Assembly: GCA_019704295.1 (NCBI GenBank)
Contig: AP024596.1
Location: 1,472,001-1,536,000, forward strand
Direction of reading: 5' to 3'
DNA from: Sulfolobales archaeon HS-7
GTDB taxonomy: Archaea; Thermoproteota; Thermoprotei_A; Sulfolobales; Sulfolobaceae
DNA: 64,000 nt
In this document: piece after piece, positions 1-64,000 of the stretch
How positions within the stretch are numbered: position 1 is the stretch's first letter
Layout: each line of letters begins with the position of its first letter
Program-made: the position numbers and the translations under genes
Notes under the pieces: model-generated
What the model was told of the DNA's origin: nothing
What the model saw: only the letters and a program-made list of their open reading frames with translations
The model's database searches: none

Positions 1-2
1 GT

Positions 3-923
3 ATTTCATTTATACAGGCTATAATAAGCCTGCTGGGCGGCGGCTTTGGCGGCGGTTTTAGCGGCGGTTTTATCTCATACTGTCTTGAGAACAGGAGATT
101 TGCTAAATTATCCTTTCATAAAAATTTAATTTTTAATACTTTTTCTAACTCCGTAAGGGTCCTTCTGAAAGTAGAAAATAATAAAGGGGTCTTTAATGCA
201 ACCAACACATTTTGCCAGATATCAGTTGAAATGAGCTTGAAAGGTGAAAACGAAAGTAGTCAGAGAAGGAATACGCACGATGATATAAGGAATTATATCA
301 TGAAAGAATGCAAATTCGAGGAAGAAAAGAAACCAGAAGGCTATAACGAGAGAGCATGGACTCCCTTAATAAACCCATATGATAGATACAGAGAGGTTAG
401 CGGAGAGCCCGTTTCCTGGAATATATGGGTGAGTAATGGAACGGGAATTGAAAATATGGTGTTCAAACATGTGGGAATAATTCCGAATAGGGGTTTTAAC
501 ATGGCAATACTAATGGATATCTACAAGACTGTAAATAAGGAATATATTTTGAGGATAAACAGCGAATATGGTCCTGAGGACAAACCCAAGCTTCTCTTGA
601 AGTTACCAATAGGAAATGATAAGATAGAAAAGATAACGATTAGTGTTGTTGCTGCGGGTAACAATGTTGAGACACCTGCTAGAGGAGAAGTAACTATAAA
701 GCCCGTATGCGATAAAGATAAGACAATTCAGGAGAAATCGGAGACGTCCAGAGATAAGGAATGCGATTATGAAATAGGACTCACAATTAATAAAACAGGC
801 ATTAGTAAAAAATTGGATACCATAATAAGGATTGTTATGTGTAAAGAGGACTCGAGACAAGTAAAATTTTCTGAAATCTTCAATAAATATAACATTAAAA
901 CAATAGACTGCAAAAGCGAATAG
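3..923 (+). CDS. Hypothetical protein, 5'-truncated by the window edge, with an N-terminal hydrophobic/Gly-rich segment
   Basis: The frame of ORF 231..923 stays open back to position 3 (ISFIQAIISLLGGGFGGGFSGGFISYC...), so the true start lies upstream of the window. No family recognised. Confidence 0.6.
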   Translation: MSFIQAIISLLGGGFGGGFSGGFISYCLENRRFAKLSFHKNLIFNTFSNSVRVLLKVENNKGVFNATNTFCQISVEMSLKGENESSQRRNTHDDIRNYIMKECKFEEEKKPEGYNERAWTPLINPYDRYREVSGEPVSWNIWVSNGTGIENMVFKHVGIIPNRGFNMAILMDIYKTVNKEYILRINSEYGPEDKPKLLLKLPIGNDKIEKITISVVAAGNNVETPARGEVTIKPVCDKDKTIQEKSETSRDKECDYEIGLTINKTGISKKLDTIIRIVMCKEDSRQVKFSEIFNKYNIKTIDCKSE

Positions 924-1156
924 TTTTTATAGAATATTTTACTTTTTATTAAATTATATACTTATACTTCTTTGTTAATCCTGGATCCCGCATCTCTTAA
1001 GAAAAAGAGCTGGCTCTCGAGATATTGGCGAAAAACCTTACACTTTATCAATCCTAATATACCCGTATTAGGAACTCAATTTCAGAGTCCTTCGATTTAG
1101 GTAACACTTTGTTAATCATATTTAAGGTTTATCAATCACTTTCGCAATACAATTTT

Positions 1157-1392
1157 ATGGAAAGTAAGATTGAGAAACACAAGAAACCCTTCACAATTAC
1201 GCAGATCGTTTTGATGGTAATGGCTAAAAGTCTTGGAAGTGCTGTAGCTTAGAATATCTCACTGAGAAGACGTTGGTAGATAAAGACGAGTTGTTGGTCT
1301 ATCTGTCCAGGACGGCGCAGAGGGGTAGAGAGGAAGTGGCATAAGGAGAGAGCAGGAAAAGATAGGATGTATTGTCTGAAGTATAAGGAGGG
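1157..1392 (+). pseudogene. plrA: PlrA (plasmid ORF80-type DNA-binding protein) pseudogene with two frameshifts
   Basis: Manual translation across frames gives MESKIEKHKKPFTITQIVLMVMAKS / CCSLEYLTEKTLVDKDELLVYLSRTAQRG / RKWHKERAGKDRMYCLKYKE, matching the Sulfolobales plasmid PlrA pattern. Confidence 0.8.
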
Positions 1393-1672
1393 AGATAATA
1401 TAAGTAAACCCGATGATAAATTCCTAGAGCATGCCAAAGCTTTTTCGTAAGTAGCCTACTCTGATTTAGAAGCAAGTAAACTTCTCTGGGAAGGCAATTA
1501 TTAAGTCCAACCATATTTATCTACAATCAACTGAGAAGATGTTCAGATTATTCAGAATTATGCATTAGTATTTTTTGTAGAATTTTTCAGAACAATTACA
1601 GAAGAACTACTAGGCTTCAGTAATATTAGAGTTAATAACTTAAAGATGCATCTCCAGTCGTTAAAAAGGGAT

Positions 1673-4600
1673 TCAAAAAGGGGAATCCTTTTTCTGTCTA
1701 ACCTCGTCCAGTGTTAATATACCCTTGTCGATCAGAACATTAACGTGATCCCAAGCATGTGACCTAACGTATTCACTCGGTGATTCAAGAAGTGAGAGAA
1801 AATGGTCCTTTTTCTGTCTAACCTCGTCCAGTGTTAATATACCCTTGTCGATCAGAACATTAACGTGATCCCAAGCACGTGACCTAACGTATTCACTCGG
1901 TGATTCAAGAAGTGAGAGAAAATGGTCCTTTTTCTGTCTAACCTCGTCCAGTGTTAATATACCCTTGTCGATCAGAACATTAACGTGATCCCAAGCACGT
2001 GACCTAACGTATTCACTCGGTGATTCAAGAAGTGAGAGAAATGCCTTGGAATCCTCCCTCGTTAATATACCCTTGTCGATCAGAACATTAACAATACTCC
2101 AAGCACGTGACCTAACGTATTCACTCGGTGATTCAAGAAGTGAGAGAAAATGGTCCTTTTTCTGTCTAACCTCGTCCAGTGTTAATATACCCTTGTCGAT
2201 CAGAACATTAACAATACTCCAAACAGTGATGCAAACATACTCGTCAGTTGCGCTCAGCATCCTTAAGATTAGATTATTAAAATGTGATTTGTATGGAGAT
2301 TCACGTACAGATGTAAGCCGTGATTTAAAGTCTGGTTTGTTAATCACGCCAGCAATCGGCCTCATCATGACCTCAAAGGTCTGAATTACATCGGCTTTAT
2401 CAGAATATCTTTCCAAAAGATATGCTATTACTTCCAATATCTTGACCTTAAAATCTTCGTCACTGAAATATGGGACCACGGAAATAGCGTCGAAAAGGAA
2501 AGTCGAAACGTTATTTGGCCTGCTGAAATAACGTTGGTGATTTTTAATATAACTTTCTGAGTCTTTATAAATTTGGAGAATTAACCTCCCGTAACTATTA
2601 CACACTTCTTTTAGCTCTTCCCTAATTCTATTAAGGTATTTATCAAATTCCTCAAAATCAAAGTTCGTTTTTCCCAGCTTCGTTATTAAATTTTCGTGCC
2701 CTAATTCATCCTCTAATTTATCTGGGATTTCCTCGCCGTCTAAATACCCTACCAAAATATTGTATCCTTCCTTCACCGAGCCGTGGATAGGAGATAGTAT
2801 TCCTCGGTGGTCCATTCGGAAAAACGGGAAGAAAGCGTTAACTTCCCCATTCTCCACTCTTACTACTCCTACCGTACCCTCCTGTACCGTGTCCCTTTGT
2901 AAGGAGATTAGGGAATCCAGAGCACGGTAGAGTAGGGAACTTTCCGTATTAAGACCAACTAAGCTCAACCTCTCCTTGTCAACAGCAGCGATCGGTACTC
3001 CTTTGCTTTCCAACATAGCCCCCAGTAGGGCAAGAATTAGGAGGAATTCCTTCTTACCACTTTCTGTTTCTAGGGGAATGTCTCCATTTTTAAAGTAAAA
3101 CTGTTGAATCTTCCTAAAGGCATATGTTTTAGGGTTCCGGTCTATTTCGTCTAGGTCTTCTTCGCTTATGTTCTCCTTTCCCTCTAGAAAGTACCTTAAT
3201 ACTACAGGCAGTCTGGCCCTCTTCACTATTTTTCGCTTCAACTCATCACTGATTTTTATGTTCTCAGATAGCATACTCTCCAGAATCTTCATTAATTCGT
3301 CTTCATTCGTGTTAATGCGGATTTCCTTGAACAGATTCCCCCGCTCCCTCAGTTTTCTCCATAAATCCCCCTTATGCAGATCTGCGAATCCCATCTCAGC
3401 TTTCTCCACAACGGATCTCCACATCGTCTCTTCCGTTGTGATGAGAATCGGACATTCCGCGTTGCCCTCTATAAACGCTTCATGTAGGACATTGGTTAAA
3501 TGTTCCTGCAACATGTTCGTGGTAACTCTACCGTCATCTAAAATTAAAAGGCACTTCCCATCCCTGGAGGGAGGATATTTAAATGTCCTTGGATCTTGGA
3601 TCGAATAAACCACAAATTTTCCTCCAGTTTCTCCTTCCGCTCTCTCCATCAACTTTTTCACGACGAGATAGGAGAACCAGCTCTTTCCCACTCCTGAAGG
3701 ACCTATTACGGCATAAAATAGGGGATTTCCCCTAAAGGTGGAGAGTTCTGATAAAGTATGTTTTCTCCAGCTGAGGATCTCATTGGCCAGTTCATTGACT
3801 TTCTCTTGCTTAATCTCAACTAGAGTTTCTTCGTTTACACCATAATATTCCTTAATTGAGTCCTTATCCTCTGGTTTTAACCCGGCTTGCTTAATTTGTC
3901 CCTCCTTGAGCCTGTTTATTTCCTCTTCATGCTTTTTTATTTCCTCTTCATGCCTGTTTATTATTTCTTCGAGTTTATCTATTCTTTCCTTTATCTTCTT
4001 GACCTCGCTCTCAAGCTCTGGCACTTTCCTTATGACTTCGTTCAGCTTCTTTATGTAATCCTCGGTAAAGATCTGCTTAAGTCTAGACAAAAACTCATCG
4101 TACCCCCCTCCCGGTCCCACAGGGGATAGCCAGCTTGAGAGGAAGCTGTAGCAGTCCCCGGGGTTGAGGCCGTATTTCTCGTCCAGTTTCTCGCACAGGA
4201 TCTCCCTCTTCTCCACCGGATATTCGTTCCAGGCCTTGTGTAGCTTTACGTACTTTCCAAGACCCGCGTCTTTCCTCTCCTCGTAAAAGCTAAGTATTAA
4301 TGACACTCCGAAGAGTATTACTGATGCTGGCAATAAAAATTCCGAGATAAGGCGAGACAGAGTAGGTAACAAAGGCCCCTTAAGGTATTCCAGGGTTTCG
4401 CCTAAAGCTCCCATCCCTTCGGAAAGGCTTAAACCAAAGGTCTCAAGCAGAAGCTCTTCCCTATGTCTCTCAAGTTCTTTCAATTTTTCAAGGATCTCTT
4501 CGCTTTTGCCAGCATGCTCTTCGATTACTCTCTCCAGAAGAGGTGGTATCAACAACCCATTACCCTCTAGCGGGGAGCCACCAAAGCTGGCCAGCTCAAG

Positions 4601-5992
4601 GAGGTGACACCTCTTTCTCCTTAGCTCTTCCTCGCTGAGGCCGGTTTCTCCCCTACGCTTGTCGGCTATCTTCTTTAAAAAGTACTCGAAAAGCCCTTCG
4701 GCGTCCTCTTTAGTAATCTTCGACTCGACAAGTACACTGCCTTCAGGGATCCAGCTTCTCTTTTCTTCTTTACCCTTTTTTCCAAAGACACGATTGAGTA
4801 GATCTTTTCCAAAGATAGGATTATGTAGATCCCCCCTCTTTTCACCCTTTAGGAACCGGATCTGGTAGTTGCTCCCCTCTATTAAGACCTTCCCGTGTAA
4901 TCTGTCCTTTATCTTCTCTGCGTAACCTTCGTCCATAGAGTAGTAGGGAAGTTCAACGTAGGAGTATTCTTCTGGAAGGATTCCCTTCTTCCTCGCCCTA
5001 AGGATCGCCATGGTCTTACCGGAATAACGATGACCAAAAAGGACCACGGGCACTCCTCTCTCCTTAGCTTTTTCCAAAGCTTCCTTCAGACTCGCGTCTA
5101 CGCTCAGCTCTACTCCGTAATCCGCGTAGTTTGGAAGGTCCTTAAATCCCTTACTTTCCCTCAAATAGACCATCAGCTCCTTGAGGAACTCTGAGGAAGT
5201 CTCCGGAATTGTTACCGCTTCCTCGATGTTCTTCTCTCCTCCAGGATGCACATCAAATGTGGGGACGTCCCCCAAGGCTTTCTTTACCTCTTCGTAAACA
5301 ACCTGCAGATCCTTATCTCTGAAGCTGTGCCCCACGACCAACAGGGGTACTCCGATGATGTGTCCCTTCATGCTGATGTAGATGGCTTCTCTATCTTCTT
5401 CAAATGACTTCAAGTCGTCCTGGGTGAGGACAATTTGTTTACTTTTTTCTTTGTCCTCTTCGTATATGTCGCCGTGAACCTTGTAAATCCTGATGTAGGC
5501 GTCAGTAGGTTGAGAGAAGTCGTCTTTGCTCTTTACCACGGTGTATCTCGTCGAGCCTTCATCTAATTTATCTTTAAGGGCGTCCTCAAGCTCCCGATCG
5601 AAGTTCGTTGTTATGATGTTGACTGTCAAGTGTTTCCCCTCTCTCTTCCAAGACTCTACCAAGGCCCTCAAGATTCTGGCCAGTAAAGAATAAGGATTCC
5701 TGAGGGAATCTCTTTTTAACCCTTCTTTCCTCTTCTTATCGAATATCTCCCTTATCTTTTTAATAATGTCTTCCCTCTTCACTCCCTTGTCGATTATATC
5801 CTTTACGACCGATTCAAGGTCTCCTGTCTGGACGTCGAATTCCTGGGCAAGGGCGGAGGCGAGCTCGTAGCTGAGAGGATAACCTAGCTCATAAGACACT
5901 TCCGCCCCTATAATTATTGTAGCTCCTCTTTCAGTGAGTAGATCAGCAAATTGCCTTACCTCAAGGGATACCACATCATACATATTTCGCAT
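1673..5992 (-). CDS. SIR2-domain + two P-loop NTPase (STAND-like) + coiled-coil + C-terminal HEAT-like repeat protein; putative NLR/Avs-like antiviral protein
   Basis: SIR2 motifs IIIGAEVS, TTNFD, KVHGD, VGHSFRD. Walker A GHRYSGKT and GPSGVGKS, Walker B LLILDDG, sensor PILITT. Also a hydrophobic segment, a heptad coiled coil and C-terminal 40-aa helical repeats. Confidence 0.85.
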   Translation of the reverse strand: MRNMYDVVSLEVRQFADLLTERGATIIIGAEVSYELGYPLSYELASALAQEFDVQTGDLESVVKDIIDKGVKREDIIKKIREIFDKKRKEGLKRDSLRNPYSLLARILRALVESWKREGKHLTVNIITTNFDRELEDALKDKLDEGSTRYTVVKSKDDFSQPTDAYIRIYKVHGDIYEEDKEKSKQIVLTQDDLKSFEEDREAIYISMKGHIIGVPLLVVGHSFRDKDLQVVYEEVKKALGDVPTFDVHPGGEKNIEEAVTIPETSSEFLKELMVYLRESKGFKDLPNYADYGVELSVDASLKEALEKAKERGVPVVLFGHRYSGKTMAILRARKKGILPEEYSYVELPYYSMDEGYAEKIKDRLHGKVLIEGSNYQIRFLKGEKRGDLHNPIFGKDLLNRVFGKKGKEEKRSWIPEGSVLVESKITKEDAEGLFEYFLKKIADKRRGETGLSEEELRRKRCHLLELASFGGSPLEGNGLLIPPLLERVIEEHAGKSEEILEKLKELERHREELLLETFGLSLSEGMGALGETLEYLKGPLLPTLSRLISEFLLPASVILFGVSLILSFYEERKDAGLGKYVKLHKAWNEYPVEKREILCEKLDEKYGLNPGDCYSFLSSWLSPVGPGGGYDEFLSRLKQIFTEDYIKKLNEVIRKVPELESEVKKIKERIDKLEEIINRHEEEIKKHEEEINRLKEGQIKQAGLKPEDKDSIKEYYGVNEETLVEIKQEKVNELANEILSWRKHTLSELSTFRGNPLFYAVIGPSGVGKSWFSYLVVKKLMERAEGETGGKFVVYSIQDPRTFKYPPSRDGKCLLILDDGRVTTNMLQEHLTNVLHEAFIEGNAECPILITTEETMWRSVVEKAEMGFADLHKGDLWRKLRERGNLFKEIRINTNEDELMKILESMLSENIKISDELKRKIVKRARLPVVLRYFLEGKENISEEDLDEIDRNPKTYAFRKIQQFYFKNGDIPLETESGKKEFLLILALLGAMLESKGVPIAAVDKERLSLVGLNTESSLLYRALDSLISLQRDTVQEGTVGVVRVENGEVNAFFPFFRMDHRGILSPIHGSVKEGYNILVGYLDGEEIPDKLEDELGHENLITKLGKTNFDFEEFDKYLNRIREELKEVCNSYGRLILQIYKDSESYIKNHQRYFSRPNNVSTFLFDAISVVPYFSDEDFKVKILEVIAYLLERYSDKADVIQTFEVMMRPIAGVINKPDFKSRLTSVRESPYKSHFNNLILRMLSATDEYVCITVWSIVNVLIDKGILTLDEVRQKKDHFLSLLESPSEYVRSRAWSIVNVLIDKGILTREDSKAFLSLLESPSEYVRSRAWDHVNVLIDKGILTLDEVRQKKDHFLSLLESPSEYVRSRAWDHVNVLIDKGILTLDEVRQKKDHFLSLLESPSEYVRSHAWDHVNVLIDKGILTLDEVRQKKDSPF
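1686..2222 (-). repeat. Intragenic tandem repeat, about 4.6 near-identical units of 120 bp (one of 108 bp), encoding HEAT-like repeats
   Basis: Lines at 1681/1801/1921 are almost identical. Protein unit W(SI/DH)VNVLIDKGILTLDEVRQKKDHFLSLLESPSEYVRS(R/H)A. Confidence 0.95.
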
Positions 5993-6248
5993 TCACTATT
6001 TAATATTAACTACTATTCAGGAATATTAACTGAGCTAACTTTCTTGGCGAGTGTTCTCAGCATTCATCTTATTCTATATGTATATGTAAAGTTATATTAA
6101 TAATAGGATATATTGTATTCACCTAGAATAGCCTTATTCAATAGTATTCGTCACCTAGATGACCATACCAACAATCTCCGGTAGGGTACTCTTTAACCAC
6201 CCTCTAAAACTATACCTCCTTACTAAACCGGTTAACGAGGTTATTTAC

Positions 6249-6409
6249 GGGCCGTTCACGCGTTCATTGCGAATTCGGTTTATTTAGAAAAATAAAGTAA
6301 ATTTAATTGAATACTATAGTATGGGCTACCAGAGATTCACACTCAACAATTTCCTTTATTTAATATCGTTTTGCAATAATTACAATTCGCAATGGAAACC
6401 TGAATCCCC
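6249..6409. mobile_element. About 160-bp MITE-like element with imperfect terminal inverted repeats
   Basis: Left end GGGCCGTTCACGCGTTCATTGCGAATT, right end AATTCGCAATGGAAACCTGAATCCCC. An inverted homologous copy lies at 60662-60823 and related copies near 27850 and 38944. Confidence 0.65.
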
Positions 6410-6602
6410 CCTCTCGCATAACCTCAATATGTTTTCTCACACCTGTAATAATATTGCAGTGATCCCATTCCTCTCACTATTTTGTATGCGTTTGGATTAT
6501 TACACGCTGAACTATTCTAATTTAACGAAGAGTATTACAATTCACAATGGACATGTGAGGCCCTTTTATCGGAGAAAATGACAGTTCTTGCGAATTATCC
6601 GG

Positions 6603-6967
6603 CTAAATTATTTCTATGTTCACACCTAAAGGCTTAATGTCTTGAAAATCCCTGTCCTTTGTCAGTAATACTTCGTTATTGGCGATAACTATCGAGGCTA
6701 TTAATATGTCCGAATCGCTCTTAATTTTACCGTTACCCTTCAGTGTTTTATGCATATTAGCTGCTATTTTCACCGAGTCTATCGCAGTGGGTAAATTATA
6801 ATTTGATCAAAAAAATCCCCTATACCGATGTTGTATTTACCCCTCACAATTTCATAGAAGTTTATTACAGTAGTTGCAATATTATTGAAATTATTTTTTA
6901 TAAAATTAAGTAAGTCCTTATCCCCTTTCATTATAGAAATTATTATGTTAGAATCAAGTACTACCAT
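6603..6967 (-). pseudogene. vapC: VapC PIN-domain toxin, frameshifted
   Basis: MVVLDSNIII stops at 6779. The C-terminal half (DSVKIAA...SDSDILIASIVIANNEVLLTKDRDFQDI) continues in another frame to the stop at 6603. Confidence 0.85.
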
Positions 6968-7196
6968 ATTCTCTAACTCTGAAACCCTTCCTGAACTCTT
7001 CTACCTCCTTTTCCAGTTCTGTAGCCTCTTCCTCGCTCAGAGTTCCGAATATTAGGTCTAACGCCTCTACCCTCCCCTTCCTGCTCTTATTATAATATTC
7101 AATTAATTCGTTTATAGCTTGGCTAAATGACTTACTACCTTTGAGCTTAGACAGCTTCTCGTAAACGTCATCTGAAATAGTTATAACTTTCGGCAT
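6954..7196 (-). CDS. vapB: VapB-type antitoxin
   Basis: MPKVITISDDVYEKLSKLKGSKSFSQAI pattern; overlaps the start of the PIN gene. Confidence 0.85.
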   Translation of the reverse strand: MPKVITISDDVYEKLSKLKGSKSFSQAINELIEYYNKSRKGRVEALDLIFGTLSEEEATELEKEVEEFRKGFRVREYGST

Positions 7197-8529
7197 ATGT
7201 AAGTATGCATATATAAAGTATTATTCATAAACGAAAGTCCAACCCTTCATCTCAACCTCCTGTATCAATGGTCCAAGTGTAGACCCTAAAGTTCAGGGGC
7301 TTTTTAGCCGAATAATGTCCTACAAAAATTGTTTATCAACACTAGGACCATTCACGCTTTCACAAATTTCACTTTATTAGTTTGAAATTAGCCCAATAAT
7401 TGTAGACTTTAACACTAAATGAGGGGCTAACAGGAAATAATACCATGGGGACTTAAATCGCCAAACTTTACCAAACATAACAATACCTTCACTCTCTCCA
7501 GTAAATAATAACGCTAATTACTTAAAATTCTAAAGAATTTTCTCAAATTAACTTACCACTTTTGCAATTGGTTCACTTTAAATATGGGAAAAGCTCAAAC
7601 CGACTTGAATGTATTCCGCAATTTCCGGCTACAGTGCGATTCACAGTCCCTTAATAATTGCAATCCCCTAGTGATAGGCACTGACTAATTCCTTAACGTG
7701 GATTGTACCCTGTAGTCACAATGGTACTTAATTAAATTTTACTTCTTTAAATAAACTAAATTTAAAATGTGAATTGCCATAGCACTTTCTTAATTTCTTA
7801 ACTTAATATCCTCAGGGAGACAATTCATCTTAGCAGTTGTTTAGCCGTTGACCTGGTATTTAGGTAATTGCCACTTTTGATCATGAAACGCTTATCCCGT
7901 ACTATTTGAGATTGGATATGACTTTTCCATAAGAGGAATGGACCCCATTTATTAGCAACCTGGGGGAGTGATTAAGGGCTCTAAATAAATCATTACATTT
8001 AACAGGAAGGAACCTTTGTTGAACTTCTCTAAGTGTTGTCTTGAACCTAGAGTTCGTTAAGGTCAAGGGGCATTCCCCACTTCCCTTTTTTTAACTGAAT
8101 AACCCATACCACGTTGGTATATTTACCTTTTGTGGGGTCATTAACCAGCGGCGAGGTTTCCCAACGAATTCGTGTAAAGTACATTTTACGTTTCATCAGA
8201 AAATTTACTCGGATACTTTCAATTCATGTAAATTCTCACCACTTTAGAAGTGACCCGGGAGTGTTCAACCCGGTCTTTTTCTACGTAACAGAGGATTAAC
8301 GTTAGATCACGTCAGAAAAGGTTTACCGCCAGATAGCGAAATGTAGAAAGATCACGTTTAAGTGTAGGGAAGCTCCATGATGGGGAACCCATGAGCGTCC
8401 CCAATCCCTTGAACAGGTAAGACTCGAACTGAGGTGAAGCTCTCCTCCCCTTTGCGTTTGCCCTAACTTTCAATACTCTATGTTGAAGTTCCCATGTGTT
8501 CACAGCTTTAACTCACTTCGCGACCCTCC

Positions 8530-10704
8530 TCACCAGAGAATCGCTGTTTCGTTCTTAAGCCTTCTAAACCCCGTGTCCTTATCGTAATACTTTTCCAGGT
8601 CCTCCCTTTTCAGCAAGTACCAACCCAACTCCTCATCCAGTTCCAGGGGAGGTTCATCCCATGCCCTGACCACGTATTGTTCAGCCAACCCCCTCTGCAC
8701 CTTTAGCAAGGCCCTTCTCTGATACCCCCTCTGCTTAAGCACCTCCTTCAGCTCCTTCAGAACTTTCTCCGCCTCCTCATCAACGTTTACGTAAACTGAG
8801 TATTTGGGTTCCTCCTTAATTACCTTTAGCTCCACCTCCCCGTAGTTCAAATCCGTTATCTCCTTCTCTAGGTTCTCCCATTCCTTGGTACGAAAGTCGC
8901 TATACCTTCTCCTAATCTCCTCGTAAAACCTTCCCAAAATTGACGAAATGTCCCTTTCATTGAACCCCTTTTCCCAACCCTTCAGTGTGGACAGAGTTAC
9001 CTCTTCGCTCAGTTTACCGTATATAAGAGAGAAATCGGTGGAATTGACGTTCTCCCTCTTTACCCTAGTTAGGATGACCTCTCCTGTCTCTCCGTAATTC
9101 CTGTTAATCCTTCCAGCCGTTTGTACCACGGCATCAATAGGCCCTAAGTCCCTGTAACCTCTTCTGAAGTCAATGTCCACACCTGCTTCAACCATTTGAG
9201 TTGTCACCAGTATTACCCTTTCCCCCTTCTCAATCTTACTCTTGATGCGCTCTATCCGCCTCCACCTCTCTAAGGGCACTATCCTAGTGGAGAGGAAGTA
9301 AGGTTTCTCTCCCCTGTCTCTGAGGACTTTGAAAACTCTTTCCGCCGATTCAATTGTGTTAAGCTCTATCATAGTCGAAGTTCTCACGTCAATTCCCGCC
9401 GCAAGTTCCTCCGGAGTCTCCACCTGATCGAATTTCCTAAACCTGACAACGTACCTGTCTGGAACGGTCGTAACAGGTCTTTCCGGTTCTACGCTAAGAG
9501 GAGGTGTAGCCGTCATCATGAGGATCTCAACGTTAAGGTGTTTCGTCATTTCCTCCAACCCCTTCTTGATGATACCCAGGTATTCCAGGGGAAGTGCCTG
9601 GACCTCGTCTAGGATTAGGAAAGAGTTTGAGAGGTTGTGTAACCTTTTCAAGTTGGAGTTCTTGGGGGAGAAAAGGGTTGCCAGTAGGGCCTCAAAGGTA
9701 GTGACAATGAAGGGAGAATCCCAGCTCTCCGCCAACATGAGTTGCGACTCTAAGTCCCTTGTCTCATCTGCCCCTTTCTTCTGGGTGAAAGCCAGGTGAT
9801 GGAACTTCATGACGTTCTCCTCACTCAGAATGTCGGATAGAACCCTCCAGTTCTGCTCTATTATGCTAATGAAGGGTAGGGAGTACACTACCCTCCTTCT
9901 CCCTCCCTTCAGAGCCACTAGGGAACCCGCTAATGTCTTCCCGCTACCCGTAGGGGCAACCAGCGTTATGAAGGGAGACTCTTGAACGTAGTTTAAAGCC
10001 CAATTCCTAAGTTCCTCTCTCATTCCTCTAATTTGAGGGTTTGGTGAGGTAAGGCTTCTTATGTGCCTTTCAAGGATTTTGTAATCAGGTAGCGGTAGAC
10101 CTCTCTCCTCCACGTTACCTGCACTGTGTTTATCCGCATCGATCAGTGATGAAAAGATGAGTAGGCCCTCCAGATACTCCTTCCACCCCTTATCCCTAAG
10201 AACAGCATTCGTTACTTTCCTATATCCTTGCCTAAGGAGTTCCTCAAGCGAGGGGAGATCTGCGGGAACCCACTCAACTTCCTCTCTGATAGTAGACCAC
10301 TTGGACTTGATATCCTGATATTGTTTTACTAAACAAGTTTGGGGGTTTCCGATGTTATCCCTGTTATTTCTAAGTACATCGCGGTAATCCCTCAGACCCC
10401 TTAGGTAACCGTGATGGGAGTACACGGAAATCGCTGACAGCACTGAGTATAGGTCGTCCTTCACAGTGTAAAGGGTAATTATTGATGAAAAGAGGGCGTG
10501 ATCTGAACAGTCGACCCTCCTCTGATCAAGCAGGTGCTCCTGAAAAAAGCGGGAGTACTTTCCTATATCGTGAAGTCCGCCTGCCATAAAGGCGAATTCC
10601 GCCAGATCCTCTCTACCCGCATCAGTTATTCTTCTCCTTGCTCCCTCCCCCACTTCCCTCAAGTGTACTCTAATTTCCTTATCAGGATGACTGTAAAACT
10701 TCAC
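8530..10704 (-). CDS. cas3: CRISPR-associated HD nuclease/helicase Cas3
   Basis: LHDIGK, HHG and LIDAD (HD domain); APTGSGKT, ILDEVQ, MTAT and QTAGRINR (SF2 helicase). Confidence 0.96.
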   Translation of the reverse strand: MKFYSHPDKEIRVHLREVGEGARRRITDAGREDLAEFAFMAGGLHDIGKYSRFFQEHLLDQRRVDCSDHALFSSIITLYTVKDDLYSVLSAISVYSHHGYLRGLRDYRDVLRNNRDNIGNPQTCLVKQYQDIKSKWSTIREEVEWVPADLPSLEELLRQGYRKVTNAVLRDKGWKEYLEGLLIFSSLIDADKHSAGNVEERGLPLPDYKILERHIRSLTSPNPQIRGMREELRNWALNYVQESPFITLVAPTGSGKTLAGSLVALKGGRRRVVYSLPFISIIEQNWRVLSDILSEENVMKFHHLAFTQKKGADETRDLESQLMLAESWDSPFIVTTFEALLATLFSPKNSNLKRLHNLSNSFLILDEVQALPLEYLGIIKKGLEEMTKHLNVEILMMTATPPLSVEPERPVTTVPDRYVVRFRKFDQVETPEELAAGIDVRTSTMIELNTIESAERVFKVLRDRGEKPYFLSTRIVPLERWRRIERIKSKIEKGERVILVTTQMVEAGVDIDFRRGYRDLGPIDAVVQTAGRINRNYGETGEVILTRVKRENVNSTDFSLIYGKLSEEVTLSTLKGWEKGFNERDISSILGRFYEEIRRRYSDFRTKEWENLEKEITDLNYGEVELKVIKEEPKYSVYVNVDEEAEKVLKELKEVLKQRGYQRRALLKVQRGLAEQYVVRAWDEPPLELDEELGWYLLKREDLEKYYDKDTGFRRLKNETAILW

Positions 10705-11560
10705 ATAATGAACAGGAAGGGAGAGGAAAAAAACTTTTCGTGAACGCTCGTGGTCAGAAGGTTAAGATCACTTCGTTGCCCCTTAGTTACCTATCTTAAA
10801 TGCGTTTGAGGTATTCCCTCAACTTAAAACCATTCAGCGCGTGGAAGAAAAACGTGGTAAGGCCCTGGTAATGATGAAATTCCCGTTCATGACAAAGGAT
10901 GAGACAAAAACCGATTGGAAATTCATTACAACTGTAGGTTACGCATATTACGTAAAAGCGCTTACTTCGCCTTCCTCAATCTCTCATAATTAGGGTTAAC
11001 GAGTAACAAGGGTACTTTACGAACTTGATCTGACCAGGGTGAAAAATCCATTGCCGCATAGGTGGGTCTACCCAGGGGTTTACTTGTTACATTCCTGACG
11101 TTCGAGAACTGCGGAGTACAGGGCCGCGTAAATTAGCAAAACCTCATGCAGATTTGTTGAGGTAATTGAAGATCCTTGTCCATTTTACTAAACCCATCAG
11201 AATACCTTGAAAAACTAATCACGACTTGCTTAATTAACACTAGGCAAACTAAAGAGTATTTAAATTATCCTAAAATTATGATAGTATATTATCTAACTTC
11301 AATAATAAAAGGAAACCCATAAAGGGCTTTCCGTAATCTTTAAGGGGAAAGTTAAAAATTAACCCTAGAGTTCAGCTCATACCAAGGCCTAATGGTTTAA
11401 CCAGGAAGTACAAAGGAGTTCAATTTCTTGTAACCTTCCGCGTGTTTACTGAGTTAAGATGCTCTCATCTCTTTCAGATTGACGTCTAAGCCTGGTTCTA
11501 GTGTTATTACTCCCTATTGATCTCTTTGAAGACATTACGCGTTAACTGGAATAGTGATCT

Positions 11561-11818
11561 TCATAAAACGTTGGACGGCCCTTTCTCCTCTCCAAGAATT
11601 TCCCTCTTCAGCGTTCTTTTAGATTCCGTTAAGTAAATTATAACTGAATCCCCTTCCCTCATTATTTGACGTAATTCCTCTTTTAGGGAGTAGAGCTTAC
11701 CCTCGGATATTTCCCCTTCAAATACCGACCTTTGAACCCAGGCAAGGTATTTCCTACAGATGTTAAGCGCTTTGTTTACCCGACTTTCATCAAAATCGTA
11801 AACCAGTACTACGTACAC
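11561..11818 (-). CDS. cas2: CRISPR-associated Cas2
   Basis: YVVLVYDFDESRVNK...WVQRSVFEG, 85 aa. Confidence 0.96.
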   Translation of the reverse strand: MYVVLVYDFDESRVNKALNICRKYLAWVQRSVFEGEISEGKLYSLKEELRQIMREGDSVIIYLTESKRTLKREILGEEKGPSNVL

Positions 11819-12007
11819 TATAATTAATATGTAAATTTAATTTATACTGATTTCGCATTTTCCGATAGGTAGGACAATTTACAATTATTTTTGTTATCTT
11901 GGGGTAAATAAGATATTCGTACTGACGTTTTACCCTAGGATGGAGTATGTTCTAAAACATTGAACCAGCTGAGCATGATGTTAGTCCTAATATTTGTATT
12001 AAGGTTG

Positions 12008-12037
12008 GTTTCAAGCCCTCATAGGAAAGCTATAAAC
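12008..12037 (-). CRISPR. Orphan CRISPR repeat, probably the detached trailer repeat of the main array
   Basis: GTTTCAAGCCCTCATAGGAAAGCTATAAAC, 29/30 identical to the A-type array repeat and in the same orientation. Confidence 0.9.
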
Positions 12038-12201
12038 CCGGGCCATAGGCATAAGAGACTAGATAATGTTCCAATAAAATGTAAAAAAACGCTTTGTGTT
12101 GCATATTTAAACTGAAGTAGAACTAACATGTGAAAGAAAAGTAGAATAGAATAATAGCAGAAATCGGTCAGCGTTTCAAAGCATTAACTCCTTAGTTAAC
12201 G

Positions 12202-12426
12202 CTAAATGTTGATTTCCTCAAGCCTCATCATGCTTACGCAGTATAATCTTATCCTTTTCCCATTTGGGGTCCTAAGCCCTCTTCTCGTTATGTGATCCTC
12301 TTTAGCTAGTCTACTTAGTACTACCTTAGCATTGTTTTCATCTATATTTACATCTCTACAAATTTCGTCAAGCGTCTCACAGTTGTTTCGTGCTAAGTAA
12401 AATGGTATAATTCTCCACATGTTCAT
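12202..12426 (-). CDS. plrA: PlrA-like small wHTH plasmid DNA-binding protein
   Basis: CETLDEICRDVNIDENNAKVVLSRLAKEDHITRR...RIRLYCV. Likely start MNMWR at 12426. Upstream direct repeat GTAGGATTACAAA at 12444 and 12508. Confidence 0.7.
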   Translation of the reverse strand: MNMWRIIPFYLARNNCETLDEICRDVNIDENNAKVVLSRLAKEDHITRRGLRTPNGKRIRLYCVSMMRLEEINI

Positions 12427-12650
12427 ATCATAATTTAGGCTAGGTAGGATTACAAAAATGTTACCCTTCATGGAGACGTGGAAAACCGCTTTCCCAAACC
12501 CTTTTTAGTAGGATTACAAATTTGTAACACTCTCACTATTAACGCAAGAGTCTGCCCAAACGAGAGAAAAATCAGGGATCCGGGCAGGATTAATTATCTA
12601 TCTTCTAGCGATTATACTGGAGATCATAAAATTTTCTAAAAGATGAAATT

Positions 12651-13724
12651 TTACTCTGAAACTTCAACGACTCTCCTTCTTAGAAGTGTCTCAGCTACTT
12701 TATCAGTTATTATTTTAATTAAATCTTCAACACGTGACTTATCTACTATAAATTTCTTGTTCTGCTCATCAAATTCTACTTTTAACTCCCTTTGAGTTTT
12801 ATTTTCATATTCATTCTTTACTTTTTCTATAATCTTAGGGTCGGTATTTAGATTTTGTTCGATTTCGGTTATGCCATTTTTTACAACTTTGTTTAGATTC
12901 CTTAATTGTAATGGGTCTACCTCTCTCAAACCTCTTTCGAATGCATCCGCGTTATCAACAATATTTATTACCTTTTTAAAGTTTGGCTCCTTCTTCAAGT
13001 TATTTATATAATAATCAACAAGCATTTTCTTAAAATTACTATCCTTTTGAAACTTCGATAGCGTAAAAATGATTATCTTACCTTTATAATATGTGAACAG
13101 AATATTCTTTTCTAGAATTATATAATCCTTAATATTTACTGCTTCGTAGGTGTCTTTAGACTTAAAAAAGTGTAAAATGCTAAGGTTTTTTAAAATAATA
13201 TTTCTATCAAATTTACTAAATATTAATATGTCATCCCCGCCTTCATCACTAAGTTTGAATGCTACATATTTAGTATTCTTCGTGTCGTTCTCCGGGCTAA
13301 ACTTTTCGTCAGTAGGAGGGTTCGCATTCTTGATCATTTGAATTAATTTCATAATATCACTCTCAGTATTATAGGATCCACTCTGTTGAGAAGTATTTGC
13401 TTGAATTTGAGAAGCAGCTTGAATTTGGGGGTCAGAAGATAAAATATCGAGATCTATATAGCATGGTTTTTTAGACTCAAAGTCAGCACATTCATTAATA
13501 ATATTCTCTTTTTCTAGTTTTGTAGATATTTTTTCTCTTATGTAAATAAAATTATTCCTACTTCCTCTCTCAATATTTATATACTTAGCTTCATATGTTA
13601 CACCTTTATCACTTACTCCTCCTTTAGTTCTTACAAAGAAGTATATTTCCTTGAGTTTATCTTCTAAATCAATTTTATTAGTAGCCTCGACTAAATCTTT
13701 TCCAGAGTAGCCCTCTTTGTTCAT
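12651..13724 (-). CDS. kwaB: Kiwa anti-phage system protein KwaB-like (DUF4868-like)
   Basis: 357 aa, soluble, with ILIFSKFDRNIILK...DTYE...LEKNILFTYYKGKIIIF and a C-terminal EDLIKIITDKVAETLL resembling KwaB. Starts 7 nt after the KwaA-like gene. Confidence 0.7.
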   Translation of the reverse strand: MNKEGYSGKDLVEATNKIDLEDKLKEIYFFVRTKGGVSDKGVTYEAKYINIERGSRNNFIYIREKISTKLEKENIINECADFESKKPCYIDLDILSSDPQIQAASQIQANTSQQSGSYNTESDIMKLIQMIKNANPPTDEKFSPENDTKNTKYVAFKLSDEGGDDILIFSKFDRNIILKNLSILHFFKSKDTYEAVNIKDYIILEKNILFTYYKGKIIIFTLSKFQKDSNFKKMLVDYYINNLKKEPNFKKVINIVDNADAFERGLREVDPLQLRNLNKVVKNGITEIEQNLNTDPKIIEKVKNEYENKTQRELKVEFDEQNKKFIVDKSRVEDLIKIITDKVAETLLRRRVVEVSE

Positions 13725-13731
13725 TAACCTC

Positions 13732-14319
13732 TTATTCTTTATACTTTTTGTCTAAATAAATATTCTGATATAGGCGGAAAACTTCAACTATTTTACCCTC
13801 CTGTACCATCCCCTCATATATAATATAGACCGATCTGTTATGCTCCTGTACCTTCACCTTGTAAACTCTATAACCACTTATGAAAAGAATAGGGTTAAAG
13901 AGGAGCACTTCGCTGTTCTTGAATAATTCATATATAAAAACCATAATTAAGAAAAAGACTACTAGTCCATATATGTTGGCTTGGAATGTAGATATTAGCC
14001 CAAGTACGTAACTCATTATGACATTAGTATAGTTAATACTTAAGTCTTCTACCTCGGTAATGGTATATTTGAAAGATTCATCATTTCTGTTAGAGCTCAA
14101 GAACTTAAAGTAAAGATAGTTAGAAACAACTAACCATAAAATCACTATTAAGTAGATTATTAGAATTAGAATCCATGGAATTTGTAAGCTAAAGTTTTCT
14201 ATTGTAAATCTAAGCGAAGATGTTAGAATATACCTAAAATAATTTATCATAACTGCTATAAATAGTAATGTATACTCGCTTGTAAATAGTGCCAATGAAT
14301 TTAAATCAACCCTAGTCAT
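13732..14319 (-). CDS. kwaA: Kiwa anti-phage system membrane protein KwaA-like
   Basis: 195 aa with about 4 TM segments. ITEVEDLSINYTNVIMSYVLGLIS and LLFNPILFISGYRVYKV match the KwaA-type NP-x5-G(Y/F)(R/K)xY signature. Confidence 0.75.
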   Translation of the reverse strand: MTRVDLNSLALFTSEYTLLFIAVMINYFRYILTSSLRFTIENFSLQIPWILILIIYLIVILWLVVSNYLYFKFLSSNRNDESFKYTITEVEDLSINYTNVIMSYVLGLISTFQANIYGLVVFFLIMVFIYELFKNSEVLLFNPILFISGYRVYKVKVQEHNRSVYIIYEGMVQEGKIVEVFRLYQNIYLDKKYKE

Positions 14320-14464
14320 GGTGCTAATTACTCTCTGATCATATAGAGTAATAAACTAGTTTTAGTTGTGAATTTTCTCGCCACTAAATTGTGGGAGTTA
14401 ACAGAATTTATTTCACGTATCATTTTTGACGACTAGACATATCTACTCTGTTAGTTCAATTTTC

Positions 14465-14755
14465 CTAAATTAGATGAGAAAAATAGTAAGTCCCCACTAG
14501 TACGATAATGTCAATAACTAGAAGATATACTGTAATCATGGATAGTGCAAAAAGTCTTGTATCCCAATCCGTGTATTCGTCACTTACAATATCGTCAGGA
14601 AGTACTATAGATATTCCGGAAATATCTAGAATTATAATAAATTCCATTGGGTTCATTATTTCATCTCAGTGGGCAAGAGCATTTCGTATTACCAGTAACG
14701 TGTTGAAAATCTGTAATTCCTCTACTGTAGGCAAAATCTTTATAGGCAGCTTATA
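14465..14755 (-). pseudogene. Truncated HEPN-like gene remnant
   Basis: In frame upstream of ORF 14465..14656 the sequence reads LQIFNTLLVIRNALAH*DEIMNP, an Rx4H motif followed by an in-frame TGA. Confidence 0.45.
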
Positions 14756-15593
14756 GTTTCCGTCTCTTTCATTATCTTTATGACCCTATTCTCCAGGTCT
14801 ATTTGATTCATCTTAAGCGAGAATACTTCTCCTACCCTGAGCCCACTCTACGCCAATAATAGGAAGACAGGCTTAGTCCCTAAATGGTCTATGCTATCGA
14901 ATATCTCCCTTAAAGTCTCTAGAGAAAGCGGCTGCGGTGTTGTATCTGTACTTTGACTTAGGCACTTTGAAGGAATTATGAAGTAATTGAGCTAAGTGTA
15001 AGTTCTTTTCTCTTATAATAGTCTTAATAAATAACTTTAGGGAATAGCAGCATGCCTAGCTATATTGTTGCTTTCTTCAACCTAGTTCAGCTAATAGGTC
15101 CCGGAACCTGTCAGGGTTCAATTCATATCCTAGCCTTGTAACTCTAAGCCTTAAATACCTCATCCTCATAGCCATCGTACTCTTACTCTTGCCCTGGAGT
15201 GATTTTTCGAACTTGTTTACATCATCTTCAGTAACAATATACGTAGAAGATACATTCTTCAGATAACCTCCTAAACATTGATAGAGAATTGAGACAAAGA
15301 AATTACGGAACTTTTCGTCTTTCATCGCTTTTATAACCACTGACAAGGCAGTCGTAACGTCTACTTCCACTAATTTCAACCCGTAAATAGCATCTGAAAG
15401 TTTATCTGGTGCCGGCATATCTGCAGCCTTTCTTACTACCTCCAAAGGATATTCTGGTCCGTGTTCACGTACCTGAATAGAGTACTCCTACCTACTCCTG
15501 ACTGCTTTGAAGCTTTTGCTAGCCTAGTTCTTCTTCTACTTTCTTTAGTATCCTCCTCCGTTTCTCATCTAATTTTGATACGTCAATTAGCAT
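14754..15593 (-). pseudogene. int: pNOB8-type tyrosine integrase pseudogene (stops, frameshifts, C-terminal third deleted)
   Basis: Fragments MLIDVSKLDEKRRRILKK, GVGRSTLFRYVNTD, LSDAIYGLKLVEVDVTTALSVVIKAMKDEKFRNFFVSILYQ and SGLRVGEVFSLKMNQIDLENRVIKIMKETET. Confidence 0.9.
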
Positions 15594-15703
15594 ATTTCTC
15601 TATCCTACTTATAAGAAAGTGACGCTTTTCCAAAAATAAGGTTTTGTGTTTTACTTACGCCTTTATAAAGAGAACGCGACGTACTTTCAATTTCAGGGAG
15701 AAT

Positions 15704-15747
15704 TGGTGCCGCGGCCGGGATTTGAACCCGGGTCACAGACTTGAGAG
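15704..15747 (-). other. att site: 3' half of tRNA-Glu(CTC), not a complete tRNA
   Basis: Minus strand reads CTCTCAAGtCtGTGACCCGGGTTCAAATCCCGGCCGCGGCACCA (anticodon loop, T-arm, acceptor 3' strand, CCA). The 5' half is absent, and it lies 110 nt upstream of int. Confidence 0.85.
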
Positions 15748-15765
15748 AGCTTATTCGTTTTCTGA

Positions 15766-17386
15766 GTTTCAAGCCCTCTTAGGAAAGCTACAAACTGCAA
15801 ATATAGCGAAGTTTGTGGAGTCTGGAAAAATCCTCATAGGAAAGCTACAAACCAGGGGCGTGACCGTTGAACTCCGTAGACTGCGTGTTGTTTCAAGCCC
15901 TCATAGGAAAGCTACAAACGAGCCGAAAAGTATGATCTTCTTTATGGTCTCATTCTGTTTCAAGCCCTCATAGGAAAGCTACAAACAAATAAAGGAGATA
16001 GTCTGTTATGGTTAAAGTCCTAACTGGTTTCAAGCACTCATAGGAAAGCTACAAACGGTTCTATCTTGAACAATTAAGCTATATTCACACTGTTTCAAGC
16101 ACTCATAGGAAAGCTACAAACGGTTCTATCTTGAACAATTAAGCTATATTCACACTGTTTCAAGCCCTCATAGGAAAGCTACAACTAGCCCTTCTTTTGC
16201 CATTTCGCTTAAGTCTTTTTCGTTTCAAGCCCTCATAGGAAAGCTACAAACTTAGCAGGAGTATACGTTGGACATATGGTAGGATGGTGTTTCAAGCCCT
16301 CATAGGAAAGCTACAAACTCGTGCCAAAAGATCTAGAAGTTTTTCTGAATTTGGTTTCAAGCCCTCTTAGGAAAGCTACAAACAATGTAATGCATGTAAT
16401 TACACGACATATGATTATCTAGTTTCAAGCCCTCTTAGGAAAGCTACAAACCTCTAAAGAGTTGGAGGAATAGCGTAATGTGTCCTGTTGGTTTTAAGCC
16501 CTCTTAGGAAAGCTACAAACGTCCAATGCGTACAAGGGACAGGAACCGGCGGCATAGTTTCAAGCCCTCTTAGGAAAGCTACAAACATTTTACGTTTTTT
16601 TCACAAAATGATAGATTAATTGGTTTCAAGCCCTCATAGGAAAGCTACAAACATGTACACTATTGCTCTCGATTACTTAATACAGGAGACGTTTCAAGCC
16701 CTCATAGGAAAGCTACAAACATATGAAAGTGCTATATGTCGGATATCTATTTTTTTGTTTCAAGCCCTCTTAGGAAAGCTACAAACTTTTTGAAATTGTG
16801 GAGAAGGGCGATATTGATATACGTTTCAAGCCCTCTTAGGAAAGCTACAAACCAAATTCTTGTGAAACAGGCAAAAATATCGGTGGAATGTTTCAAGCCC
16901 TCTTAGGAAAGCTACAAACACAACTAATCTTCCACCGCTCTATGTGGAGGACGCTGGTTTCAAGCCCTCTTAGGAAAGCTACAAACACATAGGTGTGATC
17001 ATGCCGTTGCCCGGTCTTGCTAGTTTCAAGCCCTCTTAGGAAAGCTACAAACACATAGGGTGTTACGATCTTTCTGTTTTTGAAGCTGGTTTCAAGCCCT
17101 CTTAGGAAAGCTACAAACTCTTAGAAGCACAGCAGAAGATGTACCAGGAGTACTGTTTCAAGCCCTCTTAGGAAAGCTACAAACTCGGAAGCATAACGCT
17201 ATAGTAACTCTGCCATTCTTCGTTTCAAGCCCTCTTAGGAAAGCTACAAACTCGGTAATTAATATCGGTCCAGTGTCTTTCAGCGTTTTAGTTTCAAGCC
17301 CTCTTAGGAAAGCTACAAACTGATACTAAGGATAAACTAATGATTCAAATTCATAAGTTTCAAGCCCTCTTAGGAAAGCTACAAAC
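15766..17386 (-). CRISPR. CRISPR array: 25 repeats (30 bp, GTTTCAAGCCCTC(T/A)TAGGAAAGCTACAAAC on plus) and 24 spacers of 35-40 nt
   Basis: Counted directly. On minus the repeat ends TTGAAAC. Degenerate repeats cluster at the left end, so the leader is on the right next to cas4. Confidence 0.98.
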
Positions 17387-17680
17387 ACTCATTGTTTTGT
17401 CCTTTCTCATTCATAAATTTTTCGGTATCAAATTCGGCAATCTCGCTCTCCCTAGAGGTTACGTGAGGTTGCCGTCGATAATTTACGTCTAAAAATATAT
17501 GTTCTGTTATACATATTTTGGTATTACGTGGGGTTGCCGAATTCTTGTATGAGATAAAAAATGAATAAAAAGCTAAACAGAATAAATACCTCCGAACAGA
17601 TTTATTACTCTCCTAAGGTAACGTCCAATCCAACTACACTAAGTCAGACCTTAAGGGTTAAGCGAAAATTTCTCATGAGT
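17387..17680 (-). promoter_or_regulatory. CRISPR leader
   Basis: AT-rich non-coding region adjoining the conserved end of the array. Contains TTACGTG(A/G)GGTTGCCG twice (17459, 17524) and an inverted CGGCAATCTC (17435). Right boundary approximate. Confidence 0.7.
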
Positions 17681-17896
17681 CAGAAATAACATGCCTAACT
17701 CCATGGATGACTAGCAATAACAGTTCAGGCGTGCTTCATATCCAAACTAATTACCTTAACCTTTAAGGTCTAACCGACATAACGCTAATAACTTAATAAA
17801 GTAAAAAGTTACAAAACATATTAGCCTGGCCTGAACCGTCATTGAAACGTGATAAAGTACCGAAATATTGTTATATTAGTAAACTGAATTAATTAT

Positions 17897-18403
17897 ATGG
17901 ATATATACCTAGCGCCTGACGTTCCTGTCACAGGTACGCTGATATGGTACCTTCACGTCTGTCCTAGGGAGGTGTGGTTTATGTCGAGGGGGATAACCCC
18001 TTATGCCTACCATAGGAGGTTGGAATATGGTAGAGCCGTACACCAGCGGCATTCTGACACAGTACCCCTATCTCTTGAGGGAATCAAGATCGATAAGTTC
18101 GATAGGGAGAGCAACGTGGTCATAGAGATCAAGTCGATGTCCAGGCATCTGGAGTCGGCTAGAGCCCAGTTGAGCTATTACTTATTCCGCCTAAGCGAAC
18201 TGGGATTGAAGGCTAAAGGTCAAGTCTGGGTACCAGATGAATCGTTAACTGAGGAAATCGACAACTTTAATGAAGATGAGGTGAGGAATGACGTGGAGAA
18301 AGTTAAGGAGATAGTTTCGATGGAAACTCCTCCCCAGCGAAAGTGGATAAAGTTCTGCAAGAAGTGTGCCTACAGGGGTTTGTGCTGGGGTGATGAAAGG
18401 TAA
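17897..18403 (+). CDS. cas4: CRISPR-associated exonuclease Cas4
   Basis: CPREVWF, KID, VIEIK, QLSYYL, and C-terminal CKKCAYRGLC Fe-S ligands. Confidence 0.95.
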   Translation: MDIYLAPDVPVTGTLIWYLHVCPREVWFMSRGITPYAYHRRLEYGRAVHQRHSDTVPLSLEGIKIDKFDRESNVVIEIKSMSRHLESARAQLSYYLFRLSELGLKAKGQVWVPDESLTEEIDNFNEDEVRNDVEKVKEIVSMETPPQRKWIKFCKKCAYRGLCWGDER

Positions 18404-18461
18404 TGGGCTTTAACCTCAAATCTCCACGCTCCAAGGGCGAGACCCTTTGCCTGAACCTGCA

Positions 18462-19397
18462 ATGAAGAGGATTTACATAACGTCGCACGGCACGTTAAAG
18501 CGTAAGTCCAATACCCTGGCCTTCATAACGAAGGAGGGCACGAAGTTCATCCCGATAACTCAGGTTAGGTCAATTTACGCTTTCGGGGAGATCACCGTCA
18601 ATAAGAGAGTTCTCCATTTTCTGAGCAAGTACGGTGTCCCCATCCACTTCTTCTCTAAGAGGTACATAGGTAGCTTCCTACCTAAAAGCACTAATTTGTC
18701 GGGATTCGTACTGATCAAGCAGGTTCAAGCTTACCTCTCCGAAAAGAGGGTGAGGCTTGCCAGGTCTTTCGTGGAGGGTTCGATCAAGAACATGGCTCTA
18801 ATCCTAAGGGAGAACGGGGTGGACAACAGCGGGGTAAGGGGTTTTCTAAACAGGTTAGAAAAGGCCGAGAACGTAAACGAGGTAATGGGAATTGAGGGTT
18901 TGGCAAGGGAGGAGTACTACTCCAAATTGGATAAGGTGTTAGGGGGTTTGCTGGTCAAGAGGACCAGGAGACCTCCGGAGAACTGGGTCAACTCCATAAT
19001 GAGTTTGGGAAATACCATACTTTACATGGAGACACTGGATCAGATTATCCAAACTCAGTTAGATCCGAGGATTGGTTTCCTTCACTCCACTAACCTGAGA
19101 AAGCACAGTCTTAACCTGGACATAGCTGACGTGTTCAAGCCACTTATCGTTGACAGGCTTGTAATTTCCATGGTTAACAGGAAGGAGATTAGGAAGGAAG
19201 ACTTTGAGGCTGAGGGGATTAGGCTTAAGAGGGACGGACTAAGGAAGTTCGTGGCTAAATTCGATGAAAAGCTTGAGACGAGAGTGAAGGTGGGAAGGAG
19301 GAGGTTGTCCTACTCAACCCTGCTTAGGTATGAGGCTTACAAGGTGGAGAGGGACGTGATAGGGGACGCGGTTTACGTTCCGTATACAGCAAGGTAA
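18462..19397 (+). CDS. cas1: CRISPR-associated Cas1, subtype I-B
   Basis: MKRIYITSHGTLKRKSNT, MGIEG, RTRRPPENWVNS, GFLH, LNLDIADVFKP. ATG at 18462 preferred over TTG at 18447. Confidence 0.96.
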   Translation: MKRIYITSHGTLKRKSNTLAFITKEGTKFIPITQVRSIYAFGEITVNKRVLHFLSKYGVPIHFFSKRYIGSFLPKSTNLSGFVLIKQVQAYLSEKRVRLARSFVEGSIKNMALILRENGVDNSGVRGFLNRLEKAENVNEVMGIEGLAREEYYSKLDKVLGGLLVKRTRRPPENWVNSIMSLGNTILYMETLDQIIQTQLDPRIGFLHSTNLRKHSLNLDIADVFKPLIVDRLVISMVNRKEIRKEDFEAEGIRLKRDGLRKFVAKFDEKLETRVKVGRRRLSYSTLLRYEAYKVERDVIGDAVYVPYTAR

Positions 19398-19767
19398 TCC
19401 GGTGCATTAAGACTGCGGGTAGAAAGGTGTTGCTAGGTTTACGTACAGTAGATAGAAAGGTAATCCGGTCGGGATATTCATTTAGAGTGTGAAGCTATTC
19501 GAAACGAATTACTTGATCCCACGAATAAACTCTAAAGATCAACGCCCTTAACGCTCCTACATCCCTATCAGGGGATAACGCTTTTTGGTCTTTAAGTTAG
19601 CTGATTTAAGCGAAAACTTCCAACATATGTGAAACTCTTAAATACCCAAACTTAAGAAGACCTTACCATAATCCCTTCACTTCACTGAAGGATCATACAA
19701 AGATTTAGCAGTATGTGCCGTATCTTTTACTAGGTAAAATCGAGACCCCCATCTTTTTAAATTCAGG

Positions 19768-21516
19768 ATGCAATTTTCGATGATGTTTTCATCTCTTTTA
19801 GAACTTGGGAAAAATCGGGAGGTAACTCAGGAGGTAAAACTTCCAATAAAGAAATTGAAGAACACTAAAGGAGATCTCTGTTTCGTAATCTTCGATAACG
19901 ATAATAAACAGGTTAGGGTGGAGAGATATCGACTGTATAAAGGGGCAGAGGATGACCTTGCCTACATCGGTAATGCAGGACCTCAAAAGGATCAGGTGGA
20001 ATTAACCTCTAACAATATGAAATACGTGATCGGATTTGATAGGAAGGACAAGACTTCTCCTTCAGAAAAGTACTTAAAGAAGAAGTTCGCAATTCAGGTA
20101 GTTGCTGATAAATTGAGGGGAACGGAATTAGGTGAGATCTTAGGAAGGGTTCTAAACTGGTACAAACCAGACCCAATTAAGTATGCAGAGCTTAAACAGT
20201 ACAAAGATTGCGCACTATACTCAGTTAAGGTTATGGATCAAGGGAGGGAATTAACTGTTGCTAAAGATCCTAAGTACAGGGAATTATTATCAAAGGTGGG
20301 AGATACTGTTGATGGAGTGTGCCAGTTGTGCGGTTCACAAGGCGTACTCAAAAACCCGAATTATACTGACGGTTCAATTCTGAAAATCTTCATAACGGAT
20401 AAAAAGGGTTTCCTGCCGAATCATTCTAAAGATAACGTAATTCTCGCTCATGCGATCTGTCCTTCGTGCAAAAGGAGTCTTGAGTTAGGATGTAACTTTG
20501 TCCAGCAGGATCTGGTGGCGACTCTCGGTAAGCTTAACGCCTACATTATACCAGATTTGCCTAAGGAGGGACTCACACAATTCTTAGACCTTTACAAACC
20601 AAGTAAGGAGGGCTTCCTGCTAAAACATCTAGAAGACGTCAGAAAAGCGGAGAGGGATGTACAGGAGACTGCTGAATCCCTTGGAGTTGAGCCTAGGCTA
20701 ACTATAGTTTTCGGGAAAAGGGATAGAGCCAAATTCAGGGTATGGAGGGTAATCCCAGAGGTAAACTATATGAGACTTATCGAAGTGGTAAAGGCATTTG
20801 GCAAGGCCGCTGCCATTATGCAAGTTAAAGAGAATCCCTCATTCAATGATCTCTATTCCATTTTACCGGTAAGGGAAACCAGGAATGGCGTTGATCCCAG
20901 GTATTTTCTGGACTTCATGGAATCCCTCATTCAGGACTATCCCCTAGATCCCGGCCTGGTCTATAGAGTCTTCCTTGAGTCGATAAGGTGTAAGAGATAC
21001 AATACCTGTGAGAACAGCAAAACCAAAAAACATAGTTTAAGGAATATCGTGTTACTTCAGGAAACGTTTATATACTCAATGAAAATATTGGGTATTATGG
21101 GAGAGGAAATTGACAAGCAGGAGGAAGTAAATAAGGACAGAACTCCACAAGGAGTTGCAGATTCACTGGGTCTAAGGGGAGGGAAAAAAGGTCTATACTT
21201 ACTAGGATACCTCACAGCACAGGTAGGAAAGGAACAGGCGAAGAAGGGAGATGAGAAGAAAGCGATATTAGACAAGATAGACTTCGAGGGAATGGATTAC
21301 GATGATGTAATAACTTTCGCTAATAGACTAGTGGAGTCCCTGAGGGACTACAAAGTTTTCCACTACAATGAGGGAGTGCTGGGGGAAGCAATGAGGTTGA
21401 TCGCTGAGGACAGGAATTCCCTAGCGAATCCTCAGGAGAATGTCTTTCTGATCCTGTTAGGATACTCCTACAGTACGAAGCAGATATTCGAGAACAGTAA
21501 ACAAGTAGTTTCCTGA
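19768..21516 (+). CDS. cas8b: Type I-B large subunit Cas8b (Csh1/TM1802-like)
   Basis: CQLCG...FITDKKGF...AICPSC zinc motif, C-terminal GLYLLGYL...Q and FLILLGYSY; upstream of cas7. Confidence 0.88.
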   Translation: MQFSMMFSSLLELGKNREVTQEVKLPIKKLKNTKGDLCFVIFDNDNKQVRVERYRLYKGAEDDLAYIGNAGPQKDQVELTSNNMKYVIGFDRKDKTSPSEKYLKKKFAIQVVADKLRGTELGEILGRVLNWYKPDPIKYAELKQYKDCALYSVKVMDQGRELTVAKDPKYRELLSKVGDTVDGVCQLCGSQGVLKNPNYTDGSILKIFITDKKGFLPNHSKDNVILAHAICPSCKRSLELGCNFVQQDLVATLGKLNAYIIPDLPKEGLTQFLDLYKPSKEGFLLKHLEDVRKAERDVQETAESLGVEPRLTIVFGKRDRAKFRVWRVIPEVNYMRLIEVVKAFGKAAAIMQVKENPSFNDLYSILPVRETRNGVDPRYFLDFMESLIQDYPLDPGLVYRVFLESIRCKRYNTCENSKTKKHSLRNIVLLQETFIYSMKILGIMGEEIDKQEEVNKDRTPQGVADSLGLRGGKKGLYLLGYLTAQVGKEQAKKGDEKKAILDKIDFEGMDYDDVITFANRLVESLRDYKVFHYNEGVLGEAMRLIAEDRNSLANPQENVFLILLGYSYSTKQIFENSKQVVS

Positions 21517-22014
21517 ATTGAACATTAAAAGGTAGGGCTTTTATTTGAAATAACCTTCTTCAAGGTCATCAATTAACATTGCACGATATAATCGTGATAG
21601 GAATAAAGTCTTGGCGTTTAGAGTCGAGGAGGTGGGTAATACTCAATAACTTAATCAGTAAAATTCGTAAAGGGATTTTGTCCCAATCCCCCCGTACCTT
21701 CTGAGCAATGAAATGTATTCATTCCTAAAGGCTCATGACGTTGTAGTTTTTATTGTTATAAAGATAAAGGGGTTTGAATTCACCCATCCATACTATCTTG
21801 AAATGGGTATACCTATTAACTGGTATGCTGAAAATACGCGGAACTCCCGGGAACTTGAGTAATGGAAGACGTGAAGGCCTATTCACAACTCAGTGAATTG
21901 CCTCACTCAGTTACATGCAAAAAACTCTAGTTCTCATACCGCATTAACTAAGGAATTTTCCTAGAGATCTAGGTCTCGTAAAGCTTTATATAGTTTTAGA
22001 TATTATCATAGTGT

Positions 22015-22950
22015 ATGAGTACAAATTCTCCTTCTAAAAACTCCGAAATATTGCTTATTTACGAGGTCAAAATGGCGAACCCGAACGGAGATCCCGACGA
22101 TGAGAATAGACCAAGAATGGATCCGAAAACGAAGACAAACATAGTTACAGACGTGAGGATAAAAAGGTTTTTCAGGGATCTCATCATAGAGAGGGAGGGA
22201 GAGAACGCGATATGGGTGTCTAAAGTTGATGGGAAAATCGTAAACGCTACTAATAAAATAGAGAAATTCCAAACTTATGAAGATATGCTAAAGTCGTGCA
22301 TTGACGCTAGGCTCTTTGGTGCTACTATACCTAAAATGGGACGTAAAAAGGGTGAAGGGAAAGAGAAGGGCGAGTCCATATCGTTTACAGGTCCTCTACA
22401 ACTGACCTGGGGTTACTCGTTGCACAAGGTAGACTTAATGGATACCAGGAGTATAACATCTACATTCTCTTCTGGAAGGAAGGAGGGTTCTGAACGGGAG
22501 GAAGATGAGGAAACAACAGGTAAAGAGTACGGAACAATAGGTAAGGATTACAGGGTGTACTACTCCCTTATAGCGTTTTACGGGGCTTTCAGCTATAGGA
22601 GAGCCTTGAAGACCAACGCGACTAAGGAGGATTTAAGGAAATTCGAAAACTTACTTTGGGATGCTATACTCTCACAATCGGTTACCAGGAGCAAGATAGG
22701 TCATTACCCCCACATCTACATGAGAGTTGAGTGGAACGAACAGGACAAATTCGAGGGAGACCTGAGGAGGTACATAAAGGTTAAGGAGAAAAAGGACGCC
22801 GTAAGATCCCTAGAGGACCTGGAGCTGGACTTCTCTCAACTAATCGCAAAGGTTAGCGGAGCAACGGTATACGGAAGGTGTTCACAGGAGATGAACTTCG
22901 TCTGCGACAAGCTAAAGCAAGTGGCAAAGTTCATCTCAATTCCGTATTAG
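22015..22950 (+). CDS. cas7: Type I-B Cas7 (Csh2)
   Basis: ANPNGDPDDENRPRMD, VTDVRIKR, DARLFGA, FTGPLQ. Confidence 0.95.
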   Translation: MSTNSPSKNSEILLIYEVKMANPNGDPDDENRPRMDPKTKTNIVTDVRIKRFFRDLIIEREGENAIWVSKVDGKIVNATNKIEKFQTYEDMLKSCIDARLFGATIPKMGRKKGEGKEKGESISFTGPLQLTWGYSLHKVDLMDTRSITSTFSSGRKEGSEREEDEETTGKEYGTIGKDYRVYYSLIAFYGAFSYRRALKTNATKEDLRKFENLLWDAILSQSVTRSKIGHYPHIYMRVEWNEQDKFEGDLRRYIKVKEKKDAVRSLEDLELDFSQLIAKVSGATVYGRCSQEMNFVCDKLKQVAKFISIPY

Positions 22951-22958
22951 GTGTTAAC

Positions 22959-23657
22959 GTGAAGGTATTAAGAGCAGTAATTAAGGGTAAGATGGCTCAC
23001 TTTAGAAAGGTTTACAGTAACTCCACCTCCTTGTCTTATTACTTTCCACCTAGAACGACAGTCCTAGGAATTATCGCAGCCGCGCTGGGAAAGGAAAGGG
23101 ACAGCTACTACTCGGAGTTTAATGTCTACAATGTAGGGGTTGCGACCTTAACTCCTCTGAGGAAGTTAGTTACAGCAGAGGACATTCTAGACACGGATGA
23201 ACTTAACACAACCAAGTTTAGAGGATTTAGTAATAGAGTTCCCACGACCAAGGAAATCGTGATAGCGTCAAGGGGCGATTTCCTAAGTTACGAGATTTTC
23301 ATAAATCCCCTTAATCAAGAATTGGAAAAGAGTATGAGGGAGCCTGTCTACCCCCTATCCCTGGGCCCCGCTAACATGTTGGCCTGGGTTGATGAGGTTG
23401 AGGAGGTGGACTGTGACGAGTTGCCGTCAGGAAGCGCAGAGGTGGTAGGGGCTGTTCCGGCGGAGGTAAAGGTCAAGTTCTCCTCCAAAGTTCAGATTTC
23501 CTTAGAGGACACCGTACCCCGTGATTTCTCATCGGGGAGAGTTCCCGGAAGGGCAAGGAACTACTACTTTTCCGTAAACGGTTCGCCTTACGAAATAGAG
23601 TACAATTCTCCCTTGAATGGCGTAATGTGTAATGGGCGTGGAGTAGTATTCCTTTAA
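22959..23657 (+). CDS. cas5: Type I-B Cas5
   Basis: GKMAHFRKVYSNSTSLSYYFPPRTTVLGIIAAALG, YPLSLG. GTG start 9 nt after the cas7 stop. Confidence 0.93.
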   Translation: MKVLRAVIKGKMAHFRKVYSNSTSLSYYFPPRTTVLGIIAAALGKERDSYYSEFNVYNVGVATLTPLRKLVTAEDILDTDELNTTKFRGFSNRVPTTKEIVIASRGDFLSYEIFINPLNQELEKSMREPVYPLSLGPANMLAWVDEVEEVDCDELPSGSAEVVGAVPAEVKVKFSSKVQISLEDTVPRDFSSGRVPGRARNYYFSVNGSPYEIEYNSPLNGVMCNGRGVVFL

Positions 23658-24376
23658 GGTTTTGCATTAAACTGAGGAGTATATCAGGAGAAATACCCGT
23701 ACACTACAACTACTTCATAGAGTCGATGATCTATCGCCACCTCCCTCCGAAGACCAGGAAATCCCTACATGAGAACGGTGTCAGGCAGGGTCCAAGGAAA
23801 TTCAAGCTTTTCACGTTCTCCAGACTTTACGGGGACTTCGTCAGAAGAGACAATTCCCTGATCTTCAGGGACTTCGCTTACCTGTGCATATCCTCTGTAC
23901 TAACGAGGGAAATGAGGCTTCTCATAAACAGTCTGTCAAAGGAGTCGTCAATAAGAATTGGAAAGTGCGTTCTTAATGTGGACAGCATGAGGGTTCTTGA
24001 GTTTCCCGACAACGAGGAACGGGAGTTTTACACGTTATCGCCTATAGTAGTGACGAAGAGGACTAACGAGACCAAGTACTTATTACCCTTTGATGACGAA
24101 TACAACATGAGGTTATCCCTGAACCTAAAGAGAAAGGTTAAGGCAGTTACAGGAAGGGAACCAATGTCAGAGATCAAGTTCAGATTCCTAAAATGGAGGA
24201 GGGTGATCACCCTTTACAAGGGAAACCCCGTTATTGGAGTTATGGGAAAGTTTAAACTCTACTCAACTAAAACTGAATTGAAGGTCGGATATTTCGCGGG
24301 TCTCGGTGTGAAGAACAGTCAGGGATTCGGAATGTTCGAATTTGAAGGGATTAGCGTAAGGGATTTACTGGGATAA
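23654..24376 (+). CDS. cas6: CRISPR endoribonuclease Cas6; the expected start codon reads TTA and the first ATG is at 23726
   Basis: FKLFTFS, TLSPIVV, G-loop GLGVKNSQGFG. In-frame upstream LRFCIKLRSISGEIPVHYNYFIES is the typical Cas6 N-terminus. Confidence 0.9.
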   Translation, partial: LRFCIKLRSISGEIPVHYNYFIESMIYRHLPPKTRKSLHENGVRQGPRKFKLFTFSRLYGDFVRRDNSLIFRDFAYLCISSVLTREMRLLINSLSKESSIRIGKCVLNVDSMRVLEFPDNEEREFYTLSPIVVTKRTNETKYLLPFDDEYNMRLSLNLKRKVKAVTGREPMSEIKFRFLKWRRVITLYKGNPVIGVMGKFKLYSTKTELKVGYFAGLGVKNSQGFGMFEFEGISVRDLLG

Positions 24377-24593
24377 TAAGAAGAGGATGAAAGACGCCTT
24401 GAGGGCGATATTGGTTTTTCTTAAATTTGATTTACAGAAGGGAGAATGTAATAGGGTAAACCGTGAGCGTATTCCTACTTCCTGACGGATTAACTAGATT
24501 CGTTAATAATCTGAACACGGGATGGATCCTCGAAGACCGCACGTGCATCAAGTAAAAATTGCATCGTGGAATGCGTTTAAGAGCGCAACATAT

Positions 24594-25004
24594 CTATTCA
24601 ATATAAGTTACCTTAATGTACTTAACTCCAACGTCGGATTGCCTCTTATCACTACTTAGTAATTCGTCATTCATGGCCTTTGCCAATGCTATGAACAAGG
24701 AATCATAAAGGGACAACCCCTCCTTTACGCTTATATTTAATGCCTCCTTAACGTAACTCCCACTCTCCTTAATCTCCACTACACTGGTGAAAAGATCTAT
24801 TGAGGCAACTAGTTTCTCGAGGTCTACTTTTCCCCTCAATAAATACACCTTTTTCCACAAAATGTTATATAATTCTATGATGGCTAAATCAAGCGAAATT
24901 ATTTTGTTTTCTTTCTCAATTCTCTCTTCGACTTTATCCCAATTTTTCTCCCTAAATAGATACTTAGCAATAGTAGAAGTGTCAATGACCGCTATCTCTA
25001 TCAT
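24594..25004 (-). CDS. vapC: VapC PIN-domain toxin
   Basis: AVIDTSTIAKY, LSLYDSLFIALA, LLSSD. Confidence 0.9.
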   Translation of the reverse strand: MIEIAVIDTSTIAKYLFREKNWDKVEERIEKENKIISLDLAIIELYNILWKKVYLLRGKVDLEKLVASIDLFTSVVEIKESGSYVKEALNISVKEGLSLYDSLFIALAKAMNDELLSSDKRQSDVGVKYIKVTYIE

Positions 25005-25215
25005 CCCTCAATAACTTATCGTGAAGTCCTATTTCTTCCTCCTGTAAATTCCCTAGGATTCCGTCAATTTCCTGTAATACCCTTCTCTTCTTTATCTCCC
25101 TTAATTTCTCCTCAATGAACTTCTCCATTTCCTTACTCCAATCTACTTCATGCTTATACCTCTCCATTTCATCACGCAACTCTTTTCTTATCCTAACACT
25201 GTAAACAGTTTTCAT
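24982..25215 (-). CDS. vapB: VapB (CopG/RHH-like) antitoxin
   Basis: MKTVYSVRIRKELRDEMERYKHEVDWSKE; overlaps vapC. Confidence 0.85.
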   Translation of the reverse strand: MKTVYSVRIRKELRDEMERYKHEVDWSKEMEKFIEEKLREIKKRRVLQEIDGILGNLQEEEIGLHDKLLRDDRDSGH

Positions 25216-26145
25216 AGATGAATGTTGTATACAGGGAAATATAAATCTAAAGGGAGTACACTGATCATAAAATGAGGTTAAATATTACGCGATGATATAC
25301 TATCCGCGATAAGCGCTGTTTTAAAAACTAAATTTTGGGATAAAAATAACACCTACTGTGACTGTCAATCAGCACGATAATATAAGCGGATAATGAGAGA
25401 TTGAATATCTTTGCTGATTTCGTAAGCTGGGAAAAATCCCACTATGCCCTAATTAACCATAGAACTTATAACGCTGAAAACCCCGCTTCGACAACAATTT
25501 TTGAGTTGTGTGGTTAGATGCGACTATACTTAATGAATTAATTTTATATTATTCCTTTTATTATTAAATAAATTGAATTTTCACAAAACATTTTTATAAC
25601 CTCTTGTTTATCTAGATATTCCTACTGATTATTCATTCGACAGATCATAAGTTAGGGGACGTTATGCTTAGCCAGACACTATAGGGCAAGCGCTGATCCT
25701 CTCACCTAGAGAATGTGCTCGTTTTACACCAATAGTAGTCTTGTCCTTAATTAACTCAGCGAGCATAATTAGTCCTTACCTATTTAGGACTTGATGGGGG
25801 AAAGCTGAAACTAATTTTTAACCTCTTTGAAGACTGTAAAGCGTTTTTCAGCTGTAGCGGGGAGAAAAATGAATTTTTTACTAACATGTATATATTTTGT
25901 CAGACTTTAAAAACCAAGGTTTCCAGTTAGCATATAATAAACCTTGAAAAGTATGATTCACAGTGGTCCACAGAGTTAAACGTGTTATGTATACCTCATG
26001 AGAGATTTCCCTACCCTCAAGGTCCGACTATGTATAAGAGCTTACTAAGGAGAGGTTACTTAATTAAGCGACTTGTTAAGAGGCGACCTTTTCCCTACTT
26101 TACCTGATGTGAGCTTTTACTTCCTTCATAAATGAGGCTTGTCGT

Positions 26146-27603
26146 TCAATTGTGTTTAGGTCGCCATTTTCTATATCTTTCTCTTGGAACATACCTCACA
26201 CTTCTCCTTCTTCTCCTTCTCATAATCTTCCTTATAAGACTATAAATACCGAAAAACACCAAAAATATGAATACAAAGCCTATGATAAGATATACGACTC
26301 CAGATTGTAACTGAGATGTTGATGAGGAATTATAAACAAGATAAAGCCTCGGTAGTTCGTTTACAGTTATCTGTTTCCAAAATACGTCGTTTCCAAGTAC
26401 GACAAATGCCGTACCGTTAACGTTAACTACCATAAGGTTATCTGAGGCCTCCTCCGTCACACCAAAAGAGTAAAATGAGGAAGGTGTAATAACTGTTCCG
26501 TTGAGTAGCACCATCTGAAGTCCTAGGCTAGCATTCATCTTCTCAAAAAATGTGTGTTCCCCGTTACTTTCTCCTGCAAACACTAAGTCGAGATCGTATG
26601 GGTCGCGACTTGGCGTCATATTAAACGGGTTGATAAGCAGAGATGCAGAGACTGTGCCGAGTTGATGAATCGTGACGTTATCATACCACATTATCCCCGG
26701 ACCTAGGTTATACCCGAACGAAACGGATACGGAACTGGCGGATATGAAATCTAATCTCGTGTAGAGGATAACCGAAAACGGATACGAGTAGTTTCCGCTT
26801 GTTCCAAATGACGCATAATAATAGTCGTTTTCATTTTTGTAGAAGTATACGTGACCGTCTCCGGTTACTGTAGAGTTACTGAGAAACGACCTTTCAGCGG
26901 TATAGTTCCATACATTGTCTTCTATATAGAAGGAGTTATTGTTTGTTAGAAAGTCAACTACGTTCTGTAGCCAGTAGTCATAAGTGCCATAAGTGGTGTT
27001 AACCTGTAATACCGCGTTCATCTGTAAGCCAGCGCCCCAAGGACTTGTCCCTTTAGGCGGGGTAGAGTTGTAGGCAAGTATTGAATAAACGGTTGCATAC
27101 CCTATTGCCTCCTGATAAGGTATTATAGTTCCTACTATTGTCCCTGACTCATTTGCGACACCGTAGAAACCTAACCCTATCGGGGCTGGTAATGAGGAGT
27201 GGTAGGTTAAGGGAAGTATAGGTAATACGGTAGCTCTAAGACACGTGCTAATTACACTATTCGTGATGTTGTTATAAGCCAACACAAAATATTCCCCTTC
27301 GCTTAATGGCTTGAAGTTCTGATTAACGCTCTGCGTAACTATTGTATAAAGAGAGGAAGTTCTCTGACCTTGACGAAACTCATTGAATTGTTGCTGGTTC
27401 ATTATCATAAACGTGACTGGTGAGGAGGCGTATAATTTTACGTGAATGAACTGACCGTTGTATACCGTAACATTGTAGTAGAGATAATAGTTAGGTTGTA
27501 ATGAAGTGACCCCAGAGCTTTGGGCATTAAGTAGAGATAATGGGGTTAACGGAAGAGTTAAAAGTGCAAGAAATATCATTCGAACCCATTTAGACAATAG
27601 CAT
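26146..27603 (-). CDS. Thermopsin-family (peptidase A5) membrane-anchored protease
   Basis: Signal peptide, PAPIGLGFYG, LQMNAVL, YWLQNVVDF, DLVFAG, C-terminal TM and Arg-rich tail. Start chosen at MLLSK. Confidence 0.88.
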   Translation of the reverse strand: MLLSKWVRMIFLALLTLPLTPLSLLNAQSSGVTSLQPNYYLYYNVTVYNGQFIHVKLYASSPVTFMIMNQQQFNEFRQGQRTSSLYTIVTQSVNQNFKPLSEGEYFVLAYNNITNSVISTCLRATVLPILPLTYHSSLPAPIGLGFYGVANESGTIVGTIIPYQEAIGYATVYSILAYNSTPPKGTSPWGAGLQMNAVLQVNTTYGTYDYWLQNVVDFLTNNNSFYIEDNVWNYTAERSFLSNSTVTGDGHVYFYKNENDYYYASFGTSGNYSYPFSVILYTRLDFISASSVSVSFGYNLGPGIMWYDNVTIHQLGTVSASLLINPFNMTPSRDPYDLDLVFAGESNGEHTFFEKMNASLGLQMVLLNGTVITPSSFYSFGVTEEASDNLMVVNVNGTAFVVLGNDVFWKQITVNELPRLYLVYNSSSTSQLQSGVVYLIIGFVFIFLVFFGIYSLIRKIMRRRRRRSVRYVPRERYRKWRPKHN

Positions 27604-28108
27604 CGCTTCATCATCATATAGTAGGGTAAATAAATCTTCATATATACACGTATAATACACGTCACTATGTTTTTTGTTCTCAGTAACCTTTCGTGATTTT
27701 GGTATAAGGGCCTAAACAAAAAGGGGAAAATCACAACACTTTAGTTATGGAATGAACTCAGGGCTCAATTAAGTCTCTGAAAAACTAAATTCCCGAAGGA
27801 TAGACAATCAGGAACGCTTTTAGTGATAAAGCTAAACAAGTCGGGAGGAGGGATATTCACGAGTCCTTTCCAAATTCAGTTTATTTTAAGAGAAAGTGCG
27901 AATTTATTTGAATATTATTGAATCTACAGTGTAGGGATTTATGCGTAGTTTAATTATTATACTATCTTATTCACAAATTAAAATGTGAAAAGAACCCTAA
28001 ATTACATATTAGGATTTTCTACGCTCCCACTTACACCTTAGATGAGATATGAAGTGGGTATCATAGGATCGGATAACTCACATTTTGAGATACATCTCCG
28101 GAAATTAG

Positions 28109-29284
28109 TCACTTGACCTTCTCTCTTATTGCATCAGCAATTTTCATCAAACTATCAGGTCCTATACTATCCTCTGATTTAGGAGGTTCCTCCAATATTC
28201 CTACCAATCCCGCCCTGGGAATTCCGAAGTTCTTTATCCTCTCTAAGGCCCTTTTCCCCTCACTTTCGGTAAACCTATTCTTTACCTCATATGCAATAAA
28301 TGGCCTTCCCTTCCTTAACAGAACCACGTCTATATCCCCTTGCGGAGTGTAGCCCAGCTCTGCGTCATAATACTCAGCTAGCATTTCCCCAATGGCGAAT
28401 TGAATCTCCTTTGAGATGGGGTAGGTTAAATTGACCGGACCTACTCCTTCAGAAATCCTGTATTTAGCCTCTGCATAGAACACAACGCTCATTATCGGAG
28501 ACTCAAGATCGTAATACCACTCGCTACCCTTTCCTCCTCTGTAGACTTTGATTTTCTTTATAAGACCCATTTTGAACAGGGTTGTCAAGTAGGAGGATAC
28601 CTTAGAGGGGTTAATGTCCATTCTAGACTGTAGTTTCGCGGAAATCATGGTGGAGTTCCACATACCCTCAGATATCTCCAGTAATATGGCTTCATACGTT
28701 TGGGTCAGTTTCCTCTCCTCCTCCTGAAACACTTCCCCTATTAATCCCTTATTAATGTAGTAGAAGGATTGAGGGTTTCTCCTCACATCGTCCCAGTCGG
28801 TTGCATGTTCTGTAATCCAAGGATCTCTGAAAAGCAGGGCCTTATACGGGTCTTTGACGCTAATTAGGGCATCGCTAAATTTGATTATTCCCATCTTGTA
28901 GGGCACTACTAAACCTAAAAATGGGCTATTGCTCTCCACGACCCTATTGATTACTCCTAAAGAACTCGCCAAGAGGATCAGGGTGCCCCTAGGATAGGCC
29001 GTGGACAATAAATCAAGGTACTTCTCAGGTAATCTCTGAAATTCGTCTAGAATGACGGTCCTCCCGTTTTTGAGCGAGGATTGAATTCTGCTCATTCCTT
29101 CGTGAAGGGGTAATTCCTCATTCTCGTAAATTACGGACAAAGTTCTAGAAATCAAATAATATTCGTCGAAATCTACGCACTTCTTAACGAGGTAAGTTTT
29201 CCCTACTTTTCTCCTGCCGTAAATTAGCCTCCATCCCTTTAAATTTCTTATCTCATCGCACTCCCTTCTTCTTATGTCAAACAT
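28109..29284 (-). CDS. Archaeal ATPase (P-loop + wHTH + C-terminal PD-(D/E)xK-like domain)
   Basis: YGRRKVGKT, VILDEFQRL, DIDVV...AYEVK. Confidence 0.88.
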   Translation of the reverse strand: MFDIRRRECDEIRNLKGWRLIYGRRKVGKTYLVKKCVDFDEYYLISRTLSVIYENEELPLHEGMSRIQSSLKNGRTVILDEFQRLPEKYLDLLSTAYPRGTLILLASSLGVINRVVESNSPFLGLVVPYKMGIIKFSDALISVKDPYKALLFRDPWITEHATDWDDVRRNPQSFYYINKGLIGEVFQEEERKLTQTYEAILLEISEGMWNSTMISAKLQSRMDINPSKVSSYLTTLFKMGLIKKIKVYRGGKGSEWYYDLESPIMSVVFYAEAKYRISEGVGPVNLTYPISKEIQFAIGEMLAEYYDAELGYTPQGDIDVVLLRKGRPFIAYEVKNRFTESEGKRALERIKNFGIPRAGLVGILEEPPKSEDSIGPDSLMKIADAIREKVK

Positions 29285-29313
29285 ATATTCCCCAATATAT
29301 ATTCCGGAATATA
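29283..29313. promoter_or_regulatory. Tandem palindromes at the ATPase start (putative operator)
   Basis: ATATATT-CCCC-AATATAT (29283-29300) overlapping TATATTCCGGAATATA (29298-29313). Confidence 0.5.
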
Positions 29314-29647
29314 AGAATATAAATATCCACTAGAATTGCTTGATCTAAGGATGTCGTAAATTGTCTAAATTTTGCAAGGTATTCGAGGAACCCAGAAATA
29401 CGCAGTTTACGCAGTTAATGAGAGGTAGCTCTCCAATGCACAGAATACGCTCTACTAAAGAACAGGGTGGAACTTTTCTTGACCCCACTTGATAATGGCC
29501 TAAGCCCCAAAGGCTAACACAAAAGTTATTGACAGAGGGTGATGACTTCCTAAACTTTAAGAAATGATCAGAACTAAATATATCAAGAGTTGCGATTCAC
29601 TTTATAGATCTCAAAAGATTTAAATTCGTACATGTATAGGTTAACTT

Positions 29648-30874
29648 ATGAAGATCCTTATCTCCTCAATCGGAGACCCTAGATATGACGAGGTGAAGTA
29701 TCGCCTAGAAGACAAGGAATATCAGAGCAAGTTTTCAGGTGAGGCTATTTATCAGGCGTTTAACCCCGACGTAGCCATAGTAGTCGGACAGTACACCTTA
29801 GCTCATAAGTCAAGCACACCCACGAATTACGCCGATTTAAAAGAAAATTCTGAGAAATACATCAGAGAAAAACTCAATTTATCATCACAGTGGAAGGTGA
29901 TAGTTTCACCCGGCGTGTACGGTTACTCCGATGGTTGGAGTTACGTAGGGGAAATATACAACTTCTACGCGTATACCCTATACGAGCTGTATGGCATGCT
30001 CCTCAATAAAAGGGAGGACTTGGAGGTATTCCTCGATATAACTCACGGAGTCAACTACATCGGTTACCTAACTGCCAGTGCCGTACAGCAAATTCTTGAC
30101 GCCTATTCAACAGGTTTCAACGTTAGGCTCAGATTGTTCAACTCAGATCCTCATTACAAAAGCGAGAGTAAGATGGTATCGCTTTCACTTAATGAGATAG
30201 TGAACAGGGAGGTGAAACCAGCTTTCACCTACTCAACATTAGAGCAAAACGTCCTTCGTCCCGCCAGATTCTTGTCTAAAGAAATGAAGGAGGATATAGG
30301 GAAGAGGATATCCAAGGAAATTCCAGGTGAGGTAGACGACCTCTACTTAATTAACGCGATTAACTCCGGCGCACTGCTTGCAGCTTATGAGTTAGCCAAG
30401 GACTTCGGAGAGGTTATAAAAAAGAGCGTGAAACTATTCGAGGAATACGTTCATGTAGAACAGAAAAGTGTTTACCAAAAGGTAGCTTTTACGTCAAAGT
30501 TCGAGTCGTTGATAATCGCCAGCATATTGAGGGAGATCTCATTGGGGGATTTTAAAGGAGATGTGACAGTCTCAGAACTGTGGCGAAAGGCGAATCAAAT
30601 CTACAGGTACAGGGATATGCAGAGAACAATTATTAATAATGAATTGTATGAAATAAAACAAGAAGTAGAAAAGGCAACGAGTACGGTAACTCAAGATGGG
30701 TGGGAACCTCTATCGAATTTCATCAAATCGCAAGAGGAACCTGACAAGAGAACTTTCCTAGCCCATGCGGGATTACCAGGTTCCTTATGTGAGGTTAAGG
30801 TCGAAGATAAGGAGGTCAAGCTTAGATATAACCAAAAGGGTAAGGAGCGGATCAGAAATTACCTAAGAATTTAG
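29648..30874 (+). CDS. csx1: CARF-HEPN ribonuclease Csx1 (DxTHG family)
   Basis: ISSIGDPRY, FLDITHGVNY, FNSDP, HEPN motif RTFLAHAG. Confidence 0.92.
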   Translation: MKILISSIGDPRYDEVKYRLEDKEYQSKFSGEAIYQAFNPDVAIVVGQYTLAHKSSTPTNYADLKENSEKYIREKLNLSSQWKVIVSPGVYGYSDGWSYVGEIYNFYAYTLYELYGMLLNKREDLEVFLDITHGVNYIGYLTASAVQQILDAYSTGFNVRLRLFNSDPHYKSESKMVSLSLNEIVNREVKPAFTYSTLEQNVLRPARFLSKEMKEDIGKRISKEIPGEVDDLYLINAINSGALLAAYELAKDFGEVIKKSVKLFEEYVHVEQKSVYQKVAFTSKFESLIIASILREISLGDFKGDVTVSELWRKANQIYRYRDMQRTIINNELYEIKQEVEKATSTVTQDGWEPLSNFIKSQEEPDKRTFLAHAGLPGSLCEVKVEDKEVKLRYNQKGKERIRNYLRI

Positions 30875-31729
30875 GTATGCCGTAGGTAGATATTTATCTT
30901 AGTCAAAATGATGGGAAGCCTCCTGGGTATAATTCGAGTTTCTTTTGTGATTGTAATTCTTGAGATGTATATAACCAAAGTGAATTGTTAAGCGTAAACT
31001 CCTGCTAATCGATCCCGTAGCGTTTATAAAGTTTTTCAATATCCATAAATAAATTGTATCAGTAAAGAACTCTGAACGTCCTCATCTATTATGACCACTT
31101 TAACTCGCGATAATGAATATGTTTTGATGAGAATAACTAGTTAAAGTAAAAGGTATAAAAGACGTCTATCCAGAATCAAATTCATTTAATTATACTTATA
31201 CAATAAAGATAGTTTATCATATGTAGAATCGATTACGTGATTTTGGTAATTAAGGCTAAGGGAGCAAGCTTTTTGTGAGGACTTTATCCTATACTGGGAC
31301 TGCCTAACCGATTACTATATTATATTTATGAGATCAGCAAAGGTGTTTCAATATCCCCAAATCCCCTGTATTTGCCCTTAATTTCACCTCTGTAATCCCT
31401 TTAATTCACATAAAAGCTTCTTTATATCGTAACATCATTATATACGTCGGGCATCATTTCGTGTCATCATAACTTGTATACTGTAGCATTTTCCCAAATT
31501 TAAGTAGCTATGGTAAGCACCTGTTACAATAATCATATTGGAATTGAAATATTGTAATTTAAGAACCCCCTCGGAAATACGCTCATCTCGCCTAAGAGAA
31601 TACACAGCAGACAGAGGGAGATATCGGTTAGGTGGTAAGTGCTTCCCCAAGATCTCTTTAACCCCTCATTGTTGGGAAATACCGATTATCCCTCAGTTCA
31701 ATTAATTAACCTAGGGGAGATATACATCT

Positions 31730-32929
31730 ATGCGTGTAGATCCCCGCCTTTGCATCTCCTGTAGGGGGGCTAAGTACCTCTGCGGACTTAACTACTGTCC
31801 TGTCATGGTGAGAAATGCGTTACATAAAGTTAATTTGGATAAGGACATAAGTGGGAGTTCACCGCCGTCAGTTTTTGTAGGGAGATTCGGCTATCCTAGG
31901 ATTACTGTGTACCCCTCTACTCCTCCTATTGGTGGGGACACGTCTCATTACGAGGATCCGTCTGCCTGGTTGAAAATGGATATTACCTCTTTTTTATCCA
32001 TGAGAATGTCGATGGTAAGGGGGGGATTAGAGTACAAAGTTACGGAAGCTCAGAACCCGGAGAGACGTCTCTACGACGTGCAGATTGCCTCGCTCTCCCC
32101 CAGACCAGTGGAAATGGAACTGAGGCTCGTCTCTCCTCCTCGGGGAGGTATTTTAAGCGAAACCTTACCCCCCATAGGCCCTTCCGCCTCGCTCAGTTCT
32201 CTCAAGTTAGGTACTCTGCCACCTCCTGAAAAAGTGGTCGAAAGGGTTTTCCAGGAGAGGGATATCAAGGCGTCTGAGGCCATGAGGACTCTTTATGAGT
32301 CGGGGATTTCCGTCGAGAGAATCAGTAGACTCCTTAGCGTTGGTAACCTAGGGAGGAACAGAAGACTTGTACCGACGAGGTGGAGTATAACGGCTGTTGA
32401 TAAGAACCTATCCGACTTTCTAGTAGGGGAAATAAAGAGATTCCCTCAGATAGATAGCGTTGAAGTGTACGTTAGGAAATTTAATCTAAATGCCTTTGTA
32501 GCAATCCTGTTACCGGGGAACTGGGCATTCGAATGGGGCGAGGCGTGGTTCCCCGCTACTACCTGGAATATGTGGGGGGAAGAACCTCAGGTTTCGGTGG
32601 ACTATGAGGGGTACTTCGGCAGGAAGACCTATCCGGGCATTGGCGGGTGTTACTATTCGTCCAGATTAGGAGTCGCGGAACACCTTCACAGGAGAAAGAG
32701 ACAGGCAGTTTCAATTCTCTGGAGGGAGATTTACCCTGGATTTTACTTTCCCATAGGAGTGTGGTTCGTGAGGGAAAACATCAGAGAGCTTTTCAAATCG
32801 CAACCTGAGAAATTCTCGACCCTCGATGAGGCTTTGGAGTTCCTTAACGGTATCCTCAAGGTGAAAACCCCTAACTGGGAGAGGAGTTCCGGTTTGATCC
32901 CCATTGTAAGGTCGAGGCTTTTTCCATGA
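31730..32929 (+). CDS. nreA: Nre-family archaeal DNA repair protein
   Basis: LCISCRGAKYLCGLNYCP, GSSPPSVFVGRFGYP, RRLVPTRWSITAVD, GGCYY, GVWFVRE. Confidence 0.9.
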   Translation: MRVDPRLCISCRGAKYLCGLNYCPVMVRNALHKVNLDKDISGSSPPSVFVGRFGYPRITVYPSTPPIGGDTSHYEDPSAWLKMDITSFLSMRMSMVRGGLEYKVTEAQNPERRLYDVQIASLSPRPVEMELRLVSPPRGGILSETLPPIGPSASLSSLKLGTLPPPEKVVERVFQERDIKASEAMRTLYESGISVERISRLLSVGNLGRNRRLVPTRWSITAVDKNLSDFLVGEIKRFPQIDSVEVYVRKFNLNAFVAILLPGNWAFEWGEAWFPATTWNMWGEEPQVSVDYEGYFGRKTYPGIGGCYYSSRLGVAEHLHRRKRQAVSILWREIYPGFYFPIGVWFVRENIRELFKSQPEKFSTLDEALEFLNGILKVKTPNWERSSGLIPIVRSRLFP

Positions 32930-33708
32930 TAAGGGAAATTACAGTTAAGACGGCTTTAAGTAAGTCTAATCTTAAGGAGCTCGACTATGCACTAAATCCA
33001 TATCTCGGATGTAGGTTGTCCTGCACCTACTGCTATGCGAGGTATTTCTCCCCAGAGGAGGTAAAGGAGAAATGGGGGGAAGTGATTCTGGTAAAGTCGA
33101 ATTTGTTGGAGGTACTTAGGAGGGAGGTTAACGTTAAAAGAAGGGGTGTGGTAGGCGTTTCCACAGTTACCGATCCTTATCAGCCGGTGGAAGCTCAACG
33201 AAAGATCACAAGGGGGTCGCTGGAAATTCTCCTCAAATCGGGATTCAGGGTCTCGATTCAAACTAAGTCACCCCTGGTTTTAAGGGATGTAGACGTACTT
33301 TCGAAATATAGGGAAAAAGTGGACGTCGGAATAACCATAACAACTGTTGATAGAGACGTTTCGAAGGAGATTGAGCCGTTTGCACCGTTACCGGACGCCA
33401 GGTTTAACGCCGTCAAAGGCTTAAGAGATGCGGGAATTGAGACCTGGATTTTCCTCGGACCTATAATTCCTGGAGTTAACGAACACTTTGAGGGAATCTT
33501 GGAAAGGGTGAAGGACATGGGAATAAGGGTAATATACGATTTCTATAACCACTATCCTGGGTTACCCTTTAGCAGAATTCGGAGGGAGAAGATCAAGGAA
33601 TTGGAGGAGAAGTTGAAGAGGTTATGCCTGGAGTTAGGAATTCAGTGTCACTCGGAAGAGGAGGATTGGATCTTTGAGAAAAGAAGAGCAAATCGTCCCC
33701 TATTCTAG
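32926..33708 (+). CDS. Radical SAM protein, SplB-like family
   Basis: LNPYLGCRLSCTYCYA, STVTDPYQPVE, IQTKS; ATGA overlap with nre. Confidence 0.9.
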   Translation: MIREITVKTALSKSNLKELDYALNPYLGCRLSCTYCYARYFSPEEVKEKWGEVILVKSNLLEVLRREVNVKRRGVVGVSTVTDPYQPVEAQRKITRGSLEILLKSGFRVSIQTKSPLVLRDVDVLSKYREKVDVGITITTVDRDVSKEIEPFAPLPDARFNAVKGLRDAGIETWIFLGPIIPGVNEHFEGILERVKDMGIRVIYDFYNHYPGLPFSRIRREKIKELEEKLKRLCLELGIQCHSEEEDWIFEKRRANRPLF

Positions 33709-33727
33709 TAAGTAAACTAACCGGCCC

Positions 33728-34072
33728 AACCGGTAGACCTAAAACTGTTTTACAAATGTGAATTCAACACGAGTCTCATATTTTTTCACAGAAAAATAAT
33801 ATAATTTATTATCTCTTAGTGAACAGTGTTAAAAACAATGTTTCAAGCAATCAATACAAATAAAACAGATTTCATTACTCACGTCTTCATCGTTTTCTGA
33901 TATTAAAACAGTATTCCTTAGTTTCTATCGTAAAAATATAAAAATTTAATAAGACGCTTAAAAATCTCTAAAAATTTTTACAGAATTAATGACCTTATTA
34001 CGTTAAACTCCCATGAACTACTATTGATGGATGAAAATTACTTTTGCTAATCGGATTTTGGGTCTACCGGTT
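33728..34072. mobile_element. Non-autonomous MITE-like element, 345 bp
   Basis: 17-bp terminal inverted repeats AACCGGTAGACCTAAAA and TTTTGGGTCTACCGGTT (1 mismatch) around a very AT-rich non-coding core. Confidence 0.6.
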
Positions 34073-34238
34073 ATAAGACGGTATATCGCCATTTACACCG
34101 ACACCTTCCCTAGCTTTAGGGATTTCCCCTTACAAGGTAATTGAGAAACGATTAACATCGACGTTTAAGATGACATTAACATAACTAAAAATTCAGGAGA
34201 ATTAAATAGCGTTATAATGTAGGAAAAAACATTACATT

Positions 34239-35492
34239 ATGGAACTCAGAATTTCCGACGTGAAGTTCATTACAATTCAGGCGAATTTCGAATGGACTTT
34301 CGTGAAAGTTTTTTCTGGGGAGGAATACGGGATAGGAGAAGCCGGTCCCGCCCCATCGATCTCTGCAATGGGGGAAAAATTCAAGAAACTGATAATAGGA
34401 GAGGACGCCTTAAAGCTTAGGAGGATTGAGGAGAAGTTCAGATTCGCCTCCCTTTACTCTGGGACGACAACACATCACGTAATGGCAGGAGTAGTAAACG
34501 CAATCTACGACTTAATAGCAAGGCATCTTAATATTCCACTTTACAAGTTCTTAGGAGGAGATAGGGAGAGCATAAGGGTTTACGTCGACGCTCACGGAGG
34601 TAAGGGATTGGAAGCCATGACCTCGATACAGTTACCTACATATCCGGAATTCCTTAAAGGAGCTGATGTAGAGAGGGAAAGGCTGACGTCGTCCAATAAC
34701 CCGATACATGGAAGACTTTCGCAGGAGAAATGGAATGAGGATTACACGCCAGAAGCTTATTCCAAAAGAGCGAGAAACATGGTAAAGGAGGGCTTCACTG
34801 CAATGAAGTTCGATCTAGACGTACCGACGCCTTACTCAAAGGAGTATAACATTAGGTCTGGACAACTCACGAATAAAGACATTGATTACATGTATTCAAT
34901 AATGAAGTCGGTAAGGGAGGAAGTTGGAGATGAAATTGACGTTATGGTTGACCTCCACTGGAGGTACGATATTAATACAGCAGTTAGGATATGCAGTACA
35001 CTGGACCCCTTAAGGTTAAAATGGATTGAAGATCCGGTTCCAGCTCAAATGTCGATAAGTAACGTAGACGAGTTCAGACTGTTAACCGGTTTCTGCAGAA
35101 CTCCTATTGAGACCGGTGAGAACTTTTATGAGTCTATCCAGTTCAGGGAGCTGATACCCGTGGGAGTGAGAGTATGGGCTCCGGATATAGCTAAAACCGG
35201 AGTAACTGAGGGTAGGAGGATAGCCGAGTTAGCCTGGATGTACGACATAGAGTTTTCTCCCCATAACATAGGCTCACCGATAGCTACACTGTTCAATGCA
35301 CATGTGTCTTCTGCTGCAGGTACTCTAGGGGCTGTCGAGTTTCACGGTCACGACCTTCCAATTTGGAATAAGATCTCTATTCCTGAGGTGAAAATAGAAA
35401 AGGGGTTCGTAAAATTAGACGACAAACCTGGAATAGGCGTGGATCTTAATGAGGAGTTTCTAAAGAAGACGTTCAATGCTTCTTTTTCCTAA
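34239..35492 (+). CDS. Mandelate racemase/muconate lactonizing enzyme family protein (probable sugar-acid dehydratase)
   Basis: GIGEA, PLYKFLGG, MKFD, MVDLH, WIEDP, TGEN, APD, SPHN. Confidence 0.9.
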   Translation: MELRISDVKFITIQANFEWTFVKVFSGEEYGIGEAGPAPSISAMGEKFKKLIIGEDALKLRRIEEKFRFASLYSGTTTHHVMAGVVNAIYDLIARHLNIPLYKFLGGDRESIRVYVDAHGGKGLEAMTSIQLPTYPEFLKGADVERERLTSSNNPIHGRLSQEKWNEDYTPEAYSKRARNMVKEGFTAMKFDLDVPTPYSKEYNIRSGQLTNKDIDYMYSIMKSVREEVGDEIDVMVDLHWRYDINTAVRICSTLDPLRLKWIEDPVPAQMSISNVDEFRLLTGFCRTPIETGENFYESIQFRELIPVGVRVWAPDIAKTGVTEGRRIAELAWMYDIEFSPHNIGSPIATLFNAHVSSAAGTLGAVEFHGHDLPIWNKISIPEVKIEKGFVKLDDKPGIGVDLNEEFLKKTFNASFS

Positions 35493-35765
35493 ACCTATGT
35501 GTGAAATAAGCGGCCGGAATCCGTAATAAGTTTGCGAGACATTTGAAGATAACCCTTTCCTTAGTGAGAGATGGGTTATTTCATATGTCCTTCGATTAAA
35601 CTGCTCTACTTACATGGCTTAGTGGCCCCCTTCTTGTGAAAGAAGCTCGACAGGCTCTAAGGGTCCACTTTGTTCACCAAATTCAGGGTGCCTGAGACGT
35701 AGATTGGAACATAGATACATTATAAACCATATTTACATATTCAAGCTCTAATCCCTCCCTTTCTA

Positions 35766-36134
35766 TTATTTCCCTAAGAAGAGCCCTATTACCTCCTCAT
35801 TATCTTCGTCCCATCTCATCCCTATGGAGTAAATCCTGTTCTTTAGTCCTTTGACTTCAGTTAGTTCTGTCATAGCTAAAGAGAGTTTAGTTAACGCATC
35901 CTCACTCCTCTTCTGTGCTTCGACAAGCTCGTTTAACGTCCTGACTACAGAATTTAGAATTTGCCTATTCTCTAAGTTCAATTTTGCCTGTTCCTCTAGG
36001 GATTTACTTACATTTTCCAGTGTAGTGCGTATTACTATATTATCGATACCAATCACTTGTTTAAGTTCTTCCCTAACCTGAAGATCCTCACGTAATAACC
36101 TTATTAGGATCTCCTTAACCTCAGTCATTACCAT
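35766..36134 (-). pseudogene. Truncated coiled-coil (DUF3782-like) protein
   Basis: EVKEILIRLLRED, heptads (LVEAQKRSEDALTKL) and IGMRW; the expected C-terminal nuclease-like domain is missing. Confidence 0.5.
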
Positions 36135-36481
36135 GTACTTTATACCGTTCTACGATGAAAACCCTCATACGATAAGCAGGAGATCTGAAAATTTATTAAT
36201 GTAGAATTTCGTTAATGAATGGTAAGATATGTAAACTATTCTGCCCTTACGAGTTCATTCAAGGCACTACACGCTTAGCCTCTAACACAGCTATGAAAAC
36301 AGCGAGTTCGGAAGACTACTTACCTCAACGTCGTAGTCCTTGACGTTCTTAGTCTAGGACAACTTGGACCTCTTTGGGACTAAATACTTCCACGGGGAAA
36401 GTATTTTACACCAGGGATTAGGATAAAACGAGTATTACGTTAGTAAAACAAATGAAGGTATGATCTCAAAAATAGAAGTAT

Positions 36482-37384
36482 CTATGACTTGAGCATCTTC
36501 GCTCTTACGTAACCTGCAACCTGAGATATAGCGTCTCTCCCTGCCCTAACCAATTGGTAGAAGCTGACGAATCCATGGATCATGCCCATGTACCTTACTA
36601 AAACAGACTCATTTCCTGCTTCCCTCATCATGTGGTGATAGGTTTCACCTTGATCTCTCAGGGGATCGTACTCTGCAGTGATCACCAAAGCTGAGGGAAG
36701 GTTCTCCAGTTTACCGAATGCGGGAGAAGCGTAAGGTTGGATCGCCTCCCTTCCAGATGAGAAGTAAGCTAAGCCGAACCAATTCATTAGGTCCTTGGTT
36801 AGAAAGTAACCGTCTCCGTATTCCCTAATAGAAGGTGAGTTGTCCACCATGTTTACTGCGGGGTAAATGAGGCACTGACACCCTACTATTCCCTGATCCT
36901 TATCTCTGTCAATCTGACTTACTACCGCTGCCAAATTCCCTCCAGCGCTGTCCCCCGCTACGCAGACTTTACCTGAGTCCCCTAGGTGATTCTCCCTCAA
37001 CCACATGAGAGTATCCCACGCATCGTTGACCGGGATTGGGTACTTGTGTTCAGGCGCTAACCTATACCCCACCGAGAGGACCGTCATTCCTGATTCCTTG
37101 GCCAAAAGCCTCACTAATCCATCATAGCTCTCAACGCTTCCGAAAACGAACCCTCCTCCATGATAGTATACAAGGATTGGAGAGTTCTCCTCTCCTCCAT
37201 AATAGAACCTTCCCATGATCTCCCCGTCTCTGACCTTAATGACGGCGTCCTTAGTCCTCATGGAAATCTTATCTCCTGATCCGAAGAAGGAGTCGTGTAC
37301 TCTCCTTATTTCGTTGAGATCTCCTTTCAATTCCAGCTTGGGAATCATGGAAAGTATTTTCTTTACATCGGGATCCAATGGCAT
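36482..37384 (-). CDS. Alpha/beta hydrolase, HSL-family carboxylesterase
   Basis: MPLDP, HGGGFV, GDSAGG, AEYDPLRDQG, HGF. Confidence 0.95.
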   Translation of the reverse strand: MPLDPDVKKILSMIPKLELKGDLNEIRRVHDSFFGSGDKISMRTKDAVIKVRDGEIMGRFYYGGEENSPILVYYHGGGFVFGSVESYDGLVRLLAKESGMTVLSVGYRLAPEHKYPIPVNDAWDTLMWLRENHLGDSGKVCVAGDSAGGNLAAVVSQIDRDKDQGIVGCQCLIYPAVNMVDNSPSIREYGDGYFLTKDLMNWFGLAYFSSGREAIQPYASPAFGKLENLPSALVITAEYDPLRDQGETYHHMMREAGNESVLVRYMGMIHGFVSFYQLVRAGRDAISQVAGYVRAKMLKS

Positions 37385-38363
37385 TTGTAATCACCCGGAA
37401 TTTGTATTTAAAAATAAAATGCTTTCTGGGTTAATGGTTCTGATAAGTTATTAACTAAGGGTCTAGGAGATATTTTAGCATATAATTAGTTGGAATTGTT
37501 AGTAAAAAGATCGATCACACGTCAATTTCATGTTAACTTTGTCTGAATACTACAAGGAACATATTTATATTAGAAATCCTCATCATACTTAATATTTAAA
37601 TAATAATAATAATATTTTATACTATATATACATATAAATTAAAATCCATAGCTGTTACCTGAATTCTCCCATATAGACTTGATATTAACAGGATATAATG
37701 ATAAATATTCAATAGCTTTGCCTGATTTTTCCACGAAATAGGGAGGTCATTTACCATTTCCATCCTCAGCTAAAAAGCTCCAAACCTAGGTCCTCTCATA
37801 CCTTAGAAGCATCTCCGGTGAAGTTAACTGATCGTTCGTGGTTCGTTTGCCAATTTAGTTTACTTAAAGGAGGGTGACGAATTTAATTGAATGTAACCAT
37901 AACGACTATAAGGAGATCTACGTTCACCAATACTTTTGTACACGCCTCGTTCATGAATTGGAATTTGGGGGACACTAATCCCCTGACGTTGTGTCAAATA
38001 ATTTATTGGAAAGATAGAAAATTATATTAAAGATATATTTATATAGGAATCTTATTATAATTTATTTATGAATCTTATGAACTCAGTTGTTTACTTTCCG
38101 TACCTTCCAAATTCCTCATCATTTCTAGGTTCAGGAATTGTTGAATCTTCCTAAATTCAAAGTTGTTTCTTAAAAAATTTTATATTATTTTTGATAAAAG
38201 TTAGAGAAAGCTGCTAAGCAGTGAATGAAAGTAGGTTAAGAATTGAATGGAACGTCTGTCCCTAAGAGTTGAGATATTGGTTCCTTCTTTTAAATATACC
38301 TAGTAGCACGGTTCCAAGGTAAAATATGCAACTATAGTTCGTATCTCTTAAAATTTTAGTCTC

Positions 38364-38780
38364 TCACTTGTTTTCCCTACTATATCTTTGATATGTTTCA
38401 AGAACATCCCTCCAGTTCTTTACACCGCTAACAGTTAACGCGCCACTATCATAAACTATGGTTAAGTCGGCCACGTAGTTGCCTTTTAAATGACGAAGAT
38501 TAGAGATCCTTAGCTCTCTAATAGCCTTAAGAGGTAACTTAAACTTGCCTAAGATCAACTTCTTAGGTGTAAGGCGAAGATCAAGGGGTCGGACTAAGAC
38601 AAAGAGGACGGTCATTGTTACAAGGAAAGATGATAACAATAATAGGTAAACGAATAGGTTTTTCAATACGATTAAAGCAATTTCATCGACAATATAGATT
38701 ATCCAAATTATCCCTAACAGGAGGTAATAGATCTTGTCCCCTTTTTCCGTCCTTATTCTTAATGATAGGGGAGCTTTCAT
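38364..38780 (-). CDS. Hypothetical membrane protein (2 TM plus small beta domain)
   Basis: Two hydrophobic helices followed by a beta-rich domain; TATA-like sequence upstream. Confidence 0.6.
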   Translation of the reverse strand: MKAPLSLRIRTEKGDKIYYLLLGIIWIIYIVDEIALIVLKNLFVYLLLLSSFLVTMTVLFVLVRPLDLRLTPKKLILGKFKLPLKAIRELRISNLRHLKGNYVADLTIVYDSGALTVSGVKNWRDVLETYQRYSRENK

Positions 38781-39326
38781 AATTATTGATTTGAAGTTAA
38801 GTAAATAAGCATTTCTTCGGAGAAGTCTAATTGGTGATGAACTATATTAATATAGTTTCATATAATAATTTTATTAAAATCTCATACTTATGACATTTGT
38901 TTCTAATTCAAAAATAATAGATAATTACAGGAAATGATAATAAGGGCGATTCACATCTTCATCGTGAATTCGGTTTATTTCAGTAAATATGACAAATTTA
39001 ATTCAATATTACCGAAACGACTGATAGGGATTTAAACTTAGCAATTTACTGAATTTTCTCTTAATATTTAAATGGGAAAGAGTGCCGAATACATCTTTCC
39101 CTAAAGTTTCTAAAGTCTGATCCGCTAATGTTGAATAAGCCTATCAAGGAAAAAATAAGGAAGTCTGCAATCACGACTCTAGAGATACTTATATAGCTGT
39201 AACAGTATATAATTTCAAGAAGAATTATTTGAGAGAACTATTTTTCCATTTAATTTTCTCTTAACGCTATTTTTAGGTAAGAACCATTACATCTGCAAGT
39301 AATAGTGTGGTAGACCCACAAGCGGT

Positions 39327-40526
39327 TTACGTACCTTCAATGAGCTCTTCCAACAATTGGATCATGTTAGGATAGTTGTAGTTCCTTTTGAGGGAAATCA
39401 CCGAGGTTTTATCCTCAAAAGTCTTGTTTTTCTTAACTATGGCAAAGTCCTCGCCGTCTACCGTTAGTGTTACGTCCTTGAAGAACGACATACAGTATAT
39501 AAGTTCCCCTGTCGATCCTTCGCTAGATGTGATAGGTGTTCTTAAAAGAAGTGTTTCCACACCAGAACTCTTAGCGGCATTACTAAGAGCTACGTCTGAG
39601 GTAGTCAATATTAGGGGGTCTGGAAGTTCTCTTTTCAGATCTCTGGCCTCCCTAATAAGTGGAATATCACCAGAGCCTTTTTCGATTGTAGTTATTGGTG
39701 GCTGATGTAACCTTTTATAGCTCATCATAGCTAGGTGGAACTTAACATTGCTATCTTTTTGAGTACTTTGAACGTGATTTAAGATCTCGTTATATACCGC
39801 CCTTGAAGCTAAGAGCTTTCTCCCGTCCTTTTTGTTCCACGTAAGTCTTCCAAGCCTCTCTTCTACATTCACGTATACGTTAGTATCAGCTAAGAGGTAC
39901 GCACCGCCGTTAACAAAATCCCCTATTTTCTCTTCCTCTTTGAACCTAATGAAACCTCCTCTCCTTGCGCAAATCTCTTCCTCAGAGTGCTCCTGTGGCT
40001 TGGGGTCGTAGTCGACCTTTCCTATAAAGGAGAACAGATTGTACACTGCCTCTATTCCTATTGGAGAAAGTTTGGATTCGGTAGGTAATCCTTCTATAGT
40101 TAACGGAGGTTCGTAAGCAACCTCATCTCCCGTCCTTACGTTATATACCTTTACCTGGTTCAGTGGAATGTAACCAAACACCTTATACCCCAACTCCTCC
40201 CTTTCCACATAGGCATACCTTACCTCCGCGGGTGTATAATTTAGGATGACCATAGCCATGTATTTCCTCCCTGGCGTCACATCAGCGACATCTACGTTAA
40301 GGGAGGAAATTTCTTCCCTCCACCTCTTTATCCCCTTTCCCACCATTCTGAGCTCTACGTCGGAGTCAATCCCCACGGATCTAAGTACAGGTCTCAAATC
40401 CTTGTCTACCTTGACCGATTCCGATAAGATGAGGATCTTATTAGGTTTGATTCCGGTAAAGATTTCCGTCATTATAGCATCCACTGTGGTGATCAGTTTA
40501 TCAGAACCTAAAGTTGCGAAGATCAT
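39327..40526 (-). CDS. CARF-PIN fusion protein (putative cyclic-oligoadenylate-regulated RNase)
   Basis: N-terminal IFATLG and VADVTPGRKYMA (CARF); YLLADTNVY, YNEI, GSGDIPLI and ILTTSD (PIN). Confidence 0.8.
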   Translation of the reverse strand: MIFATLGSDKLITTVDAIMTEIFTGIKPNKILILSESVKVDKDLRPVLRSVGIDSDVELRMVGKGIKRWREEISSLNVDVADVTPGRKYMAMVILNYTPAEVRYAYVEREELGYKVFGYIPLNQVKVYNVRTGDEVAYEPPLTIEGLPTESKLSPIGIEAVYNLFSFIGKVDYDPKPQEHSEEEICARRGGFIRFKEEEKIGDFVNGGAYLLADTNVYVNVEERLGRLTWNKKDGRKLLASRAVYNEILNHVQSTQKDSNVKFHLAMMSYKRLHQPPITTIEKGSGDIPLIREARDLKRELPDPLILTTSDVALSNAAKSSGVETLLLRTPITSSEGSTGELIYCMSFFKDVTLTVDGEDFAIVKKNKTFEDKTSVISLKRNYNYPNMIQLLEELIEGT

Positions 40527-41329
40527 AAATAATACTTGCTGTAGGGAAATTTATATTCGTATAGGATTGATGCTTCGCCTCTAACGCAGCCAAGGGAATA
40601 CTTAGTACGTATGGTTAGCTGCCTAAATGTCTCAGTTCTCGAAGTTCCTGTCTCGCACAACATGGGCTCCTTCAGACTTAACCGTTGTAGGGCCTTACTT
40701 TCCTCATTCCTAACGGTATGTGTTTTCCCGTGGAAGAATCTGGAGGAACTTACGCGCTGTCCAGGCGCTTCCATCTTAAGGAGAGGTAAAGGACGTGAGG
40801 TCCATGAGAAGAGATATTCCTTATCCCTATGAGGTCTCGCAGGATTATCAGACAATAGGCATTTAAGAAGTCTGCGAGACGTTAACACTGTAGCCGATAA
40901 GATACCCCATTATCCAATCGACAATCCTGTATGGTTATCCTGGATATAATTAGGCTACTTCTAGTAATCCCGAAGTAGTCTGAGCTGGGAGGAAAGCGTA
41001 TAGCCACATTCATGAAAATGGCTTACGCTGTGGGATTCATTATGTGCTTAGGAATACAAAACTGCACTTTTATGTGTTAATAAACTTAATGAGATCTAGA
41101 AAAGAGAAATTAAGAGCTTTTGAGTTCATATTGGGTAAGCATTACAGATTTTAACGCGATTTAAGTCAAATTTACGAAAATGTTACCTTAGAATGAGCTT
41201 CAAGACGTTATAGTGGGAAAGCGGATGTATCTTCAGAGTGCCCCTTAATCTGATTTACCCTCAATTACTATGTCTAACGAAGTGCTTAACTACAAGGAGT
41301 CCATGGTTTAGATTCCCCTATGGAGAAAA

Positions 41330-42175
41330 CTACTGATATGAGAGATTTTGTAGCCAGATTACGCAGAGATTCCAGTTACTTACGAAGCTGGAAACTCCCT
41401 CTGAATTAGCTAACGATTTTACTGTATTCCAGTACACATCACCTGGGTAATTAGCGTAACCAAGGGCTAACACAGTTAAGTTATAGCTTCTTAATATGTT
41501 AGTCTCATTAATTACACAAGTGGAATTCGAAAAGGATATTGTCCCTGGGGAAACTACTTGCGTCCCGTAATCCTCAAACATCACGAAATTTATCAACCTC
41601 GATATATTCTCCATTACGGAAAAACCCCTATTAACACCTATTACTGCGTTAGGATAATGAGTTCTTGTCCAATTAATTACAGATATTATTCCTTGAGCGA
41701 CACAGGGATATTGTTCTACAACATCGAGGTCGTCAAACATAACCCCTTGAAATCCCATGCTCATTACTATGGTAACTTGAGATTCAATATATTCTTGCCA
41801 TGCTGGAGAGGAAACATTAACTATGTATTGATCCCAAAGTTGATCGTAGCCTATAATTACGTTTGTCGGAGGAGTTAAGTTTCCTAAACTCATGTTCGCC
41901 ATTTCTCCAAGATCAATGTAAGCTATCTTAACCGCCTTTATCTGACTTAACTGTGAGGAATTGACTTGAGTGGGATCTATTATTACCCAAGAAAAGTTGT
42001 TCAACATTTGAATTACTGTAGTATTTATAGGACCGTAGTACACTGCGAATGTCGGTTCTACTACTTTAGCGGGTTGAATGGATTTCATTCCGTGAGAACC
42101 TCTAAAGTATATGTAAGTCGATAGCATAGATGTCAAAAATAAAAAAAGAAGTAAGATGGATATTGATTTACGCAT
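41330..42175 (-). CDS. Secreted GH114-like endo-alpha-1,4-polygalactosaminidase
   Basis: Signal/TM, FAVYYG, IAYIDLGE, GFQGVMFDDLD, NRGF, VMFED. Start chosen at MRKS. Confidence 0.8.
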   Translation of the reverse strand: MRKSISILLLFLFLTSMLSTYIYFRGSHGMKSIQPAKVVEPTFAVYYGPINTTVIQMLNNFSWVIIDPTQVNSSQLSQIKAVKIAYIDLGEMANMSLGNLTPPTNVIIGYDQLWDQYIVNVSSPAWQEYIESQVTIVMSMGFQGVMFDDLDVVEQYPCVAQGIISVINWTRTHYPNAVIGVNRGFSVMENISRLINFVMFEDYGTQVVSPGTISFSNSTCVINETNILRSYNLTVLALGYANYPGDVYWNTVKSLANSEGVSSFVSNWNLCVIWLQNLSYQ

Positions 42176-42894
42176 GATTACGAAGACTGAGAACGAGATA
42201 ATAAGTTCTCTCAATACCGATATAACCTAGTTATATTTGTATCGGCGTATGCCTTTACATTTTTAACAACCTAGTCTCTCTGCCTTTTAACTATTGGAAC
42301 TTAGGAATGTGTTAGCCGTAAGACTTAAGAATATCGTCATGTATCCATTAGTTTCTCTGTTATTGCTGTTATTTCGTCAATTCCTATTTTGCTTTCGTGT
42401 TTTAATAATAGAAACATGAGGCACTAGAAATTTCATTCTAATAGCCAAGGTCACGTGAAGTTCAGAGAGGTTTGACAAATAAGGACGGAATCGCTTTACA
42501 GCAAAACTTCGAAAGATATATAGATTTCCACAGAAAAACAGAACCACCATAGACCCTTTCGATACATGCATTTGCCTAGGTTAGTATTTGCAGTAAATTT
42601 TACCTTTATGAAATTTTACATTTTCTTTAATAATATTTATAGAATTACTAACATATTTGCCGTGTAATTAATAGGTTGGAGGGATAAAAATGAGTTAATT
42701 AAAGGAAAGTATTACTGATGTCCTTTTTCGCTAAATAGCAGACGAGTCTTCGATCGCGCATAAGCAGGACTGTCCCTGTACCTTACTTAGCCTAAATCAA
42801 ATCGGGTTTACTCTTCGCCACAAACTCAAAGCTTTCCGTCTCTCTCACTTTTAATTTCTGTGAAATCTTAGAACTTTAGAAAAATTCGGAAAGT

Positions 42895-44058
42895 TTAAAC
42901 CCCGTTCTTCTTACGACCTTTCATAATTAGCGAGGAATATCCATTGAGTATTTCGCTTGGAATGGGTTTTCCTATTTCTTTAATGCTAAAATCATCAAAC
43001 TCCCTTATCAATTCCTCAAACGCTATTCTCGCCTCAAGTCTTGCTAAGGACGCCCCCAAACACATATGTGTTCCACCTCCAAAACTGAGATGAGGATTGG
43101 GTTTCCTGAAAGCTTCGAATTCCTCTGAATTCGGAAAAACCTCCTCATCCCTATTGGCAGACGCTATCCATACCTTTACGTAATCTCCCCTTCTTAGGGT
43201 TAGTCCCCTTATGGATATATCGTCCTTTACTATTCTAGTAGTTCTTCTGACGGGGGGATGGTACCTAAGAACCTCCTCTAAAGCTAGGGTAAGGTTCCCT
43301 GGCTGTATTGAATGGTACCTTGAGTTTTCAACAAACGCTATCATGGCGTTAGTGAGGAAATTCGTGGTTGTCTCATTCCCCGCAGCTAATAACAGGAATA
43401 CGTAACCTAAAACCTCCGTTAGAGATAGCCTTTTTCCTCCCGTCATTCCGTTAGAGATCACAGATATGAGATCCCTCCCTTTTCTCTCACTTCTCTCCTT
43501 TACTAACGTAGATAGATATTCCATACTTTCTACGAATTTCTCCATGGAAAGAGGTTTATCTCCCTGACCTAGCATTAACGCCACGTTGTCCGACCATTCC
43601 TTAAACCTTCCCCTATCTTCCTCAGGTAGTCCCAACATCTCCGCTATAACCATAATGGGAAGGGGGATCGCGAAGTCCTTTACGAAGTCAAAAGTCTCCC
43701 CCAGACTATTAATAAGCGCTCTGACAACCTTTGTGATGAACTGTTCATAGGAGGAGAGGGATTGTGGGGAGAAAAGTTCGATAGTTATGTTCTTTAATTC
43801 ATCATGTATCGGAGGATCTGTAGTGAGCATTGTATAGTAAATGGGGAGACCTGCAATTCCCTCGGATTGTCTCAATTCCTCGGCCACTTTCTCGTCATAA
43901 TTAGTTAATTTAGAGGAGAAAATAGATGTATCTATTAACGCTCTTCTCACATCATCGTATTTAAATAGATGCCATACTTCTCCATCAAAGTAAACTGGAT
44001 TCTCACGTCTCATAATCCGAAACCAATTAAAAATGTCGCCAAGGGAAGTATATGACAT
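42895..44058 (-). CDS. Cytochrome P450, CYP119-like
   Basis: MLTTDPPIHD, AGNETTT, EEVLR, SANRDE, HLSFGGGTHMCLG heme motif. Confidence 0.96.
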   Translation of the reverse strand: MSYTSLGDIFNWFRIMRRENPVYFDGEVWHLFKYDDVRRALIDTSIFSSKLTNYDEKVAEELRQSEGIAGLPIYYTMLTTDPPIHDELKNITIELFSPQSLSSYEQFITKVVRALINSLGETFDFVKDFAIPLPIMVIAEMLGLPEEDRGRFKEWSDNVALMLGQGDKPLSMEKFVESMEYLSTLVKERSERKGRDLISVISNGMTGGKRLSLTEVLGYVFLLLAAGNETTTNFLTNAMIAFVENSRYHSIQPGNLTLALEEVLRYHPPVRRTTRIVKDDISIRGLTLRRGDYVKVWIASANRDEEVFPNSEEFEAFRKPNPHLSFGGGTHMCLGASLARLEARIAFEELIREFDDFSIKEIGKPIPSEILNGYSSLIMKGRKKNGV

Positions 44059-44415
44059 AAAGAGTATTTCCTACAAAACATAAAAAACTTTTAGATATAT
44101 CTGCTTTGGCCCATATGGTAACTACCAATTTCTTTACTTCTACTCACATAATTCAGTAGTGTAGCTGTGTAAAACTCCTCTACTGATAATTTTTCAGTAA
44201 GACGGAGAAAATTTTCAGCTAAAAAGTGTCGTTAAAAACACATCTTTTGCAGAACCCTTGTGCCTCATCTTGCAAAGAAGGGCTCCATAAACGCTAAAGG
44301 TATTAAGTATCAGACTCGTTTAAGGTAGGGAAATATAAGATATTTTAAAAAGGGGGTTTACAATATTAATTAGTCTACCGTGAACCTTTTTAAATCTACC
44401 ATTAGTTATTATGTA

Positions 44416-46071
44416 ATGAGAAGTACAACCCGTCTTTCACTTTCACTTAATGGCTTTTGGCATTTCAAGACAGGAGGCAATTCCTTCGAGGAACTCAGAG
44501 AGGGAGATCTCATATACGTTCCCTCCGCGTGGAATAACCAAAATCCTATGTGGTTTGATTTCGAAGGAATCTCCTGGTATCAAAGAACGGTTTACGTACC
44601 AAATCTTCCGGGTAAGGTTCTGCTTACTTCTGGAGGAATTGTGGGAAAATGTGAGGTTTGGGTAAATGGAGAAAAGGAGGGGTCATTCGACCTCTCGTAC
44701 ATCCCATTCTTAATCCATCTAAAGAACGTAAAGAAAGGGGATGAAAACTGGATTTCTCTAAAGGTTGACAACACCCTCTCTTTACTCGATTTTCCCCCAG
44801 GAAACAGTCACAGGCAGACAGCATTTGATTTTTACCATTATGGCGGTCTCATTAGAGATGTTGGAATTGTAATAGTACCCGAAGAGGGGCTTGAAAAGGT
44901 AAATTTTAACACGGATAGCAGGGGACATCTGAAATTAAAATTTGACACCAACTGCGATGGATGTGAGGCTAAGTTAAATATACCAGCATTAGGCTTTTCT
45001 AAGAGTGTCTCTACTGAGGACGAGGTATTAATTCCCGGTGTAAAACAGTGGTCTATAGATGGCCCTCGCCTTTACGAGGTAAAGTTAGAACTTACTAAAG
45101 GAGAGGAAGTAAAAGATAACGTCATTCACAAACTGGGATTTAGAGACCTAATTGTTGAGGGCGAGGACATTTTACTTAATGGAAGAAAAATATTCCTTAA
45201 GGGGTTCGGTAGACATGAGGATTTTCCGGTTACCGGGAAATACGTCCCCGGTTCCGTTCTCATAAGGGAATTCAACCTCATGAAGGCAGTTCACGCTAAC
45301 TCCTTTAGGACGTCACATTACCCTTATTCAACAGAGAACCTAGAACTCGCTGACGAAATGGGTTTCCTCGTTATACTAGAGGCCCCTCTCTCTTACTCTA
45401 CCCTTAATCACATTACGAAAGATTTCTCTATGTTCTCAAGCGACGATTACCTTAGTAGGGCAAAAAGGGTCATAGAGCATATTGTAGATTACTACGGGAA
45501 CTATACGTCGGTAGTTATGTTCAGCGTAGCGAACGAACCTCCTTCTGATAGGGAAAACGTGACGGATTTCCTGAAAGAACTAATACTAACCGTAAAACAA
45601 AGGGACAGCAGACCAGTAACCTTTGCCTCAAATCATTGGAGCGCGGATAAGGCGATACAGTACTGTGACGTGATATCGCTTAACTTCTACTTCGGATGGT
45701 ACTCAGAACACAATCAGATTGATGTCGGCGTGAAGAAGGCAGAAGAGGAATTAGATAAGGTTAAGCGATTTGAAAAGCCTATATTGATAACGGAGTTTGG
45801 TGCAGATGCGATAGCGGGATTTCACTCCGAACCTCCGGTGGAATGGAGCGAAGAGTATCAATCGGAATTGCTGTCAAAGTATATAGACGCTCTTTCAAGA
45901 AAGGGAGTAGCGGGAATTCACATATGGAATTTAGTGGAATTTAGGACTTACTCAAGTCCCTCTAGAACTGGATTTAACAGAAAGGGCATACTAACTAGGG
46001 AAAGAGAACCAAAGAGCTCTTATTTCGCAGTAAAGAGTATATTCGGTTCCTTAAAAGACTTTAATGAATAA
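44416..46071 (+). CDS. GH2 beta-glucuronidase-like glycosidase
   Basis: SLNGFWHF, FDFYHYGG, LKGFGRHED, NSFRTSHYPY, ANEP, ITEFGAD, NRKG. ATG at 44416 preferred. Confidence 0.93.
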   Translation: MRSTTRLSLSLNGFWHFKTGGNSFEELREGDLIYVPSAWNNQNPMWFDFEGISWYQRTVYVPNLPGKVLLTSGGIVGKCEVWVNGEKEGSFDLSYIPFLIHLKNVKKGDENWISLKVDNTLSLLDFPPGNSHRQTAFDFYHYGGLIRDVGIVIVPEEGLEKVNFNTDSRGHLKLKFDTNCDGCEAKLNIPALGFSKSVSTEDEVLIPGVKQWSIDGPRLYEVKLELTKGEEVKDNVIHKLGFRDLIVEGEDILLNGRKIFLKGFGRHEDFPVTGKYVPGSVLIREFNLMKAVHANSFRTSHYPYSTENLELADEMGFLVILEAPLSYSTLNHITKDFSMFSSDDYLSRAKRVIEHIVDYYGNYTSVVMFSVANEPPSDRENVTDFLKELILTVKQRDSRPVTFASNHWSADKAIQYCDVISLNFYFGWYSEHNQIDVGVKKAEEELDKVKRFEKPILITEFGADAIAGFHSEPPVEWSEEYQSELLSKYIDALSRKGVAGIHIWNLVEFRTYSSPSRTGFNRKGILTREREPKSSYFAVKSIFGSLKDFNE

Positions 46072-46157
46072 ACGTGGTGCTCCTACATATATTTGCATTA
46101 TGAAGATGGAATTATACCAAGTGAAAAACTTTTAAACTGAAAGTCTTACGATTTTGT

Positions 46158-47966
46158 ATGAAAATAGGGTTAATATTCCTGACGTTATTGGTCTTAACTC
46201 TTGTAGTCTTCATGCCACTAATTCCACAATCTGCCACAGAAATCACATTAAATGGTAAATACAAGTTTTCAAACCTCCTTATTGGCACAGTACCCTTTGA
46301 CAAGGGATACGTTCAGATAGATTTTAATGGAGTACTTTATTTTTCTGAAGAGGTATTAGAGAGTGAATTTGGCATTCACATTACACCTAAGGGTATATCA
46401 GGCTACACAACAATGAGTTACACAGCAAATGGTGCTAACTCTAGTGATATAGTAAATGCCTCTGCACTTTACACAGCTTACGCTTATTACGGGAACGACG
46501 TTTACATATATTTAGTTTCTCCTTCAAGCAACTTCACATCAATGGACCTTCGATACGTCATCTTTAACGGCAACTTATTCTTTGGAAATGGCGAACTGAT
46601 ATCTAGTGGGTTTGTAGTAGGTGCATTGGGTAACGATTCCTCTTTAGCAGTCCTTTGGAAACCCTCTCTTAACGCTAGCGATACTTTCCTCTTAACTTAC
46701 ATTCAAAATAGATTGGTGTCAAACGTATCGTTACAGCAGAATGTTAATTTTATCCTTAGCCTCAACTCTCAGAACGAGTTAATTTCGTTTCAGCAGTTAC
46801 TCTCCTACAACGGCAGGGAACTCTCAGTATTTAACACAAGTGTAGACCGTAATGGGACGAGCATTTACGTTGCATCTTTCGCCACAAACGGAAAAGAGAT
46901 TGGGAAATTACCCGTCCTAGAGGCTGCAGGAGACAGCGGATACCCCTACAACTTTGCCTACGTACTTAACAATAGTAATACCCTTTACATATCATCCTCT
47001 ACTGGAATTGCGCGAGAGATAAACCTAAGTTTCACGCCGAAAGGCATAGAAACGTTCTCCCTTGACAGATACGTTATATTATCTAAAGAGATATACTCTA
47101 CACAAAACGAGATAATCCTGGAGGACTACATGGTTGTTCTAAACAGTCCTAAGGTCAGTTGTTATCCTATAGGAGATACGACCATATCCATAAACACCGG
47201 TTATTCAGGCACCAACGCTGGTTATTCCGGTACCGAGATAAACATAACCAATTATCACACAACGATTTACGCTTTTCCTGACGTGCTGCACATGTATGAG
47301 TTTAACGCTTCTGTTAGCTACTCATTTAATTCCGTAATGGAAGCGCAGGCTACTATCTATCTATCCGGGTTTTACGTAGTAAACCAGACGAGAAGCTATC
47401 CCCCATCACCGGCGATAGCAGTTAATGAGGTAAATACCACTAACTCGACAATTCTGGAGCTTTCCTACAACGATTCAAACTGTATTTTTGGACATTTCTA
47501 CGTAAGAGTAAATGGAACTACCGTATTGACTTCAGTTAACCCGTTTGGTACTGGAAACTATACAGTAACCAGTAGCGGAGATTACAACGTAACTGTTGAG
47601 GTTTGTGGAATATTGGGGAATGCTACCACTTCTAAGGAGATTATAGTTGAAGTGCCGGTAGTGACGACAACAACGACAACCAGTACTACCACAACCACTT
47701 CAACTACTACAACGTCTACTAATACAAGTACCTCATCTACGACGAGTAGTCAAACAACGACCACTACTCAAACAAGTACCACTAGTACCACGACAAGTTC
47801 GAGCTCTGCTACATCAACTACAGAGACAACTCAGAGTGTCGTATCAACGCTTAGCAGTGTACCTCCCTCAAGCACATCTAGTACAGTGTCTACGATCGCG
47901 ATTGCGGTTGTCATCGTTGTGGTAATCCTGGTTATTGTAGGAATTTTGCTCCTCAGAAGAAGGTAA
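46158..47966 (+). CDS. Cell-surface glycoprotein with Thr/Ser-rich stalk and C-terminal membrane anchor
   Basis: Signal peptide, many NxS/T sequons, long T/S tract, TM ending LLLRRR. Confidence 0.85.
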   Translation: MKIGLIFLTLLVLTLVVFMPLIPQSATEITLNGKYKFSNLLIGTVPFDKGYVQIDFNGVLYFSEEVLESEFGIHITPKGISGYTTMSYTANGANSSDIVNASALYTAYAYYGNDVYIYLVSPSSNFTSMDLRYVIFNGNLFFGNGELISSGFVVGALGNDSSLAVLWKPSLNASDTFLLTYIQNRLVSNVSLQQNVNFILSLNSQNELISFQQLLSYNGRELSVFNTSVDRNGTSIYVASFATNGKEIGKLPVLEAAGDSGYPYNFAYVLNNSNTLYISSSTGIAREINLSFTPKGIETFSLDRYVILSKEIYSTQNEIILEDYMVVLNSPKVSCYPIGDTTISINTGYSGTNAGYSGTEINITNYHTTIYAFPDVLHMYEFNASVSYSFNSVMEAQATIYLSGFYVVNQTRSYPPSPAIAVNEVNTTNSTILELSYNDSNCIFGHFYVRVNGTTVLTSVNPFGTGNYTVTSSGDYNVTVEVCGILGNATTSKEIIVEVPVVTTTTTTSTTTTTSTTTTSTNTSTSSTTSSQTTTTTQTSTTSTTTSSSSATSTTETTQSVVSTLSSVPPSSTSSTVSTIAIAVVIVVVILVIVGILLLRRR

Positions 47967-47998
47967 CCCTTTTATACGATTTTAATCCCTTTTTCTCT

Positions 47999-50035
47999 AT
48001 GGTTAAAGTTAACTCAAGTTTTTACGTGAAAGGCGGAATGCCTCTAGGAGGGATAGGAGCTGGAAAGATAGAGATAACGCCTAGAGGAGAGTTAGTGAAC
48101 TTTAACCTCGGAAATAACTGGTCTAAGCCGATAAGGAAGCTAGAGGCTTTCCACATACTAGTAAAACCTGAAAAAGGAGAACCCTTTCTACTCCAGGACC
48201 CAGTTACACCGTTCTACTATTTGCCCAATTTATCAACGCCCCTAGAGGGAGACATGAAATATCCTATCGCTAACCTCATCGCAAAAAGGGGGGATGTAGA
48301 GGCTAGAGTAACGTACTTTTCTGCCTTAATTCCTGAGGACGTTGACGACTCCTCACTTCCAGCAGTGGGAATTTACGTAAGGACTAACGCAAAGGCCACA
48401 TTAGCGCTTTCTTTTCCGAATGTCATGGGGATTAACGCCTCGGGTAGGGTAAATAGACGGGTGAAGGACGGATTCTCCTCTATTAACGCAAGGGCTAATC
48501 CTTACGATCACCTTGCGGGCGAGACTTACGTGATCTCCAATGACCCGAAAAGGGTTATTACCCAGTATAACGCGAATGGAGGTAGGGAGAGAGAAAAGAC
48601 CCTTAGACCAGGGAAGTTTTTCGAGAACGAAGACGTCTGGAAAGCCTTTCTCTCTGGTGAGGAAATAAAAGAGGAAGCGGGGGAGTCCATGGGTTCGTAT
48701 TACCTTCCCGCAGGGATGATAATCACGGAGGGAGAGGCGAAGTTCGTTATTTCCTGGTATATGAGGCATCCCTCTACGGAATTTCCGTATAGACACTACT
48801 ATACTAATCTCTTTGAAAGTGCAATAGAGGTAGGGAGGTATTTCCTTGACAACTTCGATGAATTTCTAAGGAGGACTATTAAATGGCAGGACTCCCTTAT
48901 CGACCCCAGCCTGCCGGATTGGCTTAAGGATGCAATAATTAACAGTACTTACGTTTTAACATCCTCGGCGTGGCTTGATGAAAAAGGTAGGTTCTCATTG
49001 CTGGAAGCGCCTGAGGTAGGTCCTATGGTCGGGACTGTAGGGGGGTTCGCCTACGAAACGGGAACCCTTCCGATCGTCCTCTTATTCCCTAAACTTGAGG
49101 AGAAATTTCTAAGGGAGTTAGCTAAGTCAATTAGAGATGACGGTTACATTCCTCACGACCTAGGTACTTTCTCCTTTGACTCTCCATCTGATGGCACTAC
49201 AGCTCCTCCCAAGTGGAAGGATACGAATCCGACATTTACCCTCTTAGTACTAAGGTATTTTAAAATAACTAACGATATGGACTTTCTCAGGGAAATGTAC
49301 CCTTACCTAAAAAGGGCAATGGATTGGTTCCTCTCCCAGGATAAGGACGCAGACGGTTTACCGGAGTTAGAGGGAAGTTGCGACACCGGTTACGACTGCG
49401 TACCGATGAAAGGTTGGAGTTCGTACACTTCCACTCTTGCAATTACCTCCTATCTAGCTCAAAGGGAAGTAGCATCGGTTCTACATGATGCAGGAGAGGT
49501 CGAGAGAATGAATGAAGTTTTGCAGAAGTCAAGGAAATCGCTTTTATCCACTTTTGATGGCAAGAAATTTAAGGCGTGGAAGTATTCCCCTGAGTCCTTT
49601 GTTTTTGCGGCTCAGCTTACTGGTTCCTGGTGGTCGTTCCTCTTAGGTTTAGAGGAAGTGGTTTCCGAGGATGTGATCAAAGTGATCCTTAGGACTGTAA
49701 GGGAGTATAACGGAAAGGCCTCCCCATACTGCACGCCAAATATGGTTACTGAAGATGGTTCTGAGGTTGATATAGACTCCCAACTCACCTCATCCTGGCC
49801 TAGACTTGTCTTCTCCATTTCCTCCCTGGGTTATAGAAGGGAGTCCCACGAGTGGCAAAATATAGCAAAGAAGGAATGGGATAATCTCGTCAGGGAGGGA
49901 CTGATCTGGAATTTCCCTTCAATAATTCACGGATGGGACGGTAAACCAGACAACCCCTTTCTTGATCATTACATAGGGAGTCCCGCACTTTGGAGTTTTA
50001 CCTACCATTACTCAATGAGGGCGTCTAAAAAATGA
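47999..50035 (+). CDS. GH116 glycoside hydrolase
   Basis: GMPLGGIGAG, SSLP, IPHDLG, WKD, DKDADGLPE, DTGYD. Confidence 0.92.
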   Translation: MVKVNSSFYVKGGMPLGGIGAGKIEITPRGELVNFNLGNNWSKPIRKLEAFHILVKPEKGEPFLLQDPVTPFYYLPNLSTPLEGDMKYPIANLIAKRGDVEARVTYFSALIPEDVDDSSLPAVGIYVRTNAKATLALSFPNVMGINASGRVNRRVKDGFSSINARANPYDHLAGETYVISNDPKRVITQYNANGGREREKTLRPGKFFENEDVWKAFLSGEEIKEEAGESMGSYYLPAGMIITEGEAKFVISWYMRHPSTEFPYRHYYTNLFESAIEVGRYFLDNFDEFLRRTIKWQDSLIDPSLPDWLKDAIINSTYVLTSSAWLDEKGRFSLLEAPEVGPMVGTVGGFAYETGTLPIVLLFPKLEEKFLRELAKSIRDDGYIPHDLGTFSFDSPSDGTTAPPKWKDTNPTFTLLVLRYFKITNDMDFLREMYPYLKRAMDWFLSQDKDADGLPELEGSCDTGYDCVPMKGWSSYTSTLAITSYLAQREVASVLHDAGEVERMNEVLQKSRKSLLSTFDGKKFKAWKYSPESFVFAAQLTGSWWSFLLGLEEVVSEDVIKVILRTVREYNGKASPYCTPNMVTEDGSEVDIDSQLTSSWPRLVFSISSLGYRRESHEWQNIAKKEWDNLVREGLIWNFPSIIHGWDGKPDNPFLDHYIGSPALWSFTYHYSMRASKK

Positions 50036-50670
50036 GATTGCTTTTTGTAGCGCCCCATCCTGACGATGAATGCGACAACGCCGGCGGCACTCTTCTGAGG
50101 CTATCTAGGAGGGGTGTGGAAATAGCCGTTCTCTACCTTACTGATGGACGAAAGGGTTCTCCGTGTTCATGGGAAAGGGGGAAGAGACTTGCGGAGATTA
50201 GGAGAGCTGAGGCAGTAGCAGGTCTTAAGTGGGCGGGAATAAAGAGATGGTTCTTTCTTTCCTATTCCGACGGAGAGTTAATCAAGAATGTGAATGTAGC
50301 GTTCTTTCAAGTCAAGAGAGTAATTACGGAATTCTCTCCGCACGTAATTATATATCCCTCTGAATTTGACTCTCATCCAGATCATAGAGCTGGAGGCCTA
50401 ATCGTGAAAAAGATAGATTACCCGTCTCTCTTGTTAAGTTACGTCAACTGGGGCGGCGCGAAGGAAATTGCAGAGGTGCTTCTCGTTCCCGTGAGCGACT
50501 TGATTCAGGAGAAACTTAAATTCGGACGTTTTCATAAAAGCCAGTTTAAGTACTTCGACGGAGATTACATACGAAAGTTCTTCCTTGCTGAGAACGAGAG
50601 GTTCTTCATAAAGAAGAAGGTGAATTTACCAGAATTTCTGAAACTCACGCACGGAAAAATAATAGGCTAA
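50032..50670 (+). CDS. PIG-L/LmbE family N-deacetylase
   Basis: APHPDDE, LTDG, RRAE, HPDH, HKSQ. Confidence 0.92.
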   Translation: MRLLFVAPHPDDECDNAGGTLLRLSRRGVEIAVLYLTDGRKGSPCSWERGKRLAEIRRAEAVAGLKWAGIKRWFFLSYSDGELIKNVNVAFFQVKRVITEFSPHVIIYPSEFDSHPDHRAGGLIVKKIDYPSLLLSYVNWGGAKEIAEVLLVPVSDLIQEKLKFGRFHKSQFKYFDGDYIRKFFLAENERFFIKKKVNLPEFLKLTHGKIIG

Positions 50671-50986
50671 TTAGGTTAAGAAGCTTATCTGCTACCCAAC
50701 AGAACTCTAACATACTCAGGAAGTTAAGGCGGAAATTATGTTACATGAATTTCGTTGATGAGGACTCTAGGGCAAAAACTTTAGATATTCCTTATATTGT
50801 ATTACGAACATTTGATAGAATTAGACTAATTTGTCCCAACTGCAAGGTGCGGAAAAATACATAAAATAAAAAGGCCACTATAGGGAGGCTATCCCTCGGA
50901 AATCTACCTCAGCACTAGCTTAAGGGACCAAACGAAGTTGTGCCAGGAATTCAATAGTGAAAAAACTTCGTGACGTTTTCTTCGAA

Positions 50987-51805
50987 TTACGAAATTAGTA
51001 CTTCCCCGTTCTGAACAGATATACTCATGCTCGCCTTTCCTTTTCCCAGTATTCCCGAAAAGTATCCTTGAGAGTAAGTAACGTTATTAAAGGTAATTCC
51101 ATTCACATTGATTGAACCAAGAACGGTTGAAGCCTTTATCGAAATCGAAGATTGCCGATTTATATGAACAGTTATCTGACCGTTTGAAGACGATATGTAA
51201 TATTCCCCTGAAGTTATTGGCAGAACGTCGTTGAAATATATCTCCCCGTTGCTGGTTATTACACGCGCTACGCTTACGTTCTCTGGTGTAATGTAGATTT
51301 CCCCGTTAGACGAGGACAAGGACAAGTATTTTCCAGAGCTTACATTTGCGTATATAACTCCATTAGCTGCCGATACGGAAATCGCATCAAATGAGGAAAT
51401 TTCAATTCTCCCTACCATGTTAGTTAGGGATATTGAGAGGTTAAGGTAAAGATCTCTGGGTAAGTAAATCGTGAGGTTAACCCTTCTGATCAAAAACGAG
51501 GTCAACTGATTTAACAGCTCTATTTCAACGGCGGTATTATTCTGAACTACTTTCAATTCTGTAGTTGGTTTCACTATAAGGGATCTCACGCATTGCTGAA
51601 GGAGGATATAGCTTTTGTTCCACTGTAACACGTTAATTTCCCCGTTATATCCCCTAACGATAACCTCCTTTACATTGTGTGGACTTATTTTTTGATAAAG
51701 CGTGTACGATTCTCCTATGGAATGGGGAACAACGAATAAAACAACTGAGGAAATCAACACTGTCAATACGATAATAAGGATCCCTTTCATGTAATCCATT
51801 TTCAC
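50987..51805 (-). CDS. Membrane-anchored DUF4097-like beta-strand repeat protein
   Basis: N-terminal TM; repeated S(S/A)NGEI motifs. Confidence 0.8.
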   Translation of the reverse strand: MKMDYMKGILIIVLTVLISSVVLFVVPHSIGESYTLYQKISPHNVKEVIVRGYNGEINVLQWNKSYILLQQCVRSLIVKPTTELKVVQNNTAVEIELLNQLTSFLIRRVNLTIYLPRDLYLNLSISLTNMVGRIEISSFDAISVSAANGVIYANVSSGKYLSLSSSNGEIYITPENVSVARVITSNGEIYFNDVLPITSGEYYISSSNGQITVHINRQSSISIKASTVLGSINVNGITFNNVTYSQGYFSGILGKGKASMSISVQNGEVLIS

Positions 51806-52050
51806 TCCTCCAACTGCTTCTTGATTTCCTCTAGTTTGCTCTCAATAGAGGAAAGTTTGTTAACTATTTCGGTGTACTCTTCGGGACTCGTACGCATGCT
51901 TGTTAGAACCTTCCTCCACACCGGGATCGCTACGAGAAGAACTATGAAAGCGAAGAGAACTCCGGGGGCTCCACTGCGGATTATGGCAGCGGAGAGTATT
52001 AGCGCTATGGAAACCCAAACTACAACAGTGGATGCCAACATTTCATTCAT
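51802..52050 (-). CDS. Small 2-TM membrane protein with coiled-coil tail
   Basis: Overlaps both neighbours in an operon. Confidence 0.75.
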   Translation of the reverse strand: MNEMLASTVVVWVSIALILSAAIIRSGAPGVLFAFIVLLVAIPVWRKVLTSMRTSPEEYTEIVNKLSSIESKLEEIKKQLEE

Positions 52051-52351
52051 TACTTCTCCCCTCCATCAACCTCACTACCTCCTCTGGTGACACGCTTATT
52101 GAGAACTCCACTAACTCGTAGTACCTCAACGCCTTTGCTACGTCCTGAGAGACCACTATCCTCGACTTCACTATTCCCGCCTTCTGAAGCTTTATGAGAT
52201 GAACCTTCGCTAAAGCCCTGCTTATACCCGCCTTTTTCGCCAAATCCGACAGGTATAAAGGCCCATCTCTCTTTAGGATTCCTACTAGTTTCAACCTTAA
52301 AGGGTGACCTAAGGCCTCTAGCTGTACCGCTAATCCCTCTAATTCGTCCAT
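52043..52351 (-). CDS. ArsR-family transcriptional regulator
   Basis: LEALGHPLRLKLV...LSDLAKKAGISRALAKVHLIKLQKAGIV. Confidence 0.9.
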   Translation of the reverse strand: MDELEGLAVQLEALGHPLRLKLVGILKRDGPLYLSDLAKKAGISRALAKVHLIKLQKAGIVKSRIVVSQDVAKALRYYELVEFSISVSPEEVVRLMEGRSNE

Positions 52352-52363
52352 CCATTTTCATCA

Positions 52364-52417
52364 TGTAATAAAATGATTACACATTATTAAAGCTTTTCAT
52401 GTATGAAAGTAATTACA
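52364..52417. promoter_or_regulatory. Two imperfect palindromes upstream of the ArsR operon (putative operator)
   Basis: TGTAAT-AAAATG-ATTACA and TGTATG-AAAGTA-ATTACA flanking a TATA-like sequence. Confidence 0.5.
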
Positions 52418-53036
52418 TCTTATGTGCCACTATGCTTTTGAATGAGACTTAATTTTACAACACTCGCGTAAATTGCTGAAATCTCCTTAGCAGGGGGGAA
52501 TACTCTCTACCTAGAAACATGGGAAATTTTTGAAAAACCTACATTTAGGTTGAGAGAAATTAGCATATCCCATTTAATGCCTTGTGACAAGCATACAATT
52601 ATGAGAATTGAAGATAAGGGCCAGTGGGGAGGGGTACCTAACCATTTAGAGTAGGAAGAGTTAGATGAGTTCTAAAAACTGGTTAAAAAGAAGAGTCAAG
52701 AAAAGCTACCGATAAACCCTCTTATGACGCCCAATCTCTCAAATACAGTTTTTTTAGTTAACACTATATAATATTCTTGTATCACCAGTAACTTCTAAGG
52801 AAAAAACGGGTTTCTGCACATGTCATTTCTTAACTTTTCTCCAACAACTCTAAACCAAATGAACCACTTTATCGGAAAACTCATTTCCCTCTTGCAAAAA
52901 AGATTTCCCTTTGTTCTAAAAATTGTCTGTCCTAGTGAAATTGCCTCACGTTATTGATTTTTAGTACAAATGCGACCTTGATCGTGGAGCTGGGTGGTAA
53001 ATCAATTACGTCTCCACTATTCCTAAATCCTGGGTT

Positions 53037-53570
53037 TCAAACTAAACCGCTTGTGAGTATCACAAACCCCACAGTGTAAAGTATGAATATTGCTACTGCT
53101 CTCATGTATTTTTCAGGAATTGAGTAAAATACCGCAAAGGAGAGACATAAAACGCTTAGAAAGCCGAGCAATCCCCCTAACACTGCGTAAATAAGAGCGT
53201 TAGTCATGAAGTACGCCGATATAATGAACATGTTGACTTCCACCCCCTCTGCCATTACTCCCAGTGCTGCGGTTATGAAGGAACCCTTTGGTGACGGGTA
53301 GTCCGAGAAGATGAAAAAAGTACCCATTCCTATGAAGAGGATACCGAGTAACATCTTGAGGTTGTGTTCCGCCGTATCCGTAATCAGTAACGGAAGAGCG
53401 TAATATACTCCCACACTCATCAGGAGCACTCCTGCTATTCCTGTCATCGTACCAAATGTTCCAGCTCTCTTATTTCCCCTCCTCCCCATGTAGGAGAACA
53501 TGGACATTTCCAATCCTTCGAAAACGCAGGGAAAAAAAGCCGTCAGAAAGGCGACTTCAGTGGGAAGCAC
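53037..53570 (-). CDS. Multi-pass membrane protein (COG4280-like)
   Basis: Six hydrophobic segments; internal duplication FEGLE / AEGVE; overlaps the phosphoesterase gene. Confidence 0.7.
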   Translation of the reverse strand: MLPTEVAFLTAFFPCVFEGLEMSMFSYMGRRGNKRAGTFGTMTGIAGVLLMSVGVYYALPLLITDTAEHNLKMLLGILFIGMGTFFIFSDYPSPKGSFITAALGVMAEGVEVNMFIISAYFMTNALIYAVLGGLLGFLSVLCLSFAVFYSIPEKYMRAVAIFILYTVGFVILTSGLV

Positions 53571-55098
53571 GTATTTTTCCCCTAGCTAGAAGGGCACCAG
53601 ATCCCAGAAATCCTATCATTGATACCGTCATGTAATACTGAGAAACGAATTGATATATGTTGTTCGATTCGTATACGAAACCTGACAGGGCTAGCGTTAC
53701 GACCATTACTATGAAGGCATAGACCCTGAGGAACTTCTTCTTTACCGACGCAATTACCAGTCCAATCCCCACTACATTTAGAGGTAGCAGAAAACTAGTC
53801 TCCGGGATGGGGTAAACTGAGGAGTAACCCGAATGAGAGTTCACTGTAGCCACGTAGCCGTAGTGAACGGGGTACTGCAGAGGTACCGGATAGGACCAGT
53901 TCTCAGGTGATAGGATGATCGGTGCTCTAATTCGGGAGAAATTAAAGCTCTCCATTAAACCGTTAACTCCCTGTGCTGAGAGAGGAGTGATGTAAGGTAG
54001 ATTGAACACTTTATCAACGAATCCAAGAAGAGTATACCCCGACATAGTGTAGTTATTTACGTAAGCCTCCTTAGAGTAGGGAGATATAATGAGGAGAGGT
54101 ATTCTCTGCCCCAACCCGTAGTGATTTTCAGCGGGAGGTATTATCTGATCGTAGTAACCTCCACCCTCATCAAAGGTTATGAAGATTACGGAGGAGTTCC
54201 AGTATTTACTCTCCATAACCGCGTTTATAACTCGCGCTAATTGTACTTCCCCCTTAACCATATTATAAGGAGGATGCATGTCGTACTGGTCATTGTTACA
54301 CCCTAAAAACATCACCCAGGAAACAGCGGGTAGTGAACCGTTCTTAAGAGAGGAAATGAATTGTGATATCCCGAAGAAGTGGTCCTTATACGTCGAGATA
54401 CCGTTAAACGCGTTTAAAGGCCACGGTATTCCGCCTTGGTAGTCGTATGTGTAGTATCCCCAGCTTACATTGTTTTGAGTTAGCTGATACATGATGCTTT
54501 CATTAAGGGGACATACCCCGCTTGCCTCATCTGTGTAAAACGAGGGGGGTTGACCTGTTAGGTATGCGATTCTGTTTGGTTCGGTTAACCCCATTACCGG
54601 AGCATAGTAGTTGTCAGCCAATACGTATTCCTCAGCGTAATCCCAGAGGAGGCCCACCTGTTGATATGAAAAGTAGGCCATTGTCTGAGGTCCGGAATAG
54701 TATACGAAACCATCCGCAGTATCAAACCAGTAGTCACCGTGGTAGGAATTCCATCCCTCATAGGGATCTACCGTGGAATTGGCGTCAGCGTAATAAGGAT
54801 GATAAACGCCTAGCTCAGGCAACCAGGGTACGTTGGGAACGGATATATAACTTAACTCCCCGTTTGAGTCCTCAAGCTGGGATAGATTATAGTACAATCC
54901 GACAGGCCTCATCACAGACAGTGTTATGTTGTTGACAATTGGTTTCCATCCAAAAGGATAAGTCCCAAAAATGTTATCGAATGAATGGTTTTCCTCTATG
55001 ATAATGATTACGTGCTTTATAGGAAAGGACGCCTGAGAATTAATTACGGGAATAACCGAAATAATTATCAAAATTCCCAACAGAAACCATCTAATCAT
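53557..55098 (-). CDS. Phosphoesterase family (acid phosphatase/phospholipase C), secreted with C-terminal TMs
   Basis: IKHVIIIIEENHSFDNIFG, LADNYY, PNR, DMHP, TFDEGGGYYD, GQRIPLLIISPY. Confidence 0.92.
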   Translation of the reverse strand: MIRWFLLGILIIISVIPVINSQASFPIKHVIIIIEENHSFDNIFGTYPFGWKPIVNNITLSVMRPVGLYYNLSQLEDSNGELSYISVPNVPWLPELGVYHPYYADANSTVDPYEGWNSYHGDYWFDTADGFVYYSGPQTMAYFSYQQVGLLWDYAEEYVLADNYYAPVMGLTEPNRIAYLTGQPPSFYTDEASGVCPLNESIMYQLTQNNVSWGYYTYDYQGGIPWPLNAFNGISTYKDHFFGISQFISSLKNGSLPAVSWVMFLGCNNDQYDMHPPYNMVKGEVQLARVINAVMESKYWNSSVIFITFDEGGGYYDQIIPPAENHYGLGQRIPLLIISPYSKEAYVNNYTMSGYTLLGFVDKVFNLPYITPLSAQGVNGLMESFNFSRIRAPIILSPENWSYPVPLQYPVHYGYVATVNSHSGYSSVYPIPETSFLLPLNVVGIGLVIASVKKKFLRVYAFIVMVVTLALSGFVYESNNIYQFVSQYYMTVSMIGFLGSGALLARGKIRASH

Positions 55099-55596
55099 AA
55101 TGAAATTAATGGGTAAAGGTTATTAAATTCTTGTTTCGCTTTTATTTACCCGATTAGCTATATATTCTATATAATTTCGTAAAGCAAAGTTAGGAAAGTG
55201 TCGGCATAGCAACGAACAATCTATCTTTACAAGCCTTAATAGGATTAGCGGTTGTTCTAATTTTCCTCGTTAATAGCTTATTCTCAGTATTATCAAGAAA
55301 TCTTTTTTGATACCTCTTTGAGTGAAAAAGTGCGGTGCATTTCCCTATAATTGTTAAAATACTTTTATGAAATACCCTTAATTTGATGAAAATATTTAGG
55401 ATACGTTAAAGTAGAATAGCTACTTTTAGGACCTTAAAAGGGAATTAAGTCCTTTTTTACAGGAAACCACAATAATCCCAAATGCTTGGGGAGATACTAG
55501 AGTAAAACGCAAGAAAGTTTTAAAGAGTAAAATTATGCCTAAACGCAATTTTTCCCAAAAACAGAGTAATAAACACCTATTAATTAGTCCACTTCT

Positions 55597-56439
55597 TTAG
55601 AACTTTACCTCCTTGTTATTGACCATGGCGATAGCGCCCTTCTTCTTTAGGTAATTGACTATGTCCAATTTTTTTGCATAGGCAGCGTAAGCTAATGGTG
55701 TGTTTCCAAAGCTATCAACAGCATTGATATCCGCACCTTCATCAACTAGGTATTTCGTTGTTTCAAGGTTAGCCTCCACCGCTCGAAACAGCGGCGTCCT
55801 CTTGTGGCATCCGATTATATTCGGTTCGTGGTATATGTCCATAAGGAACTTTAGAAAACGCACTTGCCCTGCGGCGGCTGCGGTGTGATATGGGGTAATT
55901 AAATTCTCTCCACTTTGATCCACTCTCGCGCCGTATTGAATGAGGATCTTAGCCGTCTCAATATCGCCACTTACACCAGTTATCGCCAGAACGTTCATGA
56001 CGCAATTTCTCTGTTCTTTACTAGTTATGATAATTCCAATGTCGGCCCCAGCGTCCAGGATTAGCTTGACCAGTTTAGGATCTCTCCTCAATGTGGCTAA
56101 CGCCAGAGGGTGAGGAGAATTCCCCGTTAAATTAACGTTTGCCCCATGTTTAATTAGAGCGTTGATCAATAAGTAGTTAATCTGCTTTGAACTTAGTGCG
56201 AGTTGTAAAGGCGTATACATCAACTGTGATTTACCAGTGGGTTCGCTTATGACGTCGGGATTTGCCCCATATTCAAGCAACGTTTCAACGATAGGAAGAT
56301 TATTTTGCTCAACCGCTACATGTAAAGGGGTGACTCCATTCCTCTTAGAGTTCACATCTATACCCCTCATTAAGAAATCCTTTACTTTAACTACGTCGTT
56401 CCTCCGTATACTCTCAAAGAATTCATCAATATCTGACAT
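55597..56439 (-). CDS. Ankyrin repeat protein
   Basis: GVTPLHVA, YTPLQLA, TPYHTA, RTPLFRA, GNTPLAYA; GADIN/GANVN loops. Confidence 0.93.
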   Translation of the reverse strand: MSDIDEFFESIRRNDVVKVKDFLMRGIDVNSKRNGVTPLHVAVEQNNLPIVETLLEYGANPDVISEPTGKSQLMYTPLQLALSSKQINYLLINALIKHGANVNLTGNSPHPLALATLRRDPKLVKLILDAGADIGIIITSKEQRNCVMNVLAITGVSGDIETAKILIQYGARVDQSGENLITPYHTAAAAGQVRFLKFLMDIYHEPNIIGCHKRTPLFRAVEANLETTKYLVDEGADINAVDSFGNTPLAYAAYAKKLDIVNYLKKKGAIAMVNNKEVKF

Positions 56440-56527
56440 AAGTAATGCTTATAAACTGCTGTTTTTAAAACTGTCTCAACATTTACTGATAAAGGAACCA
56501 ATGCGGAACAAATACAATCCCTCGAGA

Positions 56528-57937
56528 GAGTGTCCTGAACACAGATAATTGAATAAAATGTATGTATAAGTTGGCTGAGTATCTTTCAAAAGAGAAGATG
56601 ATCCAGTGAGAAATCTTGAATTTTCTCTCAACCTCAAAAGTTGCGTAATACTCATAGGAAATGGGGACATTCTAATACCGATGGACGAGATACCTTAGAT
56701 ACAATACTACAACGGTTGGATTTACTATGAGTACTTGTATTCAAGGCATAAGACTCTTTTAAAAAGGAACTAGATGTTGGTCGCGTCATAAGCGTTGTCG
56801 CATCTAAATGATGTCTTGACGTTGAGGGCGTTAATAGTCATGATCATGTGGAGATGTTCCTATAGGGACGTGTGAAGCCTTTACATGACGACCGTGGTGG
56901 TAAGGAGTTTCCTAGGACGAGTCCAGTTGAGTTCCACAAGAGGGCTAGGGTGATAAGGGAAGTATTCAAGGTATTCAAGAAACCATTAGAGGAATTAGAG
57001 TGGAGGTTGAGCTTACTAGCCGGCTACATACCAAATGCGTTGCATGGGAGGGTTTGGAAGCACTGCATGGACTCCTTCATGATCGAAGGTCCCTTCGGAA
57101 AAGGCTAAGGTTAGTTCTGCAGATCTCTTTTCTCCCGTGAGGTGTAACGTGATGAGCTAATTCGCGGCTAGAGGGAAACAAAAGCCCTCTTAGTTCCTTA
57201 AAGAGTTCATCAACAAGGCTTTACAGCACGTCAGCCTGAGTTACGTTGTTGCCGACGCTAGATTCCTCAACCTCGAGATCCTCAAGGAGTTACCCGCTAA
57301 AACCGTGATCAGACCAAAGAGCAACTTGAGGGGAGTCAAGGCACTCTTTGCCTAGCCCCTTAGCGTGAAATATTATGTGGTTAAGGACAGAGCTTACGTT
57401 GCCTATAGGGAGATAGAGTACAATTGACTCTGCTACTGCGACGTGATTTACGTGAAGAGAAACCAACGTCCTTCGTTTTCGCGTTCCACATTACGGAGGA
57501 TCGTTATCGCTTGGATAAGACCTAGAGGTTGAGGTGTAAAGGAGGGCTTGAAGACCAGGAAGGCGAGGATTCAACTCATCGGGAGGTTGAGGAACAGAAA
57601 CTTCCTCTACCTGATCTAGCGATCCTCGACACTTCCCGGAACTTGTACCTCTTCATCTCGTTTAGCTTCAAGGCACAGGAAAGAAGCCCCTACAGTTTGA
57701 CAAGTTCGTCAATCTCTTCTAGGCGTTTTCAGATTAAAGGCGGATTATGTACCTCGTTTTGAACTCTTGAGATAAATTCAAAACTTCTAGTATTCATTGA
57801 AGTTAACTTGTAAAATATACCAGATTATCACTAAATATGTCCTGTTATCCTATATTTGAGTTAAATTAACCCTACATTTTCACATACAGATTACTCTAAT
57901 AATATCTTACAATCATGAGATTTTTTGGCGAAACGAG
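56528..57937 (+). mobile_element. Degenerate IS remnant(s) with DDE transposase fragments
   Basis: Fragments ELEWRLSLLAGYIPNALHG..DSFMIE and LSYVVADARFLNLEILKELPAKTVIRPKSNL interrupted by stops and frameshifts. Boundaries and family uncertain. Confidence 0.6.
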
Positions 57938-58039
57938 ATGGAGAGACTAAACCGTTCATTGCTAGAATTAACGGACTTGTTTAGAAGTTAAGGGCTTATA
58001 CTAGTAAGGTATATATATTAGTGATTTTTATCTTCTACT

Positions 58040-58264
58040 ATGAAGGTGAAAGTTACTAGGAACTTTCAGATTACCATACCCTCCGAGATAAGAGAAAAGT
58101 CAGGGATAAAGGAGGGGGATTACGTCGAAATAACTTTGGACGAAACTGGAACTATACTAGTCAGACCGTATAAAAGGAAGTGGACTACAATGAGGTTGAA
58201 TAGAAGGGTGAGTCAAGGGGATATAGATAAGGCAGTTGAGGAAGCGCTAAATGATAATAGTTGA
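58040..58264 (+). CDS. vapB: AbrB/SpoVT-type VapB antitoxin
   Basis: MKVKVTRNFQITIPSEIREKSGIKEGDYV. Confidence 0.92.
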   Translation: MKVKVTRNFQITIPSEIREKSGIKEGDYVEITLDETGTILVRPYKRKWTTMRLNRRVSQGDIDKAVEEALNDNS

Positions 58265-58640
58265 TACAAACGTATTAGTTTACTCGACTTTTGAAGATTC
58301 CGAAAACCACACCAGAGCTTTGGATATAATACAGAGAGAGGACGTTAAAATCCCTCAGATAGTGGTTTATGAGTTTTTATGGGTTTTGGCAAAGGTTACG
58401 TCGAATGTTTCCGTGATAAACACTAAGGTTGAGGAGTTAAGGGAGTTTGAAATTATATGCGAGGGGCCGGAAACTGTGCTTGTCGGGGTAAAGATGTTGA
58501 AGGAAGACAGGAAACCTCTGAGAATGCTTAACGATTACGTTATTCTCGCACTAGCTAAGGGGGTGAAAGGGGATTTGGCGACATACGACGAGAAGTTAAG
58601 GAAAATTGCTAAAAAACGCGGTGTAAGAGTAATTCCTTAA
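58251..58640 (+). CDS. vapC: VapC PIN-domain toxin
   Basis: IIVDTNVLVY, VVYE, LNDYVILALA, LATYD. Confidence 0.92.
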   Translation: MIIVDTNVLVYSTFEDSENHTRALDIIQREDVKIPQIVVYEFLWVLAKVTSNVSVINTKVEELREFEIICEGPETVLVGVKMLKEDRKPLRMLNDYVILALAKGVKGDLATYDEKLRKIAKKRGVRVIP

Positions 58641-58805
58641 GTTTTGAGCCCAGTTATTGCTGAACCCTTTTCGGTGTTGATAGGTCTTTCCGTTAAAATT
58701 TGATATTATTTACGGCGTTGTCAACAGTTTCCCTAGACCGTAAAGTTTATGTTATTTCCGTGAATCTTATGCAATCCTAAGACCTAAAGAAGTTGACAGC
58801 GTTTA

Positions 58806-59200
58806 GGGGCTGTTCACGCGTTCATTGCAAATTAACTTTATTTTATCAGTTGGAAATTAACTAATTCATTGTAGATTGGTAATATCAAATAGGAGACGAG
58901 CCGGAGATAATACCATGGAACAACCTGAATTACCAAGTATCACCGAGTGTAGTATTACCTTTTAGTTAATCCACCTTCCGCAGAACACGTTATCAAACAA
59001 ATCGGTCGAGGAGAAGAAAAGCCCTTGAGGAGGAGATAAGTCTAAAGTAGGGAAGAGGGGGTTAAGAGGAAAGGACACTCTAGTTTCCGCTTCCTCAAGG
59101 GCATCGTGCTGTTAACGGAGAATAGAGGAAGATCTACAACGTTTTACGTTAGCGTGAAATTACCCGTCTTGTGCAAGGATGATAAGAGGGTGAAAACCCG
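58806..59200 (+). mobile_element. Degenerate left end of an IS (probably ISH3-like), sharing its terminus with the MITE family
   Basis: Starts GGGGCTGTTCACGCGTTCATTGCAAATT; a diverged copy of the first ~120 nt lies near 7345. Decayed transposase N-terminal fragments (DTLVSA, ENRGR/YNV). Confidence 0.5.
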
Positions 59201-59793
59201 CGTGGAGGAGGAAATAGAGAGTCATTCCTCACTTTCTTTTCATATTCGTGACAATGTTCAATCTGCAATAAATGTTATTTACTTTTAAAACTGAATTTCA
59301 ATATATATGAATAACCTACCCCACACTACTCAATTAGAACAATAACAGAAGGAGATCCAGAGTGATTAAACTTCTTTGCTAATTTCCTATGATTAAATTA
59401 TCCGGCAACATTCTCAGTAAACTTCGAACTCGTTACGTTGAAAACCCAATTTTTAGCTCTGATCATTAAAAGATATATAGTTAGTTACGACTAATTATAT
59501 TAACTAATTTTATATTATGTCTTCTTATCTTATTAAACGAATTTAATTCTGGAGAGACGTATTTCATAACTTTTTACTTCATCAAGTCGTTCATGTTAAT
59601 TACGTATTATTCCGGTAACACATAAGAGAAGTAATATGCTCGTTACAAGCCTATCCCTCCCTTTTCTCCCCAATAGTGTAGATATTATTAAGGAAAATTA
59701 TTTTGCATTGACTGTAAAGTGGTGCACACGTAGTCTATCTCTTTACAAAAAAGGAAAGATAGGTTAATATATGGCACAGTTTAAAAAAAGAGT

Positions 59794-60522
59794 ATGAGAT
59801 GCGTTTATTGCGACCATGCACTACCGAATGATGCAGCTAGTTACGCATCGAGCAGATGTGATTTCTGCGGCAACCCTAATAACTGGGGTAACGTCTTTCT
59901 TCATTTTAGAATTAGAAACTTAATTAAGAACTGCGAGAAACAATATTATGCGGGAATAGGATATCGTCCGTTGTGTTTAATAAGTACTGCGTTAGATTTC
60001 ACCGATAAGGGAGTAATAAACTTCAAGCCCCAAGTAAGTTCGTTTTACGAAGCGTTAATTAGATGCAGTCGTTCTGGTTTTTTTGAGGTTACGTGGCATT
60101 GCGATGAGCTCTTCAGGGAGGACATTATCATAGAGAAAATGGGAGTTTACGTGAACATTCCGGAATCGTACAGAAAAAGACATAATAATAATAGAGTGGC
60201 GTTCATTAATAGTCGTGGTGTACATATTTATGATGAGGATAATGTTACAGTAGAATTAGTTAAGGAATTAGTTAAGGGAGAATTGAGCGGAGGGAAAAAG
60301 GAGGACGATAGAAACCTATACAGCGAATTTGCAATGACTCCGTATGATAAGGTGAGGCAGATAATGATAAGGTCCCATGATACCTTTACCTATGTAGAAT
60401 TCTCGACGAAGTCCACATCTCCCGTAAGAAGATTATCTGGGGCGCTACCCAATATTCCAACTGACAGGGTTATTGAGCTGTTTAGGGGAACGCCGGCAGA
60501 GAACCTAATAAAGGTAAAATAA
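59794..60522 (+). CDS. Hypothetical protein with N-terminal Zn-ribbon (CxxC-x14-CxxC), paralogue 1
   Basis: MRCVYCDH...RCDFCGN; clearly homologous to 60890..61591. Confidence 0.85.
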   Translation: MRCVYCDHALPNDAASYASSRCDFCGNPNNWGNVFLHFRIRNLIKNCEKQYYAGIGYRPLCLISTALDFTDKGVINFKPQVSSFYEALIRCSRSGFFEVTWHCDELFREDIIIEKMGVYVNIPESYRKRHNNNRVAFINSRGVHIYDEDNVTVELVKELVKGELSGGKKEDDRNLYSEFAMTPYDKVRQIMIRSHDTFTYVEFSTKSTSPVRRLSGALPNIPTDRVIELFRGTPAENLIKVK

Positions 60523-60661
60523 GCTGGCTTTTCCGAACTCTATCCAGGGACTCATAGAGTTTTCCGATCTCCTCTCATATTCCCAGACTTCTTATGACAC
60601 CATTTAACTTATTTCTCATGGCGTTACTCCTTCCCTTGTAAATAGTAGTATTACGTAATGT

Positions 60662-60823
60662 GAGCTATTCGGATTTCCATTGCGAATTGTGATTATTGTA
60701 AAGCGGCATTAGATTGAGGAAATTGTTAAACGCCAATCTCTACCTATTTCACACGATTATATTCAATTAAATTTATCTAATTTTTTAATAAACTGAATTC
60801 ACAATGAATACGTAAACGGCCCC
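60662..60823. mobile_element. MITE copy, inverted relative to 6249-6409
   Basis: The reverse complement aligns along the whole of 6249-6409, including both termini. Confidence 0.65.
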
Positions 60824-60889
60824 CTCTAACTTCCAACAATATAGATAAGGAAAGAAAAATTAATATATAGTATACTCTAAAGGAACTTT

Positions 60890-61591
60890 ATGAGGTGTGC
60901 TTATTGCGATCACGTATTACCAAATGACGTAGCTACTTACGGTTCTGGTAGATGTAACTTCTGCGGTAACGTAAGCAATTGGGGTAACGCCTTACTTTAT
61001 TTGAGAATCAGGAACATAGTGAGAGGATGCGATTGGCGACATCGCGTAACTCGAAGACATTATCACCCCAAGTGCATAATGAGTACCGCGTTAGATTTCA
61101 CTGATGTGGGAGTTATAAACTTCAAGCCTCAAATAAGCTCTTTCTACGAGGTATTAGTAAGATGTGCCCGCAGAGGTCTTTTCCACGTTAAGTATTATTG
61201 TGATGAGCTCTTCAGGGAGGACATCATCATAGAGAAAATGGGAGTTTACGTGAACATTCCGGAATCGCATAAAACCACTCATGATAATACCAGGGTAGCC
61301 CTTATTGATAGGAGGGGGATACACATATATGACGGGACCATTTCTTTGATAATGGCACCAATCATAGGAGGGAAGAAGGAGGACGAAAAAAGTCTGTATA
61401 GTGAATTCATGATGATTCCATATAGTCATATAAAGCGAATATTAATTCAGGCCCATGATACCTTTACCGCAATATCGGTTTTAGCTACGTCTGGTTCTCC
61501 TGTAAATGGCTCGCTACCCAATATATCCGTCAATAGGATTATTGAGCTGTTTAGGGAGACGCCGGCAGAGAGCCTTGTTAAGGTAGTGTAA
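60890..61591 (+). CDS. Hypothetical protein with N-terminal Zn-ribbon, paralogue 2
   Basis: MRCAYCDH...RCNFCGN; shares STALDFTD, FKPQ and CDELFREDIIIEKMGVYVNIPES with paralogue 1. Confidence 0.85.
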   Translation: MRCAYCDHVLPNDVATYGSGRCNFCGNVSNWGNALLYLRIRNIVRGCDWRHRVTRRHYHPKCIMSTALDFTDVGVINFKPQISSFYEVLVRCARRGLFHVKYYCDELFREDIIIEKMGVYVNIPESHKTTHDNTRVALIDRRGIHIYDGTISLIMAPIIGGKKEDEKSLYSEFMMIPYSHIKRILIQAHDTFTAISVLATSGSPVNGSLPNISVNRIIELFRETPAESLVKVV

Positions 61592-61941
61592 GTTGCCTTT
61601 TAGCAATGCGGTAAATAACTTCGAGAGTTCTCTCAATTCTTGGTTGTTGGTTCAGTTAAATTCTTCCCATTCTCAACTTTCTACGCTCATGTACAGTATT
61701 TATACCATTTCACGAAAATCTTTCCTCTTTTCGCTAACCAGGACTACCTAGTATTACACTATATCCCTCACATTGCTATACACTCATTCCTAGCTTCACT
61801 AAGGCGAAGTTTTAAAAAATTGAGGACTATTTTCCCATCTCGTATCACTAACGATTGTCATCATTGATTTCAAGGGTAAGTTTCTCCTCAAGATTCATAG
61901 TACGAGTGATACATTCCTTTCTCTCCACGATGAGGAAATAG

Positions 61942-63012
61942 TTACTTTAACACTGCATATCTAACTATCGGGTCAGCAATCCTGTATTCCTCTCCATTCC
62001 TCTCTATGAATCCCATACTCTTAAGCTTGTTTAATTCCCTGAAGAGAGTGGTATTACTGACCCTCTTTCCCGTACTGGCAGTAACGTAGTCCATTATGTT
62101 CTTCCACCTAGCCTTTCCTAAGCTGGCTACAGCCTTAAGTATTAGAAGGTAGTAGGGACTCCTCGCCTCTAGTTCCTTTAATTCCTCTCTAACTAAATTG
62201 GAACCTATCTCCTTCACCTCCTCTATAGCTTCCTCCTTCTTTTCCAGATATAATTTGCCGAAGTACACTAACCAACCTACAATACCGTCTAGCTCCTTTA
62301 CAGCCTCTTCTATCACGCTTTCCTTAACTTCAACGTTTACTTCCTTAAACCCTCTCCTTAAGAACTCCTTAGATTTATCTTCGTTAAATGACTTTAACTC
62401 TACTGTGAAATAGTACCTACCGTAAAGTTCTGATTTCGGTTCGTCAAAACTTAAAAAGTCATGAAGTAAACCAACTTCACTTCCTGTCACGATTAACGTT
62501 ATTCCCCTCATGTAGTCGTAAACGTGAGCAAAGAATGGGCGTAAACCCAATGTAGAGTATTTTAAGTATTGGGCTTCATCAAAAACTATAGGTATCTTAC
62601 CTTTTCTAAGTCCTATCTCGTTAAGGGCTTCGAATACCTTATTCAAACTGTCCTTTACATCGTCTTTTACTCTCACTCTAACAGGATATTCGATTTCTAT
62701 TCCGAGTTTTTCAAATACATTTCTCACATATGCTTTCTTGCTAAGTTTGGTTAGGGAGGAGTAAATTTCCTCCAAAAGCTTCTCAACATACACTTTTCTG
62801 GTTGAACTGTCATACACCTTTCTTACGTCTACGAAGGCATAATCTACCCCGAGCGAGTTTAATGTAGAGAGGATTAAACTCGATTTCCCTATTCTTCTTA
62901 TTCCTAAGATTAAGATCAACCTTTCATTGAGTCCCCCCTTTAATTTCTCAACTTCCTCTTCCCTACCGAACAAATCACTTAATGACGTTTTAGGTTCCGT
63001 ATCGAAAAGCAA
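61942..63012 (-). CDS. Archaeal ATPase (P-loop + C-terminal wHTH)
   Basis: MLFDTEPK..DLFGREEE, GIRRIGKSS, VFDEAQYL, VTGSEVG, LDGIVGWL, YRIADP. Confidence 0.92.
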   Translation of the reverse strand: MLFDTEPKTSLSDLFGREEEVEKLKGGLNERLILILGIRRIGKSSLILSTLNSLGVDYAFVDVRKVYDSSTRKVYVEKLLEEIYSSLTKLSKKAYVRNVFEKLGIEIEYPVRVRVKDDVKDSLNKVFEALNEIGLRKGKIPIVFDEAQYLKYSTLGLRPFFAHVYDYMRGITLIVTGSEVGLLHDFLSFDEPKSELYGRYYFTVELKSFNEDKSKEFLRRGFKEVNVEVKESVIEEAVKELDGIVGWLVYFGKLYLEKKEEAIEEVKEIGSNLVREELKELEARSPYYLLILKAVASLGKARWKNIMDYVTASTGKRVSNTTLFRELNKLKSMGFIERNGEEYRIADPIVRYAVLK

Positions 63013-63049
63013 GTTACACCCCTGTAACTTAGTTACACCCCTGTAACTT
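63011..63049. promoter_or_regulatory. Two tandem copies of palindrome AGTTACA-CCCC-TGTAACT at the ATPase start (putative operator)
   Basis: AAGTTACACCCCTGTAACTT AGTTACACCCCTGTAACTT seen directly. Confidence 0.65.
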
Positions 63050-63370
63050 AAAAACCTTAATGTGAATAAGTTGTGGGGGTTTTGGCTTCATGAAATATAA
63101 TGATATTTCATATTAATTCTCAGCCCTTGGACTTTACCGAAGTTACGGGGCATTGCCCGGTTCATCCTTCTTCGTCCCTCTAATAAGATAGCCTACGCCC
63201 GCTCATAGATGTGAGAAAACCCTACATCTTGTCCCCTGTTACCCTTTGGGAAAGGCGATTCGTATCTATGAAAAGATCTATGAAATGTTTTTATGACAAA
63301 ATACATAAACTTCACGGTTTATTAGAAACTGTTGACAGCGGCAAACTCAAACGGATCCAATCAATAACTT

Positions 63371-64000
63371 TTAGTGTCTGGTACCAACCACTTCCCTTCT
63401 AACTTCGCCTTCCTCAACCTTTACATTTCTCGTTCTATACACTTCCTTTACCTTAGTAGATATAACCATCGTGAGAAGAGAGCTTACCCCCGATATAAGG
63501 AAGATAAAGAAGAAGGCCTCACGTCCAGGTAAGAACGTAAACATTGGAACTCCTGCAACCGTTCCCTCATATAACGGAATTTTAAAGGTGTCCTCTAAAG
63601 AGCTTGCTAGGACGGGTCCTAGGGTGTTCCCCATAAGTCTCATCGACGTATTGGTACCAGTTATCGTTGCCAGCCTTTTCTCGGAAGAGGAAACCATAAG
63701 TAGGGTAACCCTAGATATAGTCATGCCCCCTATTCCTACAAGGGAAAAGAACACTAGGGCTAAGATCTCATCTATCGTGAGGGAGTAGCTAGTTGACGCT
63801 ATCCCCAACATAAATGAACCAAGCGCTGCTACTAAAGGTGTAATTATTAATATAGGTCTTATTCCCACTTTAAGCGACAGCTTACCAAATATCGGCCCCA
63901 CAAATAACATAATTAGGCTTATTGGGGCTAAAGTCAGACCAGTTGAGATGATGTCCATTCCAAATCCTGTCGGTTTCGGTAATTCGAAAAGGTAAACTAG
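63371..64000 (-). CDS. MFS transporter, C-terminal part (5' end outside the window)
   Basis: Frame open to the window end; multiple TMs, GPIFGKLSLKVGIRP, RLMGNTLGP. Confidence 0.85.
   Translation of the reverse strand, partial: LVYLFELPKPTGFGMDIISTGLTLAPISLIMLFVGPIFGKLSLKVGIRPILIITPLVAALGSFMLGIASTSYSLTIDEILALVFFSLVGIGGMTISRVTLLMVSSSEKRLATITGTNTSMRLMGNTLGPVLASSLEDTFKIPLYEGTVAGVPMFTFLPGREAFFFIFLISGVSSLLTMVISTKVKEVYRTRNVKVEEGEVRREVVGTRH

Follow-up and report, generated by a model that had tools for sequence, protein, structure and literature searches.

A SIR2-headed, two-P-loop STAND-like protein from Sulfolobales archaeon HS-7 and its mosaic archaeal family

The 1,439-aa protein encoded at 1673–5992 of the window (the whole 64,000-nucleotide stretch of Sulfolobales archaeon HS-7 DNA analysed here) probably acts on its own as an antiviral receptor and effector of the STAND/NLR type, with a coiled coil linking two halves that can be exchanged. 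We infer its antiviral function from an immune-type SIR2 domain, conserved motifs in the C-half, sensor swaps, mosaic halves and a defence context; counted against it are a Glu at position 31 of the SIR2 domain, decaying plasmid neighbours, a Glu at the sensor-1 position (Glu854), and the housekeeping contexts of some family members. Our literature search turned up no publication describing STAND/NLR-type antiviral proteins from Sulfolobales, and nothing relevant on archaeal or two-ATPase STAND/Sir2 systems (subscription journals lay outside its coverage).

Domain anatomy of the HS-7 protein

The gene and its parts, listed from the N-terminus of the protein, are as follows.

1673–5992, minus: whole ORF, comprising SIR2, P-loop 1, hydrophobic segment, helical domain, coiled coil, nSTAND3-like NOD, helical arm and HEAT repeats
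5144–5992, minus: immune-type SIR2 (SIR2_2/STALD), aa 1–283, with N130 and H173 present
5900–5902, minus: codon 31, GAA (Glu), replacing the Gly that ends the GAG motif of the NAD-binding loop
4448–5143, minus: P-loop 1, aa 284–515, a reduced four-stranded AAA+/STAND-like NBD plus lid
4283–4423, minus: hydrophobic segment, aa 524–570, with a low-confidence part at 524–553 (pLDDT) and a hydrophobic helix at 555–569
4094–4279, minus: family-signature helical domain, aa 572–633, with invariant W588 and near-invariant D604 and P611
3884–4093, minus: coiled coil, aa 634–703, with an R-h-x-x-h-E trimer motif at 670–675
3098–3880, minus: P-loop 2 NBD plus helical domain 1, aa 705–965, nSTAND3-like
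2738–3097, minus: winged-helix domain, aa 966–1085, modelled as hairpin plus helix, with the MHD-equivalent His (H1070) at its end
2258–2737, minus: helical arm or degenerate repeats, aa 1086–1245
1673–2257, minus: HEAT-like repeat sensor, aa 1246–1439, five units with 120/108-bp DNA repeats and armadillo/HEAT fold matches

The frame is uninterrupted by stops and occurs once in the genome; the other matches to the P-loop 2 profile, considered as a possible second copy, are RFC and unrelated ATPases. The database entry, P0002, starts at Met4 and is 1,436 aa long. The identical domain order of full-length homologues (P0003, P0005, P0055) and the hybrid assembly from Illumina and Nanopore data (PMC8459659) led us to reject a frameshift artefact or mis-assembled fusion. 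The motifs singled out in the earlier note were all recovered: GAE at 29–31, TTNFD at 128, VHGD at 172, Walker A sequences at 320–327 and 764–771, and the second Walker B at 815–821, together with a hydrophobic stretch (top 19-residue window from 552) and a coiled coil (about 634–703). The architecture, which the note did not recognise from described systems, has no full-length match to any named system in PADLOC, NCBIfam or the PDB; matches to LmuB, JetC and Rad50 were rejected as coiled-coil noise. Compared with the Avs5 layout, the protein carries an insert of ~420 aa consisting of P-loop 1, the hydrophobic segment, the helical domain and the coiled coil. GC3 is 55% in the N-half of the gene and 44% in the C-half.

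The SIR2 head matches Pfam PF13289 (SIR2_2; E 3e-18, 66.7 bits against a cut-off of 24.5) and the PADLOC ThsA model (E 9e-18), and its family profile matches chains of ThsA, KomC, DSR2 and EfAvs5. Both the catalytic Asn of TTNxD (N130) and the HG-motif His (H173) are present, the Asn being retained in 17/17 aligned SIR2 sequences. The NAD-binding loop is not intact: as had been noticed, GAE replaces GAG, at a position that is Gly in 13 and Ala in one of the 14 homologues with the loop, and the Gly is also present in ThsA and KomC. A sequencing error at codon 31 is unlikely, with ~945 Mb of filtered Illumina reads behind the assembly (PMC8459659). Glu31 adjoins the position of Ala A41 in the NAD-binding loop of EfAvs5, mutation of which abolished NADase activity in vitro (PMC11897194). 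Since the Gly-to-Glu change is unique among the homologues, NADase activity of the HS-7 allele is doubtful and may be impaired. Deviations in SIR2 motifs are also seen in P0003, P0018, P0049, P0050 and P0055. On substitutions in the GAG loop, the literature search (again outside subscription journals) returned nothing relevant.

P-loop 1 has a Walker A Lys (K326), a Glu at the Walker B position (E372) and a lid Pro (P483), of which K326 and E372 are strongly conserved in the family. It has four strands, versus five in P-loop 2, and its Walker B has a single acidic residue. In P0015, P0049, P0075, P0081, P0083 and the second module of P0023, the Walker A Lys is Leu. Hence, of the double NTPase proposed earlier, the two P-loop modules are real, but they may not amount to two active ATPases, because P-loop 1 is reduced and one clade has lost the Lys. 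The profiles of the two modules align over 50 columns near Walker A and nowhere else (73% probability), so a recent internal duplication is unsupported. Searched by sequence against the PDB, neither module matched anything beyond generic P-loops or coiled coils.

The hydrophobic segment holds the peak hydrophobicity of the protein (KD 2.15, in the 19-residue window starting at 552). A KD19 of at least 1.6 is found at this segment in 55 of the 67 family rows, where it is usually the top hydrophobic window of the protein. We regard it as a candidate membrane-inserting hairpin; a simple single-pass anchor is disfavoured on topology, because nucleotide-using domains lie on both sides. The helical domain that follows (aa 572–633) has no Pfam family, and an ESM Atlas search with the insert gave no usable match, which is not proof of novelty.

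Motif and model together make a parallel bundle of three chains the probable form of the coiled coil. The R-h-x-x-h-E motif is found in 23 of 44 family members versus 2.5 expected from shuffling, and in 0/9 coiled-coil-like windows of the host; it is found in some dimers too (PMC3653964). A three-copy model of aa 500–712 reached 0.73 versus 0.01 for the best control, passing a mark that 20/30 solved pairs and 1/23 single chains reach. Its interface is at 634–703, its runs have at least 32% of contacts in common, and its pLDDT is at least 51. This model supports self-association and not stoichiometry, since three copies were imposed and coiled coils resemble solved complexes. Trimer symmetry is unlike that of known Avs proteins, which form tetramers and filaments.

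The second P-loop had been taken for a STAND domain, and the model of aa 705–1345 bears this out. In structural comparison it comes closest to EfAvs5 and the AVAST5 filament, after which come NRC2, NRC1, ZAR1 and Apaf-1 among AAA+ and HEAT matches. The layout is that of a STAND NTPase: an NBD with Walker A (K770) and Walker B (D819–D820), a helical domain with a GxP equivalent (P929), a winged helix, and C-terminal superstructure-forming repeats in the shape of five HEAT-like units. Walker A, Walker B, the GxP-equivalent Pro and the MHD-equivalent His are conserved across the family, the His in 26/29 rows and as a literal MHD in P0023. The sensor-1 Arg of EfAvs5 (TTR) corresponds to Glu854 in HS-7 and is Arg in 13/29 rows. 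The HS-7 protein scores 15.9 bits with PF20720 (nSTAND3), versus a cut-off of 27.2 that several homologues exceed, and 23.9 bits with Pfam HEAT (cut-off 23.5). The repeats reported earlier are five units of 40, 36, 40, 40 and 26 aa, near-identical in DNA and with the last truncated.

A mosaic family and its genomic setting

Relatives of the HS-7 protein form ~50 archaeal clusters, of which the ~420-aa insert is the conserved core. The SIR2 effector seen by the earlier note is present in HS-7, but it is not constant in the family: 15 clusters carry it, and it is absent from ~18 that start at P-loop 1. SIR2-less complete genes include P0008, P0045, P0046 and L012–L014, and no common partner gene was found for such members in the loci read. 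P0013 and P0016 are without P-loop 2, their N-half being fused directly to C-terminal helical regions. The N-halves include a clade with support of 100/99 that an AU test on the C-half tree rejects (p=1e-57); by these phylogenies, the two halves recombine, with the coiled coil as the hinge between them. Sensors interchange among HEAT, TPR and others, and near-identical alleles (98.9% identity) differ in having three versus seven repeats.

Among the 47 searched genomes of its family, HS-7 alone has SIR2_2, and the protein's nearest named relatives come from Nitrososphaerota (63% identity); together these point to horizontal gain. Low-sensitivity searches for related loci in genome, metagenome and viral contigs, and by tblastn in plasmids, found none. 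A housekeeping gene was rejected: the homologues show no synteny, most of their loci fall within defence or mobile DNA, and the gene was not found in most relatives searched. Eight of the ten informative loci adjoin restriction-modification, GmrSD, integrase, transposase or primase genes, a tally skewed towards long contigs and counted without a matched background. Metabolic or housekeeping surroundings are seen for distant crenarchaeal members, P0045 and P0038.

The HS-7 gene itself has a Cmr operon on one side and type I-B cas genes on the other, with Kiwa-like and vapB genes near.

974–1641, plus: decayed plasmid segment directly downstream, in which plrA is frameshifted and the next gene is broken
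6779–7196, minus: vapB antitoxin gene (Pfam VAPB_antitox, E 2e-20) and a short ORF vapC-like by eye, upstream of the gene
8530–10704, minus: type I-B cas3, closest of the CRISPR genes (PADLOC Cas3b, E 6e-155)
12651–14319, minus: Kiwa-like pair in the same island, kwaA plus a 357-aa partner without family match
15766–17408, strand unassigned: CRISPR array of ~26 repeats, then cas-like genes

The plrA remnant proposed earlier is real, with 974–1641 being 72% identical to Sulfolobus plasmid plrA and the next gene (NC_012624, NC_006425). This segment carries frameshifts and stops, and the neighbouring plasmid genes are decaying. To call the gene adjacent to a CRISPR locus was loose: CRISPR is near, but cas3 is 2.5 kb off and the array ~10 kb. 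The kwaA gene matches PADLOC KwaA (E 4e-11) and an NCBIfam model (E 5e-15, under the NCBIfam cut-off).

Proposed mechanism and competing explanations

Under the reading we favour, the C-half (nSTAND3-like NOD, winged helix and HEAT repeats) would be the receptor, its repeats binding an invader protein. Binding would relieve auto-inhibition, and the NOD would then oligomerise as in Avs5, a mode of working suggested by fold and family because the C-half is closest in structure to EfAvs5 and the AVAST5 filament. The N-half would occupy the effector slot. P-loop 1 is probably a nucleotide-binding latch and not a motor, given its four strands, its single acidic Walker B residue and the loss of the Lys in one clade. 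Where present, SIR2 would add NAD+ depletion upon clustering, which on balance seems likely for the family and rather doubtful for the HS-7 Glu31 allele. More speculatively, and with less than even chances, the hydrophobic segment contacts the membrane as a hairpin with an output of its own, e.g. letting protons leak into the cell of an acidophile; this would account for members that have no SIR2. A broader proposal, which we think unlikely as it stands, is of an archaea-specific, pre-trimerised NLR-like class in which the reduced P-loop would gate a membrane-inserting hairpin, while SIR2 heads and receptor halves are swapped by recombination. If true, it would imply a resistosome-like membrane-disrupting mechanism in archaea, with the NADase as an optional second effector.

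The insert could instead be mere scaffold of an Avs5-like NADase, the segment tethering the protein to the membrane, the coil pre-clustering it and SIR2 acting as sole effector. This is a sub-case of the preferred reading with another output, and an unlikely one in our estimate. Deleting aa 284–705 does yield the Avs5 layout, PaAvs5 is found at the early infection vesicle (bioRxiv 10.1101/2025.07.08.663546), and the universally kept SIR2 Asn fits; the altered HS-7 loop does not, and nor do the ~18 clusters, complete genes included, that have neither SIR2 nor a common partner, whose members would have to recruit an effector in trans or be sensors without output. It is improbable that P-loop 1 is itself the effector, hydrolysing or sequestering ATP or other NTPs when clustered, or a second switch replacing P-loop 2. 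Its four strands, lone acidic Walker B residue and Lys-to-Leu changes argue against such a role, for which the conservation of K326 and E372 and the members without P-loop 2 (P0013, P0016) may be cited.

The HS-7 copy might be decaying cargo of an integrated plasmid, crippled or silenced in a family that is otherwise defensive. The unique Glu31, the truncated last repeat and the adjoining frameshifted plasmid genes are consistent with this, but the 4.3-kb frame has stayed open while its neighbours have several frameshifts and stops, and all other catalytic motifs are intact; we consider it quite unlikely. Rated lower still is a non-immune switch for signalling or stress (NAD/ATP state, membrane stress), or an addiction-like role for mobile elements. 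Such a role would suit the members in housekeeping regions and the degenerate SIR2 heads, which could bind and not cleave NAD, and 391 of 589 STAND clades are not classed as defence-associated (PMC12803255). Against it stand the patchy, non-syntenic distribution, the sensor swaps and repeat-number change, the immune-type SIR2 in a defence-island context, and the finding of no DNA-binding output domain.

Relation to known systems

Among known systems, Avs5 (EfAvs5, PDB 9JAP, PMC11897194; PaAvs5, bioRxiv 10.1101/2025.07.08.663546) is closest, a single gene with a SIR2_2 N-terminus, an nSTAND3-like NOD and a repeat sensor. In Avs5, SIR2 joins a single NOD directly, whereas in HS-7 the ~420-aa insert lies between them. 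The HS-7 protein is also archaeal, longer (1,439 versus ~870 aa), has HEAT and not TPR/Sel1/PPR repeats, lacks the sensor-1 Arg, has Glu in the GAG loop, belongs to a family in which SIR2 is optional, and has a probable trimeric coiled coil in place of direct SIR2–NOD filament contacts. No PADLOC 2.0 Avs model was listed for it at E <= 1, in a library that may not include an Avs5 model.

ThsA (Thoeris), KomC and DSR2 are the best sequence matches of the SIR2 domain, which keeps the catalytic Asn and His. They have the effector domain alone in common with HS-7, where neither a SLOG/macro domain nor a ThsB or KomAB partner was seen; DSR2, unlike the HS-7 protein, has no NTPase. The NOD fold of the C-half is similar to that of plant CC-NLRs (ZAR1, NRC). 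In plant CC-NLRs and fungal HeLo-type NLRs, a hydrophobic helix N-terminal to the NOD may insert into membranes on activation. The HS-7 module is internal and lies behind a second P-loop, and the likeness drawn here is one of analogy. SAMD9/SAMD9L likewise combine SIR2-like, STAND and repeat regions (Foldseek E 5e-5 to the C-half), but no SAM, AlbA or OB domain was found in the HS-7 protein, and SAMD9, as summarised in PMC5445408, is without such an insert.

Characterised Avs families in the literature examined have one NTPase domain each. Through its SIR2-bearing members, an undescribed archaeal family with two P-loops is linked to an immune effector already known, with NAD+ loss as a simple readout; HS-7 is cultured, and its order has genetic hosts and viruses. 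Most viruses of archaea are without the terminase and portal proteins that serve as triggers in tailed phages. How archaeal receptors diversify against such viruses can be tested on the natural variation of this family, in its exchangeable halves and growing repeat arrays. HS-7 may not carry the active allele, and P0004/P0066 and P0005 are better test cases because their SIR2 motifs are intact.

A two-P-loop SIR2 protein and its archaeal family

The HS-7 genome is a single contig (AP024596) of 2,151,177 bp and 39.6% GC, obtained by hybrid Illumina and Nanopore assembly (PMC8459659). The query gene (1673-5992, minus strand) is single-copy in it and, as the earlier note had proposed, forms an intact ORF of 1439 aa, with every motif claimed for it found where that note had placed it. 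Pfam yields SIR2_2 (E 3e-18), a marginal HEAT match and a weak nSTAND3 match (E 0.011). In PADLOC the SIR2 part alone matches (ThsA), the remaining matches being coiled-coil noise, and no NCBIfam model scores above cut-off. The protein is best read as a putative Avs5-like antiviral STAND with an insert of ~420 aa, running from P-loop 1 to the coiled coil. The coil bears a sequence motif of the trimer type. No description of a SIR2 plus two-P-loop STAND layout was found in the searchable literature (subscription journals and the largest STAND catalogue lie outside this scope), and within that same scope the insert is undescribed.

A full HMMER scan, clustered at 50% identity, gives a family of 52 clusters, among them that of the query. 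The named members belong to Nitrososphaerota (among them Conexivisphaera calida; protein BBE42418.1, P0046), Thermoplasmatales, Thermofilaceae, Caldisphaera and Nanoarchaeota, and distant forms of 1400-1650 aa occur in the family and phylum to which the host belongs. Among 47 genomes of the host's family, the query is the only SIR2_2 match. SIR2 is present in 15 clusters, and ~18 start at P-loop 1, of which some may be truncated and several are complete. The sensors include HEAT, TPR and others, and there are layouts without P-loop 2 (P0013, P0016), with the C-half alone (P0007, locus L015) and with a doubled module (P0023). The insert is the true core of this archaeal family.

P0023 (L054:10001-16204), within a restriction-modification island, has 2067 aa, two tandem modules and three intact Walker A motifs plus a degenerate one. 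Divergent to P0013 lies a tubulin/FtsZ-family gene (L062:3096-4070) that adjoins GmrSD and IstB. In the host's family, proteins of 940-1040 aa (L049:5961-9089; L050:7779-10595) show a related, shorter two-P-loop layout in which only ~255 aa separate the P-loops and the hydrophobic segment is absent. P0024, P0025 and P0045 have a common C-terminal domain, unlike HEAT/TPR and without a Pfam match, which is a third sensor type. A stand-alone 141-aa protein (genome G000, C1:1041775-1042197) resembles the family HEAT repeats (E about 5e-7).

Exchange of halves

Compared with the query, homologues P0003, P0004 and P0055 show 53-67% identity over SIR2, P-loop 1 and the helical domain; in P-loop 2 the figure is at most 22% for these three and 34-37% for P0006 and P0007. 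An N-half clade (support 100/99) is rejected by the C-half tree (AU p=1e-57), as is a second (p=8e-63), in tests on 21 rows, long-branch rows excluded, with groups drawn from the N-half tree when a quick C-half tree had already been seen. GC3 of the query gene is 55% in the N-half versus 44% in the C-half. Tree conflict, identity split and GC3 difference therefore indicate that the whole N-half moves as a single block, which enters different receptors at their effector slot. The number of repeats differs as well, 3 versus 7 between alleles 98.9% identical, and reaches 15; part of this variation could stem from short-read collapse.

The C-half-only gene (nSTAND3-HEAT) at L015, in the Caldisphaera-type genome G159, has the same layout as that at L016. 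It starts with a 107-bp copy (L015:2324-2430 versus L015:5973-6079, 92.5% identical) of the herA promoter and first ~17 codons; herA itself, adjoining nurA, lies 3.6 kb downstream. This looks like a stand-alone receptor half that captured a herA start.

Output of the N-half and rival readings

The SIR2 head of the query keeps N130 and H173. Position 31, in the NAD-binding GAG loop, is Glu; it is Gly in 13 of 14 homologues and in the immune NADases ThsA and KomC. In a model of EfAvs5, a characterised bacterial Avs5, the Ala adjacent to that position contacts NAD+, and mutating it abolished in vitro activity (PMC11897194). The acidic side chain could block NAD+ binding, and the head of the HS-7 copy may be impaired; no paper on an acidic substitution at the GAG loop was found in the searchable literature. 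SIR2 motif deviations in five further clusters fit an accessory head under relaxed constraint.

Overall, the repeats probably sense an invader protein, whereupon the NOD would oligomerise chains already clustered and the N-half would supply the output. That output is somewhat favored to be NAD+ depletion in members with an intact SIR2, and rather doubtful as such for the HS-7 allele. For SIR2-less members the leading answer is that the hydrophobic segment acts on the membrane, which is speculative and on balance unlikely. Four rivals partly share ground with this explanation: the insert would be a scaffold only, P-loop 1 would itself be the effector, the HS-7 allele would be decaying, or the family would serve non-immune signalling. 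As to gene context, 8 of 10 informative homologue loci adjoin restriction-modification, GmrSD, integrase, transposase or primase genes and two have no such neighbors, a tally read without a matched background; distant members are placed among metabolic genes.

Surroundings of the query gene

The decayed plasmid plrA segment reported in the earlier note is indeed present, with the query gene directly upstream of it. The gene is flanked on one side by a Cmr operon that precedes the window, and on the other by vapB, cas3, a Kiwa-like pair and a CRISPR array.

3-923: an ORF, at least 230 aa long, immediately before the plasmid remnant, with no match in Pfam, PADLOC or NCBIfam
8530-11818 and 17897-24376: the two parts of a split type I-B cas set
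12008: lone CRISPR repeat
12202-12471: second plrA-like ORF
12651-14319: Kiwa-like gene pair, between the lone repeat and the main array
16027-16156: in the CRISPR array, a duplicated, identical repeat-spacer unit of 65 nt

The gene at the kwaB position of the Kiwa-like pair, here in a Sulfolobales genome, has no match in Pfam, PADLOC or NCBIfam. cas3 and a cas2-like ORF, both on the minus strand, are separated by about 6-7 kb from the remaining cas genes, and the second plrA-like ORF and the Kiwa-like pair lie between the split parts.

Follow-up and report, generated by a model that had tools for sequence, protein, structure and literature searches.

How does a piece of a conjugative plasmid come to lie in a CRISPR array, where a spacer would be expected? 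The question is raised by a 64,000-nt stretch of the genome of Sulfolobales archaeon HS-7 (GCA_019704295.1 AP024596.1:1472001-1536000), referred to below as the window. Two co-oriented 30-nt CRISPR repeats, R1 (12008-12037) and R2 (15766-15795), bracket 3728 bp (12038-15765) with matches to plasmids of the pNOB8 family, just as a first-pass annotation of the sequence had described. Each repeat has one mismatch to the array consensus and the two differ from one another at two positions, as was also noted there; the number of such repeat matches expected by chance is none. The evidence assembled here (Table 1) makes it probable that an old spacer, copied from the attP of a pNOB8-like plasmid, was the recombination target of a second plasmid, of the pKEF9/pAH1 type.

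Table 1. Features of the window around the interrupted array
Feature	Position	Strand	Basis or remark
cas3 (HD + helicase)	8530-10704	-	Pfam Cas3-like_C_2, DEAD, Cas3_HD; trailer side of array
cas2	11561-11818	-	Pfam CRISPR_Cas2, E 2e-20; 189 bp from R1
R1, orphan trailer-most repeat	12008-12037	- (functional strand minus)	1 mismatch to consensus; host side, left junction
Left att core copy, 20 nt, anticodon loop to T-stem 5' strand	12038-12057	-	Abuts R1
P' arm of integrated plasmid, pKEF9/pAH1 type	12058-12201	-	Identity to pKEF9, pAH1, E2
plrA-like plasmid regulator, 89 aa, intact	12202-12471	-	Pfam Sulfolobus_pRN, E 1.6e-4, above curated cut-off
Orphan protein in KwaB position, 357 aa, intact	12651-13724	-	Position behind kwaA
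KwaA-like membrane protein, 195 aa, intact	13732-14319	-	PADLOC KwaA models, phrog_7312
int, pNOB8-type integrase pseudogene	14755-15593	-	tblastn with pKEF9 integrase
Right att core copy, tRNA-Glu(CTC)-like 3' half	15704-15747	-	110 nt upstream of int start
Putative ancestral 38-nt spacer, core part + 18-nt tail	15728-15765	-	Tail 15748-15765 of pNOB8-subfamily type, flush with R2
CRISPR array, 24 full repeats + 1 degenerate (15823-15852)	15766-17386	-	Right-to-left transcription
Leader, conserved part (~200 bp)	17387-17584	-	Conservation among the genome's four arrays
cas4, cas1, cas8b (TM1802), cas7, cas5, cas6	17897-24376	+	Pfam

The Insert Occupies the Trailer End of a Type I-B Array

Among the genome's four arrays the leader is 94.6-98.5% identical across 196-205 bp, and their opposite flanks are unrelated; the genes from cas4 to cas6 form a type I-B module that diverges from the leader. 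Because the leader flanks the array on the side away from the insert, the latter occupies the trailer end and with it the oldest slot; no additional repeat is found to the left of R1. The R1-R2 interval is the only repeat gap of more than 400 bp in the arrays of this genome. The position bears on one explanation proposed at the outset, that Cas1-Cas2 aberrantly captured, as a 'giant spacer', a prespacer 3.7 kb long or originally as long as the plasmid. An insert bounded exactly by two repeats, in a locus equipped with cas1, cas2 and cas4, is what such a capture would leave; against it, the insertion is 24 repeats away from the leader, and the disparity between the flanking repeats is at odds with duplication of a leader-proximal repeat.

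The Plasmid Is Opened at Its att Core

The bracketed DNA is 74-77% identical to that of pNOB8-family conjugative plasmids (pKEF9, pAH1, pARN3, pHVE14, pYN01, pMGB1 and others). The alignment falls into two blocks, 14750-15747 and 12035-12197, which correspond to pKEF9 locus positions 3001-4002 and 3980-4146, respectively. The left core copy aligns to 3980-4002, a segment that also aligns to window positions 15725-15747. The plasmid is thus circularly permuted exactly at its att core, and when the circle is closed the layout of the remnant is colinear with pKEF9 and pAH1. The first-pass annotation had described the attP as apparently unrecombined; the pKEF9 alignment overturns this. The permutation puts the attP arms at the two ends of the insert, in the manner of attL and attR, with ~20 nt of core at both junctions: the int arm adjoins the right junction, the plrA (P') arm the left one. 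Affiliation with the pNOB8 family is indicated by the integrase gene, present as a pseudogene, by the tRNA 3' half of attP upstream of it, and by plrA past the P' arm.

The right core copy has the tRNA character originally ascribed to it. It comprises a CTC anticodon loop, the 3' anticodon stem, variable loop, T arm, acceptor strand and CCA, lies 18 nt from R2, and is followed on the minus strand by int (15593 to ~14755). Its sequence and that of the host tRNA-Glu(CTC) differ by 3 nt, and an exact copy is absent from 47 Sulfolobaceae genomes. The 18 nt beyond it are not a tRNA 5' half, and in the window ARAGORN detects no complete tRNA, in agreement with the reported absence of a full tRNA adjoining int. 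The two core copies belong to one repeat family (D4, 19/24). Of 20 positions, 5 mismatch between them, and no known tRNA-Glu(CTC) is the same as either, so the crossover point is not placeable and decay after integration must be assumed. When the AAC that closes R1 is counted in, the left core shares 8 bp of identity, AACCCGGG, with the right copy.

Canonical integration by pNOB8-type integrases (class II, lambda-like) targets tRNA genes (PMC8371274), and the rule that it leaves a complete tRNA beside int is borne out by a second, complete integrated element of the same genome, E2. There a full tRNA-Glu(CTC) is directly followed by intact int, and then by plrA, the P' arm and a partial tRNA copy. 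This is also the layout of the window, except that the window has a spacer tail and a repeat in place of the tRNA 5' half. E2 is integrated at the intact host tRNA-Glu(CTC), which, as a search elsewhere in the genome established, is at G000 2094110-2094198.

A conventional insertion, into a tRNA-Glu gene formerly adjacent to the array, with later deletion of the tRNA 5' half and flanks, would have precedent: tRNA genes are the usual target of pNOB8-family elements, and degenerate copies are frequent (PMC4390879, section 2.2; E2). For this locus it is most unlikely: it requires two deletions ending exactly at repeat borders, leaves unexplained why the left core stops after 20 nt at R1, and has to contend both with a host tRNA-Glu(CTC) that is intact elsewhere and holds E2 and with 17 nt next to R2 that resemble a pNOB8-type P' arm rather than a tRNA 5' half.

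The Junction Tails Come from Two Plasmid Subfamilies

Those 17 nt (15749-15765) are identical at 13-14 positions, ungapped and in register, to the P' start of four pNOB8-type elements, whereas nine elements of the pKEF9/pAH1 type match at 7-9 of 17, which is chance level. The first 17 nt of the P' arm at the left junction show the reverse preference, with 13-14 of 17 positions identical to the nine pKEF9/pAH1-type elements and 8-10 of 17 to the pNOB8 type. A score of 14 is reached in 28 of 20,000 shuffles for the right tail and in 2 of 20,000 for the left; these comparisons span 17 nt and concern one old event in one genome. The tails agree with each other at only 5 of 17 positions. The match of 15748-15765 to plasmid DNA upstream of attP, for which a check had been proposed, therefore holds for the pNOB8-type elements and fails for the pKEF9/pAH1 type to which the insert itself belongs: its int arm and its P' arm (74-76% identical over 160-210 nt to pKEF9, pAH1 and E2) are both of the latter kind. 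Since both plasmid arms are of one type and the right tail is of the other, the 17 nt by R2 are host DNA; the topology of insertion likewise assigns the DNA touching R1 and R2 to the host.

If the insert is removed by a cut at the shared core, what remains between the end of R1 and the start of R2 measures 38 nt. This is within the 34-40 nt range of spacers in the genome (38 nt in 21 of 144), and we infer that core part and tail were once a spacer. As no strain or contig with the uninterrupted spacer was found, it is reconstructed and not observed; a search for its exact source returned none, the match being that of the tail and of the tRNA-like core. Spacers of this host against pNOB8-family plasmids do exist; two match a gene adjoining attP, and one of these is in the present array. 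The PAM position of the putative protospacer reads TTC in four of four pNOB8-type elements. At six other protospacers it reads TTA, TTA, TCT, TCA, GCA and CGT, a T-pyrimidine in four of the six; these matches carry 3-8 mismatches, so the PAM evidence is weak.

These junctions complete the case against Cas1-Cas2 capture. The ends of the insert are homologous copies of a single plasmid region over the length of a spacer, with tails from different subfamilies, which is not expected of a captured linear fragment, and the plasmid is broken exactly at its att core; this duplication, together with the trailer-end position, leaves a giant spacer very improbable. Recombination via a spacer, which had been listed as an alternative, is supported instead by the permutation, the tails and the 38-nt length.

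A Spacer as the Probable Recombination Target

The order of events that we infer is as follows. The array would once have ended in R2, a 38-nt spacer and a terminal R1, the spacer having been acquired from a plasmid of the pNOB8 subfamily ('X') across its att boundary, so as to comprise ~17 nt of the P' arm and the first 20-22 nt of the tRNA-Glu-derived core. A pKEF9/pAH1-subfamily plasmid ('Y'), with the same tRNA-derived core and another P' arm, would have entered later, and one reciprocal exchange in the shared core, between Y and the spacer instead of the tRNA gene, would have set the whole circle of Y between R1 and R2. The int arm of Y would thereby be joined to the spacer tail by R2, its P' arm and partial core would be joined to R1, and the spacer would be destroyed as a crRNA unit. 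Most of Y would then have been lost and int would have decayed, the att-proximal cargo (kwaA-like gene, partner and plrA) staying intact.

As for the catalyst, we lean slightly towards Y's own pNOB8-type integrase, acting on the spacer as a pseudo-attB, over homologous recombination by the host; no integrase of this type has been characterised biochemically (PMC8371274, Table 1). Host recombination, with the same att-derived spacer as target and ~20-23 nt of identity as substrate, would leave the integrase uninvolved and is a lesser but real possibility. Two diverged plasmids are unlikely to be identical anywhere but in the tRNA-derived core, and a spacer that mismatches Y in its PAM-proximal part would spare Y and still offer homology; moreover, recombination between spacers and phage genomes is reported in bacteria, according to the Discussion of a preprint (bioRxiv 10.1101/2020.10.09.333658, citing Varble 2019 and Watson 2018). 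Against this, ~20 nt is short for homologous recombination, and the exchange took place in the att core, the one place where the integrase acts, which makes up far less than 1% of a plasmid of 25-40 kb. Other spacers of the genome with pNOB8-family matches sit in ordinary repeat-spacer units, the R1-R2 gap being the sole one above 400 bp. None of these points is decisive.

More tentatively, and with rather less confidence than in the history of this one locus, a spacer copied from an att site may act within the array as a working pseudo-attB of at most 38 nt: relatives with divergent arms would escape interference, integrate by means of their own integrase, knock out the spacer and deposit Kiwa-like cargo. 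If so, CRISPR memory can backfire, the locus maps the strand-exchange region of the pNOB8-type integrase to the anticodon-arm/T-stem part of the tRNA core, and other oversized 'spacers' in archaeal arrays could be accounted for.

Relation to Other Insertions in CRISPR Loci

Small CRISPR arrays are carried by pNOB8 and pKEF9, and entry by repeat-to-repeat recombination, through a plasmid-borne repeat or an attP that mimics one, comes to mind. The precedent is that of PhiAP1.1-like prophages, whose repeat-like attP directs them into type II-A CRISPR repeats of Streptococcus pyogenes (Nozawa 2011; Varble et al., bioRxiv 10.1101/2020.10.09.333658). As in HS-7, an integrase-bearing element bounded by repeats lies within an array and deprives part of it of crRNA production, and the identity involved is short (8 bp in PhiAP1.1). 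The attB of PhiAP1.1 is, however, the repeat itself, any repeat can be used, and the strategy is an evolved one of a phage family, whereas in HS-7 one particular att-copying spacer is implicated and both repeats are whole, which places the exchange outside the repeats. The setting also differs, HS-7 being an archaeon with a type I-B array and the dead remnant of a conjugative plasmid. The AAC of R1 does lengthen the identity with attP, but these 3 nt are all that the repeat contributes, and the attP core is not identical to a part of it. No repeat is present beside attP in the eight plasmids or the integrated copies examined, which speaks against the suggestion that the orphan repeat might be native to the plasmid. 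As this route predicts neither duplication of the att core nor a foreign tail, it too is very improbable.

The spacer-phage recombination of Varble 2019 and Watson 2018 resembles the preferred reading, a spacer and its match in a mobile element being the partners, but those cases involve bacteria, phage recombinases and a transduction outcome, with a match that is not an att site; as the citing preprint presents them (bioRxiv 10.1101/2020.10.09.333658), a stably integrated element in a natural genome is not among them. Another comparison is with the 899-bp pNOB8-like fragment in CRISPR locus F of S. solfataricus, where two repeats of a Sulfolobales array directly enclose pNOB8-family DNA and for which section 4.5 of a review names no mechanism (PMC4390879, its reference 37). 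A matching array in genome G018 has a 901-bp gap whose coding content is homologous to a pNOB8 gene located at about 40.1-40.5 kb, well away from attP. Neither int nor an att core lies in the gap, and a junction duplication is not visible, so the att-spacer route is not shown for the S. solfataricus case. In S. islandicus M.16.4, an element integrated in csa3, beside the adaptation cassette (PMC4390879, section 7.2), likewise disables part of a Sulfolobales CRISPR-Cas locus; the site of entry there is a regulator gene, linked to cas genes and possessing an att site of its own, as against a spacer in HS-7. With canonical pNOB8-type integration the HS-7 insert shares the integrase family, the attP layout (tRNA 3' half ~110 nt upstream of int, plrA past the P' arm) and the separation of the arms to opposite ends, of which E2 is a complete example; it differs in its target, which is not a tRNA gene, in the lack of a rebuilt functional tRNA, and in having only ~20 nt of the 44-nt core at the P' junction.

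Decay of the Plasmid and Survival of Its Cargo

What is left is 3.7 kb, the rest of the plasmid having been deleted. Its open reading frames are int', a 63-aa ORF, the kwaA-like gene, its partner and the plrA-like gene, which occupies the position of plrA in pKEF9 and pAH1; no conjugation or replication backbone is found in the remnant. By tblastn, int covers residues 1-281 of the 420-residue pKEF9 integrase (74% identity in residues 51-219), with at least three frameshifts and several stops, and is devoid of the catalytic C-terminal part; a pseudogene so truncated marks the remnant as old. The KwaA-like gene, its orphan partner and the plrA-like gene are intact.

The insert had been described as pNOB8-like DNA, which needs qualification: 12651-14319 is not backbone common to the sequenced plasmids, and is taken up by the KwaA-like gene and its partner. 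The KwaA-like protein matches 11 PADLOC KwaA models with full-length coverage (best E 4e-11) as well as phrog_7312 (E 3e-15), and its homologues bear PF28043 KwaA. Of the Kiwa pair the membrane protein KwaA is thus present; directly downstream, PADLOC, Pfam and PDB sequences do not recognise KwaB (DUF4868). The 357-aa protein found there has no match in Pfam, PHROG, PADLOC or PDB, and its AlphaFold model (pLDDT 37) is too poor for fold comparison. A library search returned only 2 matches among 1.84 billion representatives, and three near-full-length relatives are its only ones. These relatives are invariably encoded behind kwaA, and the pair recurs in S. tokodaii, at the att-proximal end of an integrated element.

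Anatomy of the insert and of an ordinary counterpart

Between its bracketing repeats the insert carries pNOB8-like DNA, a tRNA-Glu 3' half next to the array and an integrase gene, all as the first-pass annotation had described them. It matches Sulfolobales conjugative plasmids of the pNOB8 family at 74-77% (pKEF9, pAH1, pARN3, pHVE14, pYN01, pMGB1 and pSOG1), the match to pNOB8 itself being weaker. Pairwise BLAST against pKEF9 and pAH1 yields two colinear blocks: window 14750-15747 corresponds to pKEF9 locus 3001-4002 (the 5' part of the integrase gene and attP) and window 12035-12197 to pKEF9 locus 3980-4146 (the plasmid sequence that follows attP); a further small block upstream of plrA is also alignable to the plasmid. 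Thus, the plasmid circle was opened exactly at its att core, ~20 nt of which lie at both ends of the insert (12038-12057 and 15728-15747). The attP had been thought unrecombined, but the layout is that of an attL and an attR. The 44-mer of the insert core has no exact copy in 47 Sulfolobaceae genomes, the nearest sequence differing by 2 mismatches.

Features of the insert and the surrounding CRISPR locus (window positions unless another locus is named)
Feature	Position	Strand	Remarks
cas2 + cas3	8530-11818	strand of array transcript	beyond trailer
PlrA-type regulator	12202-12471	minus	ORF of 89 aa
kwaA-like + orphan partner pair	12651-14319; locus L074 5406-7508		
KwaA-like membrane protein		minus	195 aa; full-length matches to 11 KwaA models (best E 4e-11)
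357-aa orphan protein, KwaB position	8 nt downstream of kwaA-like gene	minus	no detectable family
Integrase pseudogene	14755-15593	minus	residues 1-281 of 420; at least 3 frameshifts, several stops; without catalytic C-terminal part
tRNA-Glu(CTC)-like 3' half	15704-15747	minus	44 nt; 18 nt from repeat; 110 nt upstream of integrase frame
cas4, cas1, cas8b, cas7, cas5, cas6	17897-24376	divergent from leader	type I-B

The same genome provides a control. Its host tRNA-Glu(CTC) at genome 2094110-2094198 (Rfam tRNA, 57.5 bits) is whole and intron-bearing, and is directly followed by an intact integrase gene whose product is 65% identical to pKEF9 Int over residues 3-416; plrA, the P' arm (the plasmid arm on the plrA side) and a partial tRNA copy lie ~29.5 kb from the integrase end. 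This element, E2 (G000:C1:2064625-2094198; loci L004 and L005), is a complete pNOB8-family element of ~29.5 kb that entered by ordinary integration. E2 upholds the rule, invoked in the first-pass annotation, that normal integration leaves a whole tRNA beside int, and its tRNA is the intact tRNA-Glu(CTC) that was to be located elsewhere in the genome. The parts of the window insert are ordered identically, with two differences: 18 nt and a CRISPR repeat stand in place of the tRNA 5' half, and the distal core copy runs for 20 nt and then meets the other repeat. E2 is not targeted by any spacer in the four arrays of the host.

The insert fills the oldest spacer slot

With 24 full copies and a degenerate copy at 15823-15852, the 30-nt repeats form an array at 15766-17386, one of four in the genome with this repeat. 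One more repeat lies on the same strand at 12008-12037, with 0 matches expected by chance; it differs at 2 positions from the repeat at 15766-15795, the two bracketing 3728 bp. In 4 of 4 arrays a flank of 196-205 bp, 94.6-98.5% identical, adjoins the same side of the repeats, the opposite flanks being unrelated. This common flank, at 17387-17584 in the window, is the leader, so the array is read on the minus strand. Degenerate and duplicated units are found at the low-coordinate end of the array. The orphan repeat at 12008 is its terminal and oldest repeat, and the insert therefore fills the oldest spacer slot.

The type I-B cas layout is split, with the 3.7-kb insert now lying between the array and the cas2/cas3 side; the stretch of ~800 bp that separates cas3 from cas2 (10762-11560) has no long ORF. 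At 16027-16186 two neighbouring repeat-spacer units are exact duplicates, the spacer occurring twice and both repeats carrying a C-to-A change, while the trailer-near repeat at 15823-15852 has lost similarity over its first 9 nt. Position 14 of the repeat is A in some units and T in others, in interleaved order, a pattern suggestive of rearrangement within the array. A search for self-targeting, with the spacers of all four arrays against the genome outside the arrays, gave no match beyond 15-19 nt.

The two junction tails differ in origin

When a circle enters a chromosome by one reciprocal exchange, whatever DNA adjoins the flanking host sequence belongs to the host. The 17 nt beside each core copy were set against the equivalent position of E2, 8 plasmids and 5 copies integrated in other genomes, 14 family members in all. 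The right tail (15749-15765), which is flush with the array repeat, agrees ungapped and in register at 13-14 of 17 positions with four members of the pNOB8 subfamily; with nine pKEF9/pAH1-type members it agrees at 7-9, no better than shuffled controls (mean best 9.3). The left tail (12059-12075) behaves in the opposite way, with 13-14 of 17 positions shared with the pKEF9/pAH1 type and 8-10 with the pNOB8 type. A score of 14 was reached by 28 of 20000 shuffles of the right tail and by 2 of 20000 of the left; the tails have 5 of 17 positions in common with each other. Since both long arms of the insert are of pKEF9/pAH1 type, the pNOB8-type right tail is foreign to the integrated plasmid. It is a short piece of another plasmid lineage, joined to the core and bounded by repeats, that would have been in the array before the event.

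Several other origins fare poorly against these observations. Aberrant capture of a giant spacer by Cas1-Cas2, one of the routes proposed in the first-pass annotation, is hard to square with the position at the trailer end, with the break exactly at the att core, and with a spacer-length duplication whose tails are of different origin. Ordinary integration into a tRNA gene followed by deletions would require two deletions that both stop precisely at the border of a repeat, and leaves the pNOB8-type tail unexplained. Recombination from repeat to repeat, or through an attP that mimics the repeat, is at odds with both repeats being whole and with an identity that only 3 nt of repeat extend; no family member examined has a repeat beside attP, and at 30 loci from 47 family genomes no CRISPR repeat lies within ~1.5 kb of att/int.

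Counterparts of the junctions were sought elsewhere. The 26-mer of tail plus repeat occurs in none of the metagenome contigs. A 20-mer of the tail occurs in two near-identical IMG/VR contigs (L072 6544-6563; L073 1265-1284), where it is part of a coding region, nothing tRNA-like is nearby and the match is not extendable; this is judged to be chance. The resemblance of a spacer of another array to the left junction is, on inspection, also chance. The search for strains lacking the insert covered public sequencing runs, none of which was listed for window 9500-12037, and a genome collection in which each species has one genome and the genus has no further member.

A spacer as the probable target

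The core part and the right tail together measure 38 nt, and the 144 spacers of the genome are 34-40 nt long, 21 of them 38 nt. This piece would be most simply described as a spacer taken from a pNOB8-like plasmid, at the boundary between attP and P'. Recombination via a spacer, the other route that had been named at the outset, is favoured by this 38-nt piece with its pNOB8-type tail; we consider it quite probable that such a spacer was the target, a reading drawn from one old event in one genome, with the ancestral array reconstructed.

Other spacers of the host arrays also match pNOB8-family plasmids, imperfectly. Two such spacers, from different arrays (window 16187-16221, in the same array as the insert, and own genome 1457143-1457182, locus L024), have overlapping matches, on opposite strands, in the pNOB8 gene next to attP, with 8 and 15 mismatches to pNOB8 itself. 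In the orientation defined by the leader, the flanks of six protospacers read TTA, TTA, TCT, TCA, GCA and CGT, and the putative protospacer of the 38-nt piece has TTC at the PAM position in 4 of 4 pNOB8-type elements. These flanks, thin as the data are, would fit a T-pyrimidine PAM.

Mechanism of the exchange

The exchange would have fallen within the ~20-23 nt that the plasmid core shares with the spacer and the adjoining bases of the repeat. Of 20 positions, 5 now differ between the two core copies; each copy is 2-3 positions off the tRNA-Glu(CTC) of the host, of the nearest genus and of all known, at sites that differ between the copies. As all deviations from tRNA-Glu(CTC) differ between the copies, their mismatch pattern does not yield the crossover point. 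In the simplest view both copies would have been canonical at the event and would have decayed later, as did the integrase gene.

We lean slightly towards the plasmid's own integrase as the catalyst, with the spacer serving as a pseudo-attB: the exchange sits at the sole place where this enzyme acts, the other spacers of the genome that match pNOB8-family plasmids are part of ordinary repeat-spacer units, and a repeat gap of >400 bp occurs in no other array of the genome. Host homologous recombination between the spacer and the plasmid core is possible: diverged plasmids are likely to be identical in the tRNA-derived core and nowhere else, and a spacer that mismatches the PAM-proximal part would spare the incoming plasmid yet offer homology. 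The pNOB8-type integrases are without biochemical study (PMC8371274, Table 1). Whichever the catalyst, integration would have ended the spacer's use as a crRNA unit, the distance to the next repeat now being 3.7 kb.

Parallels and implications

Spacers are usually regarded as guides for defence only. The present case suggests that a spacer can also be a recombination substrate that admits a mobile element to the array, the more pointedly as this spacer is a copy of an att site, the one sequence that an integrase is built to recognise. If true, CRISPR memory has a new kind of cost and archaeal arrays can be disrupted by a new route, a finding that complements the repeat-targeting prophages of streptococci. 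The latter, among them PhiAP1.1 of S. pyogenes, integrate in CRISPR arrays through an attP that copies the repeat (bioRxiv 10.1101/2020.10.09.333658); there the repeat is the target, whereas in the window insert the repeats are whole and the spacer is the proposed target. Recombination between a targeting spacer and a phage genome in bacteria is cited in the Discussion of the same paper. No description of an att-copying spacer that later served as an integration target was found in the literature.

An 899-bp pNOB8-like fragment between two repeats of S. solfataricus locus F is mentioned, with no mechanism given, in a review of Sulfolobales CRISPR (PMC4390879, section 4.5). This fragment was located in an S. 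solfataricus-type array of genome G018 (G018:C1:1394018-1394918, or L071 319-1219); there it is 901 bp long, bounded by repeats, and encodes a 150-aa protein 62% identical to the pNOB8 product encoded at 40116-40484, far from attP. The 901-bp insert lacks an integrase gene, an att core and a junction duplication, and has no DNA-level match in PLSDB. It is not att-related; the likeness to the window insert is one of outcome only.

Surviving cargo

The two genes between the truncated integrase gene and plrA are intact, with 28% G+C, and constitute a separate lead on archaeal defence systems of conjugative plasmids. The 357-aa product of the second has no sequence match in Pfam, PADLOC or PDB, no detectable homology to KwaB/DUF4868 and nothing in the ESM Atlas, and a profile search of 1.84 billion representatives returned its own small family only; its AlphaFold model (pLDDT 37) is too poor to use. 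Relatives were detected only in a few Sulfolobales sequences. The two genes are probably a Kiwa-like defence pair whose second member is not a recognisable KwaB, possibly a Kiwa variant of archaea that travels on conjugative plasmids. The same order of kwaA, a partner homologue of 57% identity and plrA is found in S. tokodaii str. 7, where a P' arm and an incomplete tRNA 3' half come next; in two metagenome contigs the pair occurs alone. The pair is att-proximal cargo of the pNOB8 plasmid family. Its integrity beside a dead integrase gene suggests that the host keeps it.
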